Shown here piece by piece: positions 1 through 64,000 of a DNA stretch of 64,000 bases. Location of the stretch: the NCBI GenBank assembly GCA_040753435.1, contig JBFMEN010000069.1, positions 47,551 through 111,550 on the forward strand, given 5' to 3'. A program made the position numbers and the translations under genes. Source of the stretch: Candidatus Omnitrophota bacterium. GTDB taxonomy: Bacteria > Omnitrophota > Gorgyraeia > Zapsychrales > JANLHA01. How positions within the stretch are numbered: position 1 is the first letter of the stretch; each line of letters begins with the position of its first letter. The notes below the pieces were generated by a model. That model worked only from the letters and a program-made list of their open reading frames with translations. It ran no database searches and was not told where the DNA came from.

Positions 1-739
1 TATTTTTTCGACAACAGGAGGATATCAGGGAATCGGTTTTGCGATTCCGATAGACACGGTTAAACGTATCACATCAAAAATTATCCGGGGGGAAGAAGTT
101 GAATACGGATGGATCGGAGTTGCGATTCAAAACCTCGATCAAAATCTGGCGGAATACTTCGGGTTGAAGAATCCGGATGGTGTCCTGGTTCATGAAGTTC
201 TGGTTCAAGGCCCTGCATCAAAAGCAGGCATTCAAAAGGGCGACATTATTTTATCTGTTAACCAAAGAAGGGTAAGGAATGTTTCTGAATTGATTAATCT
301 CATTGGTGCAATTACACCGGGAAAAATAGTTTCTTTACGCGTGTTCAGGAATGGTTCAAGCCGGCAGGTTAAGGTTGAGGTTGAAAGGAATCCAGTGAGT
401 AATTATCAGCAGGAGCAACGCCGGGAAGAGGAAGAACCTGCCCAGTTTTCTATCCTTGAACAATGGCGGGGGCTAAGCATTCAGGATATTCCGAAATCAA
501 TGACAGCGGAAATGGGCCTTGAAAGTATTGAGGGTGTTTTAGTCGCTGATGTCCAGGTTGGCTCTCCGGCCGACGAGGCAGGAATCCAGCCGGGCAGTAT
601 CATCCTGAGTGTCGACAGCAAGGATATCAGCAATGCTAAAGAATTCGAGGATGCGGTGCGAAATAAAAAGGGTGATGTTCTTTTACGTACAAACCAGGCA
701 TTTGTCGTTGTGAAAAGCCCACAAAATAATAAAAAATAA
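1..739 (+). CDS. HtrA/DegP-family serine protease, C-terminal part (5' truncated at the window edge): end of the protease domain plus two PDZ domains
   Basis: Frame 2 is open from position 2 and reads ...GYQGIGFAIPIDTVKRI..., the typical end of an HtrA trypsin-like domain. It runs straight into listed ORF 164..739, which holds two PDZ-like segments (GVLVHEVLVQGPASKAGIQKGDIIL; GVLVADVQVGSPADEAGIQPGSIIL). The TTG 'start' at 164 is therefore internal. Confidence 0.8.
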   Translation, partial: IFSTTGGYQGIGFAIPIDTVKRITSKIIRGEEVEYGWIGVAIQNLDQNLAEYFGLKNPDGVLVHEVLVQGPASKAGIQKGDIILSVNQRRVRNVSELINLIGAITPGKIVSLRVFRNGSSRQVKVEVERNPVSNYQQEQRREEEEPAQFSILEQWRGLSIQDIPKSMTAEMGLESIEGVLVADVQVGSPADEAGIQPGSIILSVDSKDISNAKEFEDAVRNKKGDVLLRTNQAFVVVKSPQNNKK

Positions 740-773
740 TCATAATTTACCTGATAAGGAGCGGGAAAAGAAG

Positions 774-1343
774 ATGCAAGTTCCTTTGGAAATTACATTT
801 CGTGGCGGTGTTGAACATAACCCGGCCATTGAAGACTTAATTCGCAGGAAAACCCAAAAGATGGATCAATTCTGCGATCATGTCAGCAGTTGCCATGTCG
901 CTATTGAAACTACCCAGAGACATCAAGAACGCGGCAATACATATCGCGTCAGACTCGATATCTCGGTTCCACCCGGGCACAAAATTTTTGTTGAGCGTAC
1001 TCCGAGTAAAGGCCATATGCATGATCCATTGACAACAACCATTCGAGGAGCCTTTAAGGCTGCTTATCGTCAGGTCAGGGACTTGTCGGAAAAACAGAAC
1101 CGGGAAATCAAGAGTCACCCTGATCAGACAATGAATGCGGTCGTTTCAAAAATCAAGAAGAGCGCCGGATATGGTTTCTTGCGTTCATTTGAAGGGAGAG
1201 AGATTTATTTTCATCGCCATAGTGTTATTAATGTTGATTTTAATGATCTAATGGTGGGAGACGGGATTCATTACATTGAAGAGATCGGAAATAAAGGAGC
1301 CCAGGCTTCTTCGGTTCATTTAGTTAACAGAACAAATTTATAG
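774..1343 (+). CDS. Ribosome hibernation promoting factor (HPF/YfiA, S30AE family) N-terminal domain fused to a C-terminal cold-shock (CSD/OB) domain
   Basis: The N-terminus MQVPLEITFRG...NPAIEDLIRRKTQKMDQF..HV matches the HPF pattern (MQIxITGR...TPAlr.yvekKl.kLerf). The C-terminus GYGFLRSFEGREIYFHRHSVI...GDGIHYIEEIGNKGAQASSV matches the CspA-like pattern (GFGFI...G.DvFvH.Sai...G..V.F....G.KGP.A.nV). Confidence 0.65.
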   Translation: MQVPLEITFRGGVEHNPAIEDLIRRKTQKMDQFCDHVSSCHVAIETTQRHQERGNTYRVRLDISVPPGHKIFVERTPSKGHMHDPLTTTIRGAFKAAYRQVRDLSEKQNREIKSHPDQTMNAVVSKIKKSAGYGFLRSFEGREIYFHRHSVINVDFNDLMVGDGIHYIEEIGNKGAQASSVHLVNRTNL

Positions 1344-1346
1344 GAA

Positions 1347-2549
1347 ATGTTCGACGGGCTGATTTTAACAGAAAGTGGAGCGGCGATGCGTTTAATAACA
1401 CGGGATGAGCTGAAGGGATTGATTGATGCCAGAATGGAACCTTGTATATCGATTTACGCTCCTATGGGTGTCCATCCTTCCTTTGCCAGGGGGAATGCGA
1501 TTCGTTTTAAGAATCTGCTGTCTAGAGTGGTTGAAGAGCTTGGACTGGAATGGAACAAGAGAAGTACTGATGCAAAAGAACTTATTGAACCACTTCAACG
1601 GTTGTTAAAGGAAGATGCTTTTTGGCAAAATCAAAGCGGGGGCTTGTGCGCTTTTGCAGGTCCGGGTTTTTTTCGTTATTATCGAATCCCTCTGGAATTT
1701 GAAGAGATGGTGCATATTGATGATCATTTTTATACCGGGCCGCTGCTCCCGTTATTTACAGGAGACGGGCGTTTTTATCTTTTATCATTAAGCCAGCAAC
1801 AAGTCCGTTTGTTTGAAGGGACGCATTACAGGTTGAAAGAAATGGTTTTGGGTGACCTACCTGATAATCGGGAGGACGCGCTGCGATTTCATAATAAAGA
1901 GAAGCACTTGATATTTCATACACGAAGCGCCGGGAATGCACAGGAACGCGATGCCATGTTTCATGGGCACGGAAGCAGCTCGGAAGACTCTAAAAAAAAC
2001 ATAGCGCTTTTTTTTGAAAAGGTTGACCGGCATTTGATGGAAATCCTTGAGGGAGAGTCATCTCCGCTGATTCTGGCCGGAGTTGATTTTATGAGGGATT
2101 GTTATAAGGAAGTGAGTCATTACGCGCATATTTTGAACGAAGGTATCGCTGGAAACCATCAGCGCGAACGCATTGAGGGTCTTCATCGGCAGGCATGGGA
2201 CCTTGTTAAGAATGTATTCAAAGAAAGTATTCATCATGATGCTGCGCGTTTCAGGAATCTCCGTGCCATAAAAGAGTCATCAGATGACATTAAGGAAATT
2301 ATTGTCCGTGCCTTTGAGGGAAAGGTAAGCGTGCTTTTTGTGCCCGAAAAGGGGCATATTTGGGGTGAGTTTGACCGCGCATCTTTCCATGTCAATGTTT
2401 TCCCCGTCAAGATTAACGGCGATGATGATCTGCTTGAATTAACGTCCGAGCAAACAATCATTCATCGGGGAAGTGTTTATGCGGTCAAGCCTGATGAAAT
2501 TCCGGGAGAGTCCGGTGTCGCTGCAATTTTCAGGCAGGGGATAGTATAA
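1347..2549 (+). CDS. Conserved hypothetical protein, possibly a bacterial eRF1/Pelota-like (baeRF-type) release-factor-superfamily protein
   Basis: A 400-aa soluble ORF only 3 nt after the HPF-CSD gene. I recognise no enzymatic motif. The call comes from overall resemblance to long 'host-attachment/baeRF' proteins and the ribosome-associated neighbour, so the family assignment is tentative. Confidence 0.3.
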   Translation: MFDGLILTESGAAMRLITRDELKGLIDARMEPCISIYAPMGVHPSFARGNAIRFKNLLSRVVEELGLEWNKRSTDAKELIEPLQRLLKEDAFWQNQSGGLCAFAGPGFFRYYRIPLEFEEMVHIDDHFYTGPLLPLFTGDGRFYLLSLSQQQVRLFEGTHYRLKEMVLGDLPDNREDALRFHNKEKHLIFHTRSAGNAQERDAMFHGHGSSSEDSKKNIALFFEKVDRHLMEILEGESSPLILAGVDFMRDCYKEVSHYAHILNEGIAGNHQRERIEGLHRQAWDLVKNVFKESIHHDAARFRNLRAIKESSDDIKEIIVRAFEGKVSVLFVPEKGHIWGEFDRASFHVNVFPVKINGDDDLLELTSEQTIIHRGSVYAVKPDEIPGESGVAAIFRQGIV

Positions 2550-2554
2550 ATTTT

Positions 2555-2833
2555 ATGGAAAGTCGTCGGGTACATGTTTTGATCGCGGGAATCGTCCAGG
2601 GAGTATTTTTTCGTTCGTTCATGAAGGAGAAGGCCCAGGAACTTGGAGTTAAAGGCTGGGTAAAAAATCGGGTGGACGGAACGCTTGAATCGGTGATGGA
2701 AGGAAAAAAGGATGCAGTTGATGAATTAATTTCATGGTGCCGCAAGGGACCTCCCATGGCCGACGTTGATTATATTCATTTGGAGCGAGAAGACTTTAGA
2801 GATGAGTTCAAATCTTTTAATATTGAATATTAA
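2555..2833 (+). CDS. acyP: Acylphosphatase
   Basis: A 92-aa protein with the signature VHVLIAGIVQGVFFR (the V.G.VQGV.FR phosphate-binding loop). Confidence 0.85.
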   Translation: MESRRVHVLIAGIVQGVFFRSFMKEKAQELGVKGWVKNRVDGTLESVMEGKKDAVDELISWCRKGPPMADVDYIHLEREDFRDEFKSFNIEY

Positions 2834-2844
2834 AAATTTATGAA

Positions 2845-3522
2845 TTGATGAGAGAGGCAGCTATGGTTATTGGAAAAGATAAAATAAAGCAGGACGTCGA
2901 GGATCAGATATCAAATGACAATCGTGTCAGTGCCAGTGAAATTAATGTTGATGTGGACAAGGGTGAGGTTATATTGCGCGGCCGGGCGGGATCCTATTTG
3001 GCCAGGAGGGCAGCTGAGACGGATGCCTGGGTTGTTGAAGGAGTGATTAACGTAAAAAATGAAATCGATGTGAGCTATCCCATCGATAAAATGCTGACTG
3101 ATAATGAAATCCGAAAGAACATAGATGAGTTTTTACTATATAATCCGCAAATTGACGCATCCAAAGTCGACATCGGTGTCAGAAGCGGGATTGTGACTTT
3201 ATTTGGAAGTGTTGATCATTATTGGAAAAAAAATGCTGTTGAAGAAGCGGTGAACGATCTCACAGGAGTCAAAGGCGTTATTAACGAACTTGCCGTAGTG
3301 CCAACCAAGCAATTATCAGATGAAGTGATTGCTCAGGAAATTTTATCTACAGCCGAGCTGGATTTCCCGGTTGATATGAACAAGATTATCGTTGAGGTCG
3401 AAGAAGGCCGGGTGACGCTTAAGGGCATCGTTCCCGACTGGAAATCCGGCAAAATTATCTACGATAAGGCCTGCTATACAACCGGAGTTGTTGATGTCGA
3501 TAATCAAATGGAAATTCAATAA
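2845..3522 (+). CDS. BON-domain protein (OsmY-like, three BON repeats)
   Basis: Repeated ~60-aa units with V.V.V..G.VtL.G.V...W....A...A..v.GV..V.N.l.V motifs (e.g. INVDVDKGEVILRGRA, IGVRSGIVTLFGSV, IIVEVEEGRVTLKGIV). Confidence 0.75.
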   Translation: MMREAAMVIGKDKIKQDVEDQISNDNRVSASEINVDVDKGEVILRGRAGSYLARRAAETDAWVVEGVINVKNEIDVSYPIDKMLTDNEIRKNIDEFLLYNPQIDASKVDIGVRSGIVTLFGSVDHYWKKNAVEEAVNDLTGVKGVINELAVVPTKQLSDEVIAQEILSTAELDFPVDMNKIIVEVEEGRVTLKGIVPDWKSGKIIYDKACYTTGVVDVDNQMEIQ

Positions 3523-3711
3523 AAGGCTGTTGCTTTTTGATGTCCAATTTCCCTGGTTAGAATTCCCCTCCAATTTTGCTGTTCGCTGATTATTGTCTAT
3601 TTTAAGGAGAAAAAGGTCGGAATTTAGAGGAACACGGATGTTGAGGGAAATCCCCTTCTGTGTGATGATGGCGTTACAAATAAGGCTATTTAATCAAAAG
3701 GAGGCAAAAAG

Positions 3712-4155
3712 ATGGAAAGGGTAAAGGAAGAACTGGTGACAATGCTTAACCAGGCCCTTGAGTTGGAGCATGCGGCCCGTATACAGTACCTTGCTCATGC
3801 GGAGGCAATAAAAGGGCTTCAATCTGAGAAACTGATTGAGCGGATTAAAGAGATTGCTTCTGATGAAGAAAAACATGAAGAGATGTTTCGTGAGATGATT
3901 GGCGGTTATTTGGGAGGTATTCCGACTATGGGCATGTCGGAGACCCATTCAGCCTTCGAAATCCAGCAGATCCTTGATGTAAATATGAAACAGGAAAAGG
4001 ACGCAATTGATTTTTATAAAAAGATCTACAAAAAAGTTATCGATAACAAGGAAAATCTCCAATATCAATTTGAGGCGCTTGAGCACAGCATTCGTCACAT
4101 TATTATTGATGAGGAGGAACATGTGTCAGAGCTTTCTTTATTGATGGGGATTTAA
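3712..4155 (+). CDS. Ferritin-like four-helix-bundle protein (di-iron, Rbr/Dps-like superfamily)
   Basis: Paired E...EH / E..H motifs (LELEHAARIQY; EEKHEEMFREMI; LEHSIRHI..EEEH), as in ferritin-like di-iron carboxylate proteins. Confidence 0.5.
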   Translation: MERVKEELVTMLNQALELEHAARIQYLAHAEAIKGLQSEKLIERIKEIASDEEKHEEMFREMIGGYLGGIPTMGMSETHSAFEIQQILDVNMKQEKDAIDFYKKIYKKVIDNKENLQYQFEALEHSIRHIIIDEEEHVSELSLLMGI

Positions 4156-4175
4156 GGAACGGCAGAAGACGAGAG

Positions 4176-4418
4176 GTGGCCATGTCCAATGTGAAGGTTT
4201 ATAGTACGCCTGCGTGTCCGTATTGTCGAAAGGCGAAGGAATTTCTTCATGAAAACAACATTGAGTTCGAAGATATTAATATTGCGGCAGATCAACGGAC
4301 AGCCAGGGAAATTATTGAGAAAACAGGGAGAATGAGCGTTCCGGTGATTGACATCGATGGAAAATATATCATTGGATATGATGAGCCGGCATTAAAAGAA
4401 ACTCTCCATATTAAATAG
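4176..4418 (+). CDS. Glutaredoxin-like protein (NrdH/Grx family)
   Basis: 80 aa with a CPYC redox motif (STPACPYCRKAKEFL) and a ...VPVIDIDGKYIIGYDE... thioredoxin-fold tail. Confidence 0.8.
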   Translation: MAMSNVKVYSTPACPYCRKAKEFLHENNIEFEDINIAADQRTAREIIEKTGRMSVPVIDIDGKYIIGYDEPALKETLHIK

Positions 4419-4449
4419 TGAAAGGACGGGGGCAGGATCAGGAGGAAAC

Positions 4450-5361
4450 ATGCTTGATGTGGTGATTATCGGTGCAGGCATTGCCGGATGTACTGCTGCG
4501 GTTTATGCTGCCAGAAACCGAATGGATTATTTGCTGGTTTCGGATAATTTTGGGGGCCAGTTTCTGGAATCAGGCATGATCTTGAACTATCCCGGTGTTA
4601 TTCAGACCGATGGATTTAAATTTCGTTCTGCCTTTGAAAAACAGCTGGAATTTAACGGTGTTCAGCGCCTTATTGGCCCCCATATCAAAAAAATTGAATC
4701 CATTGAAAACGGTTTCAGACTTATCGGGGATCGGCAGGAGTTTGAGACCCAAACTGTTATTATTGCCACAGGCTCGCATCCCAGGAAATTGAATGTTCCC
4801 GGGGAGGATAGTTTTTTAAATCGAGGGGTGACTTATTGTTCGGTTTGTGATGGGCCTCTCTTTGCGGACAAAATAATTGCTATTATCGGTGGAGGAAATT
4901 CAGCCCTTGAAGGCATTCATTTCACACACAGAATCGCGAAAAAGATCTATCTGATTAATATCGAAGATCATTTTAGCGCCCATGCCTATTTGAGCGAAAC
5001 GATAGCCTCTTTTGAAAATGTTGAGGTTATTGATAAAGCAAGGACTTTCGAAATTTTCGGGGATGATTTTGTTCAGGGATTGCGATATGAAAGGGAAGGC
5101 AAACAATATCAACTGGATGTTCATGGGATCATTATAGAAATAGGCCGAACGCCTAATACTGATTTTTTAAAAGGTTTTGTTGAACTGGATGAGAAGAAAC
5201 ATGTTGTGATTGATTGCCAGTCGCGCACTTCCGTTGAAGGGGTTTTCGCCGCGGGTGATTGCGCTTCGGGGTTGGAATATCAATATGTGATTGCGGCCGG
5301 ACAAGGATGCATCGCTTTGTTAAAAGCGGCTAGATATTTGTCAAACCGAAGAGATTTTTAA
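4450..5361 (+). CDS. Thioredoxin-disulfide reductase-like FAD/NAD(P)-dependent pyridine nucleotide-disulfide oxidoreductase
   Basis: N-terminal FAD motif VVIIGAGIAGCTAAVYAA, redox-active CSVCDG (compare TrxB CATCDG), a second dinucleotide motif IAIIGGGNSALE, and C-terminal FAAGDC. Confidence 0.7.
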   Translation: MLDVVIIGAGIAGCTAAVYAARNRMDYLLVSDNFGGQFLESGMILNYPGVIQTDGFKFRSAFEKQLEFNGVQRLIGPHIKKIESIENGFRLIGDRQEFETQTVIIATGSHPRKLNVPGEDSFLNRGVTYCSVCDGPLFADKIIAIIGGGNSALEGIHFTHRIAKKIYLINIEDHFSAHAYLSETIASFENVEVIDKARTFEIFGDDFVQGLRYEREGKQYQLDVHGIIIEIGRTPNTDFLKGFVELDEKKHVVIDCQSRTSVEGVFAAGDCASGLEYQYVIAAGQGCIALLKAARYLSNRRDF

Positions 5362-5395
5362 AATCATCGACCTTGAAGAAGAGGGAGGGCTGTTC

Positions 5396-5971
5396 ATGAC
5401 CGGTATACCCAAAAACATACTGCCAGTAGGGTTGCTGATGAAAGAACACAGATTGATTGAAAAAATGGTTAGGGTAATCGACGGTAAAATTAAAGAGTAC
5501 AAGGGTTCGGGAAGACCGGATGGGTTTTTCATTAATGGCGTTGTTGATTTTTTTAAAGTCTATGCAGACAAAAATCATCATGGCAAAGAAGAAGAAATCC
5601 TGTTTGCCCGATTGGAGAACAGGGACATTACATTGCAGCACCGGGCCATTATGCAAAATCTTCTTCGGGATCATGTTCAAAGCCGGAAGATCGTAGGGAA
5701 GATCAGGGAGTTGAATGCGGGGATATTCAAAAATAGCCCCCAGGCGATTGATGAAGTGATTGCACATTTACAGACGTTAGCCAGTCTTTATACAAACCAT
5801 ATTGATGTTGAGGATAATCATTTTTTTCTTCCTGTCATGGGTTATTTCAGCAAAGTTGAACAGGAGAAGATGATTGAGGATTTTATCGATTTTGATCGAC
5901 AGTTTGTTCACAACCATTATAGGGATTTCGTTAGCGGTTTCTTGAAAGGCACGGAAGGTCATGCGATCTGA
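5396..5971 (+). CDS. Hemerythrin-like domain protein
   Basis: His/Glu spacing of the HHE cation-binding domain (MKEHRLIEKM; KNHHGKEEEILF; LRDHVQSRK; HIDVEDNHFF). Confidence 0.45.
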   Translation: MTGIPKNILPVGLLMKEHRLIEKMVRVIDGKIKEYKGSGRPDGFFINGVVDFFKVYADKNHHGKEEEILFARLENRDITLQHRAIMQNLLRDHVQSRKIVGKIRELNAGIFKNSPQAIDEVIAHLQTLASLYTNHIDVEDNHFFLPVMGYFSKVEQEKMIEDFIDFDRQFVHNHYRDFVSGFLKGTEGHAI

Positions 5972-7691
5972 ATTGATGATACGGGTAACTGGTGAGGCTG
6001 GGCAAGGTTTGAAGACCATCGGTAACCTTCTTTGCAAAATCTTCAGACGCTCAGGGTGGAATCTTTTTGCAAACCAGGATTATATGTCCCGCATACGCGG
6101 CGGGAATAATTTTTTTCAGATCCGGGTGTCAAATAAGCCTGTTTGTTGCACACGGGAAAAATGCGACTTGATTGTCGCGCTTGATAAGGACAGCGTCGGT
6201 ATCCACCGTAAAGATCTGAATGAAAGCGGCCGGATGATCGCTGATCTGCAGAAATTTGGTATCGAAAACGATCCCCAATATATTGACATCCCTCTTTTTG
6301 ACATTGCCCAAAAAATCGGGGGAAACGATATTTATATTAATTCTGTCGCTTGCGGAATGATTAGCGCTTTGGCCGGGGTTAATTTTGCTAGTGTAAAAAA
6401 GGAACTGGAAATGACATTTGCCAGGAAAGGCGCGGATATTATCGAAAAAAATATCCATGCGGCCTTTTCAGGTTATGAGAAGGTAAACAGTCAAGCCAAA
6501 GACTGCGGTTTTGTTTTAAAAGAAGATCCAGAGAAAACGGGTATGCTTATTGACGGCAATGACGCTATCGGAATTAGCGCCATTGTTTCCGGTTGTAAAT
6601 TCTATTCAGGTTATCCCATGACGCCGTCTACCGGTATTATGGAATTCATTGCGCGTTACGCCGATCGTTTCAATATTGTTGTTGAGCAGGCTGAGGATGA
6701 AATTGCCGCGGTGAACATGGTTATCGGGGCCTCTTATGCCGGTGTTCGATCTATGACCTCAACCTCAGGAGGAGGTTTTGCGCTGATGACCGAGGCCCTG
6801 AGTCTGGCGGGAATGACGGAGACTCCGATTGTTATTGTCGATGCTCAGCGTCCTGGACCGGCAACGGGTTTTCCAACACGTACGGAACAGGCGGATATTG
6901 ATTTCCTGATTAATGCCGGTCATGGGGAATTCGCCAGAGCAGTCCTTAGCCCAGGCACTATAGAAGAAGCATTTTATTTAACAAATAAAGCCTTTTATTT
7001 GGCCGATAAATACCAAATCCCGGTCTTGTTGATGACAGACCAGCATCTGGCAGACTCTTATCGGAATGTTGATCTCTTTGATATCAGCAGGATCAATAAT
7101 GAACACTTCATTATTTCTAAAGAGGCATCTGTTCATGTTAATAATTACAAGCGATATGCCTTAACACAAACTGGAATTTCTCCCCGGGCGATCCCTTCAT
7201 GGATTGCTGATGTTATTTATGCCGACAGTGACGAGCATACGGAAGAAGGTCATATAACCGAAGATGCCGATGTGCGTATTCAAATGGTTCAGAAGCGGTT
7301 TTATAAGAAGATGGAAGGTTTGCAACAGGAAGTTGAAGAGCCCGTAGCGTACAAGGTTGATGACGCGGACATGATCCTTATCGGTTATGGTTCAACATTT
7401 GGTGCGATTAATGAGGTCTGCCGGTCAGAAACGAATTTGGGATTTATTCATTTACCGCAGGTATGGCCTTTTCCAGCGTCCCGGTTTCAACAGTTGATAA
7501 AGAAAGGGAAAAAACTGTTAACGGTTGAAGGGAATGCCGGAGGAAAGCTGGCGAAATTAATCAAAATGGAAACCTGTATCGAAGTTAATGGATCAATTCT
7601 TCGTTATGATGGCCGCCCCATTAATCGTGATTATCTCTTATCTAAATTGGCAGAGGAGTTGAAGCATGGATCTTCAAACCTATCAAAGTAA
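5961..7691 (+). CDS. korA: 2-oxoacid:ferredoxin oxidoreductase alpha subunit with fused N-terminal gamma domain (KorA/VorA-like)
   Basis: An N-terminal gamma-type domain (IRVTGEAGQGLKTIGNLL) is followed by the alpha-subunit core (GYPMTPSTGIMEF, VEQAEDEIAAVNMVIGASYAGVRSMTSTSGGGFALM). It overlaps the beta-subunit gene. Confidence 0.85.
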   Translation: MRSELMIRVTGEAGQGLKTIGNLLCKIFRRSGWNLFANQDYMSRIRGGNNFFQIRVSNKPVCCTREKCDLIVALDKDSVGIHRKDLNESGRMIADLQKFGIENDPQYIDIPLFDIAQKIGGNDIYINSVACGMISALAGVNFASVKKELEMTFARKGADIIEKNIHAAFSGYEKVNSQAKDCGFVLKEDPEKTGMLIDGNDAIGISAIVSGCKFYSGYPMTPSTGIMEFIARYADRFNIVVEQAEDEIAAVNMVIGASYAGVRSMTSTSGGGFALMTEALSLAGMTETPIVIVDAQRPGPATGFPTRTEQADIDFLINAGHGEFARAVLSPGTIEEAFYLTNKAFYLADKYQIPVLLMTDQHLADSYRNVDLFDISRINNEHFIISKEASVHVNNYKRYALTQTGISPRAIPSWIADVIYADSDEHTEEGHITEDADVRIQMVQKRFYKKMEGLQQEVEEPVAYKVDDADMILIGYGSTFGAINEVCRSETNLGFIHLPQVWPFPASRFQQLIKKGKKLLTVEGNAGGKLAKLIKMETCIEVNGSILRYDGRPINRDYLLSKLAEELKHGSSNLSK

Positions 7692-8526
7692 TGATCCAAT
7701 TGCCTGGTGCCCCGGGTGCGGAAATTTCGGAATTTTAACGGCGCTTAAAAAAGCATTACTAAATCTGGATCTGCCGCCGAAAGACGTATTGCTGGTCTCC
7801 GGAATAGGTCAGGCCGCAAAGCTTCCTCATTATATAAAGAGCAATTGTTTTAACGGACTTCACGGAAGGGCATTACCGGCTGCGGCAGGGGCCAAGATTG
7901 CAAATCCCGCGCTAACGGTAATCGTTACAACTGGCGATGGAGATTGTTATGGAGAAGGCGGGAATCACTTTATTCATAATATTCGGCGGAACGTTGATAT
8001 CACTGTGATCGTTCATAACAATCAGATTTACGGGCTGACCAAGGGACAGGCTTCTCCGACGACGGATACTGGTTTTACGACAAACATGCAGCCAAACGGT
8101 GTTGTTTTGGAACCTTTTCACGGGGTGGCTGTGGCGATTGCATTGGGGGCAGGTTTTGTTGCACGGGGGTATTCCGGCCATTCTGATGCGTTATCCGATC
8201 TTATTGTAAAAGGGGTCAGGCACCGGGGATTTTCACTGATTGAGGTATTACAGCCCTGCGTCACTTTCAATCACCGGAACACTTATCGTTGGTACAGTGA
8301 GCGTCTTTACCGGCTTGAAGATGAAAAAGATTATGATCCGCGCAATAAGATGCGGGCTGTTGGGAAAGCGTTTGAATGGGGAGACAAAATTCCAGAAGGT
8401 GTCTTTTATGAAGAAATAAAAGATGATTATGCGCAAAAGACAGGTCTGGCAGATCGGCCTCATCTTGTGGATGAGACTGTGAATGCAGGAGAAATTTTTA
8501 AGGAACTGATTGATGTTTTTATTTAG
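7666..8526 (+). CDS. korB: 2-oxoacid:ferredoxin oxidoreductase beta subunit (TPP-binding)
   Basis: WCPGCGNFGIL at the N-terminus, TPP-binding GDGDCYGEGGNHF, and a 26-nt overlap with korA. Confidence 0.85.
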   Translation: MDLQTYQSNDPIAWCPGCGNFGILTALKKALLNLDLPPKDVLLVSGIGQAAKLPHYIKSNCFNGLHGRALPAAAGAKIANPALTVIVTTGDGDCYGEGGNHFIHNIRRNVDITVIVHNNQIYGLTKGQASPTTDTGFTTNMQPNGVVLEPFHGVAVAIALGAGFVARGYSGHSDALSDLIVKGVRHRGFSLIEVLQPCVTFNHRNTYRWYSERLYRLEDEKDYDPRNKMRAVGKAFEWGDKIPEGVFYEEIKDDYAQKTGLADRPHLVDETVNAGEIFKELIDVFI

Positions 8527-8541
8527 GCATGGAGGCGAGCT

Positions 8542-9399
8542 ATGAGACGAACTATAAAATTTAACGGTAAGGAGATAGCATTAAAAGGGATTCCCATTGA
8601 ATTGAATGAAATTGTTCCGGATTTTCGGGCCATTGATTCCAAATTGGATGAGGTGACCCTGTCGGACTTTAAAGGGAAGATCAAACTTTTTACGACATTT
8701 CCATCGTTGGACACTCCCGTTTGTGATAAACAAATCAACGAGTTTAATGGGCGGGCCCAACAGCTGTCGGAAAATGTCTGTGTAATTGGGCTGAGCATGG
8801 ATCTTCCTTTTGCCATTAACAGGTTTTGTGAAAAGAATAACATCAGAAAGGTAAAACTTTTATCGGACCATAGATACACCTCGTTCGGATTGAATTATGG
8901 ATTGCTTATCAAAGATCTTCACCTTTTGGCGAGATCTGTTCTGATTGTAGATGAAAACGACGTGCTCCGGTATTATGAAATTGTTGAAGAGCTGGATAAA
9001 TCTCCGGATTATGACAGGTGTTTGGCGGAGCTGGAAAATATTATTAATCAAGCCCGGCCTTTGACGCCTGAGCAAATTGCATCCAGGGAGTATATTTCTT
9101 GTTGTGAGGGAGCTTCTCCCCTGACGCCTCCCGAAATAAATGAATACCTTTCACAGCTCACTGGCTGGGAACTGGTTGATCATAAGAAGATCGTTAAAGA
9201 TTATCACAGACAGAATTACCAGGAATCAAAAGATTTGCTGGATGATATTTCCGTGATCGCGGATGAGCAGGGACATCATCCCACGACAGTTCTGGGTTAT
9301 GATCACCTGAAGGTGATTCTTACGACACACTCTGTCGGTGAACTCACAGAGAACGATTTTGTTATGGCGGGCCTGATTGACGATCTCGCCGAAACGTAA
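8542..9399 (+). CDS. Thiol peroxidase (Tpx, atypical 2-Cys peroxiredoxin) fused to pterin-4a-carbinolamine dehydratase (PCD/DCoH)
   Basis: The N-terminal ~165 aa follow the Tpx pattern (FKGKIKLFTTFPSLDTPVCDKQ...). The C-terminal ~100 aa follow the PCD pattern (LSQLTGWELV...IVKDYHRQNYQESKDLLDDISVIADEQGHHPTTVLGYDHLKVILTTHSVGELTENDFVMAGLIDDL) with the EQGHHP core. Confidence 0.75.
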   Translation: MRRTIKFNGKEIALKGIPIELNEIVPDFRAIDSKLDEVTLSDFKGKIKLFTTFPSLDTPVCDKQINEFNGRAQQLSENVCVIGLSMDLPFAINRFCEKNNIRKVKLLSDHRYTSFGLNYGLLIKDLHLLARSVLIVDENDVLRYYEIVEELDKSPDYDRCLAELENIINQARPLTPEQIASREYISCCEGASPLTPPEINEYLSQLTGWELVDHKKIVKDYHRQNYQESKDLLDDISVIADEQGHHPTTVLGYDHLKVILTTHSVGELTENDFVMAGLIDDLAET

Positions 9400-9445
9400 A
9401 CTTTTGTTTGGCGAACGGCTGAAATATGACGAACAGGAGATATCG

Positions 9446-9676
9446 ATGCAACCTCAAGACAAGTATGAAATGTATTTAGTGAAGGCAGTGTTTTCAGTTT
9501 TTTTAATAGTGTTAATCGTTTTTGCGGGCGGAATGGCTGAAAAGATGGCGAAAACAAGAGTTAATGAAGAGGCTGAATATTTAGGAGATGATTTGTTATT
9601 TTATGACAACGTGAATATGCTTGTGGTTGGAATGGAGGGAGAGAATGAAGCGGGGACGTGGCCTCTTGATCGTTGA
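9446..9676 (+). CDS. Small hypothetical membrane protein (77 aa, one TM helix)
   Basis: The ATG at 9446 follows AGGAGA (9435-9440). One hydrophobic helix (LVKAVFSVFLIVLIVFAGG). The 3' end overlaps the pncA start by ~30 nt. This replaces the longer listed ORF 9377..9676. Confidence 0.3.
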   Translation: MQPQDKYEMYLVKAVFSVFLIVLIVFAGGMAEKMAKTRVNEEAEYLGDDLLFYDNVNMLVVGMEGENEAGTWPLDR

Positions 9677-10253
9677 TATGCAAATCGATTTTTGTCCAGG
9701 CGGAGCATTGCCGGTTCCTCACGGTCATGAAATCGTTCCCTCCCTGAATAAATATATCGATCTTTTTTTCGATGAAAAATATCCAGTCTTGGCCTCAAGA
9801 GACTGGCATGCGTATAACTCAAAGCATTTCGATGTTCTGGGAGGACAATGGCCTGTTCATTGTGTCCAGGGAACCGAAGGCGCAAAATTTTATCCCATGC
9901 TGCATCTTCCGCCAAATGTGATTGTTCTTTCCAAAGGAATGGACCCGGATGAAGACGGTTATTCTGTCTTTGCTGCTGAGAGTGAAGATGGGGAACGGTT
10001 TGCGGATATTCTTGAGCGTTTAAATGTGAAGGATCTCTTTGTCGGCGGGTTGGCAACTGATTATTGTGTGAAACAAACCGTTCTGGATGCGTTGGCATTT
10101 GGATTCAAGACCTATCTGCTGATTGATGCAACAAAAGGGGTTAATGCTTCAGCGAACGATGTCGCCAACGCAATAAAAGAGATGAGAGATAGCGGTGTGG
10201 AAGAAATTAATTATGATCAACTTGAGAATATGACGCGGTACCGCAAGGCGTGA
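9645..10253 (+). CDS. pncA: Nicotinamidase/pyrazinamidase (isochorismatase family)
   Basis: GLLIVDMQIDFCPGGALPV... and catalytic-cysteine region VGGLATDYCVKQTV. The ATG at 9645 is preceded by GGAGGGA. Confidence 0.8.
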   Translation: MKRGRGLLIVDMQIDFCPGGALPVPHGHEIVPSLNKYIDLFFDEKYPVLASRDWHAYNSKHFDVLGGQWPVHCVQGTEGAKFYPMLHLPPNVIVLSKGMDPDEDGYSVFAAESEDGERFADILERLNVKDLFVGGLATDYCVKQTVLDALAFGFKTYLLIDATKGVNASANDVANAIKEMRDSGVEEINYDQLENMTRYRKA

Positions 10254-10380
10254 GCACGAAATGAAAGGCGAGGTGGAATGAATCGGCAGCGGTTTTTTTA
10301 CCCGACCCCGGGAGCGAATACCGGGGGTGGAAATCGGAGAGATTATCAATGCCCGGGCATTAAGGATATAATTTGCAGAA

Positions 10381-11565
10381 ATGAAAAGTGAAGTTAAAGA
10401 AAATATTATAGTTGCCGGAGGCGGTTTTGCCGGATTGGCAGCGCTGGAGCGGTTGTCAAAAAATGATCTAATCCGGCGCAAGCACCGTCTTGTTCTGATT
10501 GATCGCAAAGAAGAATCCGATTTTCTCCCAATGGCTCCCGATGTTATGGCAGGATGGCTTGAACCCCGGCATGCCTCAGTTAGTTTACGAAAGCATTGCC
10601 GGTCAAGAAACGTCGAGTTTATAAAGGGTGATATTGAAGGAGTGGATTTGGGGAAAAAACTGATTCGGCTTCCTCATGAAGAAATAAATTTCAGCTATCT
10701 TGTTTTGTCATGTGGTGGAGAACCTGGTTTCTTCGGCAACGACGTTTTTAAACAGCGCTGTTTAAAATTGAATTCCATTCAAGATGCAATTAAAGCCCGA
10801 GAAACTCTGCGTAAAGCAGTAAAAAGTCCGGAGCAATTTAACATCGTAATTATCGGAGGAGGATATACCGGGATTGAAGCGGCGATGGCTTGCCGATTCT
10901 TTCTTAAACGTCATGGTGGAGAGCATGCCGTTATTACCATTGTTGAAAAAGCGAGTGATGTTTTGCTGATGGTCCCTGACTGGTTGAGGATAAGGGTCAG
11001 GAATGTTTTGCGATGCAATCGGATTAATATCCGGACAGGCGACAGCCTTGTTAGTTTCGAGGGAGGAACAGCCTGTTTTAAAAAAAGCGGTCCGCTGGGT
11101 AATGCGTTTTGTATTTGGTCAGCAGGCGTTATTACGTCAGCGTTTATTCAAAATATCGCTTCTGAGAAAAACCGAACAAGGATTATTGTTGATGAATATC
11201 TCAGGATGCGAAACTCTCAGCATGATTCCGTTTTTCTGGCCGGAGATAATGCGGCTTTTCTTGATACAGATGGTAACCCTATTCGAATGGCGGTTAAATT
11301 TGCTATTGATCAGGGAAGTCTGGCAGCTGCAAATATTGTTCATATGATACGTAATGAAGAACTGGAAAAATATAGTCCGGTGGATGTCGGTTTTTTGATC
11401 CCGTTAATGGAGGGACGGGCGCCGGGAATCGTTCTCGGCAGGCGAGTCACGGGTAAAATGGGTTTTTTTCTTCATTACTTTATGTGTGTTTTTCGTTCTT
11501 ACGGTAGAAATAAATGGGGGATTCTTTGGGATTTCATGGTTTCCCGGAGAAAATCAGTGAGTTAA
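10381..11565 (+). CDS. FAD-dependent pyridine nucleotide-disulfide oxidoreductase (type II NADH dehydrogenase / sulfide:quinone reductase-like)
   Basis: Two Rossmann GxGxxG motifs ([13 protein letters not shown]; [14 protein letters not shown]) with NDH-2-like spacing. Confidence 0.6.
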
Positions 11566-11578
11566 GAAAGGAGAAAAG

Positions 11579-12004
11579 ATGGAGGAATCGGTATATAAAG
11601 TCATTGAAATTACGGGGTCATCAAAAACTGATATGGAAGCTGCCATTCAAAATGCCATAAGCCAAACGGCCAAAACCGTTAAAGAAATACGCTGGTTTGA
11701 AGTTCTGAATACTCGTGGTTATGTAGAAAACGATCATGTGGCTTATTGGCAGGTGACCATCAAGATCGGTTTCCATGTCGACCAGAAGATCCAGGAGGAA
11801 TCGCATATGAAGAGTAACGTTTCCGTTAATAAAGGAAAAGAGACATCTGGAAAATATCGTTGTCTTGTTTGCGGTTATATCTATGATCCTGAAAAAGGTG
11901 ATCCGACCGCCGGGATTGAACCGGGGACGCTTTTTGAGAAGCTGCCCGCTGACTGGAAGTGCCCTGAATGCGGCGTGGGCAAGGACCAGTTCGAACCAAT
12001 GTAA
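11579..12004 (+). CDS. Dodecin (flavin-binding) fused to a C-terminal rubredoxin domain
   Basis: The N-terminal ~68 aa ([60 protein letters not shown]) match dodecin. The C-terminus ([17 protein letters not shown]...[17 protein letters not shown]) is a rubredoxin with two CxxCG knuckles. Confidence 0.75.
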
Positions 12005-12020
12005 AATAAGGAGAATTGGT

Positions 12021-12422
12021 ATGAAAAATTATGATCTGGCGCTGCTGATACTGCGTCTGGCTCTTGGGATTATTTTTATTGCACATGGAATGCAGAAACT
12101 TTTTGGAACATTCGGAGGATCAGGGGTCGATGGCTTTTCAAAAATGCTGATGAGCCAGGGTTTTCCTTTTCCTGAGGTCCTGGCCTGGCTGGTTGCCCTG
12201 ACTGAATTTCTCGGCGGGATCGGCCTTGTTTTCGGGATTGTTCCGAGGATTTGCGCATTCGGAATCGGGATAGTCATCGCTGTGGCGATTTGGAAGGTTC
12301 ATTTCCAAAGCGGGCTTTTTAGTTCCTCAGGGGGCTATGAATATCAATTGCTTATTTTAGCGTCGTGCTTAGTAATTCTTCTTTGTGGTGCCGGGAAGTT
12401 TTCATTCTTTGATCGTTTTTAA
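12021..12422 (+). CDS. DoxX-family membrane protein
   Basis: MKNYDLALLILRLALGIIFIAHGMQKLFG... is the DoxX signature. The ATG at 12021 follows GGAGAA. The listed ORF 11865..12422 has a spurious N-terminal extension overlapping the rubredoxin gene. Confidence 0.75.
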   Translation: MKNYDLALLILRLALGIIFIAHGMQKLFGTFGGSGVDGFSKMLMSQGFPFPEVLAWLVALTEFLGGIGLVFGIVPRICAFGIGIVIAVAIWKVHFQSGLFSSSGGYEYQLLILASCLVILLCGAGKFSFFDRF

Positions 12423-12457
12423 CAATAAAAAAGGGCTGAAGACTGAAAGGATGGGCG

Positions 12458-13000
12458 ATGAAGTTTAAAACTATTTTTTTTATTTTAGCATTGATCAGTC
12501 TTTTGCTGAATTTTTCTTATTGCCAGGAGGTGTTAAAGGCAAAGGCTGATCTTTATAACCCGGAAGGAAATAAAATCGGAACAGTTTATTTTGAGGAGAA
12601 AGCCGATATTGTAAAGATAACTGTTAATGTCACTGATCTTCCTCCCGGGACCAGGGCTTTACATATTCATGAAGAAGGCCGATGCGATCCGCCGGATTTT
12701 AAAACTGCCGGCGGGCATTTTAATCCTTACGATAAGCAGCATGGTTTTTTAAATCCGGAAGGACCTCATGCCGGAGACCTTCCCAATTTTGAAGTCAATA
12801 ATACCGGGATGACAACATTTACCGTTTTTACAAAACGTGTGACACTGGAACAGGATCACGCCAATTCTATATCAAGCGAAGGCGGGCGGTCTGTAATTGT
12901 TCATGAAAACCCGGATGATTATATTACTGACCCTGCCGGCATGGCCGGAAATCGTATCGCCTGTGGCATTGTTGAATCCATGACAAACGGAACGGATTAA
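12458..13000 (+). CDS. sodC: Cu/Zn superoxide dismutase (periplasmic, signal peptide)
   Basis: Signal peptide, then metal ligands HIHEEGRC, GGHFNP, HAGDLPN and GNRIACGIV. Confidence 0.85.
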   Translation: MKFKTIFFILALISLLLNFSYCQEVLKAKADLYNPEGNKIGTVYFEEKADIVKITVNVTDLPPGTRALHIHEEGRCDPPDFKTAGGHFNPYDKQHGFLNPEGPHAGDLPNFEVNNTGMTTFTVFTKRVTLEQDHANSISSEGGRSVIVHENPDDYITDPAGMAGNRIACGIVESMTNGTD

Positions 13001-13013
13001 AGGAAGTTAATTA

Positions 13014-13829
13014 ATGGTATTGATACCAGAAGACAGGGAGAGGCAGGAGTTGCTATCGCTGGCCAAAAAGGCTGCGAAGGAAGGCGGAGAAATTCATCGC
13101 CGTTATTATCATCAGGACATTCCGGTTCAAACAAAAGGCGTATCTTTCGATCTTGTCTCCGTGGTTGATACCGAATCTGAAAAATGTATTCTTGATATCA
13201 TTCAAAAGCATTACCCTGCGCATAATCTCCTTTCCGAAGAACGTGGGATTATTCAGAAAGGATCGGAACTTACCTGGGTGATTGATCCTTTAGATGGAAC
13301 AACAAATTTTATTTTCGGCATACCTCTTTTTTGTTCTTCCGTTGCCCTTGTTTATGGTAACCAGACTGTTGTTGGCGCTGTTTATGATGCCGTTCATGAC
13401 GAGATGTTCTCTGCAGTAGCAGGACAAGGGGCTTGGTTAAACGATCAGCGGATATCGGTTTCATCAGTCGGATTACTCGAAGAATCCATGATGATTACCG
13501 GCTTCTTTTATGATCGAAGTGAAGCGATGATAAAAAATCTTGAGAGCATGAAACATTTTTTTGAAGCTTCTGTGCGCGGAATCAGACGTTTCGGTTCAGC
13601 AGCGCTGGATTTGTGTTATGTGGCATCAGGACGAGCAACAGGTTTCTGGGAATTTCGTTTAAATCCCTGGGATTTTGCCGCCGGAGCACTGATCGTGCAG
13701 GAAGCCGGCGGAACGGTTTCAAACCTGAGAGGTGAAAATATTGATCCAACGAAGCAATCATATATTGTCGCTTCTAACGGCCGGATTCATCCGGAAGTTT
13801 TAAGTATTCTGCAAATGGTAGAAAAATAG
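13014..13829 (+). CDS. Inositol monophosphatase family protein (SuhB-like)
   Basis: WVIDPLDGTTNFIFGIP and WDFAAGALIVQEAGG motifs. Confidence 0.8.
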   Translation: MVLIPEDRERQELLSLAKKAAKEGGEIHRRYYHQDIPVQTKGVSFDLVSVVDTESEKCILDIIQKHYPAHNLLSEERGIIQKGSELTWVIDPLDGTTNFIFGIPLFCSSVALVYGNQTVVGAVYDAVHDEMFSAVAGQGAWLNDQRISVSSVGLLEESMMITGFFYDRSEAMIKNLESMKHFFEASVRGIRRFGSAALDLCYVASGRATGFWEFRLNPWDFAAGALIVQEAGGTVSNLRGENIDPTKQSYIVASNGRIHPEVLSILQMVEK

Positions 13830-13869
13830 CGTTGAAGGTTTACGGTGATGAGAGTGAAAGTGAGATATC

Positions 13870-15810
13870 ATGGCGCCTGCGGAACTTCCTGAACTTGATG
13901 ATCGAAAAACGGCTGACAAGAATTTACGTGGCTCATTCTGGGGACTCCTGATCTGGTTTTTGTTGATGTGGTTCCTTGTTTCCTCAATCTTTGGCTATTT
14001 TCAAGAAAAAAGCCAAGTCGAAATCCCTTACTCCAGTTTTAAAGAAGAAATCAGAAATAACAATATCGACAGCGTCACGATTGCAGGCAGCAGGATCATT
14101 GGACGGTTTAAACGAAGTTATCTGCCTGAAAATATTTCTTCTCCCGAAGCAACTGGCCCTTCCCAAGGAACGCGATATCAAATGTTTTCAACAGTGAAAC
14201 CAGATGTTGAGGATCCGGAATTACTCCAATTGCTTGAAGAGTATGATGTAGTGGTTAATGTGGAACCAGAAGAGCAGCCATGGTTTTTTCAATTGCTGAT
14301 TTATCTTTTGCCATGGATCCTGATTATCGGTTTTTTTGTTTATACAGGTCGCAAGGCTGGAGAACAGATGAAAAATATGGGTGGAGGAGGAGCGGGAGGA
14401 ATCTTTGGTATCGGCCAATCCCGCGCCAAACGATATTACCGTTCAATTACCAATATTACTTTTAAGGATGTAGCTGGTCTTGAGAATGCAAAACAGGATC
14501 TTACTGAAATCATCGAATATTTAAAGAATCCGAAAAAATTTGCTCGTCTCGGGGCTACGGTGCCCAAAGGAATCCTGTTGCTGGGACCCCCTGGATGCGG
14601 AAAAACACTCCTGGCCAGGGCAACTGCCGGTGAAGCCAATATACCTTTCTTTAGCATCAGCGGATCTGAATTCGTTGAAATGTTTGTTGGGGTTGGCGCT
14701 TCCCGTGTCCGCGACATGTTTATGAATGCAAAACGCGAAGCCCCCTCGATTATATTTATTGACGAAATTGATTCTATCGGAAGAACGCGAGGCTCCGGAT
14801 ACGGCGGGGGTCATGATGAACGCGAACAAACTTTAAATCAGATTTTATCAGAGATGGATGGATTTGAACCGCAGCAGTCTGTAGTTGTCATGGCTGCTAC
14901 GAACCGTCCCGACGTCCTCGATCCTGCCTTAACGCGCCCGGGCAGATTTGACCGTCATATCACGATTGAACTGCCGAAGAAACAGGCCAGGATTCATATT
15001 CTTCAGATTCATGTCAGGGATGTTCCCTTAAAGGAGGACGTTGATCTTGAAAATCTTGCTGCGCGCGCGGTCGGTTTCTCAGGGGCGGATTTAAAGAATC
15101 TTGTCAATGAAGCCGCACTGTTAGCCGGAAGAAAAAACAAGGAGAAGGTTGACTCCTCGGATTTCGAAGAAGCACGGGACAAGGTCTTGTTGGGCGCGGA
15201 ACGTGAAGAACTTTTGGATGAGCGCGAAAAAAATTTAATTGCATTTCATGAGGCAGGACATGCTTTACTGGCAAAACTCTTGCCTGATGCCGATCCACTT
15301 CAAAAAGTGACCATAATTCCTCGGGGAGCAGCGCTTGGTTCAACTGAGCAAATCCCGGAAATCGACAGGCATAATTATAGTCGTTCCTATTTGCTTGATT
15401 TAATAACGGTAAGGCTTGGCGGCCGGTCAGCGGAAGGATTGGTATTCGGAGAAGTAAGTAACGGGGCAGCCGCGGATCTTAAACAGGTGACCCAGATTGC
15501 AAGGAAAATGATATGCCAATGGGGGATGAGCGATCGGATCGGACCCATTAGTTATCAAATGTTGGAAGACCATGTTTTTTTGGGACAAGAGCTGAGCGAA
15601 CAAAAAGATTTTAGTGAATATACAGCCCGGATTATCGATGAAGAGATCCACCGCATTATTTCTGAATCAGAGCAAAGGGCGATGGATGTGATTAAAAATA
15701 ACCGGGGGAAACTTGAAATCATTGCGCAAGCATTGGTTCGTAATGAAACCCTTTCTAACGATGAAATTGACAAACTGCTGAACTCGTCGGATTCTCACCA
15801 AACATCCTGA
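13870..15810 (+). CDS. ftsH: ATP-dependent zinc metalloprotease FtsH
   Basis: Two N-terminal TM helices, AAA+ Walker A GPPGCGKT, Walker B IIFIDEIDS, SRH, and zinc motif HEAGHAL. Confidence 0.9.
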   Translation: MAPAELPELDDRKTADKNLRGSFWGLLIWFLLMWFLVSSIFGYFQEKSQVEIPYSSFKEEIRNNNIDSVTIAGSRIIGRFKRSYLPENISSPEATGPSQGTRYQMFSTVKPDVEDPELLQLLEEYDVVVNVEPEEQPWFFQLLIYLLPWILIIGFFVYTGRKAGEQMKNMGGGGAGGIFGIGQSRAKRYYRSITNITFKDVAGLENAKQDLTEIIEYLKNPKKFARLGATVPKGILLLGPPGCGKTLLARATAGEANIPFFSISGSEFVEMFVGVGASRVRDMFMNAKREAPSIIFIDEIDSIGRTRGSGYGGGHDEREQTLNQILSEMDGFEPQQSVVVMAATNRPDVLDPALTRPGRFDRHITIELPKKQARIHILQIHVRDVPLKEDVDLENLAARAVGFSGADLKNLVNEAALLAGRKNKEKVDSSDFEEARDKVLLGAEREELLDEREKNLIAFHEAGHALLAKLLPDADPLQKVTIIPRGAALGSTEQIPEIDRHNYSRSYLLDLITVRLGGRSAEGLVFGEVSNGAAADLKQVTQIARKMICQWGMSDRIGPISYQMLEDHVFLGQELSEQKDFSEYTARIIDEEIHRIISESEQRAMDVIKNNRGKLEIIAQALVRNETLSNDEIDKLLNSSDSHQTS

Positions 15811-15936
15811 TATTCCATACATTTTTATCTGGGGGAAGAAAGTCTATTTTAAGTGGCGCAAGCTGATTTAGAAAACCATGGGTTTTCGTTAGAGTAGGAA
15901 GAGCTCATAATTTATACCTTTAAATCAGGAAACCAT

Positions 15937-16623
15937 ATGTTGCTGAGCTTAACTCATTTAAAAGGACGCCAGTTAAAGACAAAGAACGGTGAGGCCGGGC
16001 GCATCAGGGATTTTCATTTTGACGATAAGAAATGGCGGTTGATGCTTTTTGTGACCGATTCGGGTTCCAGGTTTAACGCGCAGAATGTTTACATATCATT
16101 TGTTGAATTTAATAGTAAATCACGATGGCCGGATAACGCCACGTCTATCAATAGTGTCAAAAAATCGCGCAATGAACTGCTGCCTGATACGGATATTTGC
16201 AGCAGTGAAATAAAAAGAGCCGAACAGTTCAGGCATTATTATTACTTGCCGGAGTGGGTCAAGGCCCATCCGGATAAACCATCAATTCTTGGATTGTTTT
16301 ATGAGAGTGATGATCCGGTTGAAAAAAATAAAGAGGTCGATCAGGATCGTTTTCACAGTCTGGAAGAAATGCTCGGGTATCAGGTCAGGGCATTGGACGG
16401 CGATATCGGTCATGTCTCCGATTTGATTGTTGATGATTACTCATGGAAGATTTTTTTTATTGTTTTCCAGATAAACAAACTCCTCGTTTCAAATGAGATG
16501 CTGATAGGGACGATGGATGTTATGCGGGTTCAGTGGCCGACACGTGAAGTTTTCATTGGCACGACAAAGGATCAGGCCTTCAGCTATTCGGGGCTATCAC
16601 ATTCACAAGACCGTTCTCAATAA
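15937..16623 (+). CDS. PRC-barrel domain protein (tandem PRC barrels), paralog 1
   Basis: LKGRQLKTKNGEAGRIRDFHFDDKKWRL and LGYQVRALDGDIGHVSDLIVDDYSWKI resemble PRC-barrel (PF05239) repeats. It is paralogous to 16646..17389 and 25128..25865. Confidence 0.55.
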   Translation: MLLSLTHLKGRQLKTKNGEAGRIRDFHFDDKKWRLMLFVTDSGSRFNAQNVYISFVEFNSKSRWPDNATSINSVKKSRNELLPDTDICSSEIKRAEQFRHYYYLPEWVKAHPDKPSILGLFYESDDPVEKNKEVDQDRFHSLEEMLGYQVRALDGDIGHVSDLIVDDYSWKIFFIVFQINKLLVSNEMLIGTMDVMRVQWPTREVFIGTTKDQAFSYSGLSHSQDRSQ

Positions 16624-16645
16624 CTCAGTTGATGAAGGGAACAGT

Positions 16646-17389
16646 ATGTTGAGAAGTTTGAAAAGCATATTAGGGTACGCGATTCAGGCGAAGGATGGCC
16701 AAATCGGAAGCGTAAAAGATGCCTTCTTCGATGACGAAAGCTGGGTGATTCGTTATCTGGTCATCGAAACTGGGACCTGGCTATCGGGCAGAAGTGTTTT
16801 GCTGTCGCCGATCGCGTTTACCCCCCCAAATACAAAACCGGATTGGAGTACGAAAACGATAGAAGTATCCTTGACAAAAGAACAGGTGAGGGTATCGCCA
16901 GATGTTGACGCAGATAAACCTGTTTCCCGTCAGAATGAGATAAAGATGAGCCAGCATTATAAGTGGTCGAAATATTGGGAGCATGATTTTTTTGCAGTTC
17001 CCAGAACCAAATACACGATCCCTGATATAGCCGTTGATGATGAGGGCAATGACCTGCATGTGAGGAGTGCAAGAGAAATTTTGGGTTATTTAGTCCACGG
17101 AATTGACGGTAATGCCGGGCGCGCAGAGGATTTCATTATTGATGATGAAACATGGCATCTGGTCTATTTTGTTGTCGGCATAAAGAAAATCTTTCCCGGG
17201 AAGAAAGTCTTGCTTGCCCTGGAATGGATTAAGTCGATCAGTTGGGAGAGATCCCGGGTTGACGTAGATTTGAGCTGCGACAGCGTTCGAAATGGACCCG
17301 AATTCCATCCTGATGAACCGGTTAATCGGGAAGTTGAAGAGGTATTATATGATTTTTATGGAAGGCCGAAATACTGGAGTCAAAGATGA
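16646..17389 (+). CDS. PRC-barrel domain protein (tandem PRC barrels), paralog 2
   Basis: ILGYAIQAKDGQIGSVKDAFFDDESWVIRYLVIETGTWLSGRSVLL and ILGYLVHGIDGNAGRAEDFIIDDETWHLVYF; ends ...YDFYGRPKYWSQR, matching the third copy. The ATG at 16646 is the first Met after the upstream gene's stop. Confidence 0.6.
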   Translation: MLRSLKSILGYAIQAKDGQIGSVKDAFFDDESWVIRYLVIETGTWLSGRSVLLSPIAFTPPNTKPDWSTKTIEVSLTKEQVRVSPDVDADKPVSRQNEIKMSQHYKWSKYWEHDFFAVPRTKYTIPDIAVDDEGNDLHVRSAREILGYLVHGIDGNAGRAEDFIIDDETWHLVYFVVGIKKIFPGKKVLLALEWIKSISWERSRVDVDLSCDSVRNGPEFHPDEPVNREVEEVLYDFYGRPKYWSQR

Positions 17390-17634
17390 TCAACGGAGAG
17401 GAGCAGATTAAGCGGGCTATTGTCGAGGCGTTATGTGAAGATCCGGATGTGGATGCGGCCGGGATAAGTGTCCGGGTGACGGGATCTTTAGTCGTTTTGA
17501 CCGGAACCGTACCAAATCAACGCGCCAGAGATGCTGCTTATCGTGACGCATTGTTATCAGATGATATTGAAGTAAAAAATTTTATTGTAGTTAATGACAA
17601 CCCGATTGACGACCCTAAAGCGCACATTGCTTGA
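17386..17634 (+). CDS. BON-domain protein (single BON)
   Basis: ISVRVTGSLVVLTGTVPNQRARDAAYRDAL... is a BON unit. A 4-nt overlap with the upstream PRC gene indicates coupling. Confidence 0.55.
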   Translation: MINGEEQIKRAIVEALCEDPDVDAAGISVRVTGSLVVLTGTVPNQRARDAAYRDALLSDDIEVKNFIVVNDNPIDDPKAHIA

Positions 17635-17664
17635 AAAGCCGGTTTGATAGAGAGATAACTTGAG

Positions 17665-18132
17665 ATGGAAACGATTAAGAGAAATATTGAAAACATTTTG
17701 TGCTGGGATAAACGGCTGGAAGGATCAAAGATCCGGGTCGAGGTTGCAAATGGCAGGGTTGTCTTAACCGGGATTGTATTGAATTATCAAGCCTGGGAAT
17801 CGGCGCGCAACGATGCCTTGATTATTCCTGATGTTGTTTCCGTTGAAAGCAGATTAAAGATCCGCAAGCGTGCGCATTTTAAATCACCTCCCGATCAAGT
17901 AATTCAAGAAAAGGTCAGGAAGTTATTTTCAATTAACACGGATGTTCGGAACAAGGATGTTACGATCCATGTTTCCAATGGTAACGTCACGTTAAGAGGG
18001 AATGTCGGCTCGTATTGGGAAAAAATGCTTGCATCGCGAATCGCTTACCAGGTAATAGGAGTGACACGTGTTTTTAATCAGCTTTCCGTCAGTATTACTG
18101 AAAAGAAGCAAAGTGAGTTGGTTTTTAATTAG
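17665..18132 (+). CDS. BON-domain protein (two BON repeats)
   Basis: IRVEVANGRVVLTGIVLNYQAWESARNDAL and VTIHVSNGNVTLRGNVGSYWEKMLASRIAYQVIGVTRVFNQLSV. Confidence 0.65.
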   Translation: METIKRNIENILCWDKRLEGSKIRVEVANGRVVLTGIVLNYQAWESARNDALIIPDVVSVESRLKIRKRAHFKSPPDQVIQEKVRKLFSINTDVRNKDVTIHVSNGNVTLRGNVGSYWEKMLASRIAYQVIGVTRVFNQLSVSITEKKQSELVFN

Positions 18133-18170
18133 GAAATGAGGGTTATTGGGCGAAGATATAGAAAGATCAG

Positions 18171-19562
18171 TTGATGCAGATCAGAGAATATTACGAAGAT
18201 TCGTATGTGCAGGCCAGGATGATTGAGTTTATGGGAGGAAAAAGAGCGGAGGAGAGCACTTGTGTTTATCTTTTGAAGTGTGACGTTGTCGAAGGTGATT
18301 GTATACGAAAGCTTCCGACCGAACTTGAGTTTTTCCTCTTGAATGAAATGGATGTTTGCCGCTCCCTTTGGGACAGAAAATATCTTCTCGTTCATCTCGA
18401 TATCGAATATGTGAATTTTGATTTCCCTGGGGAACCATACCTCGATTATGAGCGGTGTTTTCAACTTCAGCAGCCCCTTATGGATGTTGTCATGAGTATG
18501 TTTGTTAAATATGGTCTTAAACCGTTGCATTTGTTAAGCGGCAGAGGACATCATTTCACCTGGTGTGTAAAACAGAAATCGCCGATATTTCATCAGTTGG
18601 CCGGCATCGGGCGGCTGTCCGAGAACCTTCGAAAAAAATACAGGGAGCCCCATCCACCGACCGGAGAATCTATCGGCGTCCAACTTGGAAAAGCTTTTTC
18701 AGGATTGGGATTGGCTATTGAATATTTGTCGTTTGAGGCAAAAGCTAAAAGTGTTACCCGGATACCAGTTCAGATAACTGCCGTTCGCGTTGAGCCACAG
18801 GAGCGGGGACGCGAAGTCATTTCAATTGATATTTCCGAATACGCCGATCCGCTCGATACCAGGATGATCCGTATTCCGTTCAGCGTTTACCATAAGCATT
18901 TTACTAAGCGATGGCTCATTCCCGATAATCTGCGTGATACTCTTCCGCCAATTTTTTTAATTCCGCTCACTGATCATGATTATCGGAAAGCCATTCGGAT
19001 TATGCGAAATCCTGATGAGGTCCATTCCCTGGCGCGAACGACTTCCGCAACAATTCCCGAATGCCCCAAGGCAATGAAAAGATTGATTGATGATTATAAG
19101 GCCTCCAGATTGGCGCGCTTTCACGAATGGTTTTATTCACAAGAACATGAAGATCCGGAAAATTGGCTGACATCATATGATCAAGCGCCGCTGGATCGGA
19201 TACCCGCCTGCGCCAGAAATATTTTAGAGAATCCCAATGATCTTTTATTGCGACCCGAATGTATTCGTCATGTCGTTATTTGCTTTTTGGCTCTGGGCTG
19301 GCACCCAAGACAGATTGCAGGATTGATTCGCTCTAAATATGAGCGAAATTACGGCTGGGGGAGGCTGTGGTACATTTATGACGCTGCAGAGCGGGCCGAC
19401 TTTTATACACGTGTTTTTTCTGGACTGATTGAGCTTGGGTATGACCTGCTGGACGATTTTACATGTGAAGGGGTTAAAAAGAGCGGAGTTTGTTTCCATG
19501 AAGACGACAAGCACGACCTCGCTTCTTTAAGAAAGTCTGTTTTAAAAAGAAGGTGGTTATGA
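18171..19562 (+). CDS. Archaeo-eukaryotic-primase (AEP/PrimPol) superfamily-like protein, hypothetical
   Basis: Three AEP motifs in canonical order and spacing. Motif I is LLVHLDIEYVNF (acidic D-x-E). About 60 aa later, motif II is HLLSGRGHHFTW (sGxGxHh). Motif III is VISIDIS....RMIRIPFSVYHK (D ... R.P.S.H.K). The Cys-containing helical C-terminal half has no recognised motif. The start is uncertain (TTG 18171, ATG 18174, or later Met). Confidence 0.5.
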   Translation: MMQIREYYEDSYVQARMIEFMGGKRAEESTCVYLLKCDVVEGDCIRKLPTELEFFLLNEMDVCRSLWDRKYLLVHLDIEYVNFDFPGEPYLDYERCFQLQQPLMDVVMSMFVKYGLKPLHLLSGRGHHFTWCVKQKSPIFHQLAGIGRLSENLRKKYREPHPPTGESIGVQLGKAFSGLGLAIEYLSFEAKAKSVTRIPVQITAVRVEPQERGREVISIDISEYADPLDTRMIRIPFSVYHKHFTKRWLIPDNLRDTLPPIFLIPLTDHDYRKAIRIMRNPDEVHSLARTTSATIPECPKAMKRLIDDYKASRLARFHEWFYSQEHEDPENWLTSYDQAPLDRIPACARNILENPNDLLLRPECIRHVVICFLALGWHPRQIAGLIRSKYERNYGWGRLWYIYDAAERADFYTRVFSGLIELGYDLLDDFTCEGVKKSGVCFHEDDKHDLASLRKSVLKRRWL

Positions 19563-20422
19563 TCGACTGGCCGATCGGAATTTCGACAGGTTGTTTTTAT
19601 GAGAAGTCAATTTTTGACTGCCTTGAAGCAATAATGTCCAATGGCTTCTCGATCCTTGAAATCAGCTCGGCGCTGCAGCATTTAAATTATCACGATCGGG
19701 GAATGGTTCAGAGCGTTGCAAAAACTATCAAAGAATTGGGGATGGAGGCTTATTCCTTCCACGCCCCCTTTAGCGATGACATTGATATCGCCGCTCTTGA
19801 TGAGGCTCATTATGAGCGATCAGTCAATGAAATCATGCTTGCTATCGAGGCGGCTTCCATCTTAAATACTCGTTATTTTCTGCTTCATCCTGGCCCAAGC
19901 AGAGAATCTCGGCAGGCAGAAAACGAGTACTATCAACGAATGACACGGGTATCGGAAGCGATAAAAAAGATGGCCAGGCAATGCAAGAAACTGGGAATGC
20001 TGTTGATTTTGGAAAATATGCTCCCACATCTTTTATTTAGCAGCCCAAAGGACATTCTCTGGATCATCGGATCAGTTGAAGAAACGAATATCGGGATCTG
20101 CCTGGATACGGGACACGCGTTTCTGTCCGACGAGCTTTATGCGATCGCTCATAAGTTCGCAGGTCACACGCAGCTGATTCACGCTCATGATAATTACGGG
20201 AAACACGATGATCATCTCCCGCCCGGGAAAGGAAGGATAGATTGGAAATATTTTTTAAGAGAAGCGGCGGAATCAGGCTTTAACGGAGGGTTGATCATTG
20301 AATTGAACAAGGGAGATAAAAGTACTGAAAAAATTCTTGAAGAGGCCAGGCATTCTCGGGCTTTGATGAGAGAAATTCTCAGGGAGATTGAATTGACTTT
20401 GCCGCCAATTTCTGGGGAATAG
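19559..20422 (+). CDS. Xylose-isomerase-like TIM-barrel protein (AP endonuclease 2 / sugar-phosphate isomerase-epimerase superfamily)
   Basis: Metal-ligand motifs YFLLHPG, LLILEN, IGICLDTGHAF and LIHAHDNYG are in the order seen in Endo IV, UvdE and sugar isomerases. The ATG at 19559 overlaps the upstream stop (ATGA); the alternative GTG is at 19553. Confidence 0.7.
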   Translation: MIDWPIGISTGCFYEKSIFDCLEAIMSNGFSILEISSALQHLNYHDRGMVQSVAKTIKELGMEAYSFHAPFSDDIDIAALDEAHYERSVNEIMLAIEAASILNTRYFLLHPGPSRESRQAENEYYQRMTRVSEAIKKMARQCKKLGMLLILENMLPHLLFSSPKDILWIIGSVEETNIGICLDTGHAFLSDELYAIAHKFAGHTQLIHAHDNYGKHDDHLPPGKGRIDWKYFLREAAESGFNGGLIIELNKGDKSTEKILEEARHSRALMREILREIELTLPPISGE

Positions 20423-20434
20423 AGGGATTCAATC

Positions 20435-21115
20435 ATGGCGAAAAGGTGTTTGAGGGGAAATATCCGTTTATTGTTTTTGGTTGTCGTGATCTTTAATTAC
20501 TTAATCGTCTCAGATTCCATGGCATTCACCAGGAATGACGCGCAATTGTGGACGGCCGTCATGTTAAAAATGCATATGTCTTATGACAACTATCTTTACC
20601 TGGGGCGAGAGTTTCGCTTCGGGAATCATTGTAAGGAAGTGATTTATCGTTACACAGAAGGCGGGGTTTCGTTTGAGAAATATGAATGGGTTCATATAGC
20701 CATGCTTTATCGTTACGGGACACGTAAAAAAGACGGCGTCTGGGAAGAGGAAAGCACGCCGCATTTAAATGTCACATTTATTAAACGGACAGATTCGATC
20801 TTTTTAAGCACAAGAAATCGTATCGAATACGAAATGTTACGGAAGACAAAAGATATTTGGCGTTACAGGAACAAGATTATTATCGGGATCCCGATGAAAT
20901 GGAATAAAAAGGAATTAAGACCCTATGTCGCTGACGAATTCTTTATCGATTTTGATCAAGACTGCCATAACATCAATCAAATATCGGGAGGGATCAGGTT
21001 TGAGCTAGTTGAAAATTTTCTAGCAGATGTTTTCTGCTTATGGCAAAGCAGGGTGGATCGCAATTGGGAATCGCCAGATCATGTCGTCGGGATGAATTTG
21101 GAGCTGACGTTTTAA
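20435..21115 (+). CDS. Outer-membrane protein, DUF2490-like
   Basis: N-terminal hydrophobic signal, alternating amphipathic beta-strand pattern and C-terminal ...LELTF (terminal Phe). The DUF2490 assignment rests on overall resemblance only. Confidence 0.4.
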
Positions 21116-21128
21116 GCCGGAAATAGAT

Positions 21129-22676
21129 ATGGTTCAATCAGATTATCAGACAGCAGAAGGAATTTTATTTACTGACTTTTATCAGTTAACCATGGCCCAG
21201 CTATATTTTAAACTTGGCTGGCATGAAAAAGAGGTCCAGTTTGATTATTTTTTCAGGAACTATCCGGATTATGGGACTCATCAGGCCGGATATTGCATTA
21301 ATGCTGGGCTGGAGTGGCTCCTTGACTGGATGCGCCATATCAGGTTTGAGCAATCAGACTTGGAGTTACTCAAGATTCATTTGAACAAAGCGGGAAGGCA
21401 GATCTTTGATAATAATTTTATTGATTGGCTGGGAGTCCATGGCTCATTTGACCATATCACCCTTTGGGCTATCCCTGAGGGAAGAGTTGTCCACGCGAAT
21501 ACGCCTTTAGCCGTTGTTCGCGGACCATTTGTAATGACCCAGTTGCTTGAAACATCATTATTGAATCATTTGAACTATCAGACCCTCGTGGCGACTAAGG
21601 CGGCCAGAATCAAGTATGCCGGAAGGAACCGGCCTTTAATCGGATTCGGAATGCGGCGGGGACAAGGCGAGGGCGTAAATGCCGGGACCCGCGCGGAATT
21701 AATTGGCGGGGCGGATTTTTCATCCAATACCGGGATGTCATATATTTTGGGTTATCCCCCTGTGGGTACGCATGCCCATAGCATGATTCAGGCATTTATT
21801 GCCATGGGGGAGGGAGAGCTTGGGGCATTTGAGGCCTATGCCGATCTTTATCCGGATGACTGCGTTTTGCTGGTTGACACTGTCAATACCCTTGAAAGCG
21901 GTTTGCCCAATGCCATAAAAGTTTTTGAAAAATTAAAAAGGTATGGACATGAGCCGGCCGGAATACGTCTTGACTCTGGAGATTTGGCTTATTTGAGTAT
22001 TCAAGCTGCCAGGATGCTTGACCAGGCTGGTTTTCCAAGAACCTCGATTGTTTTGTCCAATCAGCTTGATGAGCTGATCCTGTGGCAGATCATCAATCAG
22101 ATCATAATTGAGGCGCCTCGTTACCAAATGGATCCAGACAGAATTATTGACCGGCTTATTTTTGGGGTTGGAACCAAGCTTATAGTCTCGGCAGGCGCCC
22201 CGGCCCTTGATGGTGTTTATAAATTATCTGCAATCAAAGAAAATGGCCAATGGGTGCCGTCACTTAAAATTTCCGAAAATACGTCGAAGACCCTGATCCC
22301 CGGTTTTAAACATCTGTTTCGCATTTATGATCAGAGGAAGAAAGCTGAGGCTGATGTCATGACCCTGAACGAAGAGGTAGTCTTTATAAATGGGCAACTC
22401 AGGATACATCATTCTATGGACATGAGTCTTTCAAGGATTATCGAAGAAAAGAATGTTCTAAAAACTGAGTCGCTTCTTTCTTTGATTTTAGAGAATGGGA
22501 AGATGGTATATCAGTGTCCTCCCATTGACCAGATTCGTCATCAGCGCGATAACGATTTGGCTTGTCTGGATGAAGGCGTGAAAAGGATTATCAATCCCCA
22601 TCGTTATCATGTTTCGCTGGATGATGGCCTCTGGGACCTAAAAAACAATCTGGTTAAACGATATTCAAACAGGTGA
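21129..22676 (+). CDS. pncB: Nicotinate phosphoribosyltransferase
   Basis: [16 protein letters not shown]..., [12 protein letters not shown] and HSMIQAF match the NAPRTase family. Confidence 0.85.
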
Positions 22677-22711
22677 ACGCGTTATTTTTTAAATCGACAA
22701 GGAGGAAAATC

Positions 22712-22999
22712 ATGGCAAGAAGAAAAGAATCACCGGAGGCTTTTGAAGAAAAAAAGACCACAAAAAAGAAAATCCCAACGGCGACGACAGCTGCTCGTGT
22801 GAACAAAAAAACCACAGAGGGTAAAACAATTCCTTCGGAGGATATTTGTGAACCCGGGTTTGATAAGTATGCCAGGGTCAAGGATGTGGCTTATTATCTT
22901 TATGTCAATCGTGGGCGAGTTCCTGGCCATGAATTGTCTGACTGGCTCGAAGCCGAAAAGATTGTCAAAGAAGAGATAGGGGACAGGTGCCGGGTGTGA
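22712..22999 (+). CDS. DUF2934-domain protein (lysine-rich N-terminus)
   Basis: The C-terminus IAYYLYVNRGRVPGHELSDWLEAEKIV matches the DUF2934 motif (A..W...G.P.G.d.edWl.AE). The ATG at 22712 follows GGAGG. The listed ORF start at 22673 has no RBS. Confidence 0.55.
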   Translation: MARRKESPEAFEEKKTTKKKIPTATTAARVNKKTTEGKTIPSEDICEPGFDKYARVKDVAYYLYVNRGRVPGHELSDWLEAEKIVKEEIGDRCRV

Positions 23000-23000
23000 G

Positions 23001-23732
23001 ATGACGAGTAATATTTACGTTGGGACATCGGGGTGGCATTATCGTCATTGGGTGGGAATATTTTATCCGGAAGGAATGCCGGGAAGCGATTTTCTCGACT
23101 ATTACAAGACTTATTTCAAGACAGTCGAGATCAACAATACGTTTTACCGGATGCCTAAAGAATCGACCGTTGATTACTGGAGAGTGTCAGCGCCGGAGGA
23201 CTTTATTTTTTCAGTTAAGGCGAGCCGGTATCTCACCCATATTAAAAAACTAAAAGGTCCGAGCGAAGGGTTTAATGAATTCTTACAGATTATCTCCCGC
23301 CTTGGAGATCATTTGGGGCCGGTTCTCTTTCAGCTCCCGCCGAAGTGGGGATGTGACATCGTGCGGCTGAAATCATTCGTGTCGAAACTCACGAAGGAAT
23401 ACCGTTACGCTTTTGAGTTCAGAAATGCTGATTGGTTTAATCATGATGTTTATCAAATTCTCATAGATCATAATATAGCCTTTTGCATTTATGATTTCAA
23501 TCGCCAAAGATCGCCGATGGAGCTCACGGCGGATTTCGTGTATGTCCGGCTTCATGGGCCGGAAGGAGCCTACCAAGGCTCCTATGATCGTACAAGTTTG
23601 TCCCAATGGGCGGTGGAAATAAAGACATGGAGAGATTCGGGGAAATCTGTGTATTGCTATTTTGATAATGATCAGAAAGGTTTTGCGGTCAGGAACGCGA
23701 TGACCCTTATTAAAATGCTTGAAGAGAGTTAA
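23001..23732 (+). CDS. DUF72 (UPF0759) family protein
   Basis: IYVGTSGWHYRHWVGIFYPEG...YFKTVEINNTFYRMP is the DUF72 N-terminal signature. Confidence 0.8.
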   Translation: MTSNIYVGTSGWHYRHWVGIFYPEGMPGSDFLDYYKTYFKTVEINNTFYRMPKESTVDYWRVSAPEDFIFSVKASRYLTHIKKLKGPSEGFNEFLQIISRLGDHLGPVLFQLPPKWGCDIVRLKSFVSKLTKEYRYAFEFRNADWFNHDVYQILIDHNIAFCIYDFNRQRSPMELTADFVYVRLHGPEGAYQGSYDRTSLSQWAVEIKTWRDSGKSVYCYFDNDQKGFAVRNAMTLIKMLEES

Positions 23733-23869
23733 TTTTTACAGGTTTTCTTTGCCTTCGGAAAAGGTTAAATTGCAGGGAATGTATTCTTATGCGATTTATT
23801 TCAATTTAAAAAACAAGTGCAGGGAGTTTTGTTAAAAGATTTTAAAAGGTTAAATGAGGGCTGTTAAAG

Positions 23870-24604
23870 ATGATGGGTCGCGTGAAAGAATTAATTTTAA
23901 TCGGCATTATCTTACTGATAGACTTGCCTTCAGTTTATGCGGCCCCGGTGGGTAACCGAATTCATCAACCATTGACCGGAGATACTAAAGGCGGTCTTTT
24001 GATGGAAGGTTCAGGTAAATCAATAACAGCAGGGTATATTTTTGATTGTGTCTTTGACCGCTCTCTTGATAACAATAGCGGAGAACTTAAAGATTTCAGG
24101 GGAAACTTCGTCACAATTTCTTATCCGGTTACAACCAATATGGATTTCTACGGATTGCTGGGGCTGATTGAATTCAGGATGAAGGAGAAACAGCCTGTTG
24201 TTAAAGAGTTTGAGACGAATCAAAATCTCGCACTTGGATTAGGTGCCTGGATTCATTTATTTAAGACTGCACGAAATATGTCGATTGATCTGGATGCAAA
24301 GTTCCGTCGTTCAAAGGGCGATGTTGATTTTATTGTCGGTCCTGAAGGGGACGTTGTTTATAAGGACTGGCAGGCCGCATTCGTGATTTCACGACCATAT
24401 GAACTGTTTACGCCCTATTTTGCAATCAGATACGGAAATATCGAGATAGGCAGCGTGGGTGATTTTGGAACCCAGCACAGTAATTATCTTTGGGGAACAT
24501 TGGTTGGGTTACGGCTTAACCGGATGGAAGAAATTTTTATGTCAATAGAGGCAAGGTTTGTTGATGAATTGGCGATGACCGCTCAATTCAATTATCAATT
24601 CTAA
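23870..24604 (+). CDS. Outer-membrane beta-barrel protein (hypothetical)
   Basis: Signal peptide (LILIGIILLIDLPSVYAAP), alternating hydrophobic beta-strand pattern and C-terminal ...FNYQF. Confidence 0.45.
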   Translation: MMGRVKELILIGIILLIDLPSVYAAPVGNRIHQPLTGDTKGGLLMEGSGKSITAGYIFDCVFDRSLDNNSGELKDFRGNFVTISYPVTTNMDFYGLLGLIEFRMKEKQPVVKEFETNQNLALGLGAWIHLFKTARNMSIDLDAKFRRSKGDVDFIVGPEGDVVYKDWQAAFVISRPYELFTPYFAIRYGNIEIGSVGDFGTQHSNYLWGTLVGLRLNRMEEIFMSIEARFVDELAMTAQFNYQF

Positions 24605-24641
24605 TTATTTTTTAACATTGAGCCGTCGGAAGGAGATTTTC

Positions 24642-25097
24642 ATGAAAATAAACGAAATTATGACAAAGGGCGTAGAAGTTATTAGTTCGGATGCCACAAT
24701 TAAACAGGCCGCCGACCGGATGCGTGTTCTTAATGTTGGTGCCCTGCCGGTTAGAAGCAATGGCACGTTAATTGGAATTTTAACGGATCGTGATATTACA
24801 GTCCGGGCTATTGCCGAGGGGCGGAACCCCGAGTCCACTCCCGTAAATGAGATCATGAGCAGAGAAATCCAATGGTGTTACGATGATCAGGATGTTCAAG
24901 AGGCATCTCGTTTGATGAAAGAAAAACAGATACGACGTCTTTTGATAAAAGATCGTAATGAGCAGATTTCCGGAATCGTTTCACTTGGCGATATCAGCAC
25001 CCATGCCCCGTCAGAGTTAACGGGAGAAACGACAAAGGAAATCTCAGAACCGTCACATCCTGAACGCGAGACCGGGTTTGGAGAAACACGATTATGA
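24642..25097 (+). CDS. CBS-domain pair protein
   Basis: Two CBS units (IMTKGVEVISSDATIKQAADRMRVLNVGALPV...GILTDRDI; IMSREIQWCYDDQDVQEASRLMKEKQIRRLLI...GIVSLGDI). The ATG at 24642 follows AGGAG. Confidence 0.8.
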   Translation: MKINEIMTKGVEVISSDATIKQAADRMRVLNVGALPVRSNGTLIGILTDRDITVRAIAEGRNPESTPVNEIMSREIQWCYDDQDVQEASRLMKEKQIRRLLIKDRNEQISGIVSLGDISTHAPSELTGETTKEISEPSHPERETGFGETRL

Positions 25098-25127
25098 ATT
25101 CGGGTATAAGAAAAAGGAGGTTGATTG

Positions 25128-25865
25128 ATGCTTAGAAGCGTCATGGGAATAAAAGACTACCGGCTGCAGGCGCGTGACGGACTCTTGGGCAGGGTCGATG
25201 ATTTCTTCTTTGATGATGAAAAATGGGGAGTGCGTTACCTGGTTGTGGACACGAATATCTGGCTTCCTGGAAAGACAGTTCTTATTGCGCCCGCCAGTTT
25301 TGCAGGCCGTCCCGACTGGGAATCTAAAAGTTTCCCGGTCGCATTAACCAGGGAGGAAGTCCGCAATTCTCCTGATGTCGACGTTCATCAACCTGTTTCA
25401 CGCCAAAAGGAAATTGAAGTGAATTATTACTATGGCTGGCCAAGTTATTGGTATGCACCCGGCCAGGGGGAAGTTATCCCGACCATTCCATTACCGGATG
25501 GCATGACCTCTCATGTTCAAATGAAGGAAACAGACTCCCATTTAAGAAGTCTTAATGAGGTGGCAGGTTATCATATTATGGCAGTTGACGGTGAAATAGG
25601 GCATCTTGATGACGTTATTGTGAGTGATGAAGACTGGTCGATTCGGTATGCGGTTGCGGACACAAGGAATTGGTTGCCGGGTAAAAGGGTGTTGATCGCG
25701 ATTTCATGGATCAAAAAGTTCGACTGGGGTATGCGAAAGGTGCATATCGATTTGACAAAGGAGCGAATAAAGCACAGTCCTCCGTATGATCCTTCCGCTC
25801 CAATTAATAGAGAGTTGGAGGAGGCGCTTTTTGACTATTATGGGAGGCCGAGACACTGGCTTTAA
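25128..25865 (+). CDS. PRC-barrel domain protein (tandem PRC barrels), paralog 3
   Basis: MGIKDYRLQARDGLLGRVDDFFFDDEKWGVRYLVVDTNIWLPGKTVLIAP and VAGYHIMAVDGEIGHLDDVIVSDEDWSIRY; ends ...YDYYGRPRHWL, as in paralog 2. The ATG at 25128 follows AAGGAGG. Confidence 0.6.
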   Translation: MLRSVMGIKDYRLQARDGLLGRVDDFFFDDEKWGVRYLVVDTNIWLPGKTVLIAPASFAGRPDWESKSFPVALTREEVRNSPDVDVHQPVSRQKEIEVNYYYGWPSYWYAPGQGEVIPTIPLPDGMTSHVQMKETDSHLRSLNEVAGYHIMAVDGEIGHLDDVIVSDEDWSIRYAVADTRNWLPGKRVLIAISWIKKFDWGMRKVHIDLTKERIKHSPPYDPSAPINRELEEALFDYYGRPRHWL

Positions 25866-25895
25866 CAATGGAATTTTTTAAGTTGGGATTTTGAT

Positions 25896-26540
25896 ATGTT
25901 CTTAGACCGGAAAGATGCCGGCGAAAAACTGGCAGAAAATTTAAATAAGTTCGAAAATGCCAGCAACACTGTTGTCATGGCAATCCCATATGGAGGAATT
26001 ATCATCGGTTCGATCGTAGCTGATCGTCTCAATATTCCTTTCGAAATGTTAATCGTACGGAAACTTCCTTTGCCGTACAATTCAGAATCAGGGTTCGGCG
26101 CTGTTTCTGAAGACGGAAGTGTTTATATTATAGATGAAGCAGCTTATATGTTGCCCGAAAATGATATTCGCCGTATTCAGGCAGAACAAATTGAGGAAGT
26201 TAAAAAGAGAAAAAAAATGCTGCGAAACAACCGGGAGCTTCCGGAACTGAGAGGAAAGACCGTTATTCTCATTGATGATGGTTTGGCGATGGGATCGACA
26301 ATGCGAGTCGCTGTTTGTTGTTGCCGCTTTAAAAGAGCTGATCGTATTGTTGTTGCTGTTCCGGTTGCAGGCGAGGAGGTTGCCGGCGAGTTCGAGAGGC
26401 TCGTGGATGAAGTAGTTGTTCTTGAAAAACCTAAAAATTTCAGGGCGGTTGCCCAGGTTTATCAAAACTGGCATGATGTTTCGGAAGAAGAGGCGCGGGC
26501 GACTCTTAGGCACTATTATTTTTTAAATAAATCGCCTTAA
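25896..26540 (+). CDS. Predicted phosphoribosyltransferase (type I PRT fold, stress-associated 'putative PRTase' family)
   Basis: The PRPP-binding loop VILIDDGLAMGSTM is preceded by the N-terminal hood region FLDRKDAGEKLAENL... Confidence 0.7.
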   Translation: MFLDRKDAGEKLAENLNKFENASNTVVMAIPYGGIIIGSIVADRLNIPFEMLIVRKLPLPYNSESGFGAVSEDGSVYIIDEAAYMLPENDIRRIQAEQIEEVKKRKKMLRNNRELPELRGKTVILIDDGLAMGSTMRVAVCCCRFKRADRIVVAVPVAGEEVAGEFERLVDEVVVLEKPKNFRAVAQVYQNWHDVSEEEARATLRHYYFLNKSP

Positions 26541-26808
26541 ACGATTCACTGAAGATGCTGCCTGCTGAAGCACTTCCGAACGCTTTCTCAAAAAGCCATA
26601 TCGACTGATTGTCATAAGAAGATTGGGAGATTGATGAAAAGTTATTCATGCTCCAGGAGTTCGAGCGGTTTGACAGTAATATCATTCATGAAGAACGCAA
26701 AAGAATTATCCGGGATCTGTAAGATCAAAGTGAATAATTTTCTTTTCATGGCGACATTCATCCTTTATCATAATATAAAAACGTATTGATTAAAGGAAAG
26801 GAAGGCCT

Positions 26809-27342
26809 ATGTCAACGCTTGGGCAAAAAACTGAGGCGAACTTGAAGGCTGCCTTTGCAGGTGAATCACAGGCAAGGAACAAGTACACGTATTTTGCGAA
26901 AGTCGCTCGAAATGAGGGTTTTCACTATATTGCAAAGATATTCGAGGAAACTGCTGAAAATGAATGTCAGCATGCCAAGGACGAATTCAAAATGCTGAAT
27001 GGGATCGGCAATACTGAAGCAAATCTGATCGAAGCGATTAGCGGAGAGTGTTACGAAACCCAGCAGATGTATCCGTCTTTTGTTAAAGATGCCGAGGCGG
27101 AAGGCAATGATGCTGCGGCATCGCTTTTCCGACAGATTGCCAAGGTAGAGGCGCACCATGAATTACGATACCGTAAACTGCTGGAGATGGTTAAGGCTGG
27201 TACGGTTTTTAAACGTGAAAACCCAATTCAGTGGAAATGTTCAAAATGCGGCTACGTTATCGAAGGCAAGGAGCCGCCGTCAAAATGTCCTTCATGCAAA
27301 CATCCTTTAGAATATTTTGAGCCCGCGAACTTGGAGTTTTGA
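26809..27342 (+). CDS. rbr: Rubrerythrin (di-iron ferritin-like domain + C-terminal rubredoxin-like domain)
   Basis: EANLKAAFAGESQARNKYTYFA...E..H...E, then the C-terminal CxxC...CxxC pair (WKCSKCGYV...KCPSCKHP). Confidence 0.85.
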   Translation: MSTLGQKTEANLKAAFAGESQARNKYTYFAKVARNEGFHYIAKIFEETAENECQHAKDEFKMLNGIGNTEANLIEAISGECYETQQMYPSFVKDAEAEGNDAAASLFRQIAKVEAHHELRYRKLLEMVKAGTVFKRENPIQWKCSKCGYVIEGKEPPSKCPSCKHPLEYFEPANLEF

Positions 27343-27346
27343 CAGC

Positions 27347-27565
27347 ATGGCTGGAATCAAGGATTTGATTGAATGGGACTATTGCGGCGCGCATTACAGT
27401 GCTTATATAAAGCATTATGTGGATGACGACGGGCGTAAAGGGATGATTCTGATCTTTGAAGATACAACTCATCAAAAAGTCACCGAGATCGTCATCCCTT
27501 CAAGAAAATTTCCCGAGTTTTTGAGGGCCATTAATGATGGTATGTGGCAGGGCCCGAGAATCTAA
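27347..27565 (+). CDS. Small hypothetical protein (72 aa)
   Basis: Begins MAGIKDLIEWDY... immediately after the rbr stop. No recognised motif. The listed ORF start at 27317 overlaps rbr. Confidence 0.3.
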   Translation: MAGIKDLIEWDYCGAHYSAYIKHYVDDDGRKGMILIFEDTTHQKVTEIVIPSRKFPEFLRAINDGMWQGPRI

Positions 27566-27574
27566 AAAGATTTC

Positions 27575-27913
27575 ATGGGGTTTGCAATGCTTACGATCAT
27601 GCTGCTGCTTTTATCAAATATTTTTATGACCTTTGCCTGGTATGGTCATCTAAAATATAAGAGCTCGCCATTATTTGTGGCGATCTTTGCCAGCTGGCTG
27701 ATTGCCTTTATCGAATATTGTTTTCAAGTCCCCGCAAACCGTATCGGCCATGGCGTTTTCAGCGCCCCTCAGCTAAAAGCGATCCAGGAGATTATCACGC
27801 TTTCCGTTTTTGTTGTTTTTTCGATCGTTTATTTAAAAGAAGGATTGAGATGGAACGATCTCGCCGGCTTTATTTTGATTGTTTTTGCCGCTTTTCTTAT
27901 CTTTCAAAAATAA
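27575..27913 (+). CDS. DMT-superfamily small membrane protein (DUF486-like)
   Basis: Four predicted TM helices and a LSNIFMTFAWYGHLKY start typical of DUF486. Confidence 0.5.
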   Translation: MGFAMLTIMLLLLSNIFMTFAWYGHLKYKSSPLFVAIFASWLIAFIEYCFQVPANRIGHGVFSAPQLKAIQEIITLSVFVVFSIVYLKEGLRWNDLAGFILIVFAAFLIFQK

Positions 27914-27973
27914 ATTTATTAATTGAATATGAGTATTATTTTTTTCTCCTCATGATAAAATATTATAAAAATT

Positions 27974-28822
27974 ATGAGCAATGCCGCGCTTTTTACCAAG
28001 AGTTATAAAAAACGAAGAAAACCCATATGGCTGGGGTTATTGCAAGGCTTTCTTTTTATTCTTTTTGCCGCCGTTTTTGCTTCAACAGTCTATCACGCCT
28101 TTCAGGTTCAGCTGTTCAACTTGATTTCTGATACGCTCCTTCTGGATGCCAAATTTTTATTTTTTCTCATCCTAAATGTTTTTATTGTCGGCGGGGCAAG
28201 TCTCGTCCTGATTTATCAGTGGGCGGAAAGGGACAACATCCGTTTTCGCGCTCAACAGCTGGCTTATCGCAGTTTGTTAGTTTCACCGGATTACTATCGA
28301 AGTATCAGACGGGTGAGAATCGATCAGGTCATTACTGATATTACAAAAGACGGGCGGAAATTGGCCATTGATAACAATTTGAAAGATTCCGACTTTATTG
28401 CCATAGATGACACTTTAATTGTAAAAAAAGCCAGGCAAACCAACATTTCTTTTAAAGACGGCAAGCTCGATGGCAATTTTAAAACTTATTTTAATAATGG
28501 AAATCTCCTCGCCGATATAAATTATAAGGATGGTAAATTGGAGGGCTCTTGTTGCGTTTATTATCCAAATGGAATTCATCACAATGAGAAGCAGTTTAAA
28601 CGGGGCCAGCTCCATGGTGTTTTCAGGGCATGGGATGAAGAAGGCGCCCTGTTTTTTGAGATTGAATATCAGAACGATGTGCAGCATGGATGCGACAAGA
28701 TTTATCGTAAAAACGGTATTATGGAATATGAGGACACTTATGAGTATGGAAAACTTATTATGCGAAAGATTTTTGATGAAAGCGGGCGTTTTAAATATTA
28801 CCAGAAATACAATGCCGGTTAG
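27974..28822 (+). CDS. MORN-repeat (MORN_2/YwqK-like) protein with N-terminal membrane anchor
   Basis: Two N-terminal TM helices, then repeated G.....YY.NG.L.....YK.GK.EG units (TYFNNGNLLADINYKDGKLEGSCCVYYPNGIHHNEKQFKRGQLHGVFRAWDEEG...). Confidence 0.6.
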   Translation: MSNAALFTKSYKKRRKPIWLGLLQGFLFILFAAVFASTVYHAFQVQLFNLISDTLLLDAKFLFFLILNVFIVGGASLVLIYQWAERDNIRFRAQQLAYRSLLVSPDYYRSIRRVRIDQVITDITKDGRKLAIDNNLKDSDFIAIDDTLIVKKARQTNISFKDGKLDGNFKTYFNNGNLLADINYKDGKLEGSCCVYYPNGIHHNEKQFKRGQLHGVFRAWDEEGALFFEIEYQNDVQHGCDKIYRKNGIMEYEDTYEYGKLIMRKIFDESGRFKYYQKYNAG

Positions 28823-28925
28823 TTTTTCTTTCCTCGAGACAAGTTGAAAAAAATAAAATAACGTTTATAATTTTTTATGCGCAGTTGACGACTAATATGA
28901 CAGGAGCGGCGAAAGAAAGGGTTCT

Positions 28926-29969
28926 ATGGATAGAAAAATTTTATTTTATGATACTAAACCTTATGATCGAAGATTTTTCGATGAGGCCAATAAGAAGTAC
29001 GGACTTGAAATTCAGTACTTGAGCGAGCATTTGAACGAAACGACATCCGCATTTTCGGTTGGTTATGATGCAATCTGTGCTTTTGTCAATGACAATCTAA
29101 ACGCCAGGATTATTAATGATCTTGTGAAAAATCAGGTTTCACTTGTTGCCATGCGTTCTGCAGGTTATAACAATGTCGATCTTAAAGCCGCGTTTGGCAA
29201 GATCCATATCGTTCGGGTTCCTGGATATTCTCCCTATGCCGTTGCTGAACATGCCATGGCTTTGATTTTGTGTTTGAATCGCAAGATTCACAAGGCTTAC
29301 TCCCGTACGCGGGATGGGAACTTTTCAATCACAGGTCTGCTTGGCTTTGATCTTTATGGAAAGACGGCCGGAGTTATCGGGACGGGACAAATCGGAAATT
29401 GCATGATCAATATTTTAAAGGGCTTTGGAATGAATGTCCTTGCTTTCGACAAGGTCAAAAATAAAGAATTCGCCGGGACAGCAGGATTTAAATATGTCAG
29501 TCTCGATGAGCTTTATAAAAAGTCCCATATAATCACTCTCCACTGCCCTTTAACGCCTGAAACAAAGTATTTAATCAATAAGGATAGTATCCTGAAAATG
29601 CGACAGGGCGTGATGATTATCAATACCGGACGCGGAGGACTGATTAACACCAGGGATTTGATTGCAGGGCTCAAGTCGGGCCATATTGGTTCGGCCGGAC
29701 TTGATGTGTACGAAGAGGAAGGGGAGTATTTTTTTGAGGACTTTTCCGGCATTGTTATCAGTGATGACGTCCTGGCCAGGCTGTTGACGTTTCCCAACGT
29801 TCTCATTACTTCCCATCAGGGGTTTTTCACACAAGAAGCATTAACTAATATTGCAGAGATAACTTTAGCTAATGTAAAAGAATTTTATGATGGCGGTTAT
29901 CTGAAGAATGAAATTTGCTATCGTTGTGATGGAAAATGTAAAAAGAATTTAAAGCAGAGATGTTTTTAA
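28926..29969 (+). CDS. D-isomer-specific 2-hydroxyacid dehydrogenase (D-lactate dehydrogenase-like)
   Basis: NAD motif GVIGTGQIGNCMI, catalytic R/E/H region (LHCPLT..T..LIN; INTGRGGLI; ITSHQG). Confidence 0.8.
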   Translation: MDRKILFYDTKPYDRRFFDEANKKYGLEIQYLSEHLNETTSAFSVGYDAICAFVNDNLNARIINDLVKNQVSLVAMRSAGYNNVDLKAAFGKIHIVRVPGYSPYAVAEHAMALILCLNRKIHKAYSRTRDGNFSITGLLGFDLYGKTAGVIGTGQIGNCMINILKGFGMNVLAFDKVKNKEFAGTAGFKYVSLDELYKKSHIITLHCPLTPETKYLINKDSILKMRQGVMIINTGRGGLINTRDLIAGLKSGHIGSAGLDVYEEEGEYFFEDFSGIVISDDVLARLLTFPNVLITSHQGFFTQEALTNIAEITLANVKEFYDGGYLKNEICYRCDGKCKKNLKQRCF

Positions 29970-29982
29970 ATAAAATTGATTC

Positions 29983-31758
29983 ATGCTCGATCCCAAGTTT
30001 TTCACTACCCTCTCTGAGTTTGTCTTTCTTGATACGGCCAGCCTGGGTCCTGATGATGCGACCTCATATTTATTTTTAAATCCCAGGAAACACATTATCG
30101 CTCAAAGTTATGAGGAGGTTCCTCAATGTCTGGACAGGATGGAAGAGGAATCCAGGCGGTTTTGGCTGGCTGGTTATATGCGCTACGAAGCCGCCTTTGG
30201 TCTGGACGTAAAATTTAATCCTCCGGCGGAAAACCACCTTCCGCTGATCTGGTTCGGCGTTTATGAAAAGCCCGCGGTAATTGATAAAGTGAATGACTGT
30301 CAATGCGATGCGCCGTTGGTCCGATTGAACCCCCAAATGAAGTTCGCAGATTATGCGCGCGTGATCCGATCGATCAAAAAACAAATTTTTTTGGGCAACA
30401 CGTATCAAGTGAACTATACGTTTGATTTTTTGATTCAGGCGTTCGCTTCACCCGAGTTTCTGTATTTCTTCCTCCGCAGGCATCAGGCCACGCCCTATAC
30501 AGCTTTTATCCGGAATTCTTTGGAGGAGGTCCTGTCCTTTTCGCCTGAACTTTTTTTTCGCCATGAAGGTGAAAGGATATGCACTCGTCCGATGAAGGGA
30601 ACTGCCTCCCGCCGCATTGAATCAGACAGTGATTCTGCCCAACAGGAACGGCTGCGTCATGACCAGAAGAACCGGGCTGAAAATCTTATGATTGTGGACT
30701 TGCTCCGCAACGATCTCGGGCGCATCTGTAAAGCGGGTTCAGTGCAGGTTCCTTCATTGTATGATATTGAAACTCATCCGACCGTTCACCAGATGACATC
30801 GACAATTGAAGGCATTTTGCGCGAAGACGTTGGTTGCGGAGACATTTTCAAAGCATTATTTCCATGTGGATCGGTGACAGGCGCACCAAAAGTTAAGACC
30901 ATGGACATCATTAGTGAAATTGAGGAAGGACGCCGGGGGATTTATTGCGGAGCTCTCGGTTATATTTCGCCGGCAAGAAAAGCTGTTTTCAGCGTTCCAA
31001 TCCGTATTCTTCAGAAAGAACGTTCTGCCAGTCAATGGCAATATCGTGCAGGGAGCGGGATTGTCTGGGATTCAAAGATTCGAAGCGAATGGGAAGAGGT
31101 CATGTTGAAGACATCTTTTCTAACATGCGAATCACCGTCAGATTTTGAGTTGGTCGAAACAATGAGGTGGGATGGGGCTAAAATATTATTCGAGAAAGAG
31201 CATTTGTCCCGATTACTATCATCATCGAAGTTTTTTTCATTTGGATTAAAAATTAATTGTTTAAAAGCATACCTTTTAATGTTGAAAAAAAGTTTATCGC
31301 CCGGACAGGAGACAGTCATCCGTCTGTTATTGAATCAGGCGGGGAAATTGCGGCACGAATGCCGGGATATGGAGCCCGCGTTGGAAAAAGCTTGTGTTCG
31401 TTTTTCCGAAATAATCCTTGATTCGAAAAATGAATTTCTCAAGCATAAAACATCGTATCGCCCCTGGTATGCGAAGGCAATGGAGCGTATTAAAAATAAA
31501 GAGATATGGGATGAGATTTTTTTCAATCAGCACGGGCAGGTTTGCGAAGGGGCACGAAGTAACATTTTTATAAAAAAGGGTGGCCGGCTATGGACTCCTC
31601 CGGCAAACTGCGGACTCCTGGACGGCCTTTATCGACAAAAACTTTTAAATGAAGGCGGTTGTCGTGAGAAGGCGCTTTATCAAGAGGATATTCTAGAAGC
31701 AGACAGCGTTTATTGCGGAAATTCAGTCAGGGGCCTTCAGGAAGTTGTTCTTGTTTAA
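29983..31758 (+). CDS. pabBC: Aminodeoxychorismate synthase component I (PabB, chorismate-binding) fused to aminodeoxychorismate lyase (PabC, class IV aminotransferase fold)
   Basis: Chorismate-enzyme motifs LMIVDLLRNDLGRI, FPCGSVTGAPKVKTMDIISEIEEGRRGIYCGALGYI. C-terminal fold-type IV PLP domain (ELVETMRWDG..., IFFNQHGQVCEGARSNIFIKKGGRLWTPP). Confidence 0.8.
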   Translation: MLDPKFFTTLSEFVFLDTASLGPDDATSYLFLNPRKHIIAQSYEEVPQCLDRMEEESRRFWLAGYMRYEAAFGLDVKFNPPAENHLPLIWFGVYEKPAVIDKVNDCQCDAPLVRLNPQMKFADYARVIRSIKKQIFLGNTYQVNYTFDFLIQAFASPEFLYFFLRRHQATPYTAFIRNSLEEVLSFSPELFFRHEGERICTRPMKGTASRRIESDSDSAQQERLRHDQKNRAENLMIVDLLRNDLGRICKAGSVQVPSLYDIETHPTVHQMTSTIEGILREDVGCGDIFKALFPCGSVTGAPKVKTMDIISEIEEGRRGIYCGALGYISPARKAVFSVPIRILQKERSASQWQYRAGSGIVWDSKIRSEWEEVMLKTSFLTCESPSDFELVETMRWDGAKILFEKEHLSRLLSSSKFFSFGLKINCLKAYLLMLKKSLSPGQETVIRLLLNQAGKLRHECRDMEPALEKACVRFSEIILDSKNEFLKHKTSYRPWYAKAMERIKNKEIWDEIFFNQHGQVCEGARSNIFIKKGGRLWTPPANCGLLDGLYRQKLLNEGGCREKALYQEDILEADSVYCGNSVRGLQEVVLV

Positions 31759-31798
31759 TCCCGCATGTTGTTCTTGCCATTCGGCCAAAACGTATTTC

Positions 31799-31827
31799 TT
31801 TACAAAAACAAACCGCTTTAGTACAAT
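31799..31827 (+). promoter_or_regulatory. Putative sigma70-type promoter upstream of the TonB-dependent receptor gene
   Basis: TTTACA (31799-31804), a 17-nt spacer, then TACAAT (31822-31827), about 95 nt upstream of the ATG at 31921. Confidence 0.35.
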
Positions 31828-31920
31828 CTTCGAATTCAACTGCAATAAGTTTCGTGACTGATAGAATGCCGTTTCAAAATTTCCATCGATATATATCTAA
31901 AGTGGGGTGACGGTGGCGAC

Positions 31921-33621
31921 ATGAAATGGTTTACGCTTTATATCCTGCATCTGTTTTTGGTTTCAGCGGCCTTTGCGCAGACGGTTGATTTGGAACCAAT
32001 CCGGGTTGTTGGCGAAGGTGGTTATCAAGAAGTCCTCTCTTCCTATGAACCAGTTTCTCTTGCCGGTGATTTCTCAGGCATTGATATACAAGAGTTTACC
32101 GGCTATGGTTTTCTTCAGGATGTTTCAATTCGCGGAGGAATTTTTGAGGATACAAATACGCGATTAAATGGCATTTCTTTAAATAATCCCCAGACTGGGC
32201 ATTATCATCTTTCCCTTCCGGTCGTTTCAACAGATATCGAAGGTCTTAATGCCGATCTCAATCGTCAAACACTGAATTATAATTTGTTACTGCCTGTCCG
32301 TGAATCATCTTTTATCAGAATGGCGGGAGGGAACGGAGGTTTCGCCGAAAGCGTTTTATCCATGACACGCAAGGCCCAAGATTCTTTCCATCGTTTTTCA
32401 ATAGAAGGAACACGCGCTGACGGCCTCCTCGACGAAACTGACGGTTTTCGTTCGGCTGCGTCTTATACCCTTAATCATCAGGGGTCTTACAATGACTTTT
32501 TCCTTTACACGGCCGTTTCAGAAAAAAAGTTCGGAGTTGGAGGCGCATACTCAGCCCCTTGGTATATGAAAGAAGAGGAGCATTTGAAACAAGAGCTGTT
32601 CATGGCAAAGTGGACATCCCATAAGGAAATCGATTTTTCCATCGCTCCTTATGTCCATCGTACGCAAGACCTTTTTTTACTTGATCGGGATAATCCTTCC
32701 TTTTACAGAAATGATCATACGACATTTGTCAGCGGAAACATTATTGAATTATACGACACTCAAACAGGTCGTTACGGGACTTTTGAGTTTCAGCGGGAAG
32801 ATATTCGTTCGACGAATTTAGATGAACATCAACGGTTTTCATATGCGTTTGACGCCGGAATCAAGGAAGGGGAATATGGTGGGTGGCTTTACGAAGGAGG
32901 GCTCAGAGCCCGGTATTTCGATCGGTTTCCTTTTAAATTAATGCCTCATTTGGGCGTTGGATATCGTGTTACCAATTTTTGGAAAGTTCAAATCAAGGCC
33001 AATCGAAGCTTCCGCCAGCCATCGTTCACGGAATTGTATTATGATTCTCCAACAAATATCGGGAATGCCAATCTTGAGTTGCAGCAGAGCGACAACATCG
33101 AACTGGGAACTTCCTATGAAACGAATGAATTCAGATTTTATTTCGACGGCTTCTATAGGCGTCAACAAAATACGATTGACTGGGTGAGGGACAGCGGTGC
33201 GGTTCAATATCAGGCGATTAATACCGGGAAGGTCAATGTCAGAGGTTTTGACATCGGCATTGGAACAGCTATTAATTTGATTATTTTTGACCGGATGGAT
33301 CTTGCATACACCAGGCTCAATGTGAATAAGGAAAAACTTTATGACGTTTCCAAATATGTTTTTGATTACCTCCGTGACAGGGCCGTCCTTAAACTGTCAA
33401 GCGGGAAGGGCAAGTGGGGGTGGTCAGTCAATTCCGTTTATGAATATCATATTAGCCTTGGTGACAGAATAATCTTTTCAGCAGAAGGGGATTATCGCGT
33501 CAGTAATGATTCGCGTGTTTTTATTGCCGCCGACAATATCCTTGATGAGGATTATGAAGAGTTCTCCTTTATCCAGGGCAGTCCTTTTTTTATCAAAGCC
33601 GGACTTGAGATGTATTTTTAA
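31921..33621 (+). CDS. TonB-dependent outer-membrane receptor (short form)
   Basis: Signal peptide ending AFAQT, a plug-like N-terminal region (LEPIRVVGEGG...FLQDVSIRGG...LNGISLN), a long beta-barrel region and C-terminal ...GLEMYF. Confidence 0.65.
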   Translation: MKWFTLYILHLFLVSAAFAQTVDLEPIRVVGEGGYQEVLSSYEPVSLAGDFSGIDIQEFTGYGFLQDVSIRGGIFEDTNTRLNGISLNNPQTGHYHLSLPVVSTDIEGLNADLNRQTLNYNLLLPVRESSFIRMAGGNGGFAESVLSMTRKAQDSFHRFSIEGTRADGLLDETDGFRSAASYTLNHQGSYNDFFLYTAVSEKKFGVGGAYSAPWYMKEEEHLKQELFMAKWTSHKEIDFSIAPYVHRTQDLFLLDRDNPSFYRNDHTTFVSGNIIELYDTQTGRYGTFEFQREDIRSTNLDEHQRFSYAFDAGIKEGEYGGWLYEGGLRARYFDRFPFKLMPHLGVGYRVTNFWKVQIKANRSFRQPSFTELYYDSPTNIGNANLELQQSDNIELGTSYETNEFRFYFDGFYRRQQNTIDWVRDSGAVQYQAINTGKVNVRGFDIGIGTAINLIIFDRMDLAYTRLNVNKEKLYDVSKYVFDYLRDRAVLKLSSGKGKWGWSVNSVYEYHISLGDRIIFSAEGDYRVSNDSRVFIAADNILDEDYEEFSFIQGSPFFIKAGLEMYF

Positions 33622-33639
33622 GTGCGTTAAGATGAATTT

Positions 33640-34641
33640 ATGCGAATGCTTCTGAAAACTCTGCTGGTTATCACTGGAGGCTTCTTCCTGGGAATTGTTT
33701 TGCTGGTTCTATGGCCAATTCCTTCAAATCCTTTCTTCGTGTCAGACCGCCGCCTAACTTATAACGAAAGTCTTGAGCGTTTTCAGGAAATTGCCCGGCA
33801 GCGAGAGATTGAGTATATTGATGATTGTAGGCCGCGGTTATATACACATGGACACAGGGTTGATCGGGCAGTTGTTTTCTATCATGGATATACGAATTGC
33901 CCGCGACAATTTGAAAGCTTGGCGCGTTTGTTTTATGAATCAGGATACAATGTTTATGTGCCTCGAATTCCTTATCATGGCTCACCTGACCGTTTGACCA
34001 GTAATATTGCCAAATTGACCATGAGTGATTTGATTGATGTTTGCAATAGTTCAGTAGAGATTGCAAGTGGTTTGGGAGACCGGGTTTTTGTCATTGGATT
34101 ATCAATGGGTGGAGTTATGTCTGCATGGAATGCCCAGTTTTCAGAACAAATAGACACTGGGGTTGTTCTGGTCCCGAGCTTTGGCTGGTATTTTTTACCG
34201 GGTATGATTGATCCGTTGATTAACGCAGCCAGAGCTATGCCCAATATTTTCTTCTGGTGGGATCCGGTCAAAAGAGAGCAAAGGCCAAGTCCATATTCCA
34301 TGTATCATCATTTTTCCAGCAGAGGAAGCGGAAATATACTTCGCCTCGGCCTTGAGGTATTTCGATCCGCCCAAAAAACACCCCCCAAGGCCCAACGCCT
34401 TGTTGTTATGGAAACTGAGCTTGATATGGCTGTTGATGCAGTCAGCACCAGACGGATTATCGAATACTGGCGCAATCAGGGTGCAGATGTTAATTATTAT
34501 CTTTTTCCTTCTGAATTAAAGATAGAGCATGATATTATCGATCCATTGCAACCTTATGAGCAAGCTGACACTGTTTATAAAAAAATTATTGAGATGGCAG
34601 AGCCTGATGGAAGAATAACTCAAGGATTGACTTCCAGGTAG
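33640..34641 (+). CDS. Alpha/beta-hydrolase fold protein with N-terminal membrane anchor
   Basis: Nucleophile elbow GLSMGG, an upstream HG(Y) oxyanion region (VVFYHGYTNCP) and an N-terminal TM helix. Confidence 0.6.
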   Translation: MRMLLKTLLVITGGFFLGIVLLVLWPIPSNPFFVSDRRLTYNESLERFQEIARQREIEYIDDCRPRLYTHGHRVDRAVVFYHGYTNCPRQFESLARLFYESGYNVYVPRIPYHGSPDRLTSNIAKLTMSDLIDVCNSSVEIASGLGDRVFVIGLSMGGVMSAWNAQFSEQIDTGVVLVPSFGWYFLPGMIDPLINAARAMPNIFFWWDPVKREQRPSPYSMYHHFSSRGSGNILRLGLEVFRSAQKTPPKAQRLVVMETELDMAVDAVSTRRIIEYWRNQGADVNYYLFPSELKIEHDIIDPLQPYEQADTVYKKIIEMAEPDGRITQGLTSR

Positions 34642-34681
34642 AATTCCTTCAAAATATTTCAAAATTTCAATAGGAGAATAT

Positions 34682-35140
34682 ATGTTTCAAATTGATAAAG
34701 CAAAAATGGAGGATGTTGAATCTATCCACGGCCTTATTAATGCCGCTGCAGTCAGGCAGCAAATGCTGGCCCGTTCTTTGCAGTCGATTTATGAAAACCT
34801 TCGCGCCTTTGTTGTTTGCCGCAATGAAAAAGGTCAGGTAATCGGTTGCTGTGCTATGGAAATCGTATGGAGGGATATGGGTGAGATTCGTTCGCTTGTC
34901 GTGAGTTCGCGTTATCGGGGGAAAGGCATCGGCGCATTACTGGTCAGTTCCTGCCTTGACGAGGCCAAGTCTCTGGGAATCCGGAAGATTTTTACGTTGA
35001 CCTATGTGGAAGATTTTTTTAAAAAGCTGGGGTTCCGTAAGCTTGATAAGAAAAAATTGCCGCATAAGATCTGGAACGATTGCATTAATTGCCCTCATTT
35101 TCCCGATTGTGATGAGGTTGCTTTAATCACAAACCTTTAA
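34682..35140 (+). CDS. GNAT N-acetyltransferase (amino-acid N-acetyltransferase-like)
   Basis: Acetyl-CoA motif LVVSSRYRGKGIGALLV. The overall ArgA-like short-form pattern is ...FVVCRNEKGQVIGCCAMEI... Confidence 0.75.
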   Translation: MFQIDKAKMEDVESIHGLINAAAVRQQMLARSLQSIYENLRAFVVCRNEKGQVIGCCAMEIVWRDMGEIRSLVVSSRYRGKGIGALLVSSCLDEAKSLGIRKIFTLTYVEDFFKKLGFRKLDKKKLPHKIWNDCINCPHFPDCDEVALITNL

Positions 35141-35159
35141 TTAAAATAAAAGGATTCGC

Positions 35160-35549
35160 ATGGCTGAATTATTTATGATCGCTTTAGGTGGATCGATCGG
35201 CGCCTTGAGTCGGTACGCAATGGCAGGATGGGTTCAAAATATATCTCAAAGCGGTGAGTTTCCATATGGGACATTGAGTGTTAATTTATTGGGAGCCTTT
35301 GTGATCGGAGTCCTCTGGGCTCTTTCCGAGCGTTTTATGATTCCACTTCATATCCGTGAATTTCTTTTCGCCGGGTTACTGGGCGGGTTTACGACTTTTT
35401 CGACATTCTGTCTTGAGAATCTCAATTTAATCAGAATTAATGACTGGAAACTTGTTGTGGTTAATATCGGCATCAGTAATATTGGTGGAATTTTTTTTGC
35501 TGCGTTTGGTTTTATCATAGCTGGATATCTCCTGAATATTAAGGGGTAG
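35160..35549 (+). CDS. crcB: Fluoride ion channel CrcB/FluC
   Basis: MIALGGSIGALSRY...FPYGTLSVNLLGAF...GLLGGFTTFSTF is the CrcB signature. Confidence 0.85.
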   Translation: MAELFMIALGGSIGALSRYAMAGWVQNISQSGEFPYGTLSVNLLGAFVIGVLWALSERFMIPLHIREFLFAGLLGGFTTFSTFCLENLNLIRINDWKLVVVNIGISNIGGIFFAAFGFIIAGYLLNIKG

Positions 35550-35557
35550 TTGTAAAA

Positions 35558-36313
35558 ATGGTAGACGCACACATACACTTACAGTCTATTCCGAAAGAAC
35601 GACGCACAGAGCTTTTGTCTCACTTGTGTGACCTGAAGTTTTCCGCTCTTTTTTGCAATGCGACTTCGCCCGATGACTGGTCAACCGTGATGTCGATAGC
35701 CGATTTTGTTGAAAGCGTAAAGCCGTTTATCGGCGTCCATCCATGGTTTGTTGATCATCTTCCTCAGGATTGGGAAGCGTTGCTGGTTCATAATTTTCGG
35801 CATAGCCATTGCGGTATTGGTGAAATCGGTCTTGACCGGACTCCCAAAGGCGGTGATTTTGACCGTCAGAAGAGTGTTTTTGTCAGGCAACTGGATTTGG
35901 CGTTAATGTTTAAAAAACCTTTTTCGATTCATTGCGTTGAAGCCTGGGGGGCCATGATGACGATTCTAAGATCATATAATTTTAATTTTCCATTTATTGT
36001 TCATTCATTTATCGGCTCCGGGGAGATTCTTCATGAACTCATTAACATGGGGGCCATGATTTCTGTGGGGCAGCGCAGTCTCAAACAGCATGACGCGGTT
36101 TCCCGCATCAAAGATATTCCTGATGACCGGTTGCTGATTGAAACGGATTTTCCTTATTTGCCTAAAAAAAATAAGGATGAGGCGGGGATTGAAGATTATC
36201 GTATGGCGATTATGGAAGCATATAAGAGCGTGGGTGAAATTCGTAGTTTGCCCGTCGAACAGCTCATTGAGCAGGTTAAATCAAACGCCCGAATGATATT
36301 AAAATTTATTTAA
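35558..36313 (+). CDS. TatD-family metal-dependent hydrolase
   Basis: MVDAHIHLQ N-terminal His pair and GEIGLD motif, with TIM-barrel amidohydrolase spacing. Confidence 0.75.
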   Translation: MVDAHIHLQSIPKERRTELLSHLCDLKFSALFCNATSPDDWSTVMSIADFVESVKPFIGVHPWFVDHLPQDWEALLVHNFRHSHCGIGEIGLDRTPKGGDFDRQKSVFVRQLDLALMFKKPFSIHCVEAWGAMMTILRSYNFNFPFIVHSFIGSGEILHELINMGAMISVGQRSLKQHDAVSRIKDIPDDRLLIETDFPYLPKKNKDEAGIEDYRMAIMEAYKSVGEIRSLPVEQLIEQVKSNARMILKFI

Positions 36314-36318
36314 AAGCC

Positions 36319-37080
36319 ATGATGAAACAATTTCTACGAACTGAATTGTTGCTGGGAAAAGATCGGGTGAGGACATTGCATCATCGAAAGGTTGCGGTGA
36401 TCGGTTTAGGTGCTGTCGGAAGTTATGCAGTGGAGGCCCTGGCACGGGCAGGTGTTGGCAATTTCTTTTTAGTTGATTGCGATGTAATTGAAGAAAGCAA
36501 TATAAATCGCCAGCTTTATGCGCTGCATTCAACTGTCGGGCAGGACAAGGTTCAGGTCGCCCGTGAGCGGGTTCTGGACATAAATCCGAAATGCCGGGTA
36601 AAAGTTGAACGAATATTCATGCATCATTATTCAATCGGTGCAGTCTTTGCCTTTGAGCCGGATTTGATTGTTGATGCTGTTGATTCTTTAAATGCAAAAG
36701 TAAGTATTCTGGCCGAGATTCACCGCCGGGGAGTTCCGGTAATATCATCAATGGGGGCAGCCCTGAGAAAAGACCCGTCAAAAATCAAATTTGGCGATAT
36801 CAGCCACACCTGGGGATGCCCGCTTGCCAAATCTGTCCGAAAGCGTTTGAGAAGGCTTGGTATTCGTGAAGGAATTTCTTGTGTTTACTCAACAGAGGAA
36901 GTTCCTGCGCTGGCGGAAGCAGAAGGCGGGGAGGAGACGATTGAATCTGTTGAAAAACCAGGCGAAAATTTTCAAGGTCGACCAAGGCGTCCTTTGGGAA
37001 GTCTTCCAACAGTATGCGGGATATTCGGTTTAACGGTTGCCCATTATGCTGTTGAACTGCTGATCAAGGAAAAAATATAG
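36319..37080 (+). CDS. tcdA: tRNA threonylcarbamoyladenosine dehydratase (ThiF/MoeB E1-like, TcdA/CsdL)
   Basis: LRTELLLGKDRVRTLHHRKVAVIGLGAVGSYAVEALARAGVGNFFLVDCDVIEESNINRQ matches the TcdA N-terminus and Rossmann motif. Confidence 0.8.
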   Translation: MMKQFLRTELLLGKDRVRTLHHRKVAVIGLGAVGSYAVEALARAGVGNFFLVDCDVIEESNINRQLYALHSTVGQDKVQVARERVLDINPKCRVKVERIFMHHYSIGAVFAFEPDLIVDAVDSLNAKVSILAEIHRRGVPVISSMGAALRKDPSKIKFGDISHTWGCPLAKSVRKRLRRLGIREGISCVYSTEEVPALAEAEGGEETIESVEKPGENFQGRPRRPLGSLPTVCGIFGLTVAHYAVELLIKEKI

Positions 37081-37370
37081 ATTTTTTTGCCGTAAAAGTA
37101 GAAAAATGTCATTAAAAGTTCCCTCAAACTATGTTTTTTTATTTTTTTTGGAGTATAGTTATTGACCGAGTAAGGCCATACTCTGATCACACAGATCGCC
37201 CTTGGACTTAAAACGTTCAGGGGCTTTTTTATTTTAATGAGCTGGCTTGGTGCAGGAACGGCTTTTTTTATTGAAATGAGTACGGATAGGCTTTAAGACA
37301 CGATCAACAGTGGCGGGTGAGATTGTTTGCAAGGGTAACAAGAAATATGAGTCAATTAGTTTTTGTGCGT

Positions 37371-37398
37371 TTGCCTTGTTTTTTTCATAGTTTATAAT
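37371..37398 (+). promoter_or_regulatory. Putative sigma70-type promoter for the giant-protein genes
   Basis: TTGCCT (37371-37376), a 16-nt spacer, then TATAAT (37393-37398). It lies inside a 374-bp AT-rich non-coding region about 55 nt upstream of the ATG at 37455. Confidence 0.35.
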
Positions 37399-37454
37399 AT
37401 ATACTTTAATAAAATTTTTATCCGCCAGGCAGAATAATCGGAAACAGGCTCCGA

Positions 37455-40313
37455 ATGAATTTCCAAAAGCAAAAATTTCATACTTTTTTCAGAGTACTCG
37501 CCATGAGCATTCTTGTGCCTTTCGTGTTTTCGGTCGTTTGCCCAGCTGCGTTTACGCCGGCTTTTGCTCAAACAGTCCTTAATCTGCCTGCCCCCGGGAC
37601 AATGATCTCACCAAGTCCCGGATACAATCCGGCAACGATTGTCGGGATGACGGTCCATCCGGATGACCCGTTTTTGTTTGATTTCATTGTTCATCCGGGT
37701 GACGACAAACTTGAGGGAGAGAATCTGCAAAGAGAATCGCTGAAGATGGTCCGGTATTTTATGGCTGCATTGACAGTTCCTGAAGATGAGATGTGGGTCA
37801 ACCTCTCGCCTTATGAAAAAGACCGCATTGTTCCTGTAGGTTTTGGCGATACGGAGATGGGAAGGGATCTACTGGCCCAGGATTATATCCTGAAACAAAT
37901 GACGGCATCTTTAATGCATCCTGGGGAAAAATCGGGAAGCGAATTCTGGACGCGTATACGGGAAAAGGTAAGGGAAAAATTCGGGACAAATGAAATTCCC
38001 GTGAACACATTTAACAAAGTCTGGATCGTTCCGGACAAGGCCACGGTGTATGCCAGCGGAAGCCGTGTTTTTGTCGTGGATAGTCACTACAAGGTCATGC
38101 TGGAGCAAGATTATTTTGCCATGAAAAGCCATTCCGGATCTTCAGAAAATGGGAAAAACCTGGCAGTCCATGGGGAGTCCGGGAATGAAAGGGCAGATGA
38201 ACTGTCAAAAAAAATCACCCGGGAAATCATTCTTCCCGCGATCGAGCGGGAGATCAATGAAGGCCGGACTTTTGCCAATCTCCGCCAGATATCAAATGCG
38301 GTGATCCTTGCGACATGGTACAAACGTCATGTCGTTGGCGGAGCTCTTGAATTATTTTACGCTGACAAAAATAAAACCGCCGGGATCAGCAACGGGGATA
38401 AGGAGATCACCGAAAAAATTTATAATCAGTATGTCGAATCGTTCAGGAAGGGTGTCTATCATTTCATCAGGGAAGAGTACGATGAGACAACCCGGGAAGT
38501 CATCCCGCGGGAGTATTTTTCAGGAGGAGTTGTGCAGAAAATCGCGGATATGGATACGGCCGGTGACATGGGCGAGCTGGAAGAGACCATTCGCGGGAGT
38601 TCGGAATTCCAGATCCGGTTTGATCCGGTTAGAGTAAAGGAAGACGGGCAGGACGCGGCGATGTTAACGTCTGAGGAGGTCGCGCGGATGCTGGAAGAGT
38701 CGAACCAAGATTACTATTCGCGGTTAGGGGTTGATAAATCGGCCGATAAAGCGGCGATAAAGGCAGCTTACCGGAAGTTGATTATGAAATGGCATCCGGA
38801 CAAGAATGGCGATACATCCGGAGATCTTAAAGATTCGTTTACAGAAATAGCCCAGAATCTTTCCGAGGCCTGGGAAATATTACAGGATGAAGAGCGACGA
38901 AAAATTTATGACGAGGGAGGTCTGGGAAGGGGTGCAGCCGGTTTTGGGCAAGAAGAAGATTTTAATTTCGATGAATTTTTCAGCCAGTACCGGTGGAAGG
39001 CGCCCCGAACCCTGGATGAGATTTTGCGTGATCTTGATTCGGATAATAAAAAGGTATCTTTTCAATCTCTCGGAGAAATTGAAAAGATGATCCGCGAGGA
39101 GAGATGGCATGAATTTTCACCAGAGTCTGTTGAAGAGGTAAAGAATCTTATTGCATCAATAAAGCGGATTAAGGATGGGCATGTCCGGATGAGAGCGGTT
39201 GAGGCGCTGGGACGAGTGGCCAGAAAAGAATTTGTGACCCTTTCCGGGGGGCTCGGACGTTGGAACAATTATGAAGGGGATCAGGAAGAGACGCCCCAAA
39301 CTCTTGCGACAAACGGTTTGATTGAAATCCTTCAAACCGATGATGACCCTTCTGTTTCATATTCTTCAGTCAATACTTTAGCAGAGATCGGAGGGGTGAC
39401 TGCGACGGAAGCTCTGGTCCGGAATGTCAATCATCCTCATTCGGCAACTCAAAAATTGATCAGGTGGGTTTTAATTGCCTTGGGGAACAACACGGCTTAT
39501 CCCGGGAAAGAGACATCGCGTTTGACAGTCCGTTTGCTGAATAAAAGTCTTTTATTCGGCAAACGGCAGATACAGGCCGCCGTTAAAAATATTCTGGATG
39601 AGATTAGGGAAGAATTCAAACAACCGGTTGATATGACTCCCCGCAAAATGGCGATCACTCGCGTCCTGGGGGATTTGTCGAACGGATGGAATGACGGGCG
39701 CGAGGGGCGCGGGACTTTTAAACTGCACAGCCCGGAGTATGATGACTATAATTACATGGAGTCGCTGGAATTTAATATCATTTTATACGCAGAGCCTTTT
39801 TATCAAGGAGAGGTGGAGGAAGTTTTCAAGATCCTTGATGAGCTTAAAGAGCGTTTTCCGGCGCTGATTGTGAAGTTTGTTGAAGATGAAGAGATCACAG
39901 CCTTCGGGCTGCATCTCCTGGGGAATGACGAGGCGCTTGCGCACATGAACTTCCGGGGTAAAGTTGAGCAATGGCTCCGGGACAGGCTTGAGGAGGTTCT
40001 TACCGAGGAAGGGATGGATGGAGGAACTGGAGATCAGGATTCGGCCATGCTGGGAGACGGGGGAAGAGCAGACAATTTTTTTCAAAGTGGTGAGGATACA
40101 AAAGGCGGTATTGATTTAAACCCGGCTCATATTGATATTGAGACGAAACAGGCGGACAGTAAAGAAATTATTTTTTCTCTCGGAAGCGGTGTTCCGTTTA
40201 TGGATTCGATTGAAGGTTTTCAGCCGGTCATTATTCACGTTGCGCCGGTGACAAATATTCCAGGACTTCTTGGCCGTAAGGAAGATCCGGAGGAATTTTC
40301 GACGAAGTCCTGA
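37455..40313 (+). CDS. Large exported/membrane-anchored hypothetical protein (952 aa): conserved N-terminal domain shared with the next gene, internal DnaJ (J) domain, HEAT-like helical repeats, acidic linker and conserved C-terminal 'GGIDL' tail
   Basis: N-terminal hydrophobic signal ending AFAQT. Residues ~60-400 are paralogous to the next ORF (WVNLSPYEKDRIVP; LLAQDYILKQMT; FNKVWIVPDKA; VMLEQDY; NEGRTFANLRQISNAVILATWYKR; IPREYFSGG). A canonical J-domain lies at 38709..38920 (DYYSRLGV...KWHPDKNGD...WEILQDEERRKIYDEGG). It ends with GGIDLN...FQPVIIHVAPVTNIPG. Confidence 0.6.
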   Translation: MNFQKQKFHTFFRVLAMSILVPFVFSVVCPAAFTPAFAQTVLNLPAPGTMISPSPGYNPATIVGMTVHPDDPFLFDFIVHPGDDKLEGENLQRESLKMVRYFMAALTVPEDEMWVNLSPYEKDRIVPVGFGDTEMGRDLLAQDYILKQMTASLMHPGEKSGSEFWTRIREKVREKFGTNEIPVNTFNKVWIVPDKATVYASGSRVFVVDSHYKVMLEQDYFAMKSHSGSSENGKNLAVHGESGNERADELSKKITREIILPAIEREINEGRTFANLRQISNAVILATWYKRHVVGGALELFYADKNKTAGISNGDKEITEKIYNQYVESFRKGVYHFIREEYDETTREVIPREYFSGGVVQKIADMDTAGDMGELEETIRGSSEFQIRFDPVRVKEDGQDAAMLTSEEVARMLEESNQDYYSRLGVDKSADKAAIKAAYRKLIMKWHPDKNGDTSGDLKDSFTEIAQNLSEAWEILQDEERRKIYDEGGLGRGAAGFGQEEDFNFDEFFSQYRWKAPRTLDEILRDLDSDNKKVSFQSLGEIEKMIREERWHEFSPESVEEVKNLIASIKRIKDGHVRMRAVEALGRVARKEFVTLSGGLGRWNNYEGDQEETPQTLATNGLIEILQTDDDPSVSYSSVNTLAEIGGVTATEALVRNVNHPHSATQKLIRWVLIALGNNTAYPGKETSRLTVRLLNKSLLFGKRQIQAAVKNILDEIREEFKQPVDMTPRKMAITRVLGDLSNGWNDGREGRGTFKLHSPEYDDYNYMESLEFNIILYAEPFYQGEVEEVFKILDELKERFPALIVKFVEDEEITAFGLHLLGNDEALAHMNFRGKVEQWLRDRLEEVLTEEGMDGGTGDQDSAMLGDGGRADNFFQSGEDTKGGIDLNPAHIDIETKQADSKEIIFSLGSGVPFMDSIEGFQPVIIHVAPVTNIPGLLGRKEDPEEFSTKS

Positions 40314-40366
40314 CGAAATAATTTTACGTCCGGCCAACCGCCGTAGCAGGCTTTCTGTTAAAGACG

Positions 40367-43300
40367 TTGTCTAAAAAAGGGGAGGAAATTAACTTGTGTA
40401 ATAAAAACATGAACAGGCAAAAATTACCATTGCTGCACCGGTTATTTTCCGCGGGGCTAAGCTTTGTCATAACACTGACTTTTTCTATTCCTGTCCATGC
40501 CCAGGAGGGGCTTGCCCTGAATGGAGTTGCGGCGTCTCCAATGCCGGTTTCCGTGGCGGTAACTGCTGCCCCTGTTGAAAATCCGGCGTTCATTCTTTCA
40601 AAAAAACCGGCGAATGGGGATGCTCCCTTTGTCCCCGTGATGATCAAAGGGATTAAACTCTTTCCGGATGACCCTCTGCGCGTTGATTTTTTCATTGATA
40701 CCGGCACCTCCAAATTACCCGACGTTGTTTTGGAAAAAGAGTTCTCCAGATTGATCTCCTATTTTCTGGCGGCATTAACCGTCCCGGATGACGACCTGTG
40801 GGTTAATTTATCGCCGTATGAAGAAGACCGCGTCATCCCGGAGGAATTCAGCCGTACCGGGATGGGCGCAGATTTGCTCGCCCAGGATTATCTTTTGAAA
40901 CAAGTGACATCCGCGTTTCTTTCACCTGAGGGGGAATCCGGCAAAAAATTCTGGGACCGTATTCGTGAAAAAACAGCGGAGCTTTACGGTGAAAAAGATA
41001 TTCCTGTCGAAGTTTTCAATAAAGTCTGGATCGTCCCGGAAAAGGCCGTTGTGCATGAAAGTGCGGACGGAGCCTTTGTCACGGAAAGCACGCTGCAAGT
41101 CATGCTGGAGGAAGATTATTTAAGTACCACAGAGCCCGGGAATCCCAGTACCCCAAAAAAATCTTTGGCTGGGGATCAGGGGAGCAGGGGAACCGGGGCA
41201 CTTACAAAAGAAATCATGCGAGCCATAATCATCCCGGAAATCGAAAAAGAGGTCAATGAAGGAGAAATCTTCGCCCCGTTACGGCAAGTCTATAATGCGG
41301 TTATTCTGGCGGCATGGTTTAAACGGAATTTTAAAGAGACGTTCTTGGGGAAAGCTTATATCGATCAAAATAAAGTCGGCGGCATCGATACCGCCGACGC
41401 GTTGATCAAAGATAAAATTTATCAGCAATATGTCGATGCCTTTAAAGCCGGGGCGTATGATTTTATTAAAGAAGACTATGATCCGGTTTCGAACGAGATC
41501 ATTCCGAGGCAATACTTTTCCGGGGGGCTTAAACTTGATCCGGATGGGGCCTATACGGAAGAGCCCTCTGCGAACGAGCCCGTCAAAGTGACCGTAGACG
41601 GCGCCATGCTTTCCGCGTCAGTCAAGCTTTCCCCCGAGAAGAAACCGCCGGATGATCAAGGCCGCTCCTCTTCAGAAAGTTCAGAAACGGATGAGTATTT
41701 GCAATCAGTTAAAGAAAAAGCAATTGCGGCGGTTCTTGCGATGAGTACCGGAGAAAAGACGACCAGGAGCTCATGGACCGAGAAACTTCTGTCCCTCGCA
41801 GCTCCTTATGTGATCGATGATTTTCCCACGCTCTATTATGATCAAATCCAGGAAGCAGAACAGGTGAAAAGGGTTTTATTATTGATGATTCGTGTAGATC
41901 TTGTTGGTGCTGTCTATTTTTCAATACCTGTTGATGCTGAAGAAATGGATAAGTGGGAAGGAGAATTGCGAAGAATAAAACCATTCATTTTGGGAAGGGA
42001 AGACAGGAAAGAGATCGATGATTTGTTAGAACTGGTCGGATTTGTCCGTAAATGGCTTGGTTTTTTTGGATCTGAGGCCGACGCAACGTTTCATATCGAT
42101 CATTTGATAAAACATGGATTTTTAAGGGACACGTTCACTACAACCGCTGAAAAAGCGCTGAATTCTTTTTTTGACATTTTGCTGCGAGGCAGCATACCCC
42201 CGGATTTTGATGAGACTCCTTATAACGAATTGCTATGGTTTCTTAATGAATCGGCATCAAATGAGAAGCAAACTGAATTTTTTCAAATCCGTTCGGAGTT
42301 TATTCGAAGTTTTATCGCTGTTAAAGATGCCGTAATTTCCAGCAAAAATTTCAGCGCGTCTTTACAGCATTTGCGAAGAAATTCATTTTTTAACTTTTTT
42401 GTGTTTTGGAGCGATGATTTAAAAGAAAGAACAGAAAAATTTGATAAAAAATTATTAAAAGAAAAAGTGATTGCCATTAATTCTGATGGAATGACAGAGG
42501 GCGAACTTGATGAGATCGATCCGAATATCCGGGAAATCAAAGAGGGGATACAAAATATCCGGAAGGCCATACCCCATACGGTCGACAAGGCCTCCGTTCT
42601 GGACATTCTGCTGGGGGAAGGAAATGAGAAGGTGTCTGAAGAGTTTTTCAAGCTGGCGTCGTTGTTGCGGTTGAGTTTTTCCTATGAAGGCACATTTACT
42701 GACTCACGCCCGCCTCTTAAATACGCGCTGGAGGAAGGGATCTATTTTTCAATCGGACCTGATTTGTATATCACTCCGGTCACGGAGGCTTTTCGCCGGC
42801 CGATGATTTTTTCCAAAAATGCCGACGGCTCGATCAAGTTTGCATTTGAGATTGTCATCAGCGGCGAGCAGTTCAGTAAATTATATACCGGGGCCCGCAA
42901 CCGGTATGATGTTTCGCTTGAATTGAAGAAAACTTATCCGGACAAAGAATATGGCGTGCAACCGATTTATTTCAGAAAATTTCCGAAATATGCCTTCACA
43001 TTTTATGGCCGGAGACGGCTTCCTTTTCTTGTCAAACCGCTGGAAGTGATCGCTTTCGATTATCAATATGACGGCAAACGCCTGAACAATGTTTCTTCAG
43101 AAATGATAGCGGTGTGGGCGAATGAGTTAGGGATCAGTCAGAAAGACGTGGAGTTAATGATTGCCGAACAGGTTGTTGAGGAAGTGGTGGCCATGCATGC
43201 CATGGGCTATGTCGGCAACGGGGAGAATCGTTATTTTAAGGGTGTCCTGTCCTATGACCAGCATATTGAGAATTTCCGTTGTATCTTTGACCCAGCAGAC

Positions 43301-43951
43301 AGACTGAAGCCTGTAAAGATTCTGTATGTCGGTGACTTTGTGTATTTCGAGAAAGTGGATTCACCGGAACGAAGAAAAAATGATGTGCTCAGCATTGCCG
43401 GCGGAATTTGCCATAATATCCATGGGTTAAGAGATCTGTTTAAGATTCTCACTGTTGAAGACATTTACGCGCTGTTCAAAGAAAAATACGCTGAATTCGG
43501 GATCGCGGAGAAATATCCGGAAGGTCTTGCGGCATCATCAACAGTGAACGACAATGAAGTATTGACGGAGCCGGACTCTGATGCCGATGAAAATTCGGAC
43601 AATCCGGATGCTGAAGGCGATCAGAAGGGGGCGGCAAATTTTGACGAGCAAGATGGCGTTGAAATTTTAACTGAGCAAACTGACGCCGACATCCCGCATG
43701 CCAATAAAAATGATGCAGTTCCCGACGGGGTGCTAAACGGCGGCACTGCCGATTCCGCCGAAAAAGGCGGTATTGACCTTACTGCGGGCAGGCTTGGCCT
43801 TGAAGTCAAAGGAAACAAGGGACAACCTGCGCAGCCCTTTTGCCGGAAGGGTTCATGTGTGGATATGGAAAGTATGGATATCTCCGGATTTGTTCCTGTT
43901 ATTCTTCGCGTGTCGGTGGCTGATTTGCAAGGAATTCCTGGCAGTCACTAA
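40367..43951 (+). CDS. Large exported hypothetical protein (1194 aa): paralog of the previous gene (shared N-terminal domain and C-terminal 'GGIDL' tail), long unique helical middle region
   Basis: Signal peptide (..FSIPVHAQEG). The N-terminal ~400 aa align with the upstream protein (WVNLSPYEEDRVIP; LLAQDYLLKQVT; FNKVWIVPEKA; VMLEEDY; NEGEIFAPLRQVYNAVILAAWFKR; IPRQYFSGG). An acidic linker precedes a C-terminal GGIDLT...FVPVILRVSVADLQGIPG. The likely true start is TTG 40394 (after AGGGGAGG) or ATG 40409. Confidence 0.6.
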   Translation: MSKKGEEINLCNKNMNRQKLPLLHRLFSAGLSFVITLTFSIPVHAQEGLALNGVAASPMPVSVAVTAAPVENPAFILSKKPANGDAPFVPVMIKGIKLFPDDPLRVDFFIDTGTSKLPDVVLEKEFSRLISYFLAALTVPDDDLWVNLSPYEEDRVIPEEFSRTGMGADLLAQDYLLKQVTSAFLSPEGESGKKFWDRIREKTAELYGEKDIPVEVFNKVWIVPEKAVVHESADGAFVTESTLQVMLEEDYLSTTEPGNPSTPKKSLAGDQGSRGTGALTKEIMRAIIIPEIEKEVNEGEIFAPLRQVYNAVILAAWFKRNFKETFLGKAYIDQNKVGGIDTADALIKDKIYQQYVDAFKAGAYDFIKEDYDPVSNEIIPRQYFSGGLKLDPDGAYTEEPSANEPVKVTVDGAMLSASVKLSPEKKPPDDQGRSSSESSETDEYLQSVKEKAIAAVLAMSTGEKTTRSSWTEKLLSLAAPYVIDDFPTLYYDQIQEAEQVKRVLLLMIRVDLVGAVYFSIPVDAEEMDKWEGELRRIKPFILGREDRKEIDDLLELVGFVRKWLGFFGSEADATFHIDHLIKHGFLRDTFTTTAEKALNSFFDILLRGSIPPDFDETPYNELLWFLNESASNEKQTEFFQIRSEFIRSFIAVKDAVISSKNFSASLQHLRRNSFFNFFVFWSDDLKERTEKFDKKLLKEKVIAINSDGMTEGELDEIDPNIREIKEGIQNIRKAIPHTVDKASVLDILLGEGNEKVSEEFFKLASLLRLSFSYEGTFTDSRPPLKYALEEGIYFSIGPDLYITPVTEAFRRPMIFSKNADGSIKFAFEIVISGEQFSKLYTGARNRYDVSLELKKTYPDKEYGVQPIYFRKFPKYAFTFYGRRRLPFLVKPLEVIAFDYQYDGKRLNNVSSEMIAVWANELGISQKDVELMIAEQVVEEVVAMHAMGYVGNGENRYFKGVLSYDQHIENFRCIFDPADRLKPVKILYVGDFVYFEKVDSPERRKNDVLSIAGGICHNIHGLRDLFKILTVEDIYALFKEKYAEFGIAEKYPEGLAASSTVNDNEVLTEPDSDADENSDNPDAEGDQKGAANFDEQDGVEILTEQTDADIPHANKNDAVPDGVLNGGTADSAEKGGIDLTAGRLGLEVKGNKGQPAQPFCRKGSCVDMESMDISGFVPVILRVSVADLQGIPGSH

Positions 43952-44084
43952 GCCGGGACGAGTTGAGGCGTCTTCTCAAAGTGCACAAATCGAACTCCCG
44001 ATCTTCTCCTGAATAAGCAGTGGCTTTTAATTGGCTGAAACAGAAAAAATTTTTAAAAATCGGCTTGATTTTTTTAAATGATAT

Positions 44085-44120
44085 GTTACTATTTATAGTA
44101 ACGTTACTACGAATAGAAAC
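44085..44120 (+). promoter_or_regulatory. Tandem 18-bp operator-like element upstream of trpE: a perfect palindrome plus a degenerate copy
   Basis: GTTACTATTTATAGTAAC (44085-44102) is a perfect 8-bp inverted repeat with a 2-nt spacer. It is followed directly by GTTACTACGAATAGAAAC (44103-44120). The pair lies 25-60 nt upstream of the probable trpE start. Half-sites ACTAT/ATAGT resemble the E. coli TrpR half-site ACTAGT. Confidence 0.4.
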
Positions 44121-44125
44121 ATTTA

Positions 44126-45544
44126 ATGCGTAACAGGAGCCAAATGTCTTTACCTGTTTATATCGAAACAATCCCGGCCGACCGATTTACTCCCGTTGTT
44201 GTTTTTAAGAAACTGAACGGAAAGGCGCTGCTGGAATCCGCAGTTCTTGAAATCGGCAAGAGCCGTTATTCGATTATCCTGGTTGAAGAGGCTTTTCGAT
44301 TGGTCCTTAATAACCGAGGCGTTTTAAAATACGAAGGATTGAAGGAAGAAATCCTTTCTCCGGATCCGCATAATTTTCTTTCTATTCTGGAGGGCCAGGG
44401 AAAAAACGTCGCATCATCGAAAGATTTTGGCATGCCGATTCCCGCTTCCGGAATAGGGTACCTCGGGTATGAAACAGCGGCGTTGTTTGACAAAATCCAT
44501 TTGTCAAAACAGGATGACGAACTTCAACTGCCCGATGCCATCTTTTTATTCGGATCACTGTTTATTGTCTTTGATCATTACAAGGATGAGCTTTACATCA
44601 TCGCTATTGATTATGACGGGCAGGGAAAAGAGAAAATTAAAACCGTTAAGGAACGGCTGATGGATTTTGATTTCAGGGCGTATCAAACCGATGAAAATTT
44701 TTATCATTGCACCGGACAGATTGAAGCCGGTAAAGAGGCGTATATCAGCGGAGTCAAAAAATTGAAAGAACACATCCGCGCCGGAGATATTGTTCAGGGC
44801 GTTCTTTCCCGGAGAATCACGATAAAAACTTTCCTGGATCCCCTTGATGCCTACTGCCGTTTAAGACGTATTAACCCCTCGCCGTATTTGTTTTATTTTG
44901 ACTTCACTGATTTTAAATTATTTGGCTCTTCACCCGAACTCATGGTTTCCTATAATGACGGGACAGCTACGATCAAACCGATTGCGGGGACCCGTTCCCG
45001 GGGGAAAACGCGCCAGGAAGACATTGCTTTGGAAAAAGATTTGCTGGCTGACGAAAAGGAGCGCGCTGAACATTTGATGCTCGTTGATCTTGCGCGGAAT
45101 GATTTGGGACGAACGGCAAAACCCGGGACGGTGAGTCCCAGATCGTTATATTCGGTGGAGCGGTATTCCCACGTCATGCATATTGTGTCGGAGATTGGAT
45201 CACAGGTGGCCAGAGACTATAACGCGTATGACCTCATAAGAACGACCTTTCCGGCTGGAACAGTGACCGGCGCTCCTAAAATCAAGGCGATGGAGCTGGT
45301 ATCTGATTATGAAAACGTCAAGCGGGGACCTTATGCCGGGCTGGTCGGCCATTTTGACATGAACGGAAATTTTGATTCATGCATAACGATCAGATCCATG
45401 ATCCATAAGGAAGGAACATATTATATTCAAGTCGGGGCCGGGATTGTTTATGATTCCGTACCGGAGCGGGAGTTTGACGAAACAATGAAGAAAGCAGGGG
45501 CGATGATCAGGTCTTTGGGAATAAATCTGGAGAGTGGTCTCTAG
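44126..45544 (+). CDS. trpE: Anthranilate synthase component I
   Basis: LMLVDLARNDLGR, FPAGTVTGAPKIKAMELVS and GPYAGLVGHFDMNGNFDSCITIRS. The start is probably the second Met at 44144 (RBS AGGAG at 44135). Confidence 0.85.
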   Translation: MRNRSQMSLPVYIETIPADRFTPVVVFKKLNGKALLESAVLEIGKSRYSIILVEEAFRLVLNNRGVLKYEGLKEEILSPDPHNFLSILEGQGKNVASSKDFGMPIPASGIGYLGYETAALFDKIHLSKQDDELQLPDAIFLFGSLFIVFDHYKDELYIIAIDYDGQGKEKIKTVKERLMDFDFRAYQTDENFYHCTGQIEAGKEAYISGVKKLKEHIRAGDIVQGVLSRRITIKTFLDPLDAYCRLRRINPSPYLFYFDFTDFKLFGSSPELMVSYNDGTATIKPIAGTRSRGKTRQEDIALEKDLLADEKERAEHLMLVDLARNDLGRTAKPGTVSPRSLYSVERYSHVMHIVSEIGSQVARDYNAYDLIRTTFPAGTVTGAPKIKAMELVSDYENVKRGPYAGLVGHFDMNGNFDSCITIRSMIHKEGTYYIQVGAGIVYDSVPEREFDETMKKAGAMIRSLGINLESGL

Positions 45545-45563
45545 GCCGATAAAAGCGAGGTTA

Positions 45564-47186
45564 ATGATGATTCTTATGATTGATAATTATGATTCATTTA
45601 CGTACAACATTGTTCAACTTGTTGAGACTCTGGGCTATAAAGTCAAATCGGTGCGTAATGATGAAATCACCTTGGATGAAATCGGCCGGATGAAGCCTTC
45701 ACACATCATTATTTCACCTGGGCCGGGAGATCCATCAGATGCCGGTATTTCGCTTAAAGTTATCCGTCGCTTTGGCTCAAAGATTCCAATCCTTGGCGTT
45801 TGTCTTGGTCATCAATGCATCATCCAGGCTTACGGCGGAAAAATTATCGGCGCGCAAAAAATTGTTCATGGAAAAACTTCGCAAATTGTGCATGACAACA
45901 AAGGACTTTTCCGTAATATTCCTCAAAATGCCGCAGTTGTCCGGTACCATTCATTGTGTGGCGATCCGGTTTCATTGCCGGAATGCCTTGAAGTGACCGC
46001 TGAGACGATTGACGATAAGACGATTATGGGCGTTCGTCACCGTAACTATCAGGTGGCGGGAGTGCAATTTCATCCCGAATCGATCGGTACGGAAATAGGC
46101 AGAAAACTAGTTCAGAATTTTTTTAATTATAAAATTGAGGAGCCGCAGAAGTTCGCGTTATTAAGCAAACTGATGCAAAAGACAAACTTAACGTTGATGG
46201 AAAGTTATGCTTTGATGGATGAGGTTACCGATGGCGAATTAACGGAAAGTCAACTGGGGGCTTTTCTGGGAGCGTTAAATGTCAAAGGCGTTACGCCGAC
46301 TGAATTAACTGGTTTTGTCCGTGTGCTTCGGGAGAAGACAGGAGTTCAATCCCAATTGAAAGGGTTGATCGATACGTGCGGAACCGGCGGTGACGGCAAG
46401 CATACCTTCAATATTTCAACGGCAGCTTCTCTTATTTGCGGGGCTGCCAATCTGAAAGTGGCCAAGCATGGTAATCGGGCGATGAGTTCAAAATCGGGAA
46501 GTTTTGACTTTTTAGACGCGCTGGGAATTGAAACCCAGGGGGATTTGAAAACCAATTTGTCTTCCATTCGAGAAAATAACTTCGCTTTCTTTTTTGCCCA
46601 AAAATTTCATGCCGCAATGCGCCATGTGGCAAAAACGCGCCAGGAGCTTAAGACCCGGACCGTCTTTAATATGATAGGTCCGCTCGCCAATCCGATGCCG
46701 CTGACCTATCAAATAACCGGTGTTTTTTCTTCCGGGATTCTGGATTTGTTTATTGAGACCATGAAAAAACTTGGAAGAAAACACGCGATGGTAGTTCATT
46801 CATGTGACGGGCTTGATGAAATAAGCGTGTGTGAAAAGACTATGGTCAGGGAATTGAAAAATGGTAAAATTCTGGCGTATGAGATCGACCCAAAAGATTA
46901 CGGAATCCCGGGTTTCAGCCTGAAAGATCTGGAAGGGAAATCCGCTTTGGACAACGCGGAAGTTTTTAGGCGTATCATCGGAAAGAAGAAACTGCCCAGA
47001 CGATTTTCGGCGATTAAATCTGCGATTTGTTTGAATGCAGGCGCTGCTATTTATGTCGGGAATAAGGCTAAGACGATCAGGGAAGGATATGAAGCCGCGT
47101 TGAGGATTATTGAAAGTAAAAATTTTGAAAATTATATACAAAGGCTTGCCAGGCGGCAGACTGGCGCCGGGACTGGTCGTAAGTGA
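45564..47186 (+). CDS. trpGD: Anthranilate synthase component II (glutamine amidotransferase) fused to anthranilate phosphoribosyltransferase (TrpG-TrpD)
   Basis: Class I GATase (ILMIDNYDSFTYNIVQ; GVCLGHQ; catalytic H...E region), then TrpD motifs (CGTGGDGKHTFNISTAAS; GNRAMSSKSGSFD). The ATG at 45564 follows AGCGAGG. Confidence 0.85.
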   Translation: MMILMIDNYDSFTYNIVQLVETLGYKVKSVRNDEITLDEIGRMKPSHIIISPGPGDPSDAGISLKVIRRFGSKIPILGVCLGHQCIIQAYGGKIIGAQKIVHGKTSQIVHDNKGLFRNIPQNAAVVRYHSLCGDPVSLPECLEVTAETIDDKTIMGVRHRNYQVAGVQFHPESIGTEIGRKLVQNFFNYKIEEPQKFALLSKLMQKTNLTLMESYALMDEVTDGELTESQLGAFLGALNVKGVTPTELTGFVRVLREKTGVQSQLKGLIDTCGTGGDGKHTFNISTAASLICGAANLKVAKHGNRAMSSKSGSFDFLDALGIETQGDLKTNLSSIRENNFAFFFAQKFHAAMRHVAKTRQELKTRTVFNMIGPLANPMPLTYQITGVFSSGILDLFIETMKKLGRKHAMVVHSCDGLDEISVCEKTMVRELKNGKILAYEIDPKDYGIPGFSLKDLEGKSALDNAEVFRRIIGKKKLPRRFSAIKSAICLNAGAAIYVGNKAKTIREGYEAALRIIESKNFENYIQRLARRQTGAGTGRK

Positions 47187-47211
47187 ACAGTCCTTCGATA
47201 ACACGACGTCT

Positions 47212-48420
47212 ATGAGTAAATATTTTGGACAATTCGGCGGACAGTATGTGGGCGAGGTTTTAAAACCCGCGCTGATCGAACTTGAGAAAGCGGTGCGGGA
47301 TATTTTACCCTCAGCAGATTTTCAAAATAATCTTGGCGAAATGCTGAAGAATTATGCCGGCCGTCCGACACCGTTATATTTCGCAGAGAATGCTACGCGT
47401 GATCTGAATGGAGCAAAAGTTTATATTAAACTTGAAGGTTTAGCGAACACCGGCGCGCATAAAATTAACAATGCCCTTGGACAGGTGCTGCTTGCGAAAA
47501 AAATGGGGAAACGGAGGGTGATCGCTGAAACCGGCGCTGGGCAACATGGGGTGGCAACCGCGGCAGCCGCCGCCAAGCTCGGACTGGAATGTGAAGTTTT
47601 TATGGGCGCGGTTGATGTTCGGAGACAACAGCCGAATGTTTTTTTGATGAAACAATATGGAGCAACGGTGACTGAAGTAAACGAAGGGACGCGGACGTTA
47701 AAAGATGCCGTGAACCGCGCCTTGAAAGAATGGGCTGTTCGCTCTAATGACACTTTCTATGTGCTCGGCTCGGCCCTGGGTCCGTATCCTTATCCTGATA
47801 TGGTTCGTGAATTCCAGTCTGTTATCGGGAGGGAGATCCGTGATGAAATCCTTAAACGAGAAGGCCGCCTGCCGGATATTTTGATCGCCTGCTGCGGCGG
47901 AGGATCCAACGCGATAGGGACATTTACATCATTTATGAATGATGCGCTGGTCAAAATGATCGCGGTTGAAGCCGGCGGCACTGGTGATAAACCGGGTGAG
48001 CATGCAACACGGATGAAGGGGGCCGGACGGCTCGGGATCATTGAAGGGTATAAATCATTTTTCCTCCAGGATGAAGATGGTCAGGTCCTTCCGACCCACT
48101 CCATATCTGCCGGGCTTGATTATGCAGGGATCGGACCGCAGGTGGCCTTGATGGGAGTTGAGGGGCGTATTCAATTTGAAAAGGCTTGTGATCAGGAGGT
48201 CCTGAAGGCGTATCAGTATTTCGCCAGAAAAGAAGGTTTGCTATTCGCCCTTGAATCTGCACATGCAGCCGCACACGCGTTAAAAATCATTCCCGGGTTA
48301 TCAAAGAATCAAATTGTAGTGATTACAATGTCGGGCCGCGGAGACAAGGATATTTTTATTACTGCCAAAGAACTGTACACGGAAGAGTGGAAGAAGTTTT
48401 TAAAAAATGAAAGCAATTAG
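47212..48420 (+). CDS. trpB: Tryptophan synthase beta subunit
   Basis: FGQFGGQYV at the N-terminus, PLP-lysine region GLANTGAHKINNALGQ and GGGSNAIG. The true start is the ATG at 47212; the listed ORF at 47110 overlaps trpD. Confidence 0.9.
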   Translation: MSKYFGQFGGQYVGEVLKPALIELEKAVRDILPSADFQNNLGEMLKNYAGRPTPLYFAENATRDLNGAKVYIKLEGLANTGAHKINNALGQVLLAKKMGKRRVIAETGAGQHGVATAAAAAKLGLECEVFMGAVDVRRQQPNVFLMKQYGATVTEVNEGTRTLKDAVNRALKEWAVRSNDTFYVLGSALGPYPYPDMVREFQSVIGREIRDEILKREGRLPDILIACCGGGSNAIGTFTSFMNDALVKMIAVEAGGTGDKPGEHATRMKGAGRLGIIEGYKSFFLQDEDGQVLPTHSISAGLDYAGIGPQVALMGVEGRIQFEKACDQEVLKAYQYFARKEGLLFALESAHAAAHALKIIPGLSKNQIVVITMSGRGDKDIFITAKELYTEEWKKFLKNESN

Positions 48421-48446
48421 CAGCCAGCCGCAGGGCAGGAGTTATT

Positions 48447-49181
48447 ATGTCTATCAAAATCATGACCCATCTTGTCGCGGGATTTCCTGATCCTGATGGT
48501 TTCAGAAAGGCCCTGAAGGGACTCAAAGAAGGAGGTTCGGATATCCTGGAGCTTCAGATCCCATTTTCTGATCCAACGGCTGATGGACCAGTCATCACTA
48601 ATGCCTGTGAGCAAGCTATTGCGCGTGGTTTTAAAGTCCACCAGACTTTTGATTATATTCAACAGGCCAGACAGGAAGGGTTTGAGCGAATTATAGTTAT
48701 GACCTACGCCAATATAGCCTTTAATTACGGGATAAAGAAATATGTCGTTGATTTAAAAAGTGCGGGTGTTGAGGCGGCCCTTGTCCCTGATCTGCCGCTG
48801 GAAGATGAAGAAGGATTTTATCAATGTGCTTTTGAAAACGGTTTGGAACCCATGCCGGTTGCCGTGGTTGGAATGCCGGCCGGGCGACTGGAGCTGTTGA
48901 ATGGGAAACCGTTTAAAAAGATCTACATTTCTCTTCGCGCCGGGACGACTGGAAAAACAACCGATATTTCTCAAGAAACCCAGGAGTTTCTAGATACCTT
49001 ATCGAAGTATGAACGTTTCGCCGGATTCGGCATCAGGTCACGCGAACAGGTTCAGTTGCTGCAAGGCCATGCTGAGGCGGCGGTTATCGGATCTTATTTT
49101 ACGTCATTGATTCAAGATGCCTGCTTGAGCAAAAAGGATATTGGCAGGGAATTAAAATCAGCAATGAGCATCTTGAAATAA
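48447..49181 (+). CDS. trpA: Tryptophan synthase alpha subunit
   Basis: LVAGFPDPDGF...LELQIPFSDPTADGPVI matches the TrpA N-terminus. Confidence 0.8.
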   Translation: MSIKIMTHLVAGFPDPDGFRKALKGLKEGGSDILELQIPFSDPTADGPVITNACEQAIARGFKVHQTFDYIQQARQEGFERIIVMTYANIAFNYGIKKYVVDLKSAGVEAALVPDLPLEDEEGFYQCAFENGLEPMPVAVVGMPAGRLELLNGKPFKKIYISLRAGTTGKTTDISQETQEFLDTLSKYERFAGFGIRSREQVQLLQGHAEAAVIGSYFTSLIQDACLSKKDIGRELKSAMSILK

Positions 49182-49230
49182 TTTCAACCCTTCAATTGAT
49201 ATTTAAATTTCCTTCTGTTACCATTTCCGT

Positions 49231-51165
49231 ATGCGGTCTCTTCAAAATTTTTCTTATTATCTATCCCGATTTGTTTTCTGGCTTTTTCCAGCCATTGTGC
49301 TGGAGCCTGTTTTCTTTATGCAGTTTTTGCCGACTCCTACCGGGGTCGTTATTATTTATCTTGAGGTTCTGGTCTGGGGTATTTTATTATTTTTAACAAT
49401 CTTCTTTTTTTCCGGTTTCTACGCAAGCAGTGTTGATTTGATCACGGAACGTTCTCCCGTCATTTATCTCTCCCAAATCAAATCGAACTTTAAACGATTC
49501 TGGTTTCCGTATACAATTTTTCTTGCTACCCCTTATATTATTCACCTTGTTTTTTACTTTTTTTCCTATATTCAAGATTCGGAATCGTTGAATATCCGGC
49601 TTATTCGGGGCGCATTGGATGGTATTTTGCTGCTTGTTTTCATAAGCGTAATCATGAAGCGAAAGGAAAAAGAATTTAATTGTTTCGAGTTTTTCAGGTA
49701 TGTACTTTTAACTCCCCGATTTTTTGTATTTTTGATCTTTGCCGCGCTTATTTTTCTTTGTGAATTTTTCTATATCCAGATCCCTTTGAATTACAGATCC
49801 TGGTTAGCGCTGTTATTGATTACAATGAATCAGTTCCTTCATTTCAGTCTCTTAAGCGTTTTGTTAAACGCGGTTTATTTATCGAATAAAACGATCTTTA
49901 CGCGTAATGACGCCCCCGAGATTTATTTTGTTGATCCGTCCAGCCCCGGTATTTATCGATCCGTGATTGCGGGCTTGATGTCGGAAGGATCCGGTATCTT
50001 TTCATTAATTAAAGCGCTGACTCCCCCGAAATATAAATTAAAAGAGTTTCGATGGGTTATGTGGCGAAATGAGATGTTCTGCGATGGAAAACTTGTCGCC
50101 ATTACATGTTTTACATCAAATTGCGCGGAAGCTTATTGGGTTGCCAAACGGTTTAAAGAAAGAGGATCCAAAGTGGTCATGGGAGGGCCTCATGTCATGT
50201 TTATGACGGAGGAAGCTCTGACATTTTGCGATTCAGTCGTTATGGGTGAGTTGGAGACCGTTTGGGAAGAAATTATAAAAGATTTTGAAAACGGGGCGAT
50301 GAAACCAGTCTATGATCGCAGGTGTGAAGATGTTCCAGAGCGGATTTGGGAAAAAGTCCGGGATTTGTCCGGAAAAGAATTGGAACCCATTCTTCAAATC
50401 GGGAGGGGCTGTAAATACAACTGTGATTTTTGTTCGATTTCAGCGATGACGAACAGAAAAATCCGTTATTTCAACCTTGATCATGTGGTTGATATGGTAA
50501 AGAAGGTGACAAATTTCCGTCCCGGAAAGTGGCTTCTTTTTTTTGACAGCAATATTTATTTGAATCCTCAACGGTTCCGGGAATTCGCTGAAAGGATGAT
50601 TCCTTTTAAGATCAAATGGAATTCGTCGTGCAGTATCGACATTGCCGGGAATGAAGAGGACCTGGCTCTGGCGAGAAAATCCGGTTGCGAAGCATTACTG
50701 ATTGGTTATGAAGTTTCTGACGAATCACCGGAGGCAGCGAAAGGCGGCAAGTTTTCTTATGCGAAAAAATATGTCGAGATGACTAAAAAAATTCACAAGG
50801 CCGGGATAGGCGTTAAGGCTCACTTTATGTGTGGATTTGAGAAGGAAGATACTAAAGTTTTATTTCGTTTATGGTGGCTGTCCTTCAGATTATTCCCAAT
50901 GACGGCGGCTGTTCTTGTGTTGACGCCTTTCCCCGGCACTGCTGTTACAAACAAACTTTTTAATGAGGAGCGGATTAATAATTTAAATTGGGCCAATTAT
51001 GATTGTATAAATCTTGTTTTTGAACACCCGTCATTTAACCCTGTTCTTTTTAAGTTGTTTTTCCCGGTCTTTCTCACCTTTTTCTTTTTGACGACCAGCC
51101 GATTAGGAATATTTCTCATGGGTTTACTAATATGGCAAAGCTTTTTGTCTGGTTTTTTGCATTAA
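49231..51165 (+). CDS. Membrane-anchored B12-binding-domain radical SAM protein
   Basis: About 250 aa of polytopic hydrophobic N-terminus. Then a cobalamin-binding-like Rossmann region (KLVAITCFTSNCAEAYWVAKRFKERGSKVVMGGPHV) and the radical-SAM cluster motif GRGCKYNCDFCS (CxxxCxxC). Additional C-terminal hydrophobic helices. The start codon is uncertain. Confidence 0.6.
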   Translation: MRSLQNFSYYLSRFVFWLFPAIVLEPVFFMQFLPTPTGVVIIYLEVLVWGILLFLTIFFFSGFYASSVDLITERSPVIYLSQIKSNFKRFWFPYTIFLATPYIIHLVFYFFSYIQDSESLNIRLIRGALDGILLLVFISVIMKRKEKEFNCFEFFRYVLLTPRFFVFLIFAALIFLCEFFYIQIPLNYRSWLALLLITMNQFLHFSLLSVLLNAVYLSNKTIFTRNDAPEIYFVDPSSPGIYRSVIAGLMSEGSGIFSLIKALTPPKYKLKEFRWVMWRNEMFCDGKLVAITCFTSNCAEAYWVAKRFKERGSKVVMGGPHVMFMTEEALTFCDSVVMGELETVWEEIIKDFENGAMKPVYDRRCEDVPERIWEKVRDLSGKELEPILQIGRGCKYNCDFCSISAMTNRKIRYFNLDHVVDMVKKVTNFRPGKWLLFFDSNIYLNPQRFREFAERMIPFKIKWNSSCSIDIAGNEEDLALARKSGCEALLIGYEVSDESPEAAKGGKFSYAKKYVEMTKKIHKAGIGVKAHFMCGFEKEDTKVLFRLWWLSFRLFPMTAAVLVLTPFPGTAVTNKLFNEERINNLNWANYDCINLVFEHPSFNPVLFKLFFPVFLTFFFLTTSRLGIFLMGLLIWQSFLSGFLH

Positions 51166-51768
51166 CGCTATTTCAAGTGACAGAATCTGGAAGGCGTAAA
51201 CGCTGATGATGGCCCAAATGATGAAGTTGTGAAAAGGGATTTTAAAAGCAAGGATCACATCAATGAAAATAAAAATGATGAGACCTGTGCGCCCGTACTG
51301 GTTCATCCTGACAATTAAATCAACCATAGAAAAGGCATGAAGCTCGCTGGAAAGTTTTTCGGAAAGTTCGAAAAGAGACATTCTTTCTAAAGATTCTTTT
51401 GGATAGCGCCGTTCAATGATAGGAAGGATTGTGTTTTTGATGAAATGCCGTTCCTTACTTTCGAAAATCAGCATGATGATAAAAATTAATGTGGCTGCGG
51501 CAAGTATGGCGGGGTGAAAAAGATTTCTGGCGGTGATGGCAACAATGAGTGCAGACAGAACCATTTTTAAGGACAGCCCGGCTGTATGGATTATCGAGAT
51601 TGTTTGTTTCCCTGAGACGGGGCTTTTTTTGATGATTTGAAGCGACCAGTAACGTGCAGCCAAATCGTTGAAGATAGTCGCAGCGATCATTCTTGAAGAA
51701 GAGAGTTTAGCCGCTGTTTTTGGAACAGGAATTATTAATTGCCCGGTTGATTGTTGAGGATTTTCCAT
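51127..51768 (-). CDS. Hypothetical polytopic membrane protein
   Basis: A 213-aa ORF with at least four hydrophobic helices and no recognised motif. Convergent with the rSAM gene, with a ~39-nt 3' overlap. Confidence 0.4.
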   Translation of the reverse strand: MENPQQSTGQLIIPVPKTAAKLSSSRMIAATIFNDLAARYWSLQIIKKSPVSGKQTISIIHTAGLSLKMVLSALIVAITARNLFHPAILAAATLIFIIMLIFESKERHFIKNTILPIIERRYPKESLERMSLFELSEKLSSELHAFSMVDLIVRMNQYGRTGLIIFIFIDVILAFKIPFHNFIIWAIISVYAFQILSLEIALMQKTRQKALPY

Positions 51769-52724
51769 AATTCTTTCGGCTCCTGGCCAACTCGCCAGAA
51801 CGCGACTTTTTTGACCTTTTGTTGATTATACGCGTCGATTTTCGATGTCAAGGATTGGAGGTCTTCAAAGTGTACCGAGATATTGACTGTGTCCTGATAC
51901 TCAAAATACGGGCTGCCGCTTTCGGTCAGTTTGATAGAGCACCTTTTTTCCTGGCACAACTGAAGGGTCTCTGGATGTTTAAGTGCTTTAGCCAGCGTTT
52001 CGATTTGCCATGACCGTCCGTAAAGGGGAAGACCCATTACAAGCTTTTCTTCCGGAATATGTATTCGTGAAAAATCCAGGACCTTTTTGCACCAATCAAG
52101 TGATGCAATCGGGCCGGGAGGGCCTGTTCGCCAATGCTCATCATAAGCCATAACAATGACGCGGTCAGCAATCCCTGCAATTACAGCATAATCAAAAGGA
52201 TTTTCCGTGCTCCACCATCTGGCGGGAACGGCAACGGAAAATATTTTAGTTTTTGGAAGCTTGTCTCTAATCTCCTGCAGAAAAGACAAGTAAGAATCCT
52301 TATCTTCCCAGTTAAGCGATTCAAAATCGATCTGAATCCCGTCGAAATTTGCCGAAAGTTCGATGATATCGGCAATCAGCTGGTTTCGCAATGGAAAGTC
52401 CGGCCGTAAACAGAAATTTAGTATTGTTTTGTTCCAGGGCGCTGAAATGACCAGATGGATCCGCACAGGCTTATCGAATTCGCCTTTCAAATCCGGTCGT
52501 TGGATATCTTTCTTCAGAGCGCCTTGTTCATTAATGGCTGCACTGAAGTAACCGATGTCCGTAAATGGCATTGAATTGCTCAAATATGTTTCTTCACCTT
52601 TCATTACGTATCCCCACACTTCAGGAAAGACATAATTTTTCTGAGAAGTCTGATCAGCTGTCCTGACTGGAAATGTTAATACCAGCAAGGCGGCAAGAGA
52701 GAAAAGAAAAATTTTGATTTTCAT
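51735..52724 (-). CDS. Glycoside hydrolase family 18-like protein (secreted)
   Basis: Signal peptide, then the GH18 catalytic-type motif FDGIQIDFES (compare DGIDIDWE) and upstream strand motifs. Confidence 0.6.
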   Translation of the reverse strand: MKIKIFLFSLAALLVLTFPVRTADQTSQKNYVFPEVWGYVMKGEETYLSNSMPFTDIGYFSAAINEQGALKKDIQRPDLKGEFDKPVRIHLVISAPWNKTILNFCLRPDFPLRNQLIADIIELSANFDGIQIDFESLNWEDKDSYLSFLQEIRDKLPKTKIFSVAVPARWWSTENPFDYAVIAGIADRVIVMAYDEHWRTGPPGPIASLDWCKKVLDFSRIHIPEEKLVMGLPLYGRSWQIETLAKALKHPETLQLCQEKRCSIKLTESGSPYFEYQDTVNISVHFEDLQSLTSKIDAYNQQKVKKVAFWRVGQEPKELWKILNNQPGN

Positions 52725-53284
52725 AAATAAAAGCCTGCAATTTTTTCTTTGATTGAATCCGAGGTTTCTTTGTTTAAGAGTTTTGCGATTATGGCCAGGG
52801 CAAACTGAATCGCAGTTCCTGCACCCCGGCTGGTGATGACGTTGCTGTCGATTACGACAGCTTCCTCGACGAATACCGTAGATTCATTAAAAGAATCTTC
52901 CATGCCGGGAAAACATGTTGCTTTTTTTCGATCCAAGATACCGGCCGGAGCAAGCACCAGGGCCGGCGCTGCGCAAATAGCGGCAATGAGTTTCTTTTCA
53001 CGGTTCATTATTGTTAAAAAGGAACTAACCAAATCGGATTTCGCGAGATTGGGTGAGCCCGGAGTTCCGCCGGGTAAAATACAGGCATCAAAGTCTGAGC
53101 CGGCACTCTCCAAAGCGATATCTGTCTTGATGGCAATGCCGTGGGAACCCGTTACAAAATTTTCTTTGTTATTCAATCCTGCAATCATCACGTCAATGCC
53201 GGCCCGGCGAAGGATATCAATGGGAGTAACTGCTTCAATTTCTTCAAAACCGTCCGCCAAAATAATCAACGCGCTTTTTTTCAT
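52721..53284 (-). CDS. DJ-1/PfpI (ThiJ/YajL) family protein
   Basis: ALIILADGFEEIEAVTPIDILRRAGIDV..., nucleophile elbow AAICAAP and ...ITSRG. Start taken at MKKSAL; AAAGG lies 9 nt upstream on the minus strand. Confidence 0.8.
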   Translation of the reverse strand: MKKSALIILADGFEEIEAVTPIDILRRAGIDVMIAGLNNKENFVTGSHGIAIKTDIALESAGSDFDACILPGGTPGSPNLAKSDLVSSFLTIMNREKKLIAAICAAPALVLAPAGILDRKKATCFPGMEDSFNESTVFVEEAVVIDSNVITSRGAGTAIQFALAIIAKLLNKETSDSIKEKIAGFYL

Positions 53285-53485
53285 AACAACCGACCTTTTG
53301 TTAATACATTCATTTTCCGAATTCATATGTCAAATAATTCGTATGTGATGAATAATTTTAGATGAAAAAAAGTTTTTTTACAACCCATTTCACGTCCAAG
53401 GATTTTTCTTGAAAATTTTTTTAAAATGACATAAAGTAGTGGCAATCCGGCAATCGGGCTGGTTTGAAATTGAAAGGGGGATGGT

Positions 53486-54115
53486 ATGAAGAAGATTTGG
53501 TTTATGTTTGCATGTTTGACGATGTGTGCGGGTTTGGTGATGTCATCAGCGGCGATTGCGCAAGAAGAAGAAATATATCCCGTTCAGATTTCACTATTCA
53601 ATCCTGCGCAGATTTTCCCACAAGACACATCAATCTCCGGGTTGCGCATTAACTTTATTTATGGTTTAAACGAAAATGTCACAGGTCTTGATCTTGGTAT
53701 CGCCAATATGACCAACGGGAATTTTAAAGGTTTGGGTTATGGTTTGATTAATTATACCAAGGGGAATGTGACCGGGGAGCAAGGCGGCCTGGTGACTTTT
53801 GTTGAAGGTGATGTTATCGGCGCGATCTCGGGTCTGGTGGCGATCGGCCAGGGGGATGTCAGCGGCGGTTCTGCCGGTTTTGTTAATTATGTAAACGGGA
53901 ATGTCTCAGGCGCCATGTTCGGCGGTTTGAACTATTCATCTAATATGGAAGGGCTTCAGCTTGGTGTTGTGAACTATACTGAAGAAATGGACGGATTCCA
54001 GTTTGGGTTAGTAAACTGGACCGCCAGACTCCAGGGACTTCAAATTGGTTTATTAAACATCGCATCGGAAAAAGAAATGCTTCCGATCCTTCCATTTGTC
54101 AATGCCGCTTGGTAA
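53486..54115 (+). CDS. Secreted Gly/Asn-rich repeat protein (probable outer-membrane/surface protein)
   Basis: Signal peptide (MFACLTMCAGLVMSSAAIAQE), then ~17-aa quasi-repeats G(L/F)xNYxxGNVxG... (GLINYTKGNVTGEQGG; GFVNYVNGNVSGAMFGG; GVVNYTEEMDGFQFG; GLVNWTARLQGLQIG). Ends ...NAAW. Confidence 0.5.
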   Translation: MKKIWFMFACLTMCAGLVMSSAAIAQEEEIYPVQISLFNPAQIFPQDTSISGLRINFIYGLNENVTGLDLGIANMTNGNFKGLGYGLINYTKGNVTGEQGGLVTFVEGDVIGAISGLVAIGQGDVSGGSAGFVNYVNGNVSGAMFGGLNYSSNMEGLQLGVVNYTEEMDGFQFGLVNWTARLQGLQIGLLNIASEKEMLPILPFVNAAW

Positions 54116-54162
54116 GATAACTGTTAAATCGGTGTTTTTGAAGAAGCCGAGTGTGTTTCAAA

Positions 54163-54197
54163 GGGGGGTGGCTTGTTAGACAAGCCGCCCCTTTTTT
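54163..54197 (+). terminator. Rho-independent terminator after the repeat-protein gene
   Basis: GGGGGGTGGCTTG - TTAGA - CAAGCCGCCCC followed by TTTTTT: an 11-bp GC-rich stem, 5-nt loop and T-run. A second weaker element, CCCGCGGGG+T7, lies at ~54211-54226. Confidence 0.6.
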
Positions 54198-54298
54198 GAT
54201 CCTGAATGTTCCCGCGGGGTTTTTTTGTTTTATATTGCTTGCCTATAGGATTTCGCTATAATATTTTGAATTCAAATAATAAATAAAAGGGGCGACGT

Positions 54299-55069
54299 AT
54301 GAAGGTTGTGATTCTGGCAGGAGGTTACGGCTCCCGGTTGGGGACAATAACCGAAGTTGTGCCAAAACCGATGGTCAAGATCGGGAACAAGCCCATTCTA
54401 TGGCATATCATGAAGTATTTTTCGTCTTTCGGTCATAAAGATTTTGTGTTAAGTCTGGGCTATAAAGCGGAAGTTATCAAAGACTTCTTTTATCATTATC
54501 ATATCCAGGTTAATAATTTTACAATTCAATTAGGCAGCAAAAAGATAGACTTTCATGATGCCCACGATGAAGCCGATTGGAGCGTCACGCTGGTTGATAC
54601 CGGCATAGATACCCTTAAAGGGGCCCGTATAAAAAGACTTGAACGATTTTTGGATGATGTGAATTTGTTGACGTATGGGGACGGGCTTGCGGACGTCGAT
54701 ATTAATAAACTGGTCGCCTTTCATCGGTCGCATGGAAAGATTTTGACTGTCACCGGAGTTTATCCTCCCGCACGTTTTGGCGAGATTATTGCCAAAAAAG
54801 GTGAGGTAACTGCGTTTCAGGAGAAAAAACAAACATCATCTGGAAGGATTAATGGCGGTTTTATGATTTTTGATAAACGCCTTCTGGAATATTTATCCGA
54901 TGAGGAATTTTGCGATTTGGAGTTTGAAATTTTTCCACGCCTGGTCGCCAAAGGCGAGATGATGGTTTATGACCATGACGGAAGTTGGGAATGCATTGAT
55001 ACGGAACGGGATCTCCTGCATTTGAACAAATTATGGCGCGATGGATTGGCATTTTGGAAAAAGTGGTGA
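54299..55069 (+). CDS. rfbF: Glucose-1-phosphate cytidylyltransferase
   Basis: MKVVILAGGYGSRLGTITEVVPKPMVKIGNKPILWHIM matches the RfbF/DdhA N-terminus almost residue for residue. Confidence 0.85.
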   Translation: MKVVILAGGYGSRLGTITEVVPKPMVKIGNKPILWHIMKYFSSFGHKDFVLSLGYKAEVIKDFFYHYHIQVNNFTIQLGSKKIDFHDAHDEADWSVTLVDTGIDTLKGARIKRLERFLDDVNLLTYGDGLADVDINKLVAFHRSHGKILTVTGVYPPARFGEIIAKKGEVTAFQEKKQTSSGRINGGFMIFDKRLLEYLSDEEFCDLEFEIFPRLVAKGEMMVYDHDGSWECIDTERDLLHLNKLWRDGLAFWKKW

Positions 55070-55176
55070 CGCGAATATCGAAATCCGAAGTAAATTAAAA
55101 TATCAAACAAAACAATATTTATAAATTTTGATTTAAAAATTATTTTCCGGATCCGGATTTTCGGCATTCGAATTTC

Positions 55177-56271
55177 ATGAACAAACTTTTCAAAAATATA
55201 TATCACAACCGCAGAGTTTTTATCACCGGCCATACCGGCTTCAAAGGATCATGGCTCGCGTTCTGGCTGAGAAAGATGGGGGCTGAAGTCTTTGGTTATT
55301 CTCTCGAGCCTCCGTCAGACCCGAATCACGCCAGTCTTTTGGATTTGGATATTCAGAGCATGATCGCCGACATCAGAGATCGAGATGTTCTTTATGGCGC
55401 CATTAAAGATTTCCAACCCGAGATTGTTTTTCACCTTGCCGCCCAACCGTTAGTCCGGTATTCGTATCAATATCCTGTTGATACGTTTGAAACAAATGTC
55501 ATGGGTTGTGTTTTTTTGTTTGACGTCTGCCGTCAGGTCAACTCTGTTCGAGCCATCATTAACGTCACCAGTGATAAATGTTATGAAAATAAAGAACGGA
55601 TGGAAGGGTACCGAGAGGACGATCCGATGGGAGGGCATGATCCTTACAGTTGTTCAAAAGGTTGTGCGGAGTTGGTCACTACAGCTTACCGGCGGTCATT
55701 TTTTCCGATTGAAGAGTTTGGTCATAGCCATCATGTCCTTGTCGCCAGTTGTAGGGCCGGCAATGTTATCGGTGGAGGAGATTGGGCCCAGGATCGTTTA
55801 ATTCCCGATATTATCAGAGCAGTTGCCTGCCGGGAATGTGTTAGAATCCGGCACCCGCAAGCAATTCGTCCATGGCAGCATGTGCTTGAACCGTTAAGCG
55901 GCTATCTTCTTCTGGGACAGAGATTGCTGGAGGGGAAAAAAGAGTTTTCGCAGGCATGGAATTTTGGCCCGGGCAAGGGTGATGTTCGATGTGTCGAAGA
56001 CGTTGTCAAGGGAATGTCATTTCAGTGGGACAGAGTTTCTTATCATTTTGATGAAGGCGAACATCTTCATGAAGCGAAGGTGCTGCAGTTAAATTGTGAT
56101 AAAGTCAACACGATTATGAACTGGAGTGAGGTTTGGGACGTTGATGAAGCTATTCGCCGGACAGCTATCTGGTATAAAAAATTTTATGAAGAAAAAGCGG
56201 TTGTAACTGAAAATGACATTTCGGATTATGTCAATCACGCACGTAATAAAGGAATCGTATGGGCGGTTTAA
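55177..56271 (+). CDS. rfbG: CDP-glucose 4,6-dehydratase
   Basis: VFITGHTGFKGSWLAFWL (NAD Rossmann), the YSCSK catalytic YxxxK region and the overall SDR-extended pattern of RfbG/DdhB. Confidence 0.85.
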   Translation: MNKLFKNIYHNRRVFITGHTGFKGSWLAFWLRKMGAEVFGYSLEPPSDPNHASLLDLDIQSMIADIRDRDVLYGAIKDFQPEIVFHLAAQPLVRYSYQYPVDTFETNVMGCVFLFDVCRQVNSVRAIINVTSDKCYENKERMEGYREDDPMGGHDPYSCSKGCAELVTTAYRRSFFPIEEFGHSHHVLVASCRAGNVIGGGDWAQDRLIPDIIRAVACRECVRIRHPQAIRPWQHVLEPLSGYLLLGQRLLEGKKEFSQAWNFGPGKGDVRCVEDVVKGMSFQWDRVSYHFDEGEHLHEAKVLQLNCDKVNTIMNWSEVWDVDEAIRRTAIWYKKFYEEKAVVTENDISDYVNHARNKGIVWAV

Positions 56272-57596
56272 ATCCTGAACAAATAAAAGCTGATATTTTA
56301 TGCCGGGTCAAAGAGTATTATCACGCGACATTCGGCCAGCCGGAGGATTTTAAACCAGGCAAAAGCCCGGTGGCATATGCCGGCCGTGTCTTTAATGAAA
56401 ATGAAATGACTAATCTCGTTGATTCCGCCCTTGAATTCTGGTTGACTTATGGACGTTATTCAAAAGAGTTTGAGTATCGTTTGGCTGAATATTTGGGATT
56501 AAGGTGGTCTCTTGTCGTGAATTCCGGCTCATCGGCAAATTTATTAGCCTTCATGGCCTTGACGTCGCCACTTTTGAAGGAACGACGTGTCCGGAGGGGT
56601 GATGAGGTTGTTACTGTTGCCGCGGGATTTCCGACAACAGTGGCGCCGATGATTCAGTATGGCGCAGTTCCTGTCTTTGTGGATGTTGACCTCGAAACCT
56701 TTAACATCGATATCACTCAATTGCAAAGGGCGTTGACCGATAAAACAAAGGCTGTGATGCTGGCGCACACCCTTGGGAATCCATTTAATATTGACGCGGT
56801 TCAGGCATTTTGCAGCGCCCATGGGCTTTGGTTAATTGAGGATAACTGCGATGCGCTTGGCTCAACATATAACGGGAAACTGACCGGGACATTCGGCGAT
56901 ATCGGGACGAGCAGTTTTTACCCTCCCCATCATATCACCATGGGAGAAGGCGGGGCGGTTTATACGAGCGATCCTCTGTTAAGGAAGATTATGCTTTCAA
57001 TCCGGGACTGGGGTCGCGACTGCTGGTGTGACAGCGGGCGGGATGATACCTGTGGACAGCGTTTTAACGGCCAGTTTGGATCCCTGCCTTTCGGGTATGA
57101 TCATAAATATGTGTACAGTCATTTCGGATATAATTTGAAAGCGACCGACCTTCAGGCCGCGGTGGGCTGCGCGCAGTTAGAAAAACTTGATGAGTTCACG
57201 CGGAAACGCAAAGAGAATTTTCGCGCCTTTTATGAAGGGCTTAAAGGTCTGGATGAGTATTTTATTTTACCCAAATCTACAGAGAAAAGTGATCCGTCCT
57301 GGTTCGGGTTTCTTCTGACATTACGGGATGGCGTTGCGTTTAAACGTAATGATCTTGTCGAATATTTAGAAGGCAAAAATATTCAAACTAGAAATCTTTT
57401 TGCCGGTAATCTCACCCGGCATCCGTGCTTTGAATCTTTAAACGAGGGCGTCGATTATCGCATCGCAGGAAATTTGTCGAATACGGACAAGATCATGAAC
57501 GACAGCTTCTGGTTCGGGGTGTATCCGGGGATGGATAAAAACTTAGTTGACTATATTATTAGAACAATAAAGGAGTTTATTCTTGAAAATAGATGA
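56259..57596 (+). CDS. rfbH: CDP-6-deoxy-D-xylo-4-hexulose-3-dehydrase (RfbH/DdhC, PMP-dependent, DegT family)
   Basis: SLVVNSGSSANLLAF, FGDIGTSSFYPPHHITMGEGGAV and an N-terminus typical of RfbH. Confidence 0.8.
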   Translation: MGGLNPEQIKADILCRVKEYYHATFGQPEDFKPGKSPVAYAGRVFNENEMTNLVDSALEFWLTYGRYSKEFEYRLAEYLGLRWSLVVNSGSSANLLAFMALTSPLLKERRVRRGDEVVTVAAGFPTTVAPMIQYGAVPVFVDVDLETFNIDITQLQRALTDKTKAVMLAHTLGNPFNIDAVQAFCSAHGLWLIEDNCDALGSTYNGKLTGTFGDIGTSSFYPPHHITMGEGGAVYTSDPLLRKIMLSIRDWGRDCWCDSGRDDTCGQRFNGQFGSLPFGYDHKYVYSHFGYNLKATDLQAAVGCAQLEKLDEFTRKRKENFRAFYEGLKGLDEYFILPKSTEKSDPSWFGFLLTLRDGVAFKRNDLVEYLEGKNIQTRNLFAGNLTRHPCFESLNEGVDYRIAGNLSNTDKIMNDSFWFGVYPGMDKNLVDYIIRTIKEFILENR

Positions 57597-59364
57597 TCCT
57601 CGAGCACTGTTTAGGGAAACGATCAAAAAAGAATTTTCTTTTTTAAAAAGCGACGCCTCATTTATTGATGCCATTTCAAAATCCATTTCTTTGCCTCGGA
57701 ATCAAGGAGCTCTTTTGCCGATTCATTATGGACTAGTCAATGACGATGAGCTTATTAAAACTTTAGCCATTTGGAGGGAAGAAAACTCGTTTGCATATTG
57801 CGTCAAGTTTAAAGTGACCTTTGATGGTACCAGAAACTGGCTTAAAAATCAGGTTTTAGACAATGATGCAAGAATTTTATTTTTGGTCATTGATCGTTTT
57901 GGACGACGAATCGGTCATGTGGGTCTAGGGGATTGTATGAATGATCAATGTAAGATTATGGTAGATAACATACTGCGAGGAGACAAAACGCATGAGAAGG
58001 GAATTATGGCTGAAGCGGTGCTGGAACTTTGCGAATGGGCCAGAAAGACGTTTTTACCTAACGAAATCTATTTAAAAGTACTTGATGATAACCATCATGC
58101 CGTTGAGTTTTATAAAAAACTTGGTTTTATTGAGACCGGTAAACTTCCTTTAGTTAGGGAGGACCGCGGCGCAGGTTATTTTGCTTATCTTGATGCCAAG
58201 GAAAGCCAGAAACCCGACCGGTATTTTGTGAATATGGTTATCCCCGAAAGAAAAGGGTTTAAGCCAGAGAAAACTATTTTGACTGCCGGCCCTTTAATTG
58301 GAGGTCGTGAAGTTTTTTACGTTAATGATGCGGCGCGTAATGGATGGAATGAGCAATGGAGCGGGTATTTGACCAGGTTCGAGAAAAAATTCGCCGAATA
58401 TATCGGAGTGAAATATGCCCTGGCAACATCCAGCGGAACAGGTGCGCTCCATATTGCGCTTTTGGCTTTAGACATCGGGCCTGGCGACGAGGTTATTATC
58501 CCCGATCTTACCTGGGTTGCAACTGGACAAGCAGTTAATTATGTAGGTGCTGTTCCAGTTTTCGCCGATGTCCAGAAATTGACCTGGTGTCTTGATCCGG
58601 ATTCATTTAAAAAACAAATCACGAACAAAACAAAAGCTGTCATGCCGGTTCATTTATATGGCCACCCCTCCCGAATGGATGAGATTTTGCCGATTGCAAA
58701 AAAATATGGAATAAAAGTTGTTGAGGATGCAGCTCCGTCGATAGGAGCTGAAGTTAATGGCAAGCGAACAGGAAGTTTCGGTGATTTTGCTATGTTTAGT
58801 TTTCAGGGTGCTAAACTGACAGTCACTGGGGAAGGCGGGATTCTTTTAACTAATGATGACAAGCTTTATGAGAAGGCACGAAAAATCTGGGACCAGGGCC
58901 GCCGTCCAGGGACATTCTGGATTGATGAGGTTGGATGGAAATATAAAATGTCAAATGTTCAAGCCGCTCTTGGGTTGGGCCAGCTTGAACATGTTGAGCA
59001 ACTGGTGGCGGCAAAGCGTCAAATTTTTTCATGGTATGAGGAGTTTTTATCGGACTGTCCTTATATTGAATTAAACAGGGAGGCTGCATGGGCAAGAAGC
59101 ATTTACTGGATGAGCAGTATTTTATTGAACGCTGATGCTCCATTAAATCGGGAAGAATTAATCCGGTCATTGAAAGACAACAAGATTGACAGCCGGCCTG
59201 TTTTCCCTTCAATGAGTTTGTTTGACTTCTGGCCGAAGAAACAGAGATCCCAGGAAAATGCTTTCTATATCGGAAATCATGGAATTAATCTTCCCAGCGG
59301 CGTTTGTTTAAAAAGGGAAGAGGTTAAATATGTCTGCGACACAATAAAACGGTTGCTATCATGA
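57583..59364 (+). CDS. Bifunctional GNAT-like N-acyltransferase (N-terminal ~230 aa) fused to a DegT/DnrJ/EryC1/StrS sugar aminotransferase
   Basis: N-terminal GNAT core (ILFLVIDRFGRRIGHVGLG...GKGIMAEAVLELCEWA...EFYKKLGF). C-terminal fold-type I aminotransferase (ALATSSGTGALHIALLAL...DEVIIPDLTW; FSFQGAKLTVTGEGGIL). A 14-nt overlap with rfbH. Confidence 0.7.
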   Translation: MKIDDPRALFRETIKKEFSFLKSDASFIDAISKSISLPRNQGALLPIHYGLVNDDELIKTLAIWREENSFAYCVKFKVTFDGTRNWLKNQVLDNDARILFLVIDRFGRRIGHVGLGDCMNDQCKIMVDNILRGDKTHEKGIMAEAVLELCEWARKTFLPNEIYLKVLDDNHHAVEFYKKLGFIETGKLPLVREDRGAGYFAYLDAKESQKPDRYFVNMVIPERKGFKPEKTILTAGPLIGGREVFYVNDAARNGWNEQWSGYLTRFEKKFAEYIGVKYALATSSGTGALHIALLALDIGPGDEVIIPDLTWVATGQAVNYVGAVPVFADVQKLTWCLDPDSFKKQITNKTKAVMPVHLYGHPSRMDEILPIAKKYGIKVVEDAAPSIGAEVNGKRTGSFGDFAMFSFQGAKLTVTGEGGILLTNDDKLYEKARKIWDQGRRPGTFWIDEVGWKYKMSNVQAALGLGQLEHVEQLVAAKRQIFSWYEEFLSDCPYIELNREAAWARSIYWMSSILLNADAPLNREELIRSLKDNKIDSRPVFPSMSLFDFWPKKQRSQENAFYIGNHGINLPSGVCLKREEVKYVCDTIKRLLS

Positions 59365-60176
59365 CTGATTTTGAAAAATTAAAGGATCATGCCAAATCGA
59401 TCCGGATTAATGCACTAAAAATTATCAGCCGCAGCAGGGCGAGCCATATCGGCAGCGGGTATTCTTGTGTGGAACTTTTAACCTTTTTATATGGGAATTG
59501 GCTAAATGTTTCCCCACAAGGCATCAATCACCCCGATCGCGACAGGTTTATTTTGAGCAAAGGACATGCTGCTGCAGTTTATTATTCTGTTCTTGCAGAA
59601 TTTGGTTTCATATCAATGAAAGATCTCGATTCCTATTGTCAGTTTGGTTCTTTATTAGGTGGCCATGTGCATCATGCAGTAGCAGGGGTTGAAATTTCAA
59701 CAGGATCATTAGGTCACGGGCTGCCAATCGCTGTTGGGATGGCCTTGGCGGCAAAAAGAAATCGAAAGAGATATCGTGTTGTGGCTCTGCTTTCTGATGG
59801 AGAAATGGAGGAGGGATCTAATTGGGAAGCGCTGAATATGGCCTCAGCACAAAGACTTGATAATCTGACAGTTGTCGTCGATAAAAACGGATTGCAGGCA
59901 ATGGGATTTGTAAAAGACATTTTGCCTATGGACAATCTTGGAGACAGGATTAATAGTTTTGGTTGTGCTGCGCAAATTATTGATGGACATAATGTTAATC
60001 AAATTGATTTGGCGTTCCAGGGTATTCCATTTATAAAAAATAAACCTTCTGTACTAATCGCGAATACTATTAAAGGCAAGGGCGTCAGTTTTATGGAAAA
60101 TAAACTTGAATGGCATTACCGTTCTCCCAATGAAGAGCAATATCAGAAGGCATTAAAGGAATTGGAGTCGGTATGA
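59361..60176 (+). CDS. Transketolase, N-terminal (TPP-binding) subunit
   Basis: HIGSGYSCVELLTFLY, GHAAAVYYSVL and GSLGHGLPIAVGMA match the transketolase PP domain. 4-nt overlaps on both sides. Confidence 0.8.
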   Translation: MTDFEKLKDHAKSIRINALKIISRSRASHIGSGYSCVELLTFLYGNWLNVSPQGINHPDRDRFILSKGHAAAVYYSVLAEFGFISMKDLDSYCQFGSLLGGHVHHAVAGVEISTGSLGHGLPIAVGMALAAKRNRKRYRVVALLSDGEMEEGSNWEALNMASAQRLDNLTVVVDKNGLQAMGFVKDILPMDNLGDRINSFGCAAQIIDGHNVNQIDLAFQGIPFIKNKPSVLIANTIKGKGVSFMENKLEWHYRSPNEEQYQKALKELESV

Positions 60177-61084
60177 GGACGGCTTTTATGGAAACACTGT
60201 GTGAGGCTGCGGAAATAGATGATCGAATCTGTTTAATTGTAGGAGATCTTGGGTTTTCTGTTGTTGAGTCTTTTGTAGAAAGATTTCCCGATCGTTTTCT
60301 GAATGCGGGGGTTGCCGAGCAATCAATGACCGGGATCGCGACAGGGTGGGCTTTGGCAGAGAAAAAGATTGTCTTTACGTATAGTATTGCTAATTTTCCT
60401 ACGATGCGATGTGTTGAACAAGTTCGTAATGACGTATGTGCTCACAAGGCAGATGTTAAAATTATTTCACTGGGCAGCGGAATTACTTATGGCCCGTCGG
60501 GATATTCACACTTCGCCGTTGAAGACCTCGCTGTTATGAATGCCATGCCGCACATGATCATCTTTACGCCAGCTGACCCCCAAGAGGCTAAACATTGTTT
60601 GGATCTGGCTGTCCGCACGCCCGGCCCTGCATATATACGTTTAGCAAAAAGCGGCGAGCCGAATCTAAGACAATCATTCGTTCCTTTCGAAATAGGTGAT
60701 TTTGTTGAATACAAGTCGGGGAATGACCTGTGCGTGTTGGGGATTGGCTCGATTTTGTCTGAGTGCTTGTCTGCTGCAAAGATGTTGGAACCTTCATTGT
60801 CGGCTTCGGTACTTGGTTTGCCAGTACTAAAGCCGTTGAATGAAAAGAAACTGGTCGAATATTTAAGGCCTTTTCCATTATTGATTACTGTTGAAGAACA
60901 TTCCGAACATGGGGGGATGGCCGGTATCATTTCAGAATTGGTGGTAAGGAATGGATTGTCGCCCAGGCTAATAAAAATATCATTGCCGGAAGGGTTTGAC
61001 AGGGTCGGTCCACAGGAAGATTTGCGCAAATCATCAGGACTTGATGCGAAGTCAATTGCAGAAAAAATTCTAGGGAGCATTTAA
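60173..61084 (+). CDS. Transketolase, C-terminal (Pyr + C-terminal domain) subunit
   Basis: GVAEQSMTGIATGWAL, HFAVEDLAVMNAMPHMIIFTPAD and the C-terminal domain. Confidence 0.8.
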   Translation: MRTAFMETLCEAAEIDDRICLIVGDLGFSVVESFVERFPDRFLNAGVAEQSMTGIATGWALAEKKIVFTYSIANFPTMRCVEQVRNDVCAHKADVKIISLGSGITYGPSGYSHFAVEDLAVMNAMPHMIIFTPADPQEAKHCLDLAVRTPGPAYIRLAKSGEPNLRQSFVPFEIGDFVEYKSGNDLCVLGIGSILSECLSAAKMLEPSLSASVLGLPVLKPLNEKKLVEYLRPFPLLITVEEHSEHGGMAGIISELVVRNGLSPRLIKISLPEGFDRVGPQEDLRKSSGLDAKSIAEKILGSI

Positions 61085-61909
61085 ATGCGGGAAACGATCT
61101 GTTTGATTGCTGGGGGAAAGAACGAGGGGAAATCCCTGCCGGCATTTTTTAAATATCATGAATGGGTCGATGAGATTTTACTGATGGATTCTTTCAGTAC
61201 GGATAACACAGAAGAAATTTGTCGCGAATATAACCGACAATGCTTTAAAGCAGAAATGGGAGGGGACGCTAACAAACGCCATAATCTTGCTTTGAAGACA
61301 GCAAAAAGTGATTGGGTTTTTTTGATCGATCCTGACGAGTTCATTTCTGATGAGCTTAAGAATGAAATTTTTGAGATCCTGGATAAGGGGACGGACTGTG
61401 CGGCGTTTGAAAATAAAAGAGTGAATTTTTTTCTGGATAAGCCCCTTCGCTACGGCGGCTGGAGCGGTTATTCAATGAAGTTTTTTCGCAAGAATTCAGT
61501 TTCCTTTAACGGCGATTCTTTTCATGAAAAACCGATTATCGATGGAAAAATAGGCAGGTTGAAAGGTGAAGTGCGCCATTACCCCAGCCCCAATATTCAC
61601 TGGATTCTGCAAAAGTTTAACTATATTAGCGAGTTCGATTTGAAGGAATATGCGAATAAACATGGCGAACTTGCAGAAAAGCAGTTTAAATGGCTTCTTA
61701 TTTCAAAACCTTTCAAGAATTTTTGGAAATGTTATATCAGGAAAAAAGGGTATAAAGACGGACTGCACGGCTTTATTTACGCTATGCTGATGTGGGCGTT
61801 TGATGTGATCCGTATATGCAAATATGGGGAGCGGTATCTGATTAAAAATCCAAATATACCCGCGTTAAATGAATTGCCCGACCCATGGGAGTGCAGGAAA
61901 AAGGCATGA
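61085..61909 (+). CDS. Glycosyltransferase family 2
   Basis: ICLIAGGKNEGKSL...ILLMDSFSTDNT (GT-A DxD-type region) and FLIDPDEF. Confidence 0.7.
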   Translation: MRETICLIAGGKNEGKSLPAFFKYHEWVDEILLMDSFSTDNTEEICREYNRQCFKAEMGGDANKRHNLALKTAKSDWVFLIDPDEFISDELKNEIFEILDKGTDCAAFENKRVNFFLDKPLRYGGWSGYSMKFFRKNSVSFNGDSFHEKPIIDGKIGRLKGEVRHYPSPNIHWILQKFNYISEFDLKEYANKHGELAEKQFKWLLISKPFKNFWKCYIRKKGYKDGLHGFIYAMLMWAFDVIRICKYGERYLIKNPNIPALNELPDPWECRKKA

Positions 61910-62952
61910 CCCAGCCAATACCAAAAACGATTGCGGTGTTCCGGACGGACAGGATTGGTGAAGTCCTTTTATCTACAGTCGCTGTAGATATTCTCAGGAA
62001 AGCTTATCCCGCATCATCGATCATTTTTTTTACGTCAAAATATTCAGCCGCGCTTTTGCATAATCGAAAAGACATCAATGAGGTTATCCCGCTTGATATT
62101 TTTCAACGCCGTCATTGGGTTGGCGACGCTTTGAGACTTGCCCGGATGTTAAAGTCCCGTCGGTGCGGCATGTCGATCGTTCTTAATCCATCTAAAACAG
62201 TTCATCTGGCCTGTTTTTTTGCAAGGGTTCGAAGACGCTGCGGCTTTGATCGGAAATGGGGTTCTTTGCTGACGGACAGAGTTAATGACTGCCGGAATGA
62301 CGGGAAGCAGCATGAAGTTGAGTACACCAAAGAATTTTTTCGGGCGTTGGGGATTCCTGCCGCGGACGAAGTTCGGCCTTCCCTGGTTGTTGCGAATAAA
62401 ATGAAGGAGCTTGTCAGGCTTCGTTTGCAGGAACGTGGGGTGGACTTAAGAAAACAACTGGTGATAGTCCATCCTTGCGCCAGTAATCCCTTAAAATGCT
62501 GGCCCCGGCAAAAGTATATAGAATTGTCGCGCCAATTAGGATCGCTTTCCGTTCAACTCGTTTTGATTGGTGAGCAAAAGGAATATGATGAGCTTGCGGA
62601 TATGGTGTGTGAATGCGGGTGTCATGTATTGAATGGCGCAGGTTTGTTTGATCTTGAAGAATTAGCCGCGGTGATTAATATTTCTGATTTGTTTATCGGC
62701 AATGATTCCGGTCCGATGCACATGGCTGCGGCGCTCGGAGTCCCGGTTATCGCGATTTTTTCCAAAAAGGCAACAGGGTCAAATCCATTACGGTGGCGGC
62801 CCTGGGGAGAAGGACATGCGATTTTTCATGAACTTTATGGAGAAAAGCCTTGCCAATTAAAACATTTCAGTGGATATTATATTGCCAAAGATGAAATTGA
62901 ACCTTCCGACGTTTTAAAATTGTCCTGTGTTTATTTAAATGAAAGGCTTTAG
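61906..62952 (+). CDS. Glycosyltransferase family 9 (heptosyltransferase-like)
   Basis: IAVFRTDRIGEVLLSTVAVDILRKAYP... and C-terminal LFIGNDSGPMHMAAALGVPVIAIF match the GT9 signature. The ATG at 61906 overlaps the GT2 stop (ATGA); the alternative start is 61885. Confidence 0.8.
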   Translation: MTQPIPKTIAVFRTDRIGEVLLSTVAVDILRKAYPASSIIFFTSKYSAALLHNRKDINEVIPLDIFQRRHWVGDALRLARMLKSRRCGMSIVLNPSKTVHLACFFARVRRRCGFDRKWGSLLTDRVNDCRNDGKQHEVEYTKEFFRALGIPAADEVRPSLVVANKMKELVRLRLQERGVDLRKQLVIVHPCASNPLKCWPRQKYIELSRQLGSLSVQLVLIGEQKEYDELADMVCECGCHVLNGAGLFDLEELAAVINISDLFIGNDSGPMHMAAALGVPVIAIFSKKATGSNPLRWRPWGEGHAIFHELYGEKPCQLKHFSGYYIAKDEIEPSDVLKLSCVYLNERL

Positions 62953-63658
62953 GCCCATGATGGATAATTACTTTTTAAATAATCCTGTTTTTTTAAAATA
63001 CAAGCGTCGTTTCGACTGGAAAAAATTGCGCCGAACGCCCCAATTGGTCAAGGCGATAATCAACGAACGGATTGTTGAGATCCCGTTTGCGCTTAACGCT
63101 TTGTCCGTTATTCCCCGTGATGGAAAAGTGCTGGACGTCGGATGCATGGAAAGCCTGTTTCCATTGTTTGCTTCGGCGCTCGGATACCAGGTGACGGGAT
63201 TTGATTTCAGGGAGTTCCCTTACCAGGCGCCCAATTTCACTTTTGTTCAGGGCGATATTCTGGATCTCCCTTTTAAAGAAAATGAATTCGATGCGGTGAG
63301 CTGTGTATCGACTATTGAACACGTCGGGATTGGTTACTATAGTGATCCGGCGGACGATGTCTCCGCGGACGTGAAGGGGATTAAAGAAATCCGGCGGATC
63401 CTCAAACCATCCGGATTATTGATTCTCAGCGTCCCGTTTGGGAAAGCCCATATTGATCATCAACAGCGTGTTTATGATACCGAAATGATAAATAATCTCC
63501 TTAAAGATTTTAATGTAACGTCGGTTCAGTTTTTCAAAAATACCCGGCCTGTCCTTGGCAATAATTATTGGGAAAAGGTCGATCAGAATATAGCTGAGAA
63601 AATTGATTATCAAACCGGGACTGAATGCGTCTGTTGTGCGACTGCGGTTAAACACTGA
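62939..63658 (+). CDS. Class I SAM-dependent methyltransferase-like protein (atypical motif I)
   Basis: VLDVGCMESLF (degenerate GxGxG), acidic D at the end of beta2 (GFDFRE), and motif post-II IRRILKPSGLLILSVP. Confidence 0.5.
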   Translation: MKGFRPMMDNYFLNNPVFLKYKRRFDWKKLRRTPQLVKAIINERIVEIPFALNALSVIPRDGKVLDVGCMESLFPLFASALGYQVTGFDFREFPYQAPNFTFVQGDILDLPFKENEFDAVSCVSTIEHVGIGYYSDPADDVSADVKGIKEIRRILKPSGLLILSVPFGKAHIDHQQRVYDTEMINNLLKDFNVTSVQFFKNTRPVLGNNYWEKVDQNIAEKIDYQTGTECVCCATAVKH

Positions 63659-63677
63659 TAATAATCGGCAGGTCATA

Positions 63678-64000
63678 ATGTTTAAAAAAATAATTTTTTC
63701 ATTAATCCTGGCGTTTATTTCGCTGACACTGATCATTATCGGAGCTGAGATCGTCCTTCGTGTTTTGAAAGGCGTTCCGGAAAGCCCGCTTGCCCAGATT
63801 ACCCAGGATCAAAATAATACGCGTTTTCTTTTCAAGCCCGGCGAGGTGCTTGAGAGTAATTCATCTGTCGAAGGCGAATTTAATTACACCGCCCGCATAA
63901 ATTCTCATGGCTATCGGGGGAAAGAGTTCCCGCCTGAAAAGCAGTCGGGAAAACTCCGTATTATGATGGTTGGTGATTCATTTACATTTGGAGTCGGATC
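63678..64000 (+). CDS. SGNH/GDSL-like hydrolase with N-terminal membrane anchor (3' truncated at the window edge)
   Basis: An N-terminal TM helix. Block I IMMVGDSFTFGVGS (GDS(L)) lies near the end of the window. Confidence 0.5.
   Translation, partial: MFKKIIFSLILAFISLTLIIIGAEIVLRVLKGVPESPLAQITQDQNNTRFLFKPGEVLESNSSVEGEFNYTARINSHGYRGKEFPPEKQSGKLRIMMVGDSFTFGVG

What the first reader, a model, noticed from the sequence alone, without database searches (positions are those of the whole stretch)
774..2549. HPF fused to a cold-shock domain, followed 3 nt later by a possible release-factor-superfamily protein
The 189-aa ORF has a clear YfiA/HPF (S30AE) N-terminal domain. Its C-terminal domain is not the usual long-HPF dimerisation domain but reads as a CspA-type OB fold (GYGFLRSFEGREIYFHRHSV...GDGIHYIEEIGNKGAQASSV). 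The next gene, 400 aa, is unannotatable by simple motifs but resembles the bacterial eRF1/Pelota-like 'baeRF' proteins. Together they would form a ribosome hibernation/rescue module, with an RNA-binding CSD tethered to the hibernation factor.
Basis: partly seen in the sequence, partly recalled or inferred. Interest (0 to 1): 0.5.

Follow-up and report, generated by a model that had tools for sequence, protein, structure and literature searches.

The report
HPFcold plus Balon ribosome-hibernation gene pair

Summary

**ORF1 (774..1343, 189 aa):** It has an S30AE/HPF domain plus a cold-shock domain, and both score above the Pfam cut-offs. It aligns over its full length (E=7e-32) with C. burnetii CBU_0020, "HPFcold" (PDB 9T0Z/9TZE). 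In that structure the cold-shock domain clamps the anti-Shine-Dalgarno 3' end of 16S rRNA.

**ORF2:** It is a three-domain aeRF1-like protein (Pfam baeRF family 7/3). It aligns end to end with the hibernation factor Balon (8RD8_B; profile E=1e-47), and Balon is the best match to its predicted fold. It lacks both NIKS and GGQ, so it is a hibernation factor, not a release or rescue enzyme.

**Correction:** ORF2 most likely starts at 1386 (387 aa, the same as the NCBI gene call). That makes the gap 42 nt, not 3.

**Prior literature:** The baeRF–HPF neighbourhood was reported in 2019, Balon in 2024, HPF–Csp chimeras next to Balon in 2025, and the HPFcold structure in 2026.

**My surveys:** The pairing recurs but is uncommon. 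Four of 80 HPFcold genome loci have it, in both gene orders, and at most one of 80 Balon-side loci does.

**Verdict:** new member of a known kind, low interest. What remains untested is whether HPFcold and Balon occupy one ribosome together.

The parts
757..761 (+). Shine-Dalgarno-like AGGAG, 12 nt upstream of the HPFcold start codon
   Evidence: Read directly from the sequence. The spacing is longer than optimal. A sigma-70-like site at 702-730 lies just upstream, but the promoter scan found no more sites than chance predicts.
774..1343 (+). HPFcold gene (189 aa, includes the stop codon); GenBank MEW5895901.1, annotated 'HPF/RaiA family ribosome-associated protein', Ca. Omnitrophota MAG
   Evidence: ORF. 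Pfam S30AE+CSD. Full-length match to 9T0Z chain 9 / CBU_0020 at E=6.7e-32. Identical deposited protein.
774..1106 (+). S30AE / HPF-RaiA ribosome-binding domain (aa 1-111; beta-alpha-beta-beta-beta-alpha)
   Evidence: Pfam PF02482 at 38.9 bits. The AF2 model has pLDDT 88. Foldseek matches RaiA/HPF/pY at TM 0.79-0.92, including P. urativorans RaiA 8rd8_D at TM 0.87. Basic positions R10, R24, K29, R60, R75, R91 and R99 are K/R in at least 80% of the family.
1107..1127 (+). Short inter-domain linker (aa 112-118, IKSHPDQ; lowest pLDDT in the model)
   Evidence: The model has a helix ending at residue 111 and a strand starting at 119, with pLDDT about 60 in this block. The homologue CBU_0020 has a six-residue linker (PMC13392368).
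1128..1328 (+). Cold-shock domain (aa 119-185), five-stranded OB fold, predicted clamp for the anti-Shine-Dalgarno sequence
   Evidence: Pfam PF00313 at 33.7 bits. Foldseek matches CspA/CspC/CspE at TM 0.84-0.90 and rmsd 1.2-1.7 A. The residues that stack on the anti-SD in CBU_0020 (F132, Y142) correspond to F135 and Y145 here, which are conserved in 107/111 and 110/111 family members. R123 corresponds to K126, a K/R position in 82/111.
1377..1380 (+). Shine-Dalgarno GGAG, 5 nt upstream of the ATG at 1386 (the probable true start of the Balon-like gene)
   Evidence: Read directly from the sequence. The ATG at 1347 has only AGGAA directly abutting it.
1386..2549 (+). Balon-family (baeRF family 7/3) hibernation factor gene, 387 aa plus stop; GenBank MEW5895902.1 (AB1650_09155, 'hypothetical protein'). 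The mechanical ORF begins at 1347.
   Evidence: Pfam baeRF_family7 at 142.5 bits and family3 at 131.1 bits. NCBIfam Balon-family model at 121.6 bits, below its 330-bit cut-off. 8RD8_B at E=2e-11 for the single sequence and 1e-47 for the profile, full length in both. The AF2 model has pLDDT 86.8. The top Foldseek hits are the Balon structures.
1473..1478 (+). His-Pro (aa 30-31), in the loop that aligns with the 'EHP' of P. urativorans Balon; candidate for the decoding-centre 'HP motif'
   Evidence: HP aligns with HP in two pairwise alignments. The column varies across the subfamily, where the consensus is P-T-H-[RK]-x-G, so the assignment is tentative.
1905..1973 (+). Loop at the tip of the middle domain (aa 174-196), equivalent to the aeRF1 GGQ loop and Balon's lasso loop; it carries F-H-G-H-G in place of GGQ
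   Evidence: It is the only segment with pLDDT below 50. GGQ is absent. F-H-G-[H/Q]-G is conserved in the subfamily, with G194 in at least 90% of members.
2555..2833 (+). Acylphosphatase gene, 5 nt downstream of the Balon-like gene; probably co-transcribed
   Evidence: Pfam PF00708 at 93.3 bits. Tight spacing on the same strand.
2845..3522 (+). OsmY-like protein with three BON domains, 11 nt downstream; probably the last gene of the tightly packed block
   Evidence: Pfam BON at 127.3 bits over 3 stretches. OsmY is listed as a recurrent neighbour of Balon genes (PMC10901736).

Best explanation
The locus encodes two ribosome hibernation factors from families that are already described, expressed together as part of a stress-response gene block. 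Gene 1 is an HPFcold. Its S30AE domain should sit in the 30S decoding/tRNA cleft and block mRNA and tRNA binding. Its cold-shock domain, joined by a roughly 7-residue linker, should sit in the mRNA exit channel and wrap the single-stranded anti-Shine-Dalgarno 3' end of 16S rRNA. That would protect the 3' end from RNases and keep the ribosome as a 70S monomer, since the protein has no dimerisation domain. Gene 2 is a Balon-family aeRF1-like protein. It should occupy the A site from the decoding centre to the edge of the peptidyl-transferase centre without catalysing peptide release, probably with EF-Tu(GDP) bound to its C-domain. Balon and the HPF-fold protein RaiA are seen together on one P. 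urativorans ribosome, so the most likely end state here is one 70S carrying both HPFcold and the Balon-like protein. Shown here: the ORFs, the domain architecture, full-length homology and predicted-fold matches to the solved factors, conservation of the two anti-SD-stacking aromatic residues, absence of NIKS and GGQ, and recurrence of the gene pair in other phyla. Inferred: ribosome binding, anti-SD protection, EF-Tu involvement, co-occupancy and co-transcription.
For: HPFcold: Pfam S30AE+CSD above the cut-offs, with no long-HPF C-domain. Full-length alignment to the ribosome-bound CBU_0020 (9T0Z/9TZE) at E=6.7e-32. The predicted two-domain fold matches RaiA/HPF and CspA-type proteins. The anti-SD contacts F132 and Y142 of CBU_0020 are retained as F135 and Y145, and R123 becomes K126. 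The mechanism of the homologue is taken from PMC13392368.
Balon-like: baeRF family 7/3. P. urativorans Balon itself is Pfam family 3. Full-length homology to 8RD8_B at E=2e-11 for the single sequence, 24% identity, and 1e-47 for the profile, plus MSMEG_1130 at 2e-6. The AF2 model (pLDDT 86.8) has the Balon structures as its top Foldseek hits (E=1e-22, TM 0.62-0.65), ahead of aRF1, eRF1 and Pelota. NIKS is absent in 40 of 40 family members and GGQ is absent in the window protein.
Link between the two: the pair recurs in Lyngbya (L026), Gemmatales (L072), Gemmataceae (L068) and a filamentous cyanobacterium (L077), and in both gene orders. If a Balon gene were placed at random in a genome of at least 3 Mb, fewer than 0.4 of 80 loci would have one within 6 kb; 4 were observed (my rough estimate). 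Balon and RaiA co-bind one ribosome, and Balon genes are 'most frequently' adjacent to RaiA genes (PMC10901736). HPF-Csp chimeras are reported as frequently adjacent to Balon (bioRxiv 10.1101/2025.11.04.686544). The baeRF-HPF neighbourhood was noted in 2019 (PMC6514570). The surrounding genes are stress-type: a probable HtrA-like protease, an acylphosphatase, a BON/OsmY-like protein, a ferritin-like protein, glutaredoxin, a thioredoxin-reductase-like protein and hemerythrin.
Against: There is no experimental data for this organism or these two proteins. The Balon-like protein scores 121.6 bits against the NCBIfam Balon equivalog model, whose cut-off is 330, and is only 24% identical to Balon, so it belongs to a distinct subfamily. 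The HP-motif column varies across that subfamily. The bridging Arg of CBU_0020 (R177) is Ser here and Thr/Ser across most of the family. The pairing is not the rule: 76 of 80 HPFcold genome loci have no Balon-like gene within 6 kb; 0 of 80 metagenomic Balon-side loci carry a full HPFcold, and one has a partial S30AE ORF; and 3 of 3 sampled Balon homologues have no HPF neighbour. The two factors therefore clearly work without each other in most lineages. No HPFcold+Balon ribosome structure exists, and C. burnetii HPFcold was seen without Balon. The 16S 3' end of this genome is not in the window, so its anti-SD sequence could not be checked.
Confidence: 0.8

Rival explanations
1. The two factors act independently. 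They lie side by side only because both belong to a co-regulated stress island, and they bind different ribosome populations or act at different stages. For example, Balon could bind ribosomes that still carry mRNA and peptidyl-tRNA, while HPFcold binds vacant ones. There would be no joint complex.
For: The pairing is rare in both directions: 4 of 80 from the HPFcold side and at most 1 of 80 from the Balon side. HPFcold works without Balon in C. burnetii. One third of Balon-bound P. urativorans ribosomes lacked RaiA and carried mRNA and tRNA instead. HPFcold's commonest partners are a PRTase and DUF2267, not Balon.
Against: About two thirds of ice-shock Balon-bound ribosomes, and nearly all stationary-phase ribosomes, carried Balon and RaiA together (PMC10901736). 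Balon's HP-motif binding mode stays 10 A from the mRNA channel, which is what permits co-binding with the HPF fold. The pairing arose in both gene orders in at least three phyla, which argues for selection for linkage.
Confidence: 0.3
2. The 387-aa protein is an active aeRF1-type release or rescue factor that frees stalled ribosomes, so the pair would be a 'rescue then hibernate' module. This is the 'rescue' half of the first reader's proposal.
For: It has the aeRF1/Pelota three-domain fold. Burroughs & Aravind considered rescue roles for some baeRF families. The loop equivalent to the GGQ loop keeps a Gly-rich conserved motif, F-H-G-[H/Q]-G, which has a Gln in about half of the family.
Against: There is no GGQ and no NIKS. 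The window protein has His, not Gln, at the variable position. The loop varies in length and is predicted to be disordered, which is the pattern Burroughs & Aravind associate with catalytically inactive families. The closest solved relatives are non-catalytic hibernation factors.
Confidence: 0.05
3. The CSD of ORF1 acts on mRNA or other cellular RNA, for example as a cold-shock RNA chaperone, in autoregulation, or to recruit HPF to particular transcripts. It would not clamp the 16S anti-SD.
For: It is a generic CspA-type fold with RNP1-like (GYGF) and RNP2-like (IYFH) motifs. R177 of CBU_0020 is not conserved. The anti-SD of this genome could not be inspected.
Against: The full-length homologue has been seen directly with its CSD on the anti-SD. 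The stacking residues F135 and Y145 and the neighbouring G134, E143, F146 and H147 are invariant or nearly so across 111 family members. That fits a conserved ligand such as the 16S 3' end better than variable mRNAs. A short 7-residue linker ties the CSD to a ribosome-bound domain.
Confidence: 0.08

Closest known systems
HPFcold (C. burnetii CBU_0020; PDB 9T0Z/9TZE; Nat Commun 2026, PMC13392368). Also described as an 'HPF-Csp chimera' in bioRxiv 10.1101/2025.11.04.686544.
   Same: Same two-domain architecture: PF02482 + PF00313, a short linker and no dimerisation domain. Full-length alignment at E=6.7e-32. The aromatic residues that stack on the anti-SD are conserved. The deposited annotation is the same ('HPF/RaiA family').
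   Different: A 5-residue insertion in the S30AE domain (around aa 77-85, PSKGHMHDP) relative to CBU_0020. The rRNA-bridging R177 is Ser here. The host is Ca. Omnitrophota, a phylum that a term search of that paper's supplementary files did not find. Here it is followed by a Balon-family gene; the C. burnetii HPFcold-bound ribosome structure was reported without a Balon-type factor.
Balon (P. urativorans AOC03_06830, PDB 8RD8/8RDV/8RDW; mycobacterial Msmeg1130 and Rv2629, PDB 8V9J/K/L; Nature 2024, PMC10901736)
   Same: aeRF1-like N/M/C three-domain fold. Full-length homology. No NIKS and no GGQ. A disordered loop at the tip of the M domain. A neighbouring HPF-family gene and an OsmY-type gene.
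   Different: Only 24% identical. It scores below the NCBIfam equivalog cut-off (121.6 vs 330 bits). Its best Pfam family is baeRF_family7, narrowly ahead of family3, whereas Balon is family3. The M-domain loop carries F-H-G-[H/Q]-G where Balon has GDGGSD. The partner is HPFcold rather than a short RaiA.
Long HPF (e.g. S. aureus and B. subtilis HPF; 100S dimer formation)
   Same: The N-terminal S30AE domain, and a role in shutting down ribosomes in stationary phase or under stress.
   Different: The C-terminal dimerisation domain is replaced by a CSD, so 70S-monomer hibernation is expected rather than 100S dimers.
aeRF1 / Pelota (Dom34) of archaea and eukaryotes
   Same: Shared fold and A-site mimicry. 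The C-domain binds a translational GTPase of the EF-Tu/eEF1A family.
   Different: No stop-codon recognition motif (NIKS), no catalytic GGQ and no Pelota loop A. The predicted role is storage, not termination or rescue.

Membership tests
HPFcold (S30AE-CSD hibernation factor) | N-terminal S30AE / sigma-54-modulation fold (PF02482) | tested here: met
   38.9 bits against a 23.7-bit cut-off. Foldseek TM 0.79-0.92 to RaiA/HPF/pY.
HPFcold (S30AE-CSD hibernation factor) | [quoted passage not shown] | tested here: met
   CSD at 33.7 bits against a 27-bit cut-off, with no other Pfam family at E<=1. TM 0.84-0.90 to CspA/C/E. The linker spans aa 112-118.
HPFcold (S30AE-CSD hibernation factor) | Full-length sequence homology to the solved founding member, CBU_0020 | tested here: met
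   E=6.7e-32, query residues 1-182 against chain residues 6-179 of 9t0z_9.
HPFcold (S30AE-CSD hibernation factor) | Aromatic residues that stack on anti-SD bases (F132 and Y142 in CBU_0020) and the base-pairing R123 | tested here: met
   F135 and Y145 are identical and K126 is a conservative change. Across the family these positions are F in 107/111, Y in 110/111 and K/R in 82/111.
HPFcold (S30AE-CSD hibernation factor) | R177, which bridges two 16S segments in CBU_0020 | tested here: not met
   This position is S180 here, and T or S in 89 of 111 family members. It is therefore a Coxiella-lineage feature and not a family-defining one.
HPFcold (S30AE-CSD hibernation factor) | Binds the 30S cleft and the 16S 3' end on the ribosome | not testable with these tools
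   This needs biochemistry or cryo-EM. There is no 16S gene in the window.
Balon family (bacterial aeRF1-like hibernation factor) | aeRF1-like three-domain (N/M/C) fold | tested here: met
   The AF2 model has pLDDT 86.8 and pTM 0.80. The top Foldseek hits are 8rd8_B, 8rdv_B, 8rdw_B, 8v9j_z and 8v9k_z, followed by aRF1, eRF1 and Pelota.
Balon family (bacterial aeRF1-like hibernation factor) | Full-length sequence homology to Balon | tested here: met
   phmmer E=2.2e-11. The family profile gives E=9.9e-48 over positions 7-383 against 3-369, and MSMEG_1130 at 2e-6. BLASTP gives 24% identity.
Balon family (bacterial aeRF1-like hibernation factor) | Absence of the NIKS (stop-codon) and GGQ (hydrolysis) motifs | tested here: met
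   Neither motif is in the window protein. NIKS occurs in 0 of 40 family members and GGQ in 2 of 40, only one of those in the loop.
Balon family (bacterial aeRF1-like hibernation factor) | HP motif in the N-domain that contacts A1492 and A1913 | tested here: inconclusive
   H30-P31 aligns with Balon's EHP in the pairwise alignments. The column varies across the subfamily, and the paper's text gives no residue numbers.
Balon family (bacterial aeRF1-like hibernation factor) | Lasso loop and bL27 trap in the M-domain; EF-Tu-binding beta-hairpin in the C-domain | tested here: inconclusive
   There is a disordered M-domain loop at aa 174-196 and a two-strand element at aa 326-339 with an invariant W326-G327. 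I could not make a residue-level superposition on 8RDW.
Balon family (bacterial aeRF1-like hibernation factor) | Passes the NCBIfam NF052287 'AOC03_06830 family' equivalog cut-off | tested here: not met
   121.6 bits against a 330-bit cut-off. It is a homologue in a sister subfamily (Pfam baeRF family 7/3), not an equivalog.
Balon family (bacterial aeRF1-like hibernation factor) | Occupies the ribosomal A site under stress, with EF-Tu(GDP) | not testable with these tools
   This needs cryo-EM or biochemistry.
Class-I release or rescue factor (aeRF1 / Pelota function) | Catalytic GGQ (aeRF1), or loop A that probes an empty mRNA channel (Pelota) | tested here: not met
   There is no GGQ. The loop reads F-H-G-H-G and has low confidence in the model.
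Long HPF (100S-forming) | C-terminal dimerisation domain (Pfam Ribosom_S30AE_C) | tested here: not met
   Pfam gives no such hit at E<=1. The C-terminal half is an OB-fold CSD.

The most novel reading that the evidence does not exclude
HPFcold and the Balon-family protein bind the same 70S at the same time, probably with EF-Tu(GDP). That would give a hibernation state not yet observed, in which one two-gene cassette covers the decoding cleft, the anti-Shine-Dalgarno 3' end, the A site and the approach to the peptidyl-transferase centre, with no ribosome dimerisation. The cassette would have been assembled independently in Omnitrophota, Cyanobacteria and Planctomycetota because the two factors cooperate.
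Probability: 0.45. Interest if true: 0.4.

Novelty: new member of a known kind. Interest (0 to 1): 0.2.

Why it matters
The locus adds a Candidatus Omnitrophota example to two recently defined families of ribosome hibernation factors, in a largely uncultured phylum. It is also a natural case where HPFcold and a Balon-type factor are encoded side by side. The literature already predicts this pairing, so the locus changes no concept. It could still serve as a compact two-gene construct for testing whether anti-SD protection by the CSD and A-site occupation by Balon coexist on one ribosome. The surveys here also qualify a published statement. HPF-Csp chimeras are said to be 'frequently' adjacent to Balon, but in my sample the adjacency is about 5% from the HPFcold side and about 1% or less from the side of this Balon subfamily. 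That is enriched over chance, but it is far from the rule.

Tried and rejected
- **Second HPF, second Balon or RNA genes in the window.** I searched all window ORFs with HMMs built from the two families and found nothing beyond the two genes. Rfam at gathering thresholds gave no match in the 64 kb, so the anti-SD of this genome could not be checked.
- **Attenuator or occluded RBS at the gene junction.** Folding 1285-1400 gave z=-0.14, no better than shuffled sequence. The 'terminator-like' hit at 1294-1311 is weak, and the scan found fewer terminator-like sites than chance predicts.
- **Promoter.** The site at 702-730 is only a 9/12 match, and the site count equals the chance expectation, so I make no claim.
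- **Metagenome synteny with the 40-sequence Balon alignment.** This failed because no stretch was conserved enough. I repeated it with 15 closer sequences.
- **Gene context of the window's own contig.** The exact-match look-up of P0116 found nothing on record. I obtained the accessions through the cluster look-up instead.
- **HPFcold-Balon fusion proteins.** The long HPFcold representatives carry OsmC, a dienelactone hydrolase or a DksA/TraR zinc finger, and one has a PRTase in place of the CSD. None carries Balon.
- **Plasmid carriage of the pair.** HPFcold occurs on a few megaplasmids, but no Balon gene is annotated nearby. The PLSDB gene tables are incomplete, so this is weak negative evidence.
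- **Residue numbers for Balon's HP motif.** The paper's text does not give them, so that membership feature stays inconclusive.
Full report
**1. Observation**

Pfam finds two domains in ORF1. Ribosomal_S30AE covers aa 6-108 (38.9 bits, cut-off 23.7), and the cold-shock domain covers aa 120-182 (33.7 bits, cut-off 27). No other family appears at E<=1, so there is no long-HPF C-terminal dimerisation domain.

ORF2 matches five bacterial aeRF1-like (baeRF) Pfam families. The best are family 7 (142.5 bits) and family 3 (131.1 bits). NCBIfam's only hit is NF052287, 'AOC03_06830 family ribosome hibernation factor', which is the Balon family. It scores 121.6 bits, below the equivalog cut-off of 330.

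Both proteins are already deposited, with consecutive accessions, from a Candidatus Omnitrophota MAG contig of 119,441 bp. MEW5895901.1 is annotated 'HPF/RaiA family ribosome-associated protein'. MEW5895902.1 is annotated 'hypothetical protein AB1650_09155'.

**2. A correction to the anatomy**

The '3-nt gap' assumes the first in-frame ATG, at 1347. Three observations point to the ATG at 1386 as the real start:
- It has a GGAG five nt upstream (1377-1380), whereas the 1347 ATG has only AGGAA directly abutting it.
- The first position of an HMM built from 100+ homologues aligns to the Met at 1386.
- The deposited protein is the 387-aa form.

The likely gap is therefore 42 nt. It folds no better than shuffled sequence (z=-0.14). 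I found no convincing terminator or promoter within the pair.

**3. Gene 1 is an HPFcold**

Against PDB sequences, ORF1 aligns over its whole length (residues 1-182 against 6-179, E=6.7e-32) with chain 9 of 9T0Z/9TZE, 'Ribosome hibernation promoting factor'.

That structure is C. burnetii CBU_0020, named HPFcold (Nat Commun 2026, PMC13392368). Its S30AE domain sits in the 30S tRNA/decoding cleft. Its CSD occupies the mRNA exit channel and wraps the anti-Shine-Dalgarno 3' end of 16S rRNA, held by bS21 and uS7. The authors propose that this protects 70S monomers from RNases without dimerisation.

The paper's supplement names four contacts: U1534 stacks on Y142, C1535 stacks on F132 and pairs with R123, and R177 bridges two rRNA segments. 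Mapped through the alignment, these positions are Y145, F135, K126 and S180 in the window protein. Across 111 family members:

| Window residue | CBU_0020 residue | Conservation in the family |
|---|---|---|
| Y145 | Y142 | Y in 110/111 |
| F135 | F132 | F in 107/111 |
| K126 | R123 | K or R in 82/111 |
| S180 | R177 | T or S in 89/111 |

The stacking core is therefore family-wide, while the bridging Arg is specific to the Coxiella lineage.

The AlphaFold2 model (pLDDT 88.3) has a beta-alpha-beta-beta-beta-alpha N-domain, a low-confidence linker of about 7 residues, and a five-stranded barrel. Foldseek matches the N-domain to RaiA/HPF/pY at TM 0.79-0.92, including the P. urativorans RaiA that co-binds with Balon (8rd8_D, TM 0.87). 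It matches the C-domain to CspA/CspC/CspE at TM 0.84-0.90 and rmsd 1.2-1.7 A.

The family is large. All but a few of the 115 90%-identity clusters found carry both PF02482 and PF00313. At 50% identity, 1,069 representatives reach E<=1e-10. At least 570 GTDB species genomes carry a copy.

**4. Gene 2 is a Balon-family factor**

- The single sequence aligns end to end with 8RD8 chain B, which is P. urativorans Balon (E=2.2e-11; 24% identity).
- A 40-sequence family profile raises this to E=9.9e-48 over positions 7-383 against 3-369. It also reaches the mycobacterial Balon MSMEG_1130 (E=2e-6).
- P. urativorans Balon itself scores best against Pfam baeRF_family3 (105.6 bits). The window protein scores 131.1 bits against that same model.
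- The AlphaFold2 model (pLDDT 86.8, pTM 0.80) has the three Balon entries as its top Foldseek hits (E about 1e-22, TM 0.62-0.65). Msmeg1130 and Rv2629 follow, and only then aRF1, eRF1 and Pelota.

The defining negative features hold. There is no NIKS (0 of 40 family members) and no GGQ in the window protein.

The only disordered segment (aa 174-196) lies where aeRF1 has its GGQ loop and Balon has its lasso loop. It carries a subfamily motif, F-H-G-[H/Q]-G, in a loop of variable length. Burroughs & Aravind associated loss of the catalytic Gln and unconstrained loop length with catalytically inactive baeRF families (PMC6514570).

An H-P dipeptide (aa 30-31) aligns with Balon's EHP in both pairwise alignments. 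The column varies across the subfamily, and the Balon paper's text gives no residue numbers. I leave the HP motif as inconclusive. The same applies to the bL27 trap and the EF-Tu beta-hairpin, which need a residue-level superposition I could not make.

**5. How it most likely works**

By homology, HPFcold should block the decoding cleft and cap the 16S 3' end, while the Balon-like protein should fill the A site up to the edge of the PTC without releasing peptide, probably with EF-Tu(GDP).

In P. urativorans, about two thirds of Balon-bound ribosomes after ice shock, and practically all in stationary phase, also carried RaiA. Balon's binding mode stays 10 A from the mRNA channel, which is what permits that co-binding (PMC10901736). 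The window's HPFcold N-domain has the same fold as that RaiA, so a joint HPFcold+Balon 70S is the natural prediction. It remains an inference, because no such complex has been observed.

Balon can also bind ribosomes that still hold mRNA and peptidyl-tRNA. A plausible order is Balon first and HPFcold once the mRNA channel is empty. This too is inference.

The gene block continues with an acylphosphatase after 5 nt and a three-BON OsmY-like protein after 11 nt. After a 190-nt gap come a ferritin-like protein, glutaredoxin, a thioredoxin-reductase-like protein and hemerythrin. Upstream is an ORF with two PDZ domains that is open to the window edge. I read it as an HtrA/DegQ-type protease from its GIGFAIP motif, though Pfam found only the PDZ domains. 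OsmY is a listed Balon neighbour.

**6. How general is the pairing?**

From the HPFcold side, only 4 of the 80 best genome loci have a Balon-like gene within 6 kb. A relaxed search (E<1) found no others.

| Locus | Organism | Arrangement |
|---|---|---|
| L026 | Lyngbya aestuarii | HPFcold then Balon, 50-nt gap |
| L072 | Gemmatales | HPFcold then Balon, 24-nt gap |
| L068 | Gemmataceae | PRTase, Balon, HPFcold, all abutting |
| L077 | filamentous cyanobacterium CCP2 | DUF2267, Balon, cupin, HPFcold; Balon and HPFcold 1.4 kb apart |

With random placement of one Balon gene in a genome of at least 3 Mb, I would expect fewer than 0.4 such loci in 80. The Poisson probability of seeing 4 or more is about 3e-4 (a rough estimate of my own). 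Some contigs had short flanks, so 4 of 80 is a lower bound.

Both gene orders occur in at least three phyla, counting this window. That argues for repeated assembly of the pair, not a single inherited operon.

From the Balon side the pairing is rarer still:
- None of the 80 closest metagenomic loci has a full HPFcold next to it. One has a partial S30AE ORF at a contig edge (L163), and one has a stand-alone CSD gene directly upstream (L085).
- Three sampled homologues, from Phycisphaerae, Anaerolineae and Nostoc, have no HPF neighbour.

The published statement that chimeric HPFs are 'frequently found adjacent to' Balon is qualitatively right, since the adjacency is enriched. Quantitatively it is modest in my samples.

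**7. Comparison with what is known, and novelty**

Each element has precedent:
- 2019: the baeRF-HPF neighbourhood, with a prediction of non-catalytic A-site blockers (PMC6514570).
- 2024: Balon structure and function, with RaiA as its most frequent neighbour (PMC10901736).
- 2025: HPF-Csp chimeras that lack the dimerisation domain and are often next to Balon (bioRxiv 10.1101/2025.11.04.686544).
- 2026: the HPFcold cryo-EM structure (PMC13392368).

The locus is a new member of a known kind. It comes from Ca. Omnitrophota, a phylum not named in the HPFcold paper's text or found in its supplements. Its Balon-like protein belongs to a sister subfamily to the characterised Balons.

**8. Verdict**

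Interest is low (0.2). The one open question of some value is whether HPFcold and Balon occupy the same ribosome at once.

Noticed in passing
L001-L080 (e.g. L068:4078-4779, directly upstream of Balon-like 4805-5986 and HPFcold 5986-6564); protein P0303: The commonest neighbour of HPFcold genes is a co-directional upstream phosphoribosyltransferase (PF00156), found in 19 of 80 genome loci with a median gap of 38 nt. One database protein (P0303, 267 aa) is an HPFcold-type S30AE domain fused to a PRTase domain in place of the CSD. A link between a PRTase and a hibernation factor is unexplained.
   Followed up: partly
L032:5331-5924; L077:2987-3388: DUF2267 genes lie just upstream of HPFcold in 9 of 80 loci. 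In L077 the DUF2267 gene directly abuts the Balon-like gene.
   Followed up: partly
Proteins P0240 (351 aa), P0331 (425 aa), P0350 (324 aa): Rare longer HPFcold variants carry an extra C-terminal OsmC domain, a dienelactone-hydrolase domain or a DksA/TraR zinc finger. They could be real three-domain fusions or run-on gene calls in metagenomes.
   Followed up: partly
L085:804-1061 (CSD) upstream of L085:1251-2447 (Balon-like); L163:1-327 (S30AE) upstream of L163:402-1571: In one metagenomic contig a stand-alone cold-shock protein gene sits directly upstream of a Balon-like gene. In another, a partial S30AE ORF does. These may be 'unfused' versions of the same association.
   Followed up: no
L085-L164 (e.g. 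L121:2774-3226): The commonest neighbour of this Balon subfamily in metagenomes (16 of 80 loci, mostly upstream and co-directional) is a small Lys/Glu-rich protein that looks secreted and coiled-coil. It has no significant Pfam match.
   Followed up: partly
L165 (Methylocella tundrae plasmid 2) 5001-5567 and 5579-6919; L166 (Sinorhizobium fredii pSF45436d) 5001-5552: Full-length HPFcold genes occur on megaplasmids, one of them conjugative. In Methylocella the HPFcold gene is followed after 11 nt by an 'erythromycin esterase family protein'. No Balon gene is annotated nearby.
   Followed up: partly
window 1-739 (+): The upstream ORF is open to the left edge of the window. It ends with two PDZ domains preceded by a GIGFAIP-type motif, so it is probably an HtrA/DegQ-type serine protease cut off by the window boundary. 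It stops 34 nt before the HPFcold start codon.
   Followed up: partly
window 1-64000: GC skew is positive in every 2-kb bin across the whole 64 kb, and every gene I annotated in the first 8 kb is on the + strand. This fits a single replichore with strong co-orientation of genes. Rfam found no tRNA, rRNA or other RNA family at gathering thresholds.
   Followed up: no
window 3712-7691 (+): Downstream of the hibernation block is a run of redox and oxidative-stress genes: a ferritin/rubrerythrin-like protein, glutaredoxin, a thioredoxin-reductase-like flavoprotein and hemerythrin. I annotated the following 576-aa ORF by eye as a 2-oxoacid:ferredoxin oxidoreductase subunit and did not test that. 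The set suggests an anaerobe's oxygen-stress island.
   Followed up: no

Follow-up and report, generated by a model that had tools for sequence, protein, structure and literature searches.

Two overlapping genes on the forward strand of the window, the whole 64,000-nucleotide stretch of Candidatus Omnitrophota DNA analyzed here, are best read as a self-contained two-enzyme DNA-repair module that joins incision or end-cleaning to resynthesis, a reading to which we assign a probability of roughly 0.6. The upstream gene (ORF A) encodes a primase-polymerase-like protein related to the archaeo-eukaryotic primases (AEPs), and the downstream gene (ORF B) a predicted trinuclear-metal phosphodiesterase of the endonuclease IV (EndoIV) type. 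Both genes had been described by an earlier sequence-only reading, and both were recovered in the ORF list, with their junction read directly. Residues are given in the 463-aa numbering for ORF A, which takes TTG at 18171 as the start, and in the 289-aa numbering for ORF B.

18174..19562, + strand: ORF A, primase-polymerase-like protein, 462 aa, with an N-terminal AEP catalytic domain and a C-terminal helical Cys-rich domain
18171..18950, + strand: AEP catalytic domain of ORF A, approximately residues 1-260
18399..18407, + strand: AEP motif I, D77-I-E79 (HLDIEYVNFD), an acidic metal-ligand pair lying on strand 71-82 of the model
18537..18554, + strand: AEP motif II, S123-G-R-G-H-H128 (LLSGRGHHF), conserved in the homolog alignment
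18828..18896, + strand: AEP motif III region, D220 to K242 (ISIDISEYADPLDTRMIRIPFSVYHK), conserved in the homolog alignment
18951..19559, + strand: C-terminal helical domain of ORF A, approximately residues 261-463
19209..19508, + strand: putative cluster ligands of ORF A, namely C347 (19209-19211), C432 (19464-19466), C441 (19491-19493) and D446 (19506-19508)
19549..19562, + strand: A/B junction, a Shine-Dalgarno sequence AAGGTGG followed by an ATGA start/stop overlap, read directly as ...AAGGTGGTTATGATCGACTGG...
19559..20422, + strand: ORF B, EndoIV-like TIM-barrel putative metallo-phosphodiesterase, 287 aa (289 aa from GTG 19553)
19760..20302, + strand: nine EndoIV-type metal ligands of ORF B, from alignment to EndoIVs, with first bases at 19760 (H70), 19886 (H112), 20012 (E154), 20105 (D185), 20114 (H188), 20180 (H210), 20207 (D219), 20213 (H221) and 20300 (E250)

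The start of ORF A is most likely ATG 18174 rather than TTG 18171; NCBI likewise begins the identical protein, P0001 (annotated as "hypothetical protein, Candidatus Omnitrophota"), at the ATG. For ORF B the most likely start is ATG 19559; the mechanical ORF list places it upstream, at GTG 19553.

ORF A had no match in Pfam (E up to 1), in NCBIfam or among PDB sequences, and neither single-sequence nor profile searches tied it at the sequence level to any family or solved structure. The PriS family (PF01896) gave no match, nor did the LigD_Prim-Pol family (PF21686) at E up to 1; on the latter model, a true LigD Prim-Pol fragment at locus L066 scored 177 bits. An exhaustive HMM search of 1.84 billion representatives with ORF A returned just 688 matches at E ≤0.001, and those inspected were family members or fragments. 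The AlphaFold2 model (pLDDT 92.5, pTM 0.93) indicated that ORF A adopts the AEP fold, as the sequence-only reading had anticipated: the best 17 Foldseek matches were all AEPs. The catalytic domain was structurally nearest to Prim-Pols that act in bacterial repair (Prim-PolC and the polymerase domain of LigD), and CAPP, the CRISPR-associated Prim-Pol, was also among the matches.

The three catalytic motifs proposed earlier for ORF A were conserved at every depth of comparison. Across 35 close homologs (45-52% identity), D77 of motif I was invariant or nearly so and E79 was at least 90% conserved; in motif II, G124, R125 and G126 were invariant or nearly so, with S123, H127 and H128 at 90% or above; and in the motif III region, D220, D226, R231, P236, Y240 and K242 were invariant or nearly so. 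The key motif residues were also conserved in a wider set of 166 sequences. In a divergent set of archaeal and deep bacterial members, only 25-35% identical to ORF A, D77, G124, G126 and D220 were retained, E79 was again at least 90% conserved, R231 and R234 were invariant together with D220, and K242 was nearly so; position 128 varied among His, Gln and Asn. Judged by this conservation, the AEP motifs of ORF A are real and far above chance.

The C-terminal half of ORF A had been thought to match nothing, a view that the model revises: this half resembles the Fe–S domain of PriL and the catalytic domain of photolyases. In the 166 sequences, the columns of C347, C432, C441 and D446 contained Cys in 93%, 90%, 92% and 68% of members, respectively. 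The fourth putative ligand is Asp446 in the window protein and Cys in most homologs, and the divergent members have all four cysteines. The spacing between Cys1 and Cys2 of ORF A is 84 residues, close to the 86-89 residues reported for FeS-BCP photolyases, whose pattern is said to resemble that of archaeal PriL (PMC3204975). The C-terminal domain of ORF A probably binds a [4Fe-4S] cluster. Many ORF A homologs close with the conserved tail ERLAxRPFNRLFLPxEH, which was considered as a beta-clamp-binding motif and rejected as a by-product of gene overlap. At 62 of 80 loci, the tail results when the first 65 nt of ORF B (GLSTGCFY..SIFD) are read in the +1 frame, and the stop codon in the A frame is made by the conserved Phe21-Asp22 codons of B. 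The N-terminus of B is equally conserved where the overlap is just 10 nt, and ORF A of the window has no such tail.

The junction of the two genes suggests coupled expression. The overlap between the stop of A (TGA, 19560-19562) and the start of B was seen at 19559-19562, as previously noted, and the Shine-Dalgarno sequence lies inside the 3' end of A; the two genes overlap by 65 nt in 62 of 80 other loci and by 10-14 nt in others. Translational coupling of this kind would yield A and B in fixed proportion. The pairing itself, which the earlier reading had proposed to check by synteny, holds nearly everywhere: B lies directly downstream of A in 82 of 84 bacterial loci from at least seven phyla, the pair is adjacent in the reversed order B-A in three archaeal loci (L088, L090 and L092), and two proteins (P0128 and P0140) are natural A-B fusions. 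A and B probably act as a complex. No conserved third partner emerged when 879 neighboring ORFs were clustered or from a census of Pfam domains in 288 flanking ORFs. Transketolase and phosphoglucomutase genes neighbor the pair as synteny local to Fibrobacterota. A promoter and terminator scan around the pair gave nothing above shuffle expectation.

ORF B is a TIM barrel of PF01261 (E 2.9e-38, 132 bits against a cut-off of 31.1), in keeping with the initial call. It nonetheless fell under every NCBIfam cut-off: 52.9 bits vs 105 for CbiR (NF041277), its top sub-threshold match; 32.2 vs 129.65 for nfo; and less than 51 vs at least 200 for epimerases and isomerases (33.5 vs 300 and 38.8 vs 353, for example). 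We compared ORF B with the trinuclear-site ligands of Escherichia coli Nfo (H69, H109, E145, D179, H182, H216, D229, H231 and E261). Eight of the ORF B ligands align to H109 through E261 of this series and were invariant in 77 of 77 sequences; the ninth, H70 (sFHAPf), aligns in an HMM alignment to vHAPY of Mycobacterium tuberculosis EndoIV (5zhz). When archaeal members were included, seven ligands were invariant, and D219 and H221 were at least 90% conserved. IolI, an isomerase-type barrel, has no equivalents of H70, H112 and H221. Judged by its metal site, ORF B stands outside the sugar-isomerase clade, an outcome in favor of the earlier reading; by overall profile score it lies about equally near ketose epimerases and EndoIVs.

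Two identities considered for ORF B were set aside. A sugar isomerase or epimerase was ruled out by the ligand set and the sub-threshold scores. ORF B is likewise not the plain Nfo of its genome; its 32 bits vs 129.65 on TIGR00587 mark it as a separate family, a true nfo adjoins the pair in Desulfurivibrio alkaliphilus, and the true nfo at locus L001 scored 282 bits on the same model. The CbiR score is also too low for that family, and the flanking-ORF census found no cobamide genes recurring among the neighbors. The closest solved relative of ORF B, by a wide margin, is MJ1311, an uncharacterized archaeal TIM barrel (3wqo; E 2.7e-18 alone and 4e-36 with the profile), which has been listed as a predicted EndoIV homolog of Methanocaldococcus jannaschii (PMC2770678). 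Functional reports on MJ1311 or TTHB071 were not found in the searchable literature.

The ORF A family was found in 403 of approximately 185,000 species genomes, covering at least seven bacterial phyla, among them Planctomycetota, Verrucomicrobiota, Fibrobacterota, Desulfobacterota, Acidobacteriota and Omnitrophota, as well as DPANN archaea. Verrucomicrobium spinosum and D. alkaliphilus are cultured carriers of the pair. Identities of 45-52% across phyla and one match per fetched locus are typical of a conserved cellular gene. PADLOC and PHROG models gave no match for the pair, and neither IMG/VR nor collections of 50,697 phage and 72,556 plasmid records contained relatives; the window was also free of phage or plasmid context, as first reported. 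The pair is cellular, chromosomal and non-mobile. A transposase fragment occurs in the flanks at a single locus (L091).

In the window, the pair is flanked by two PRC-barrel and two BON genes, DUF2490, NAPRTase (pncB) and DUF72, a stress and maintenance setting in line with the stress/dormancy genes noticed at the outset. In the 288-ORF census, too, synteny confined to single lineages and stress genes (CBS, Usp, SOD, PCMT and Hsp20) predominated, rather than repair genes. CBS pairs, which typically sense adenosine nucleotides, recur near the pair and occur as a fusion in P0228. Repair genes adjoin the pair in a minority of loci. In one lineage (loci L066 and L072), a glycosylase of the UDG superfamily occupies the position of B; at L066, a LigD Prim-Pol and two genes for Ku are found immediately upstream, and at L072 a PolX is 3 kb away. 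These two glycosylases are 93% identical, so the replacement represents a single evolutionary event and not two independent ones. At the archaeal locus L092, the genes for HIT, NUDIX, a PD-(D/E)XK nuclease, the TIM barrel and A follow one another in the same orientation, and an HhH-GPD glycosylase gene points away from them. In D. alkaliphilus, sbcCD as well as nfo adjoins the pair, and at L093 recA adjoins A. Of 82 loci, a single one has Ku and LigD next to the pair, and no ligase was found in the module or among the recurrent neighbors of the pair.

A role in DNA repair or primer synthesis is favored by the UDG glycosylase that replaces B near Ku and LigD, by the archaeal repair operon, and by the nfo/sbcCD and recA neighbors. 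All checks on fold, motifs, synteny and TIM barrel by which the earlier reading could have failed turned out in its favor. Of the two alternatives first offered for the pair, this one has gained ground, while nucleotidyl transfer outside DNA beside a sugar isomerase has been weakened. Based on these findings, we propose a plausible mechanism for the two-enzyme repair module. First, B, as a predicted EndoIV-type trinuclear-metal phosphodiesterase, would incise DNA at abasic or oxidized sites or strip 3'-blocking groups, leaving a 3'-OH. The AEP primase-polymerase A would then fill the resulting gap or start synthesis de novo, and its helical domain might hold the initiating nucleotide or a 5' end, a role that accessory domains play in other AEP primases. 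Finally, a ligase of the host would close the nick. The DNA substrate, the order of the reactions, Fe–S binding, the choice between priming and gap filling, and the link to stress or dormancy are elements that we infer. A precedent is provided by Prim-PolC, which acts with LigC in the short-gap synthesis of base excision repair (BER); of the nucleases that process the ends, EndoIV was the most effective in vitro (PMC5663958). Several observations run counter to the repair module: B is not an Nfo ortholog, and its best sub-threshold match, CbiR, is a phosphodiesterase of a cofactor rather than of DNA; repair neighbors are few; the UDG replacement is one event; and the module has no ligase.

Among the other explanations, the likeliest is a dedicated priming or restart system in place of excision repair, which we nonetheless consider unlikely. 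Here, A would be a true single-chain primase, with PriS-like and PriL-CTD-like domains, that primes chromosomal DNA, for instance where forks stall or downstream of lesions under stress, and B would process primer or template ends, for instance by removing 3' blocks or ribonucleotide-containing ends.

A function outside DNA is improbable as well. A would in this case apply nucleotidyltransferase chemistry to RNA or a small molecule, such as RNA end repair or tailing or the synthesis of a nucleotide-containing metabolite or signal, and B would act on the product as a phosphodiesterase or isomerase, as CbiR does on cobamides. CbiR is indeed the best sub-threshold family of B, whose overall similarity to sugar epimerases equals that to EndoIVs; the neighbors are mostly stress, maintenance and metabolic genes (CBS, Usp, NAPRTase and transketolase) rather than repair genes, and the recurrent, once-fused CBS pairs also count in its favor. 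The repair-gene context of the pair weakens this explanation. An anti-phage defense or mobile-element replication module lodged in the chromosome is very improbable. Many of the AEPs of bacteria, and in particular the ones with a PriCT or PriL-like domain, belong to mobile elements or are tied to defense systems (PMC5862659), and CAPP is among the structural matches of ORF A; however, the defense, phage and plasmid searches were empty, the flanks consist of genes for housekeeping and stress apart from a transposase fragment at L091, and the family is conserved across phyla at one match per fetched locus.

Returning to the repair module, we tentatively suggest, at somewhat short of even odds, that bacteria of many phyla and DPANN archaea possess an unrecognized cellular repair pathway in which a single-chain Fe–S primase-polymerase and a dedicated EndoIV-like nuclease form one complex. 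The nuclease would open or clean the lesion, and the primase-polymerase would use its PriL-like domain to re-initiate or fill there, probably when the cell is energy-limited or dormant. With V. spinosum and D. alkaliphilus available in culture, the proposed function can be tested directly.

No prior description of the A/B pair was found in the literature. To our knowledge, LigD, in non-homologous end joining (NHEJ), and Prim-PolC, in BER, are essentially the only AEPs of bacteria whose cellular role is known. The ORF A family sets itself apart as invisible to Pfam and NCBIfam, annotated as hypothetical and chromosomal, with a repair-type AEP core, a PriL-like domain and an EndoIV-like partner. 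A 2018 census of bacterial AEPs found PriCT exclusively in mobile-element AEPs and PriL nearly exclusively with replicative primases (PMC5862659). If our reading is true, the pair would join LigD/Ku and Prim-PolC/LigC as the third AEP system for repair in bacteria, ORF A would be the first bacterial AEP outside the mobile ones to have a PriL-type Fe–S domain, and the family would bear on the evolutionary link between the PriL-CTD and Fe–S photolyases. If the function holds, it would represent a new and compact pathway of excision and resynthesis in lineages that are little studied and for the most part uncultured, and it would supply a functional context for "EndoIV-like" TIM barrels of the MJ1311 type.

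Compared with known systems, ORF A is only 12-16% identical in structural alignments to mycobacterial Prim-PolC, a member of the NHEJ-type AEP clade that acts with LigC in BER gap filling. Prim-PolC has no C-terminal Fe–S-type helical domain and is paired with a ligase, not encoded alongside a nuclease, whereas ORF A has a helical domain that is probably of this type and its obligate genetic partner is a predicted nuclease. The LigD polymerase domain works with Ku in bacterial NHEJ; ORF A, in contrast, is fused to neither ligase nor phosphoesterase and carries the extra PriL-like domain. ORF B has in common with Nfo the PF01261 barrel and nine trinuclear-site ligands at equivalent positions, but it scores far below the Nfo family cut-off, and D. 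alkaliphilus has a true nfo in addition to it. The likeness to MJ1311 extends over the ligand motifs vHAPF, HPG, LENM, DIGHA, HAHDN, DEHLxxGEG and IEN; unlike ORF B, MJ1311 has no known AEP pairing. In ketose 3-epimerases and isomerases, the metal site is limited to Glu-Asp-His-Glu, to which ORF B adds at least the invariant H70, H112 and H221. For the C-terminal domain of ORF A, the close known systems are the prokaryotic FeS-BCP (6-4) photolyases (PhrB) and the C-terminal domain of PriL. The same general design as in ORF A, an AEP joined in one chain to a PriL-CTD-like domain for which a 4Fe-4S cluster is predicted, is found in PolpTN2 of the Thermococcus plasmid pTN2 and in the monomeric primase of Nanoarchaeum equitans (PMC3973330, PMC10250227, PMC5862659). 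Those enzymes are archaeal and plasmid-borne or replicative, whereas the ORF A family is chromosomal, occurs mostly in bacteria and has no members in the mobile-element collections; its catalytic domain lies nearer to the NHEJ-type clade than to PriS; and, unlike such PriS-PriL fusions, ORF A is always coupled to a predicted TIM-barrel phosphodiesterase.

At the site where the sequence-only reading had placed a two-gene operon, the ORF list indeed contains two co-directional reading frames: ORF A, encoding the primase-polymerase-like (AEP) protein, and, just 3' of it, ORF B, encoding a TIM barrel. The flanking products are FtsH, two PRC-barrel proteins, two BON-domain proteins, DUF2490, nicotinate phosphoribosyltransferase and DUF72. 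The features discussed here are as follows.

15937-16623, + strand: PRC-barrel ORF 1, from a mechanical ORF listing
16517-17389, + strand: PRC-barrel ORF 2, from the same listing, sharing ~100 nt with PRC-barrel ORF 1; its true start probably lies further downstream
17386-17634, + strand: BON-domain ORF 1, after the PRC-barrel ORFs
17665-18132, + strand: BON-domain ORF 2, directly 5' of ORF A
18171-19562, + strand: ORF A, listed from TTG (463 aa), with an ATG directly after at 18174
19506-19508, + strand: codon of ORF A Asp446, at a fourth putative cysteine position
from 19553, + strand: ORF B, listed from GTG 19553, likely start ATG 19559
24618-25097: stand-alone CBS-pair protein, 4 kb downstream of the A-B pair

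The database protein identical to ORF A (P0001) has 462 aa and is named "hypothetical protein, Candidatus Omnitrophota bacterium". Direct reading of the A/B junction gives AAGGTGGTTATGATCGACTGG, and ATG 19559 is therefore the likely start of ORF B. This start shares 4 nt (ATGA) with the TGA stop of ORF A, the overlap in the window (19553-19562) is short, and a Shine-Dalgarno sequence for ORF B lies within the 3' end of ORF A. Such a ribosome-binding site in the upstream gene's end, combined with a 4-nt ATGA start/stop overlap, is a classic translational-coupling arrangement. A promoter and terminator scan around the pair returned nothing above chance. Base composition is uniform over the whole window, searches of its 64 kb for tRNA genes and Rfam families gave no hits, and the + strand carries 41 of the 42 ORFs of at least 220 aa. 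This co-orientation over 64 kb is unusually strong, and all 2-kb bins have a positive GC skew (0.06-0.25).

Whether as a single sequence or as a profile, ORF A matched nothing in Pfam, NCBIfam, PADLOC, PHROGs or PDB sequences, and no curated model covers it. Its homologs number more than 1,200, share 45-52% identity across phyla and are called hypothetical wherever the source names them. When 1.84 billion representatives were searched exhaustively with an HMM, only 688 proteins came up at E ≤0.001, and those examined were family members or fragments. Foldseek with the ORF A model ranked Prim-PolC first (E 6.8e-4, probability 1.00); all of the top 17 matches were AEPs, and an independent structural comparison found further Prim-Pols among the lower-scoring matches. 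AEP motifs I-III lie on the expected strands of the model. In motif I, D77 is invariant and E79 at least 90% conserved; in motif II, G124-R125-G126 are invariant and H127/H128 at least 90% conserved; in the motif III region, D220, D226, R231, P236, Y240 and K242 are invariant. Among members only 25-35% identical, including archaeal ones, D77, G124, G126, D220, R231 and R234 are kept in all or nearly all cases, and H128 varies. The catalytic motifs assigned by the sequence-only reading are thus correct, being conserved in homologs down to these divergent members, and ORF A has an AEP catalytic domain and represents a new sequence family.

The C-terminal half of ORF A gave modest fold scores, with human PriL at 5.7, pRN1 ORF904 at 5.5, the pRN1 helix bundle at 5.4 and PriX at 4.6. 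This half may bind a cluster: across 166 family members, the putative ligand columns hold Cys at C347 (93%), C432 (90%) and C441 (92%), and a fourth column five residues past C441 is 68% Cys. All four cysteines occur in every divergent member examined. In ORF A itself the fourth position is Asp446, with His443 and His448 close by. One possible reading of the substitution is a cluster with an Asp ligand; others are another kind of metal site or loss of the cluster in this lineage. Similarity between the PriL C-terminal domain and photolyases has already been published, and the Fe-S photolyases (FeS-BCP) have four Cys, Cys1 lying 86-89 residues before Cys2, an arrangement reported as similar to that of archaeal PriL (PMC3204975).

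ORF B matches PF01261 (E 2.9e-38), and all of its NCBIfam matches fall far below their cut-offs: CbiR, the best, scores 52.9 bits (cut-off 105), fructoselysine 3-epimerase 50.7 (305) and nfo 32.2 (129.65). Among solved structures its nearest relative is MJ1311 (3wqo; E 2.7e-18 for the sequence alone, 4e-36 for the family profile), an uncharacterised protein listed in the literature as a predicted EndoIV homolog of M. jannaschii. Beyond MJ1311, the profile is about equidistant from TTHB071, M. tuberculosis EndoIV, IolI and ketose epimerases, so overall similarity assigns no class. The metal site is more specific. H112, E154, D185, H188, H210, D219, H221 and E250 (289-aa numbering) are invariant in 77/77 orthologs and align with eight of the nine E. 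coli Nfo metal ligands; in the HMM alignment the ninth, H70 (sFHAPf), falls opposite vHAPY of M. tuberculosis EndoIV. H70, H112 and H221 have no counterparts in IolI, an isomerase-type protein, and the ligands are also kept in archaeal partners. By its metal site, ORF B is classified as a predicted EndoIV-like metallo-phosphodiesterase, not an Nfo ortholog. We rejected the idea that it is the cell's own Nfo: in Desulfurivibrio alkaliphilus (locus L001, 10417-15807) the pair is followed by a convergent true nfo (TIGR00587, 282 bits) and sbcC-sbcD, making ORF B a specialised paralogous family.

Scanning one genome per GTDB species, we found an ORF A relative in 403 genomes. The best 80 loci come from Verrucomicrobiota (29), Planctomycetota (21), Fibrobacterota (17), Desulfobacterota (5), Acidobacteriota (4), Omnitrophota (1), Methylomirabilota (1) and unclassified lineages (2); D. 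alkaliphilus and V. spinosum, each on two contigs, bring the set to 84. In 82/84 loci the start of an ORF B ortholog (37-55% identity) lies no more than a few bases from where A ends. In 62/80 loci (L005-L084; e.g. L003 9409-9473) the 3' end of A overlaps B by exactly 65 nt, read in the +1 frame, and the remainder include overlaps of 10-14 nt, as in the window. The 65-nt overlap gives A a conserved tail, ERLAxRPFNRLFLPxEH, which is an out-of-frame reading of B's conserved N-terminus, its stop being made by B's Phe21-Asp22 codons (TTT GAC). Two database proteins are natural A-B fusions (P0128, 747 aa; P0140, 724 aa). The family also has divergent members, found in Elusimicrobia and in DPANN archaea (Candidatus Woesearchaeota). 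Three archaeal loci (L088, L090 and L092) have the order B-A, with the TIM barrel directly upstream; in L086 it lies 2 kb from A. Because adjacency survives a change of gene order and fusions exist, there is strong evidence that the two proteins work together; the pair is a near-obligate unit. Neither clustering of 879 neighbouring ORFs nor a Pfam census of 288 flanking ORFs revealed a third conserved partner. Elusimicrobia-like loci L091 (6373-7737) and L089 (4742-6169) carry a tandem ORF A paralog in place of B; the paralogs are 42% identical and keep the DIEY, SGIH and SSDLTQY...R..R...S.HQK motifs, which suggests an A-A' hetero-oligomer variant of the system.

The best-supported model, with a probability of about 0.6, is a two-enzyme DNA-repair module, built on the observed fold, residues, pairing and contexts. 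ORF B would incise or clean the lesion site by EndoIV-type chemistry and ORF A would resynthesise, either by short-gap filling like its closest structural relatives or by de novo priming aided by its PriL-like domain; we infer the substrate and this reaction order. B is missing from just two bacterial loci, L066 and L072, which belong to one Desulfobacterota lineage; in both, the gene overlapping A's stop is a UDG-superfamily DNA glycosylase (PF03167). Two Ku genes and LigD Prim-Pol lie directly upstream in L066, and PolX with a PHP domain lies at 3 kb in L072. In archaeal L092 (1634-6419), the genes for HIT, NUDIX, PD-(D/E)XK nuclease, TIM barrel and ORF A follow one another in one direction and an HhH-GPD glycosylase gene is divergent; the pair seems to form the core of an enlarged operon for BER or oxidative damage. 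Other repair neighbours are recA, which adjoins A in L093, and the nfo and sbcCD genes beside the D. alkaliphilus pair. Against the repair model count the single-event nature of the UDG replacement, the minority of loci in which repair genes adjoin the pair, the modest C-terminal fold scores, and the status of ORF B as no Nfo ortholog with CbiR as its best sub-threshold match.

A priming or restart system is an unlikely reading of the pair as a whole. Slightly more doubtful is a non-DNA role, with A performing nucleotidyl transfer and B acting as a phosphodiesterase. CBS-pair genes lie beside the module in several phyla (8/288 flanking ORFs in the Pfam census; e.g. L032 9267-9710), their cluster spans 11 loci in wider 6-kb flanks, and P0228 has a CBS pair fused at the N-terminus of a family member; these recurrences may point to nucleotide or energy-state regulation. 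A defence or mobile-element role is very improbable: 50,697 phage records, 72,556 plasmid records and IMG/VR contain no member of the family, which is not mobile.

Recurrent neighbours across lineages are CBS pairs (8), universal stress proteins (6), Fe/Mn SOD (3), PCMT (3), Hsp20 (2), hibernation factor (2) and FtsH (2), and the BON, PRC, FtsH and CBS genes of the window agree with these stress and maintenance neighbours. In D. alkaliphilus, the ribosome hibernation factor encoded upstream of the pair carries a fused cold-shock domain. Expression of the proposed repair module appears tied to stress or dormancy, a physiological timing that we infer. With cultured carriers available, the pair is experimentally tractable, and it is of clear interest for DNA-repair and primase specialists.

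A published precedent is Prim-PolC with LigC, which fills 1-3 nt BER gaps in stationary phase and prefers ribonucleotides; among end-processing nucleases, EndoIV worked best when the reaction was reconstituted (PMC5663958). PolpTN2, a protein of an archaeal plasmid, and Nanoarchaeum provide known fusions of AEP and PriL-like domains (PMC3973330, PMC10250227). The 2018 bacterial AEP census found PriCT domains only in mobile-element AEPs and PriL almost only with replicative primases, and makes no mention of a TIM-barrel or EndoIV partner (PMC5862659); the searchable literature yielded no description of the ORF A family or of an AEP-EndoIV-like gene pair. The superfamilies of both components and AEP-based repair are already known; what is new is the AEP family, its domain architecture for a cellular bacterial enzyme and its obligate partner.

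Follow-up and report, generated by a model that had tools for sequence, protein, structure and literature searches.

Two large genes, ORF1 and ORF2, follow one another on the + strand of the window, by which we mean the whole stretch of 64,000 nucleotides analyzed here (Table 1). Both were recovered at the coordinates given by the initial annotation. Of the sizes it listed, 952 aa stands for ORF1, but the 1,194 aa assigned to ORF2 is probably too long. The mechanical reading frame of ORF2 begins at TTG 40367, and an alternative in-frame TTG at 40394 sits 8 nt past a GGAGG; the start is most likely either ATG 40409, giving 1,180 aa, or TTG 40394, rather than TTG 40367.

The 374-bp AT-rich gap described upstream of ORF1 is present (37081 to 37454; GC 35.6%, versus 43.8% for the window). 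A terminator-like hairpin there closes the upstream ThiF-family gene. The number of promoter-like sites in this region is not above shuffled expectation, and thus the site listed in Table 1 is suggestive only. Neighbors in the window are housekeeping genes (ThiF, TatD, trp operon), with no secretion-system cluster, and the gene downstream is the other family member or trpE. The window also encodes an outer-membrane TonB-dependent-receptor barrel, indicating that the organism is diderm.

Table 1. Positions of genes, protein modules and flanking signals within the window
Feature	Coordinates	Strand	Description
Terminator-like hairpin and T-run	37198..37224	+	10-bp stem, 6 GC pairs, TTTTTTATTT tail; from a consensus scan only
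Promoter-like site	37371..37398	+	TTGCCT-16-TATAAT; 10/12 matches; 57 nt upstream of ORF1 start
ORF1	37455..40313	+	952 aa; belongs to the family, carries J-domain/HEAT cargo; same protein as NCBI MEW5895946.1
ORF1 Sec-type signal-peptide-like segment	37455..37568	+	aa 1-38, ...TPAFA↓QT; own heuristic, not SignalP
ORF1 N-domain	37569..38528	+	aa 39-358, ends IPREYFSGG; 43% identical to ORF2
Motif DAAML	38652..38666	+	ORF1 aa 400-404; border of N-bracket and cargo
ORF1 J-domain	38709..38912	+	aa 419-486, intact HPD (aa 447); Pfam PF00226, E 7.5e-20
ORF1 HEAT_2 repeats	39312..39500	+	aa 620-682; Pfam PF13646, E 2.6e-7, 31.3 bits versus cutoff 27.7
Motif DSAML	40038..40052	+	ORF1 aa 862-866; 17 aa upstream of C-module start (aa 882)
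ORF1 C-module	40098..40301	+	aa 882-949, KGGIDLNP...GFQPVIIHVAPVTNIPGLLG and acidic tail; HMM E 3.5e-19
ORF2	40409..43951	+	1,180 aa from ATG 40409; identical to NCBI MEW5895947.1
ORF2 signal-peptide-like segment	40409..40501	+	MNRQKLPLLHRLFSAGLSFVITLTFSIPVHA↓Q; heuristic reading
ORF2 N-domain	40502..41527	+	divergent; without LNLPxPGTM motif, Ala/Pro/Val-rich insert in its place
Motif DGAML	41597..41611	+	behind ORF2 N-domain
ORF2 cargo	41612..43759	+	~716 aa, orphan
ORF2 C-module	43760..43933	+	KGGIDLTAG...GFVPVILRVSV; divergent, almost tailless; HMM E 5.9e-9

Shared ends of the two proteins

By BLASTP, the two proteins match over ORF1 aa 2-359 (163/377 identities, 43%; E 7e-97), and all of the shared blocks quoted by the initial annotation are found in both. 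The hallmarks of this N-domain (WVNLSPYE, LAQDYxLKQ, FNKVWIVP, NEGxxFAxLRQ and IPRxYFSGG) stand directly behind the signal-peptide-like segment. The further statement that the proteins diverge completely past this point needs correction; they also have in common a C-terminal module, about 65 aa long (BLASTP E 7e-4), which an HMM built from the family detects in each (Table 1). Its hallmark, GGI(D/N)(L/F)NP...GFxPVIINxxP, is present in both ORFs, with the ORF2 copy divergent. A recent local duplication, with identical DNA and no wider conservation, does not describe this pair, given a nucleotide identity of only 69% over 366 nt and a domain that is widespread. ORF1 and ORF2 are best explained as old paralogues, arranged in tandem, that belong to a very large family restricted to Omnitrophota.

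The order of parts is a cleavable-looking signal peptide, an N-domain of about 320 aa, interchangeable cargo, and the C-module of about 65 aa. As originally read, both ORFs start like signal peptides: the n-region is positively charged, the core is hydrophobic, and the site is of the A-x-A↓Q type, reading AFA↓Q in ORF1 and VHA↓Q in ORF2. Across the family, 179 of the 317 N-termini screened could be scored by our own heuristic, on which all of these calls are based; the median prepeptide is 38 aa with an n-region charge of +3, and Ala occupies position -1 in 126/179, followed by a conserved Q. Some members have hydrophobic segments or a second signal immediately past the N-domain, complicating the assignment of a single topology to the family.

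The N-domain is not a well-characterized Pfam domain; searches of Pfam, NCBIfam, PHROGs, PADLOC and PDB sequences gave no match. Among 60 sequences, 42 columns are invariant, many of them W/Y/F/D/E/N/Q, and all 42 are kept in ORF1 and ORF2, even though the ORF2 domain is at best ~56% identical to any other member. The AF2 model of the ORF1 domain (pLDDT 82.8, pTM 0.79) is globular and mixed alpha/beta, with an N-terminal helix modeled with good confidence, and has no fold match among PDB chains. The full-length model is poor (pLDDT 53.3), with aa 881-900 at 75-81.

A family with interchangeable cargo

The family is huge, previously undescribed, and found only in Omnitrophota, an uncultured and partly predatory phylum. 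Of 8,000 candidates scored, 3,746 were hits, and tightening the threshold from E<=1e-3 to E<=1e-30 lowers the number of representative clusters from 8,400 to 6,826. Thousands of Omnitrophota proteins put the N-domain ahead of unrelated cargo; among the 150 best matches listed, it lies at residues 1 to ~380 of proteins as long as 5,312 aa. Family members were confirmed in at least 583 genomic stretches, all from Omnitrophota-type metagenome-assembled genomes, with several per genome, and tandem same-strand pairs were seen at 14/79 loci. Family loci had no conserved neighbor gene suggesting a dedicated transporter or protease, and no recurrent small gene downstream.

The two ends occur together. 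Matches to the C-module HMM are restricted to N-domain carriers, or to proteins that are truncated by the end of a locus or broken by a frameshift; in most members a hydrophilic acidic tail follows. In Pfam and NCBIfam the C-module matched neither a known sorting domain nor a known anchor domain. Borders between modules carry short punctuation motifs, DxAML (220 observed versus 19.8 expected in the family) and SSPV (161 versus 3.1), which are 14-fold denser than in neighbor proteins; one member, P0294, has 12 copies between its modules. A strict regular expression finds them at only 73/163 N-borders and 64/163 C-borders. They are candidates for processing or hinge sites.

What lies between the ends changes rapidly. 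Pairs whose N-domains are at least 80% identical share cargo in only 6% of cases. Cargo across the family is diverged and cytoplasmic in type, including glycolytic enzymes, PGK, kinases, ROK kinases, radical SAM and radical SAM/B12 enzymes, NUDIX, macro and ankyrin domains, and RNA polymerase alpha-CTD; in some cases, a Tat-, lipoprotein- or Sec-type signal belonging to the cargo itself is still present directly behind a punctuation motif. In ORF1, the J-domain starts at position 1 of the DnaJ profile and has a G/F-rich stretch behind it, resembling DnaJ/Hsp40. The database name of ORF1, DnaJ/Hsp40, does not fit the whole protein, which matches only profile positions 1-90 of TIGR02349 (70.7 bits versus a cutoff of 377.2) and is without the zinc-finger and C-terminal client-binding domains. 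The J-domain is bona fide, yet it is only cargo inside the bracket formed by the two ends. The ORF2 cargo matched nothing but itself among 5.8 billion proteins, and comparison with Pfam, NCBIfam, PHROGs, PADLOC and PDB sequences likewise found nothing. Neither ORF has a peptidase domain in Pfam or NCBIfam.

Family proteins are also depleted of cysteine (0.11%, versus 1.17% in their neighbors; p 5e-38; the remaining window proteins have 1.46%). Past residue 45, the value is 0.06%, compared to 0.72% in other signal-peptide-like neighbors, and 230/316 members have no Cys there. The only Cys of ORF1 falls inside the signal-peptide-like segment, leaving none in the mature protein; ORF2 has 4 (0.34%). 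Radical-SAM cargo retains its CxxxCxxC despite this depletion. Depletion this strong provides an independent argument that export is real.

The obligatory C-terminal partner module, the punctuation motifs, the size of the family, and the cytoplasmic character of the cargo had all escaped the initial annotation.

Comparison with known systems

In MARTX toxins, conserved ends flank one to many effector modules, swapped by recombination between near-identical carriers; short inter-module linkers are processing sites, and cargo that acts in the cytoplasm is delivered into another cell. The bracketed, swappable cargo and short border motifs seen here may be analogous. However, MARTX toxins lack a Sec signal peptide, are type I secreted, and have glycine-rich/RTX flanks and a cysteine protease domain, whereas the N-flank here is globular alpha/beta and the C-flank only ~65 aa. 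Membership among MARTX/RTX toxins was rejected, given a Sec-type N-terminus and no HemolysinCabind or RTX match in Pfam or NCBIfam, as was MARTX autoprocessing, given the missing peptidase domain and the cysteine-free mature ORF1.

T9SS cargo likewise combines a Sec signal, Q at the predicted mature N-terminus, a variable body, and a small C-terminal domain common to paralogues. That system belongs to Bacteroidota, and its cargo has no obligatory 320-aa N-domain, is not cysteine-free, and typically consists of extracellular hydrolases or adhesins; neither Pfam nor NCBIfam gave a Por_Secre_tail or TIGR04183-type match at E<=1. The best fit to the cysteine data comes from autotransporters (type V), in which a Sec signal precedes cysteine-poor passengers that cross the outer membrane without disulfides. 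These were rejected as well, with no Pfam match and neither a barrel of ~250-300 aa nor a C-terminal trimeric four-strand anchor; here, the C-module is ~65 aa plus an acidic tail, and the N-domain is alpha/beta, not a barrel. LapA-type adhesins share an N-module, an Ala-containing motif (a possible protease site), a long variable body, and a C-terminal signal, but they lack a Sec signal, have RTX repeats, use type I secretion, and carry adhesin repeats instead of enzymes; Pfam and NCBIfam revealed no homology to ORF1 or ORF2. Polymorphic toxins end in the variable toxin domain, and a cognate immunity gene comes next, whereas the variable part here is internal, the C-terminus is conserved, and no small gene recurs downstream.

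The "Archaeovorins" are giant proteins of the same phylum; the family described here also reaches giant lengths. Archaeovorins have signal peptides and/or TM segments, are predicted to be extracellular, and have domains in common with our family, including HEAT_2, radical SAM, NUDIX, methyltransferases, HATPase_c and HAD (10.1101/2023.11.21.568195; 10.64898/2026.06.07.730766). The N-domain, C-module, punctuation motifs and cysteine depletion are not described in these papers.

Possible roles of the bracket

The initial annotation had proposed an uncharacterized module behind a signal peptide and in front of differing cargo, putatively for export, anchoring or binding. Thousands of carriers, no database match, conserved signal features and cysteine depletion support that view. 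We would go further and infer that these proteins are actually exported, the two conserved ends acting as a bracket that takes cargo out of the producing cell, with possible cleavage at the border motifs; we put the probability of this export or delivery reading at about one half. Cargo that depends on ATP, SAM or FeS and has no obvious periplasmic or extracellular function would have to reach another cytoplasm, although this is an argument, not an observation. A predatory epibiont is known among Omnitrophota, and giant proteins of the phylum have similar cytoplasmic-type domains and are predicted to be extracellular (10.1101/2023.11.21.568195; 10.64898/2026.06.07.730766; PMC12583861).

The evidence for export is identical if cargo is displayed rather than injected, a possibility that we take seriously but rate as rather less probable. 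The exported N-domain could bind the cell's own envelope (LPS, peptidoglycan or an outer-membrane protein), with the C-module as an outer-membrane sorting signal and the cargo acting on prey surfaces or on cytosol from lysed prey. The 42 invariant positions, with their aromatic, acidic and amide residues, and the diderm envelope are consistent with this, and the logic may be like that of SLH-anchored exoenzymes and T9SS cargo. Such display sits poorly with J-domains, RNA polymerase alpha-CTD, ROK kinases, PGK and radical SAM/B12 enzymes, which need cytoplasmic partners or cofactors, and with the lack of any match to a known anchor or sorting domain in Pfam or NCBIfam; the same data fit delivery into prey equally.

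It seems unlikely that the proteins form a scaffold in the producer's own inner membrane or periplasm, for metabolism or envelope biogenesis, with the N-terminus either left uncleaved as an anchor or acting as an ordinary signal peptide. The confidently modeled N-terminal helix and the housekeeping surroundings, away from secretion-system clusters, would suit this, but the small residues at -3/-1 and the conserved Q at +1 resemble a signal peptidase I site, and the periplasm is without the ATP, Hsp70, SAM and FeS assembly on which much of the cargo depends. Orphan cargo that swaps this fast is unlike housekeeping scaffolds, and the fusions with PGK and TIM/aldolase have diverged and are not part of glycolytic operons.

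That the proteins stay in the cytoplasm behind a nonfunctional signal peptide, the ends serving as an oligomerization or regulatory scaffold for enzymes, is very improbable: cargo type and the retained catalytic motifs HPD and CxxxCxxC would agree, but cysteine is depleted ten- to twentyfold relative to same-genome neighbors, even against other signal-peptide-like proteins, and the scorable N-termini keep a charged n-region, a hydrophobic h-region and the AxA↓Q pattern. We give just as little credence to an evolutionary by-product, in which the ends are recombination handles of a gene-capture cassette or of decaying fusions and the cargo is functionless, as near-identical brackets around unrelated or orphan cargo, some with its own signal, might suggest; ORFs of 1-5 kaa stay intact, the ORF1 orthologue P0122 is full length and 46% identical, cargo included, the invariant residues contrast with the low DNA identity, and motifs kept while cysteines are purged require selection on the protein.

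Under the export and delivery reading, the bracket would be an address and translocation device common to all paralogues. Cargo would leave by Sec in a disulfide-free, probably unfolded state and then be passed on, either to the cell surface or into prey or host cells that are attached. The work would be done by the cargo itself, copies of cytoplasmic proteins that have diverged and been purged of cysteine; in ORF1, the HPD of the J-domain might recruit Hsp70, and the HEAT repeats might bind a partner. The family thus looks like a new way of protein export or delivery.

Two old paralogues with common ends

The two tandem genes of the family, ORF1 and ORF2, lie on the plus strand where the initial annotation placed them (see table), behind a 374-bp gap that it had described as AT rich and that has a GC content of 35.6%, against 43.8% for the window. 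The shared N-terminal region it proposed is equally clear: BLASTP aligns the two proteins with 163/377 identities (43%; E 7e-97; ORF1 aa 2-359), and all the sequence blocks it quoted were found in the comparison. Its further statement that the proteins then diverge completely was wrong, as their last 60 to 70 residues align as well (E 7e-4). DNA identity is confined to 366 nt, at 69%, and no significant or long DNA repeats were found in 36900-44300; therefore, the two genes are old paralogues, and these values, with the 43% protein identity, rule out a recent local duplication.

In NCBI, ORF1 corresponds to MEW5895946.1 ("Candidatus Omnitrophota bacterium") and adjoins MEW5895947.1, which is identical to the 1180-aa form of ORF2 that begins at ATG 40409. 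This is the most likely start; an alternative is the in-frame TTG at 40394, 8 nt downstream of GGAGG. The promoter-like site and the hairpin upstream of ORF1 fit a separate transcription unit, although such consensus matches are no more frequent in the region than in shuffled sequence. No Rfam family was found in the window.

Features of the window, with nucleotide positions
Feature	Position	Strand	Remarks
PabB-PabC-type fusion	29983-31758	+	Chorismate-binding and aminotransferase class IV domains
TonB-dependent-receptor-like beta-barrel	31921-33621	+	Downstream of the PabB-PabC-type fusion
Terminator-like hairpin	37198-37224		Consensus scan; upstream of the promoter-like site
Promoter-like TTGCCT-16-TATAAT	37371-37398		Consensus scan
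ORF1	37455-40313	+	952 aa
ORF2	40367-43951	+	1194 aa from the first TTG
Overlapping 28-nt palindrome, ATGATATGTTACTATTTATAGTAACGTT...	44078-44127		Ends at the trpE start codon
Tryptophan operon	44126-49181	+	Directly 3' of ORF2; trpE, fused trpG-trpD, trpB-like PALP enzyme, trpA
Free-standing B12-binding radical SAM protein	49231-51165	+	644 aa
Minus-strand gene block	51127-53326	-	GH18 glycosyl hydrolase, DJ-1/PfpI protein, unannotated 213-aa ORF

In an alignment of 60 N-domains (~50% identity), 42 columns are invariant; aromatic or acidic residues fill many of these, and none of the 42 is lost in ORF2. The domain matched none of the Pfam, NCBIfam, PHROGs, or PADLOC models and no PDB sequence, either by phmmer or by profile search. 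A hit to DUF896 (E 0.044) is noise, a match of the profile to Huntingtin falls in low-information linker columns, and a Ser-Lys catalytic dyad was rejected because S152 is not conserved in ORF2. AlphaFold2, given the 60-sequence alignment, confidently predicted a mixed alpha/beta structure (mean pLDDT 82.8, pTM 0.79); the model of full-length ORF1 is of low confidence (53.3), with the start of the C-module at pLDDT 75-81. No curated model or solved fold covers the N-domain or the C-module, and the predicted N-domain, compared with solved folds, appears structurally novel.

The C-module reads KGGIDLNP...GFQPVIIHVAPVTNIPGLLG in ORF1 and KGGIDLTAG...GFVPVILRVSV in ORF2. Among 113 ORF1 homologues, 93 end in the pattern GGI(D/N)(L/F)NP, about 35 aa, GFxPVIINItPvxNlPlLLG, and a short acidic tail; the others appear to be cut at contig ends. 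An HMM of the module recovers both proteins, with E-values of 3.5e-19 for ORF1 and 5.9e-9 for ORF2, and in 79 related loci it matches only carriers of the N-domain or ORFs that are cut by the edge of the locus or split by a frameshift. Therefore, the N-domain and the C-module form an obligatory pair, here called the bracket.

A large family with exchangeable cargo

The bracket belongs to a large family. The N-domain retrieved at least 1,165 proteins and full-length ORF1 at least 3,746, with almost all named matches of both queries labeled "Candidatus Omnitrophota/Omnitrophica." When 1.84 billion cluster representatives were searched exhaustively with a profile, 8,400 clusters matched at E<=1e-3, of which 6,826 reached E<=1e-30, and a scan of one genome per species confirmed at least 583 stretches. 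Among the 150 best matches listed, the N-domain occupies residues 1 to ~380 of proteins of up to 5,312 aa. Single genomes hold many members: at least eight loci come from the isolate OFTM38 and at least five from SMAG_U7936, and the window's own MAG has at least three further members (AB1650_06520, _07125, and _08840). A literature search found no paper with the motifs or a description of the family. As the search found no such paper and no curated model or solved fold covers either end, we regard the family as new in its parts; its general logic has analogues.

Restriction to the phylum rests on MAG labels. All 79 retained loci come from Omnitrophota MAGs or from ENA MAGs labeled "uncultured Planctomycetales" or "bacterium," and the Planctomycetales label, carried by many family-bearing ENA MAGs, is likely a binning or labeling artifact. 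Family fragments on two contigs of ~2 kb (P0016 and P0059) bear the NCBI labels Heimdallarchaeota and Pacearchaeota, probably through mis-binning. These three labels would bear on the claim of restriction. Three IMG/VR contigs classed as viral, and only three, also carry members. On two of them (L082 and L084), none of the six neighboring ORFs scanned was recognizable as a phage gene, the neighbors on L084 including one Lcl_C and one radical SAM/SPASM protein; the three contigs are probably host DNA or misclassified, and an origin in phages or mobile elements was rejected on these grounds.

Across the 79 loci, no partner gene recurs consistently besides further members, which form same-strand tandem pairs like ORF1 and ORF2 in 14; the exception is a response-regulator-type protein, found in 9. 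Genes for tryptophan biosynthesis adjoin family members in three to four other Omnitrophota loci (e.g., L023, L026, and L018), so the position of the trp operon beside ORF2 may be syntenic. Its trpG-trpD fusion (550 aa) joins GATase and Glycos_transf_3 domains, and trpC and trpF are absent from the operon stretch. The palindrome at its start could be an operator or attenuator element. The radical SAM protein encoded farther downstream is free-standing, and a pair of B12-binding and radical SAM domains also occurs as bracketed cargo in the homologues P0137 and P0207. The gene of the free-standing protein falls in the part of the window where GC content is lowest (0.388) and AT skew most negative (-0.278; positions 49001-50000). 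The block that follows is the only one on the minus strand; GC skew is continuously positive through the window.

In ORF1, the cargo opens with a J-domain (PF00226, E 7.5e-20) whose HPD is intact; a G/F-rich stretch and HEAT repeats come next. ORF1's database name, "DnaJ domain-containing protein," fits this cargo only; at 70.7 bits, where the cutoff is 377, the protein is no DnaJ orthologue. P0122, at 46% identity, is a full-length orthologue of ORF1. The ~716-aa cargo of ORF2 is an orphan, with itself as the sole match among 5.8 billion proteins and none in Pfam, NCBIfam, or PDB sequences. Other members carry PGK, TIM with class-I aldolase, PGI, ROK, UDP-glucose pyrophosphorylase, radical SAM with B12-binding domains, NUDIX with aldo-keto reductase, macro, ankyrin, and HEAT domains, a histidine-kinase ATPase, or RNA polymerase alpha-CTD domains, and about two thirds of cargo regions contain no Pfam domain. 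The enzymes have diverged (compared with Thermotoga PGK, the complete PGK in P0233 reaches no more than 122 bits), and the PGK and TIM/aldolase fusions lie outside glycolytic operons.

Cargo is exchanged freely between bracket ends. Among 163 complete proteins, only 6% of the pairs whose N-domains are at least 80% identical have cargo in common; P0209 and P0280 are 97% identical in the N-domain and 78% in the C-module, with unrelated cargo of different length. In five members, the cargo opens with its own signal immediately behind the N-domain or border motif, at residues ~360-420: Tat-like in P0189 (RREFFQLSAAG..., RREFFQLSAAGLASVGVGAV), lipobox-like in P0138 (LAICSGGAC), and Sec-like in P0136, P0144, and P0156. 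Together with the ORF1 J-domain, which matches the bacterial DnaJ profile from position 1 onward and begins 15 residues past the DAAML motif, these signals suggest that cargo arose by in-frame capture of whole genes. They also pose a topology question for the family. One 432-aa protein on a 2.4-kb contig (P0017) has the N-domain and then, at its C terminus, the last ~45 residues of ribosomal protein S9 (PF00380, 29.8 bits), which is either bracketed ribosomal-protein cargo or a chimera of gene calling or assembly.

Signs of export and punctuation motifs

Since the window encodes a TonB-dependent-receptor-like barrel, the organism has an outer membrane. Prepeptides were scored with a heuristic of our own rather than SignalP, in the 179 of 317 screened members with scorable N termini. 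Their median length is 38 aa, with a net +3 charge in the n-region and a strongly hydrophobic core; the putative cleavage site has a small or aliphatic residue (V/A/S) at -3 and Ala at -1 in 126 of the 179, followed by a conserved Q and LNLPxPGTM.

Composition points the same way. Cysteine makes up 0.11% of family residues. ORFs of the same loci that lie outside the family reach 1.17% (Mann-Whitney p 5e-38), and the window's other 50 proteins 1.46%. Past residue 45, the value is 0.06%, against 0.72% in other signal-peptide-like neighbors, and 230 of 316 members have no cysteine there at all. Mature ORF1 has none and ORF2 four; at the extremes, the 3,234-aa P0294 has none and the 5,312-aa member three. 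Asp and Glu are raised and His is lowered. Where cysteines are needed, they survive: both radical SAM cargos keep CxxxCxxC. Cysteine depletion is typical of proteins that cross the envelope unfolded or free of disulfides, such as autotransporter passengers and type I and III substrates, and not of cytoplasmic enzymes. We take it as evidence for export that is independent of the signal-peptide features.

Two five-residue motifs punctuate the module borders, in a context that is not conserved. D-x-[AS]-M-[LIVMF] was observed 220 times, against 19.8 +/- 4.4 in shuffled sequences, and [AGST]-S-S-P-[VILM] 161 times, against 3.1 +/- 2.1; the density of DxAML is 14-fold higher in family ORFs than in their neighbors. 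They typically stand ~39 residues past YFSGG, the end of the N-domain, and ~12 residues ahead of GGIDLNP, and a strict regular expression finds them at the first border in 73 and at the second in 64 of the 163 complete members. ORF1 has DAAML (aa 400) and DSAML (aa 862), and ORF2 has DGAML downstream of the N-domain. P0294 contains twelve DAAML or DSAML motifs, 100 to 300 residues apart, and an RNA polymerase alpha-subunit C-terminal domain close to its end; it looks like a chain of small modules with the motif between them. Hand translation excluded that DxAML and SSPV derive from a single DNA motif through a change of frame or strand. The motifs may be cleavage sites that free the modules, which we infer purely from their sequence.

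Possible destinations of the cargo

In logic, the family comes closest to MARTX toxins, in which conserved ends flank central effector modules that can be swapped, with processing between the modules. Type IX cargo is the nearest likeness for a signal peptide combined with a C-terminal tag and Q at +1, autotransporter passengers for the cysteine-poor body, and LapA-type adhesins for the series of N-module, short Ala motif, long body, and C-signal. The family belongs to none of these classes. Pfam and NCBIfam searches of ORF1 and ORF2 found neither RTX repeats nor a protease domain, a beta-barrel, or a T9SS CTD, and type I substrates lack a Sec signal, which the family has by our heuristic.

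The modular architecture, obligatory N/C pair, cargo swapping, signal-peptide-like N termini, cysteine purge, and phylum restriction we regard as established; what these proteins do is read from their sequences. As the most likely mechanism, we propose that Sec exports them and that the bracket serves as a common address or translocation device, moving cargo on to the surface or into attached prey. To this reading as a whole we give a probability of about 0.5. It fits the biology of Ca. Velamenicoccus archaeovorus, a predatory epibiont (PMC12583861), and reports of giant Omnitrophota proteins in which "metabolic" domains occur together with signal peptides or TM helices (10.1101/2023.11.21.568195; 10.64898/2026.06.07.730766).

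Much of the cargo depends on a cytoplasm: for a J-domain, the requirements are Hsp70 and ATP; for PGK and ROK, nucleotides; and for radical SAM enzymes, SAM and FeS assembly. Since such cargo works only where a cytoplasm supplies its partners, and since cysteine depletion argues against the producer's own, the most economical destination would be the cytoplasm of another cell or spilled prey cytosol. Delivery into prey specifically is nevertheless a tentative proposal, well short of even odds. One can envision a fuller scheme, which we consider unlikely: the bracket would mark substrates of an unrecognized export and delivery route. Along it, ultra-small predators or epibionts among the Omnitrophota would pass dozens of proteins into prey bacteria or archaea, all of them copies of cytoplasmic proteins that have been re-tooled and stripped of cysteine (J-domains, glycolytic enzymes, kinases, radical SAM enzymes, and transcription-factor-like domains). 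Whole genes captured in frame between the bracket ends would become new cargo, cleavage at DxAML/SSPV would free the modules, and the giant proteins of the phylum would be the same design at its extreme.

Of the alternatives, surface display or anchoring fares best; it would start from the same signal-peptide-like N termini and leave the J-domain and the nucleotide- or SAM-dependent enzymes away from their partners, and we think it possible, if unlikely. A scaffold in the producer's own periplasm or membrane seems improbable. A cytoplasmic scaffold with a non-functional signal, against which the cysteine depletion speaks, and a functionless by-product of gene capture are both very improbable.

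Omnitrophota are widespread and almost uncultured, and at least one of them preys lethally on both archaea and bacteria. The fusions can mislead metabolic reconstruction, in which a PGK, PGI, or TIM match that is cargo may be counted as glycolysis. Should the bracket prove to be a delivery device, it would define a new class of secretion substrates and offer a natural, modular means of carrying arbitrary proteins over membranes, and it would explain the predicted extracellular location of Omnitrophota proteins with "metabolic" domains. Even if it only anchors, the new domain family, the rule of keeping catalytic cysteines and purging the rest, and evolution by gene capture all stand. Thousands of putatively exported proteins, many per genome, offer a concrete molecular handle on the interaction of Omnitrophota with their hosts.
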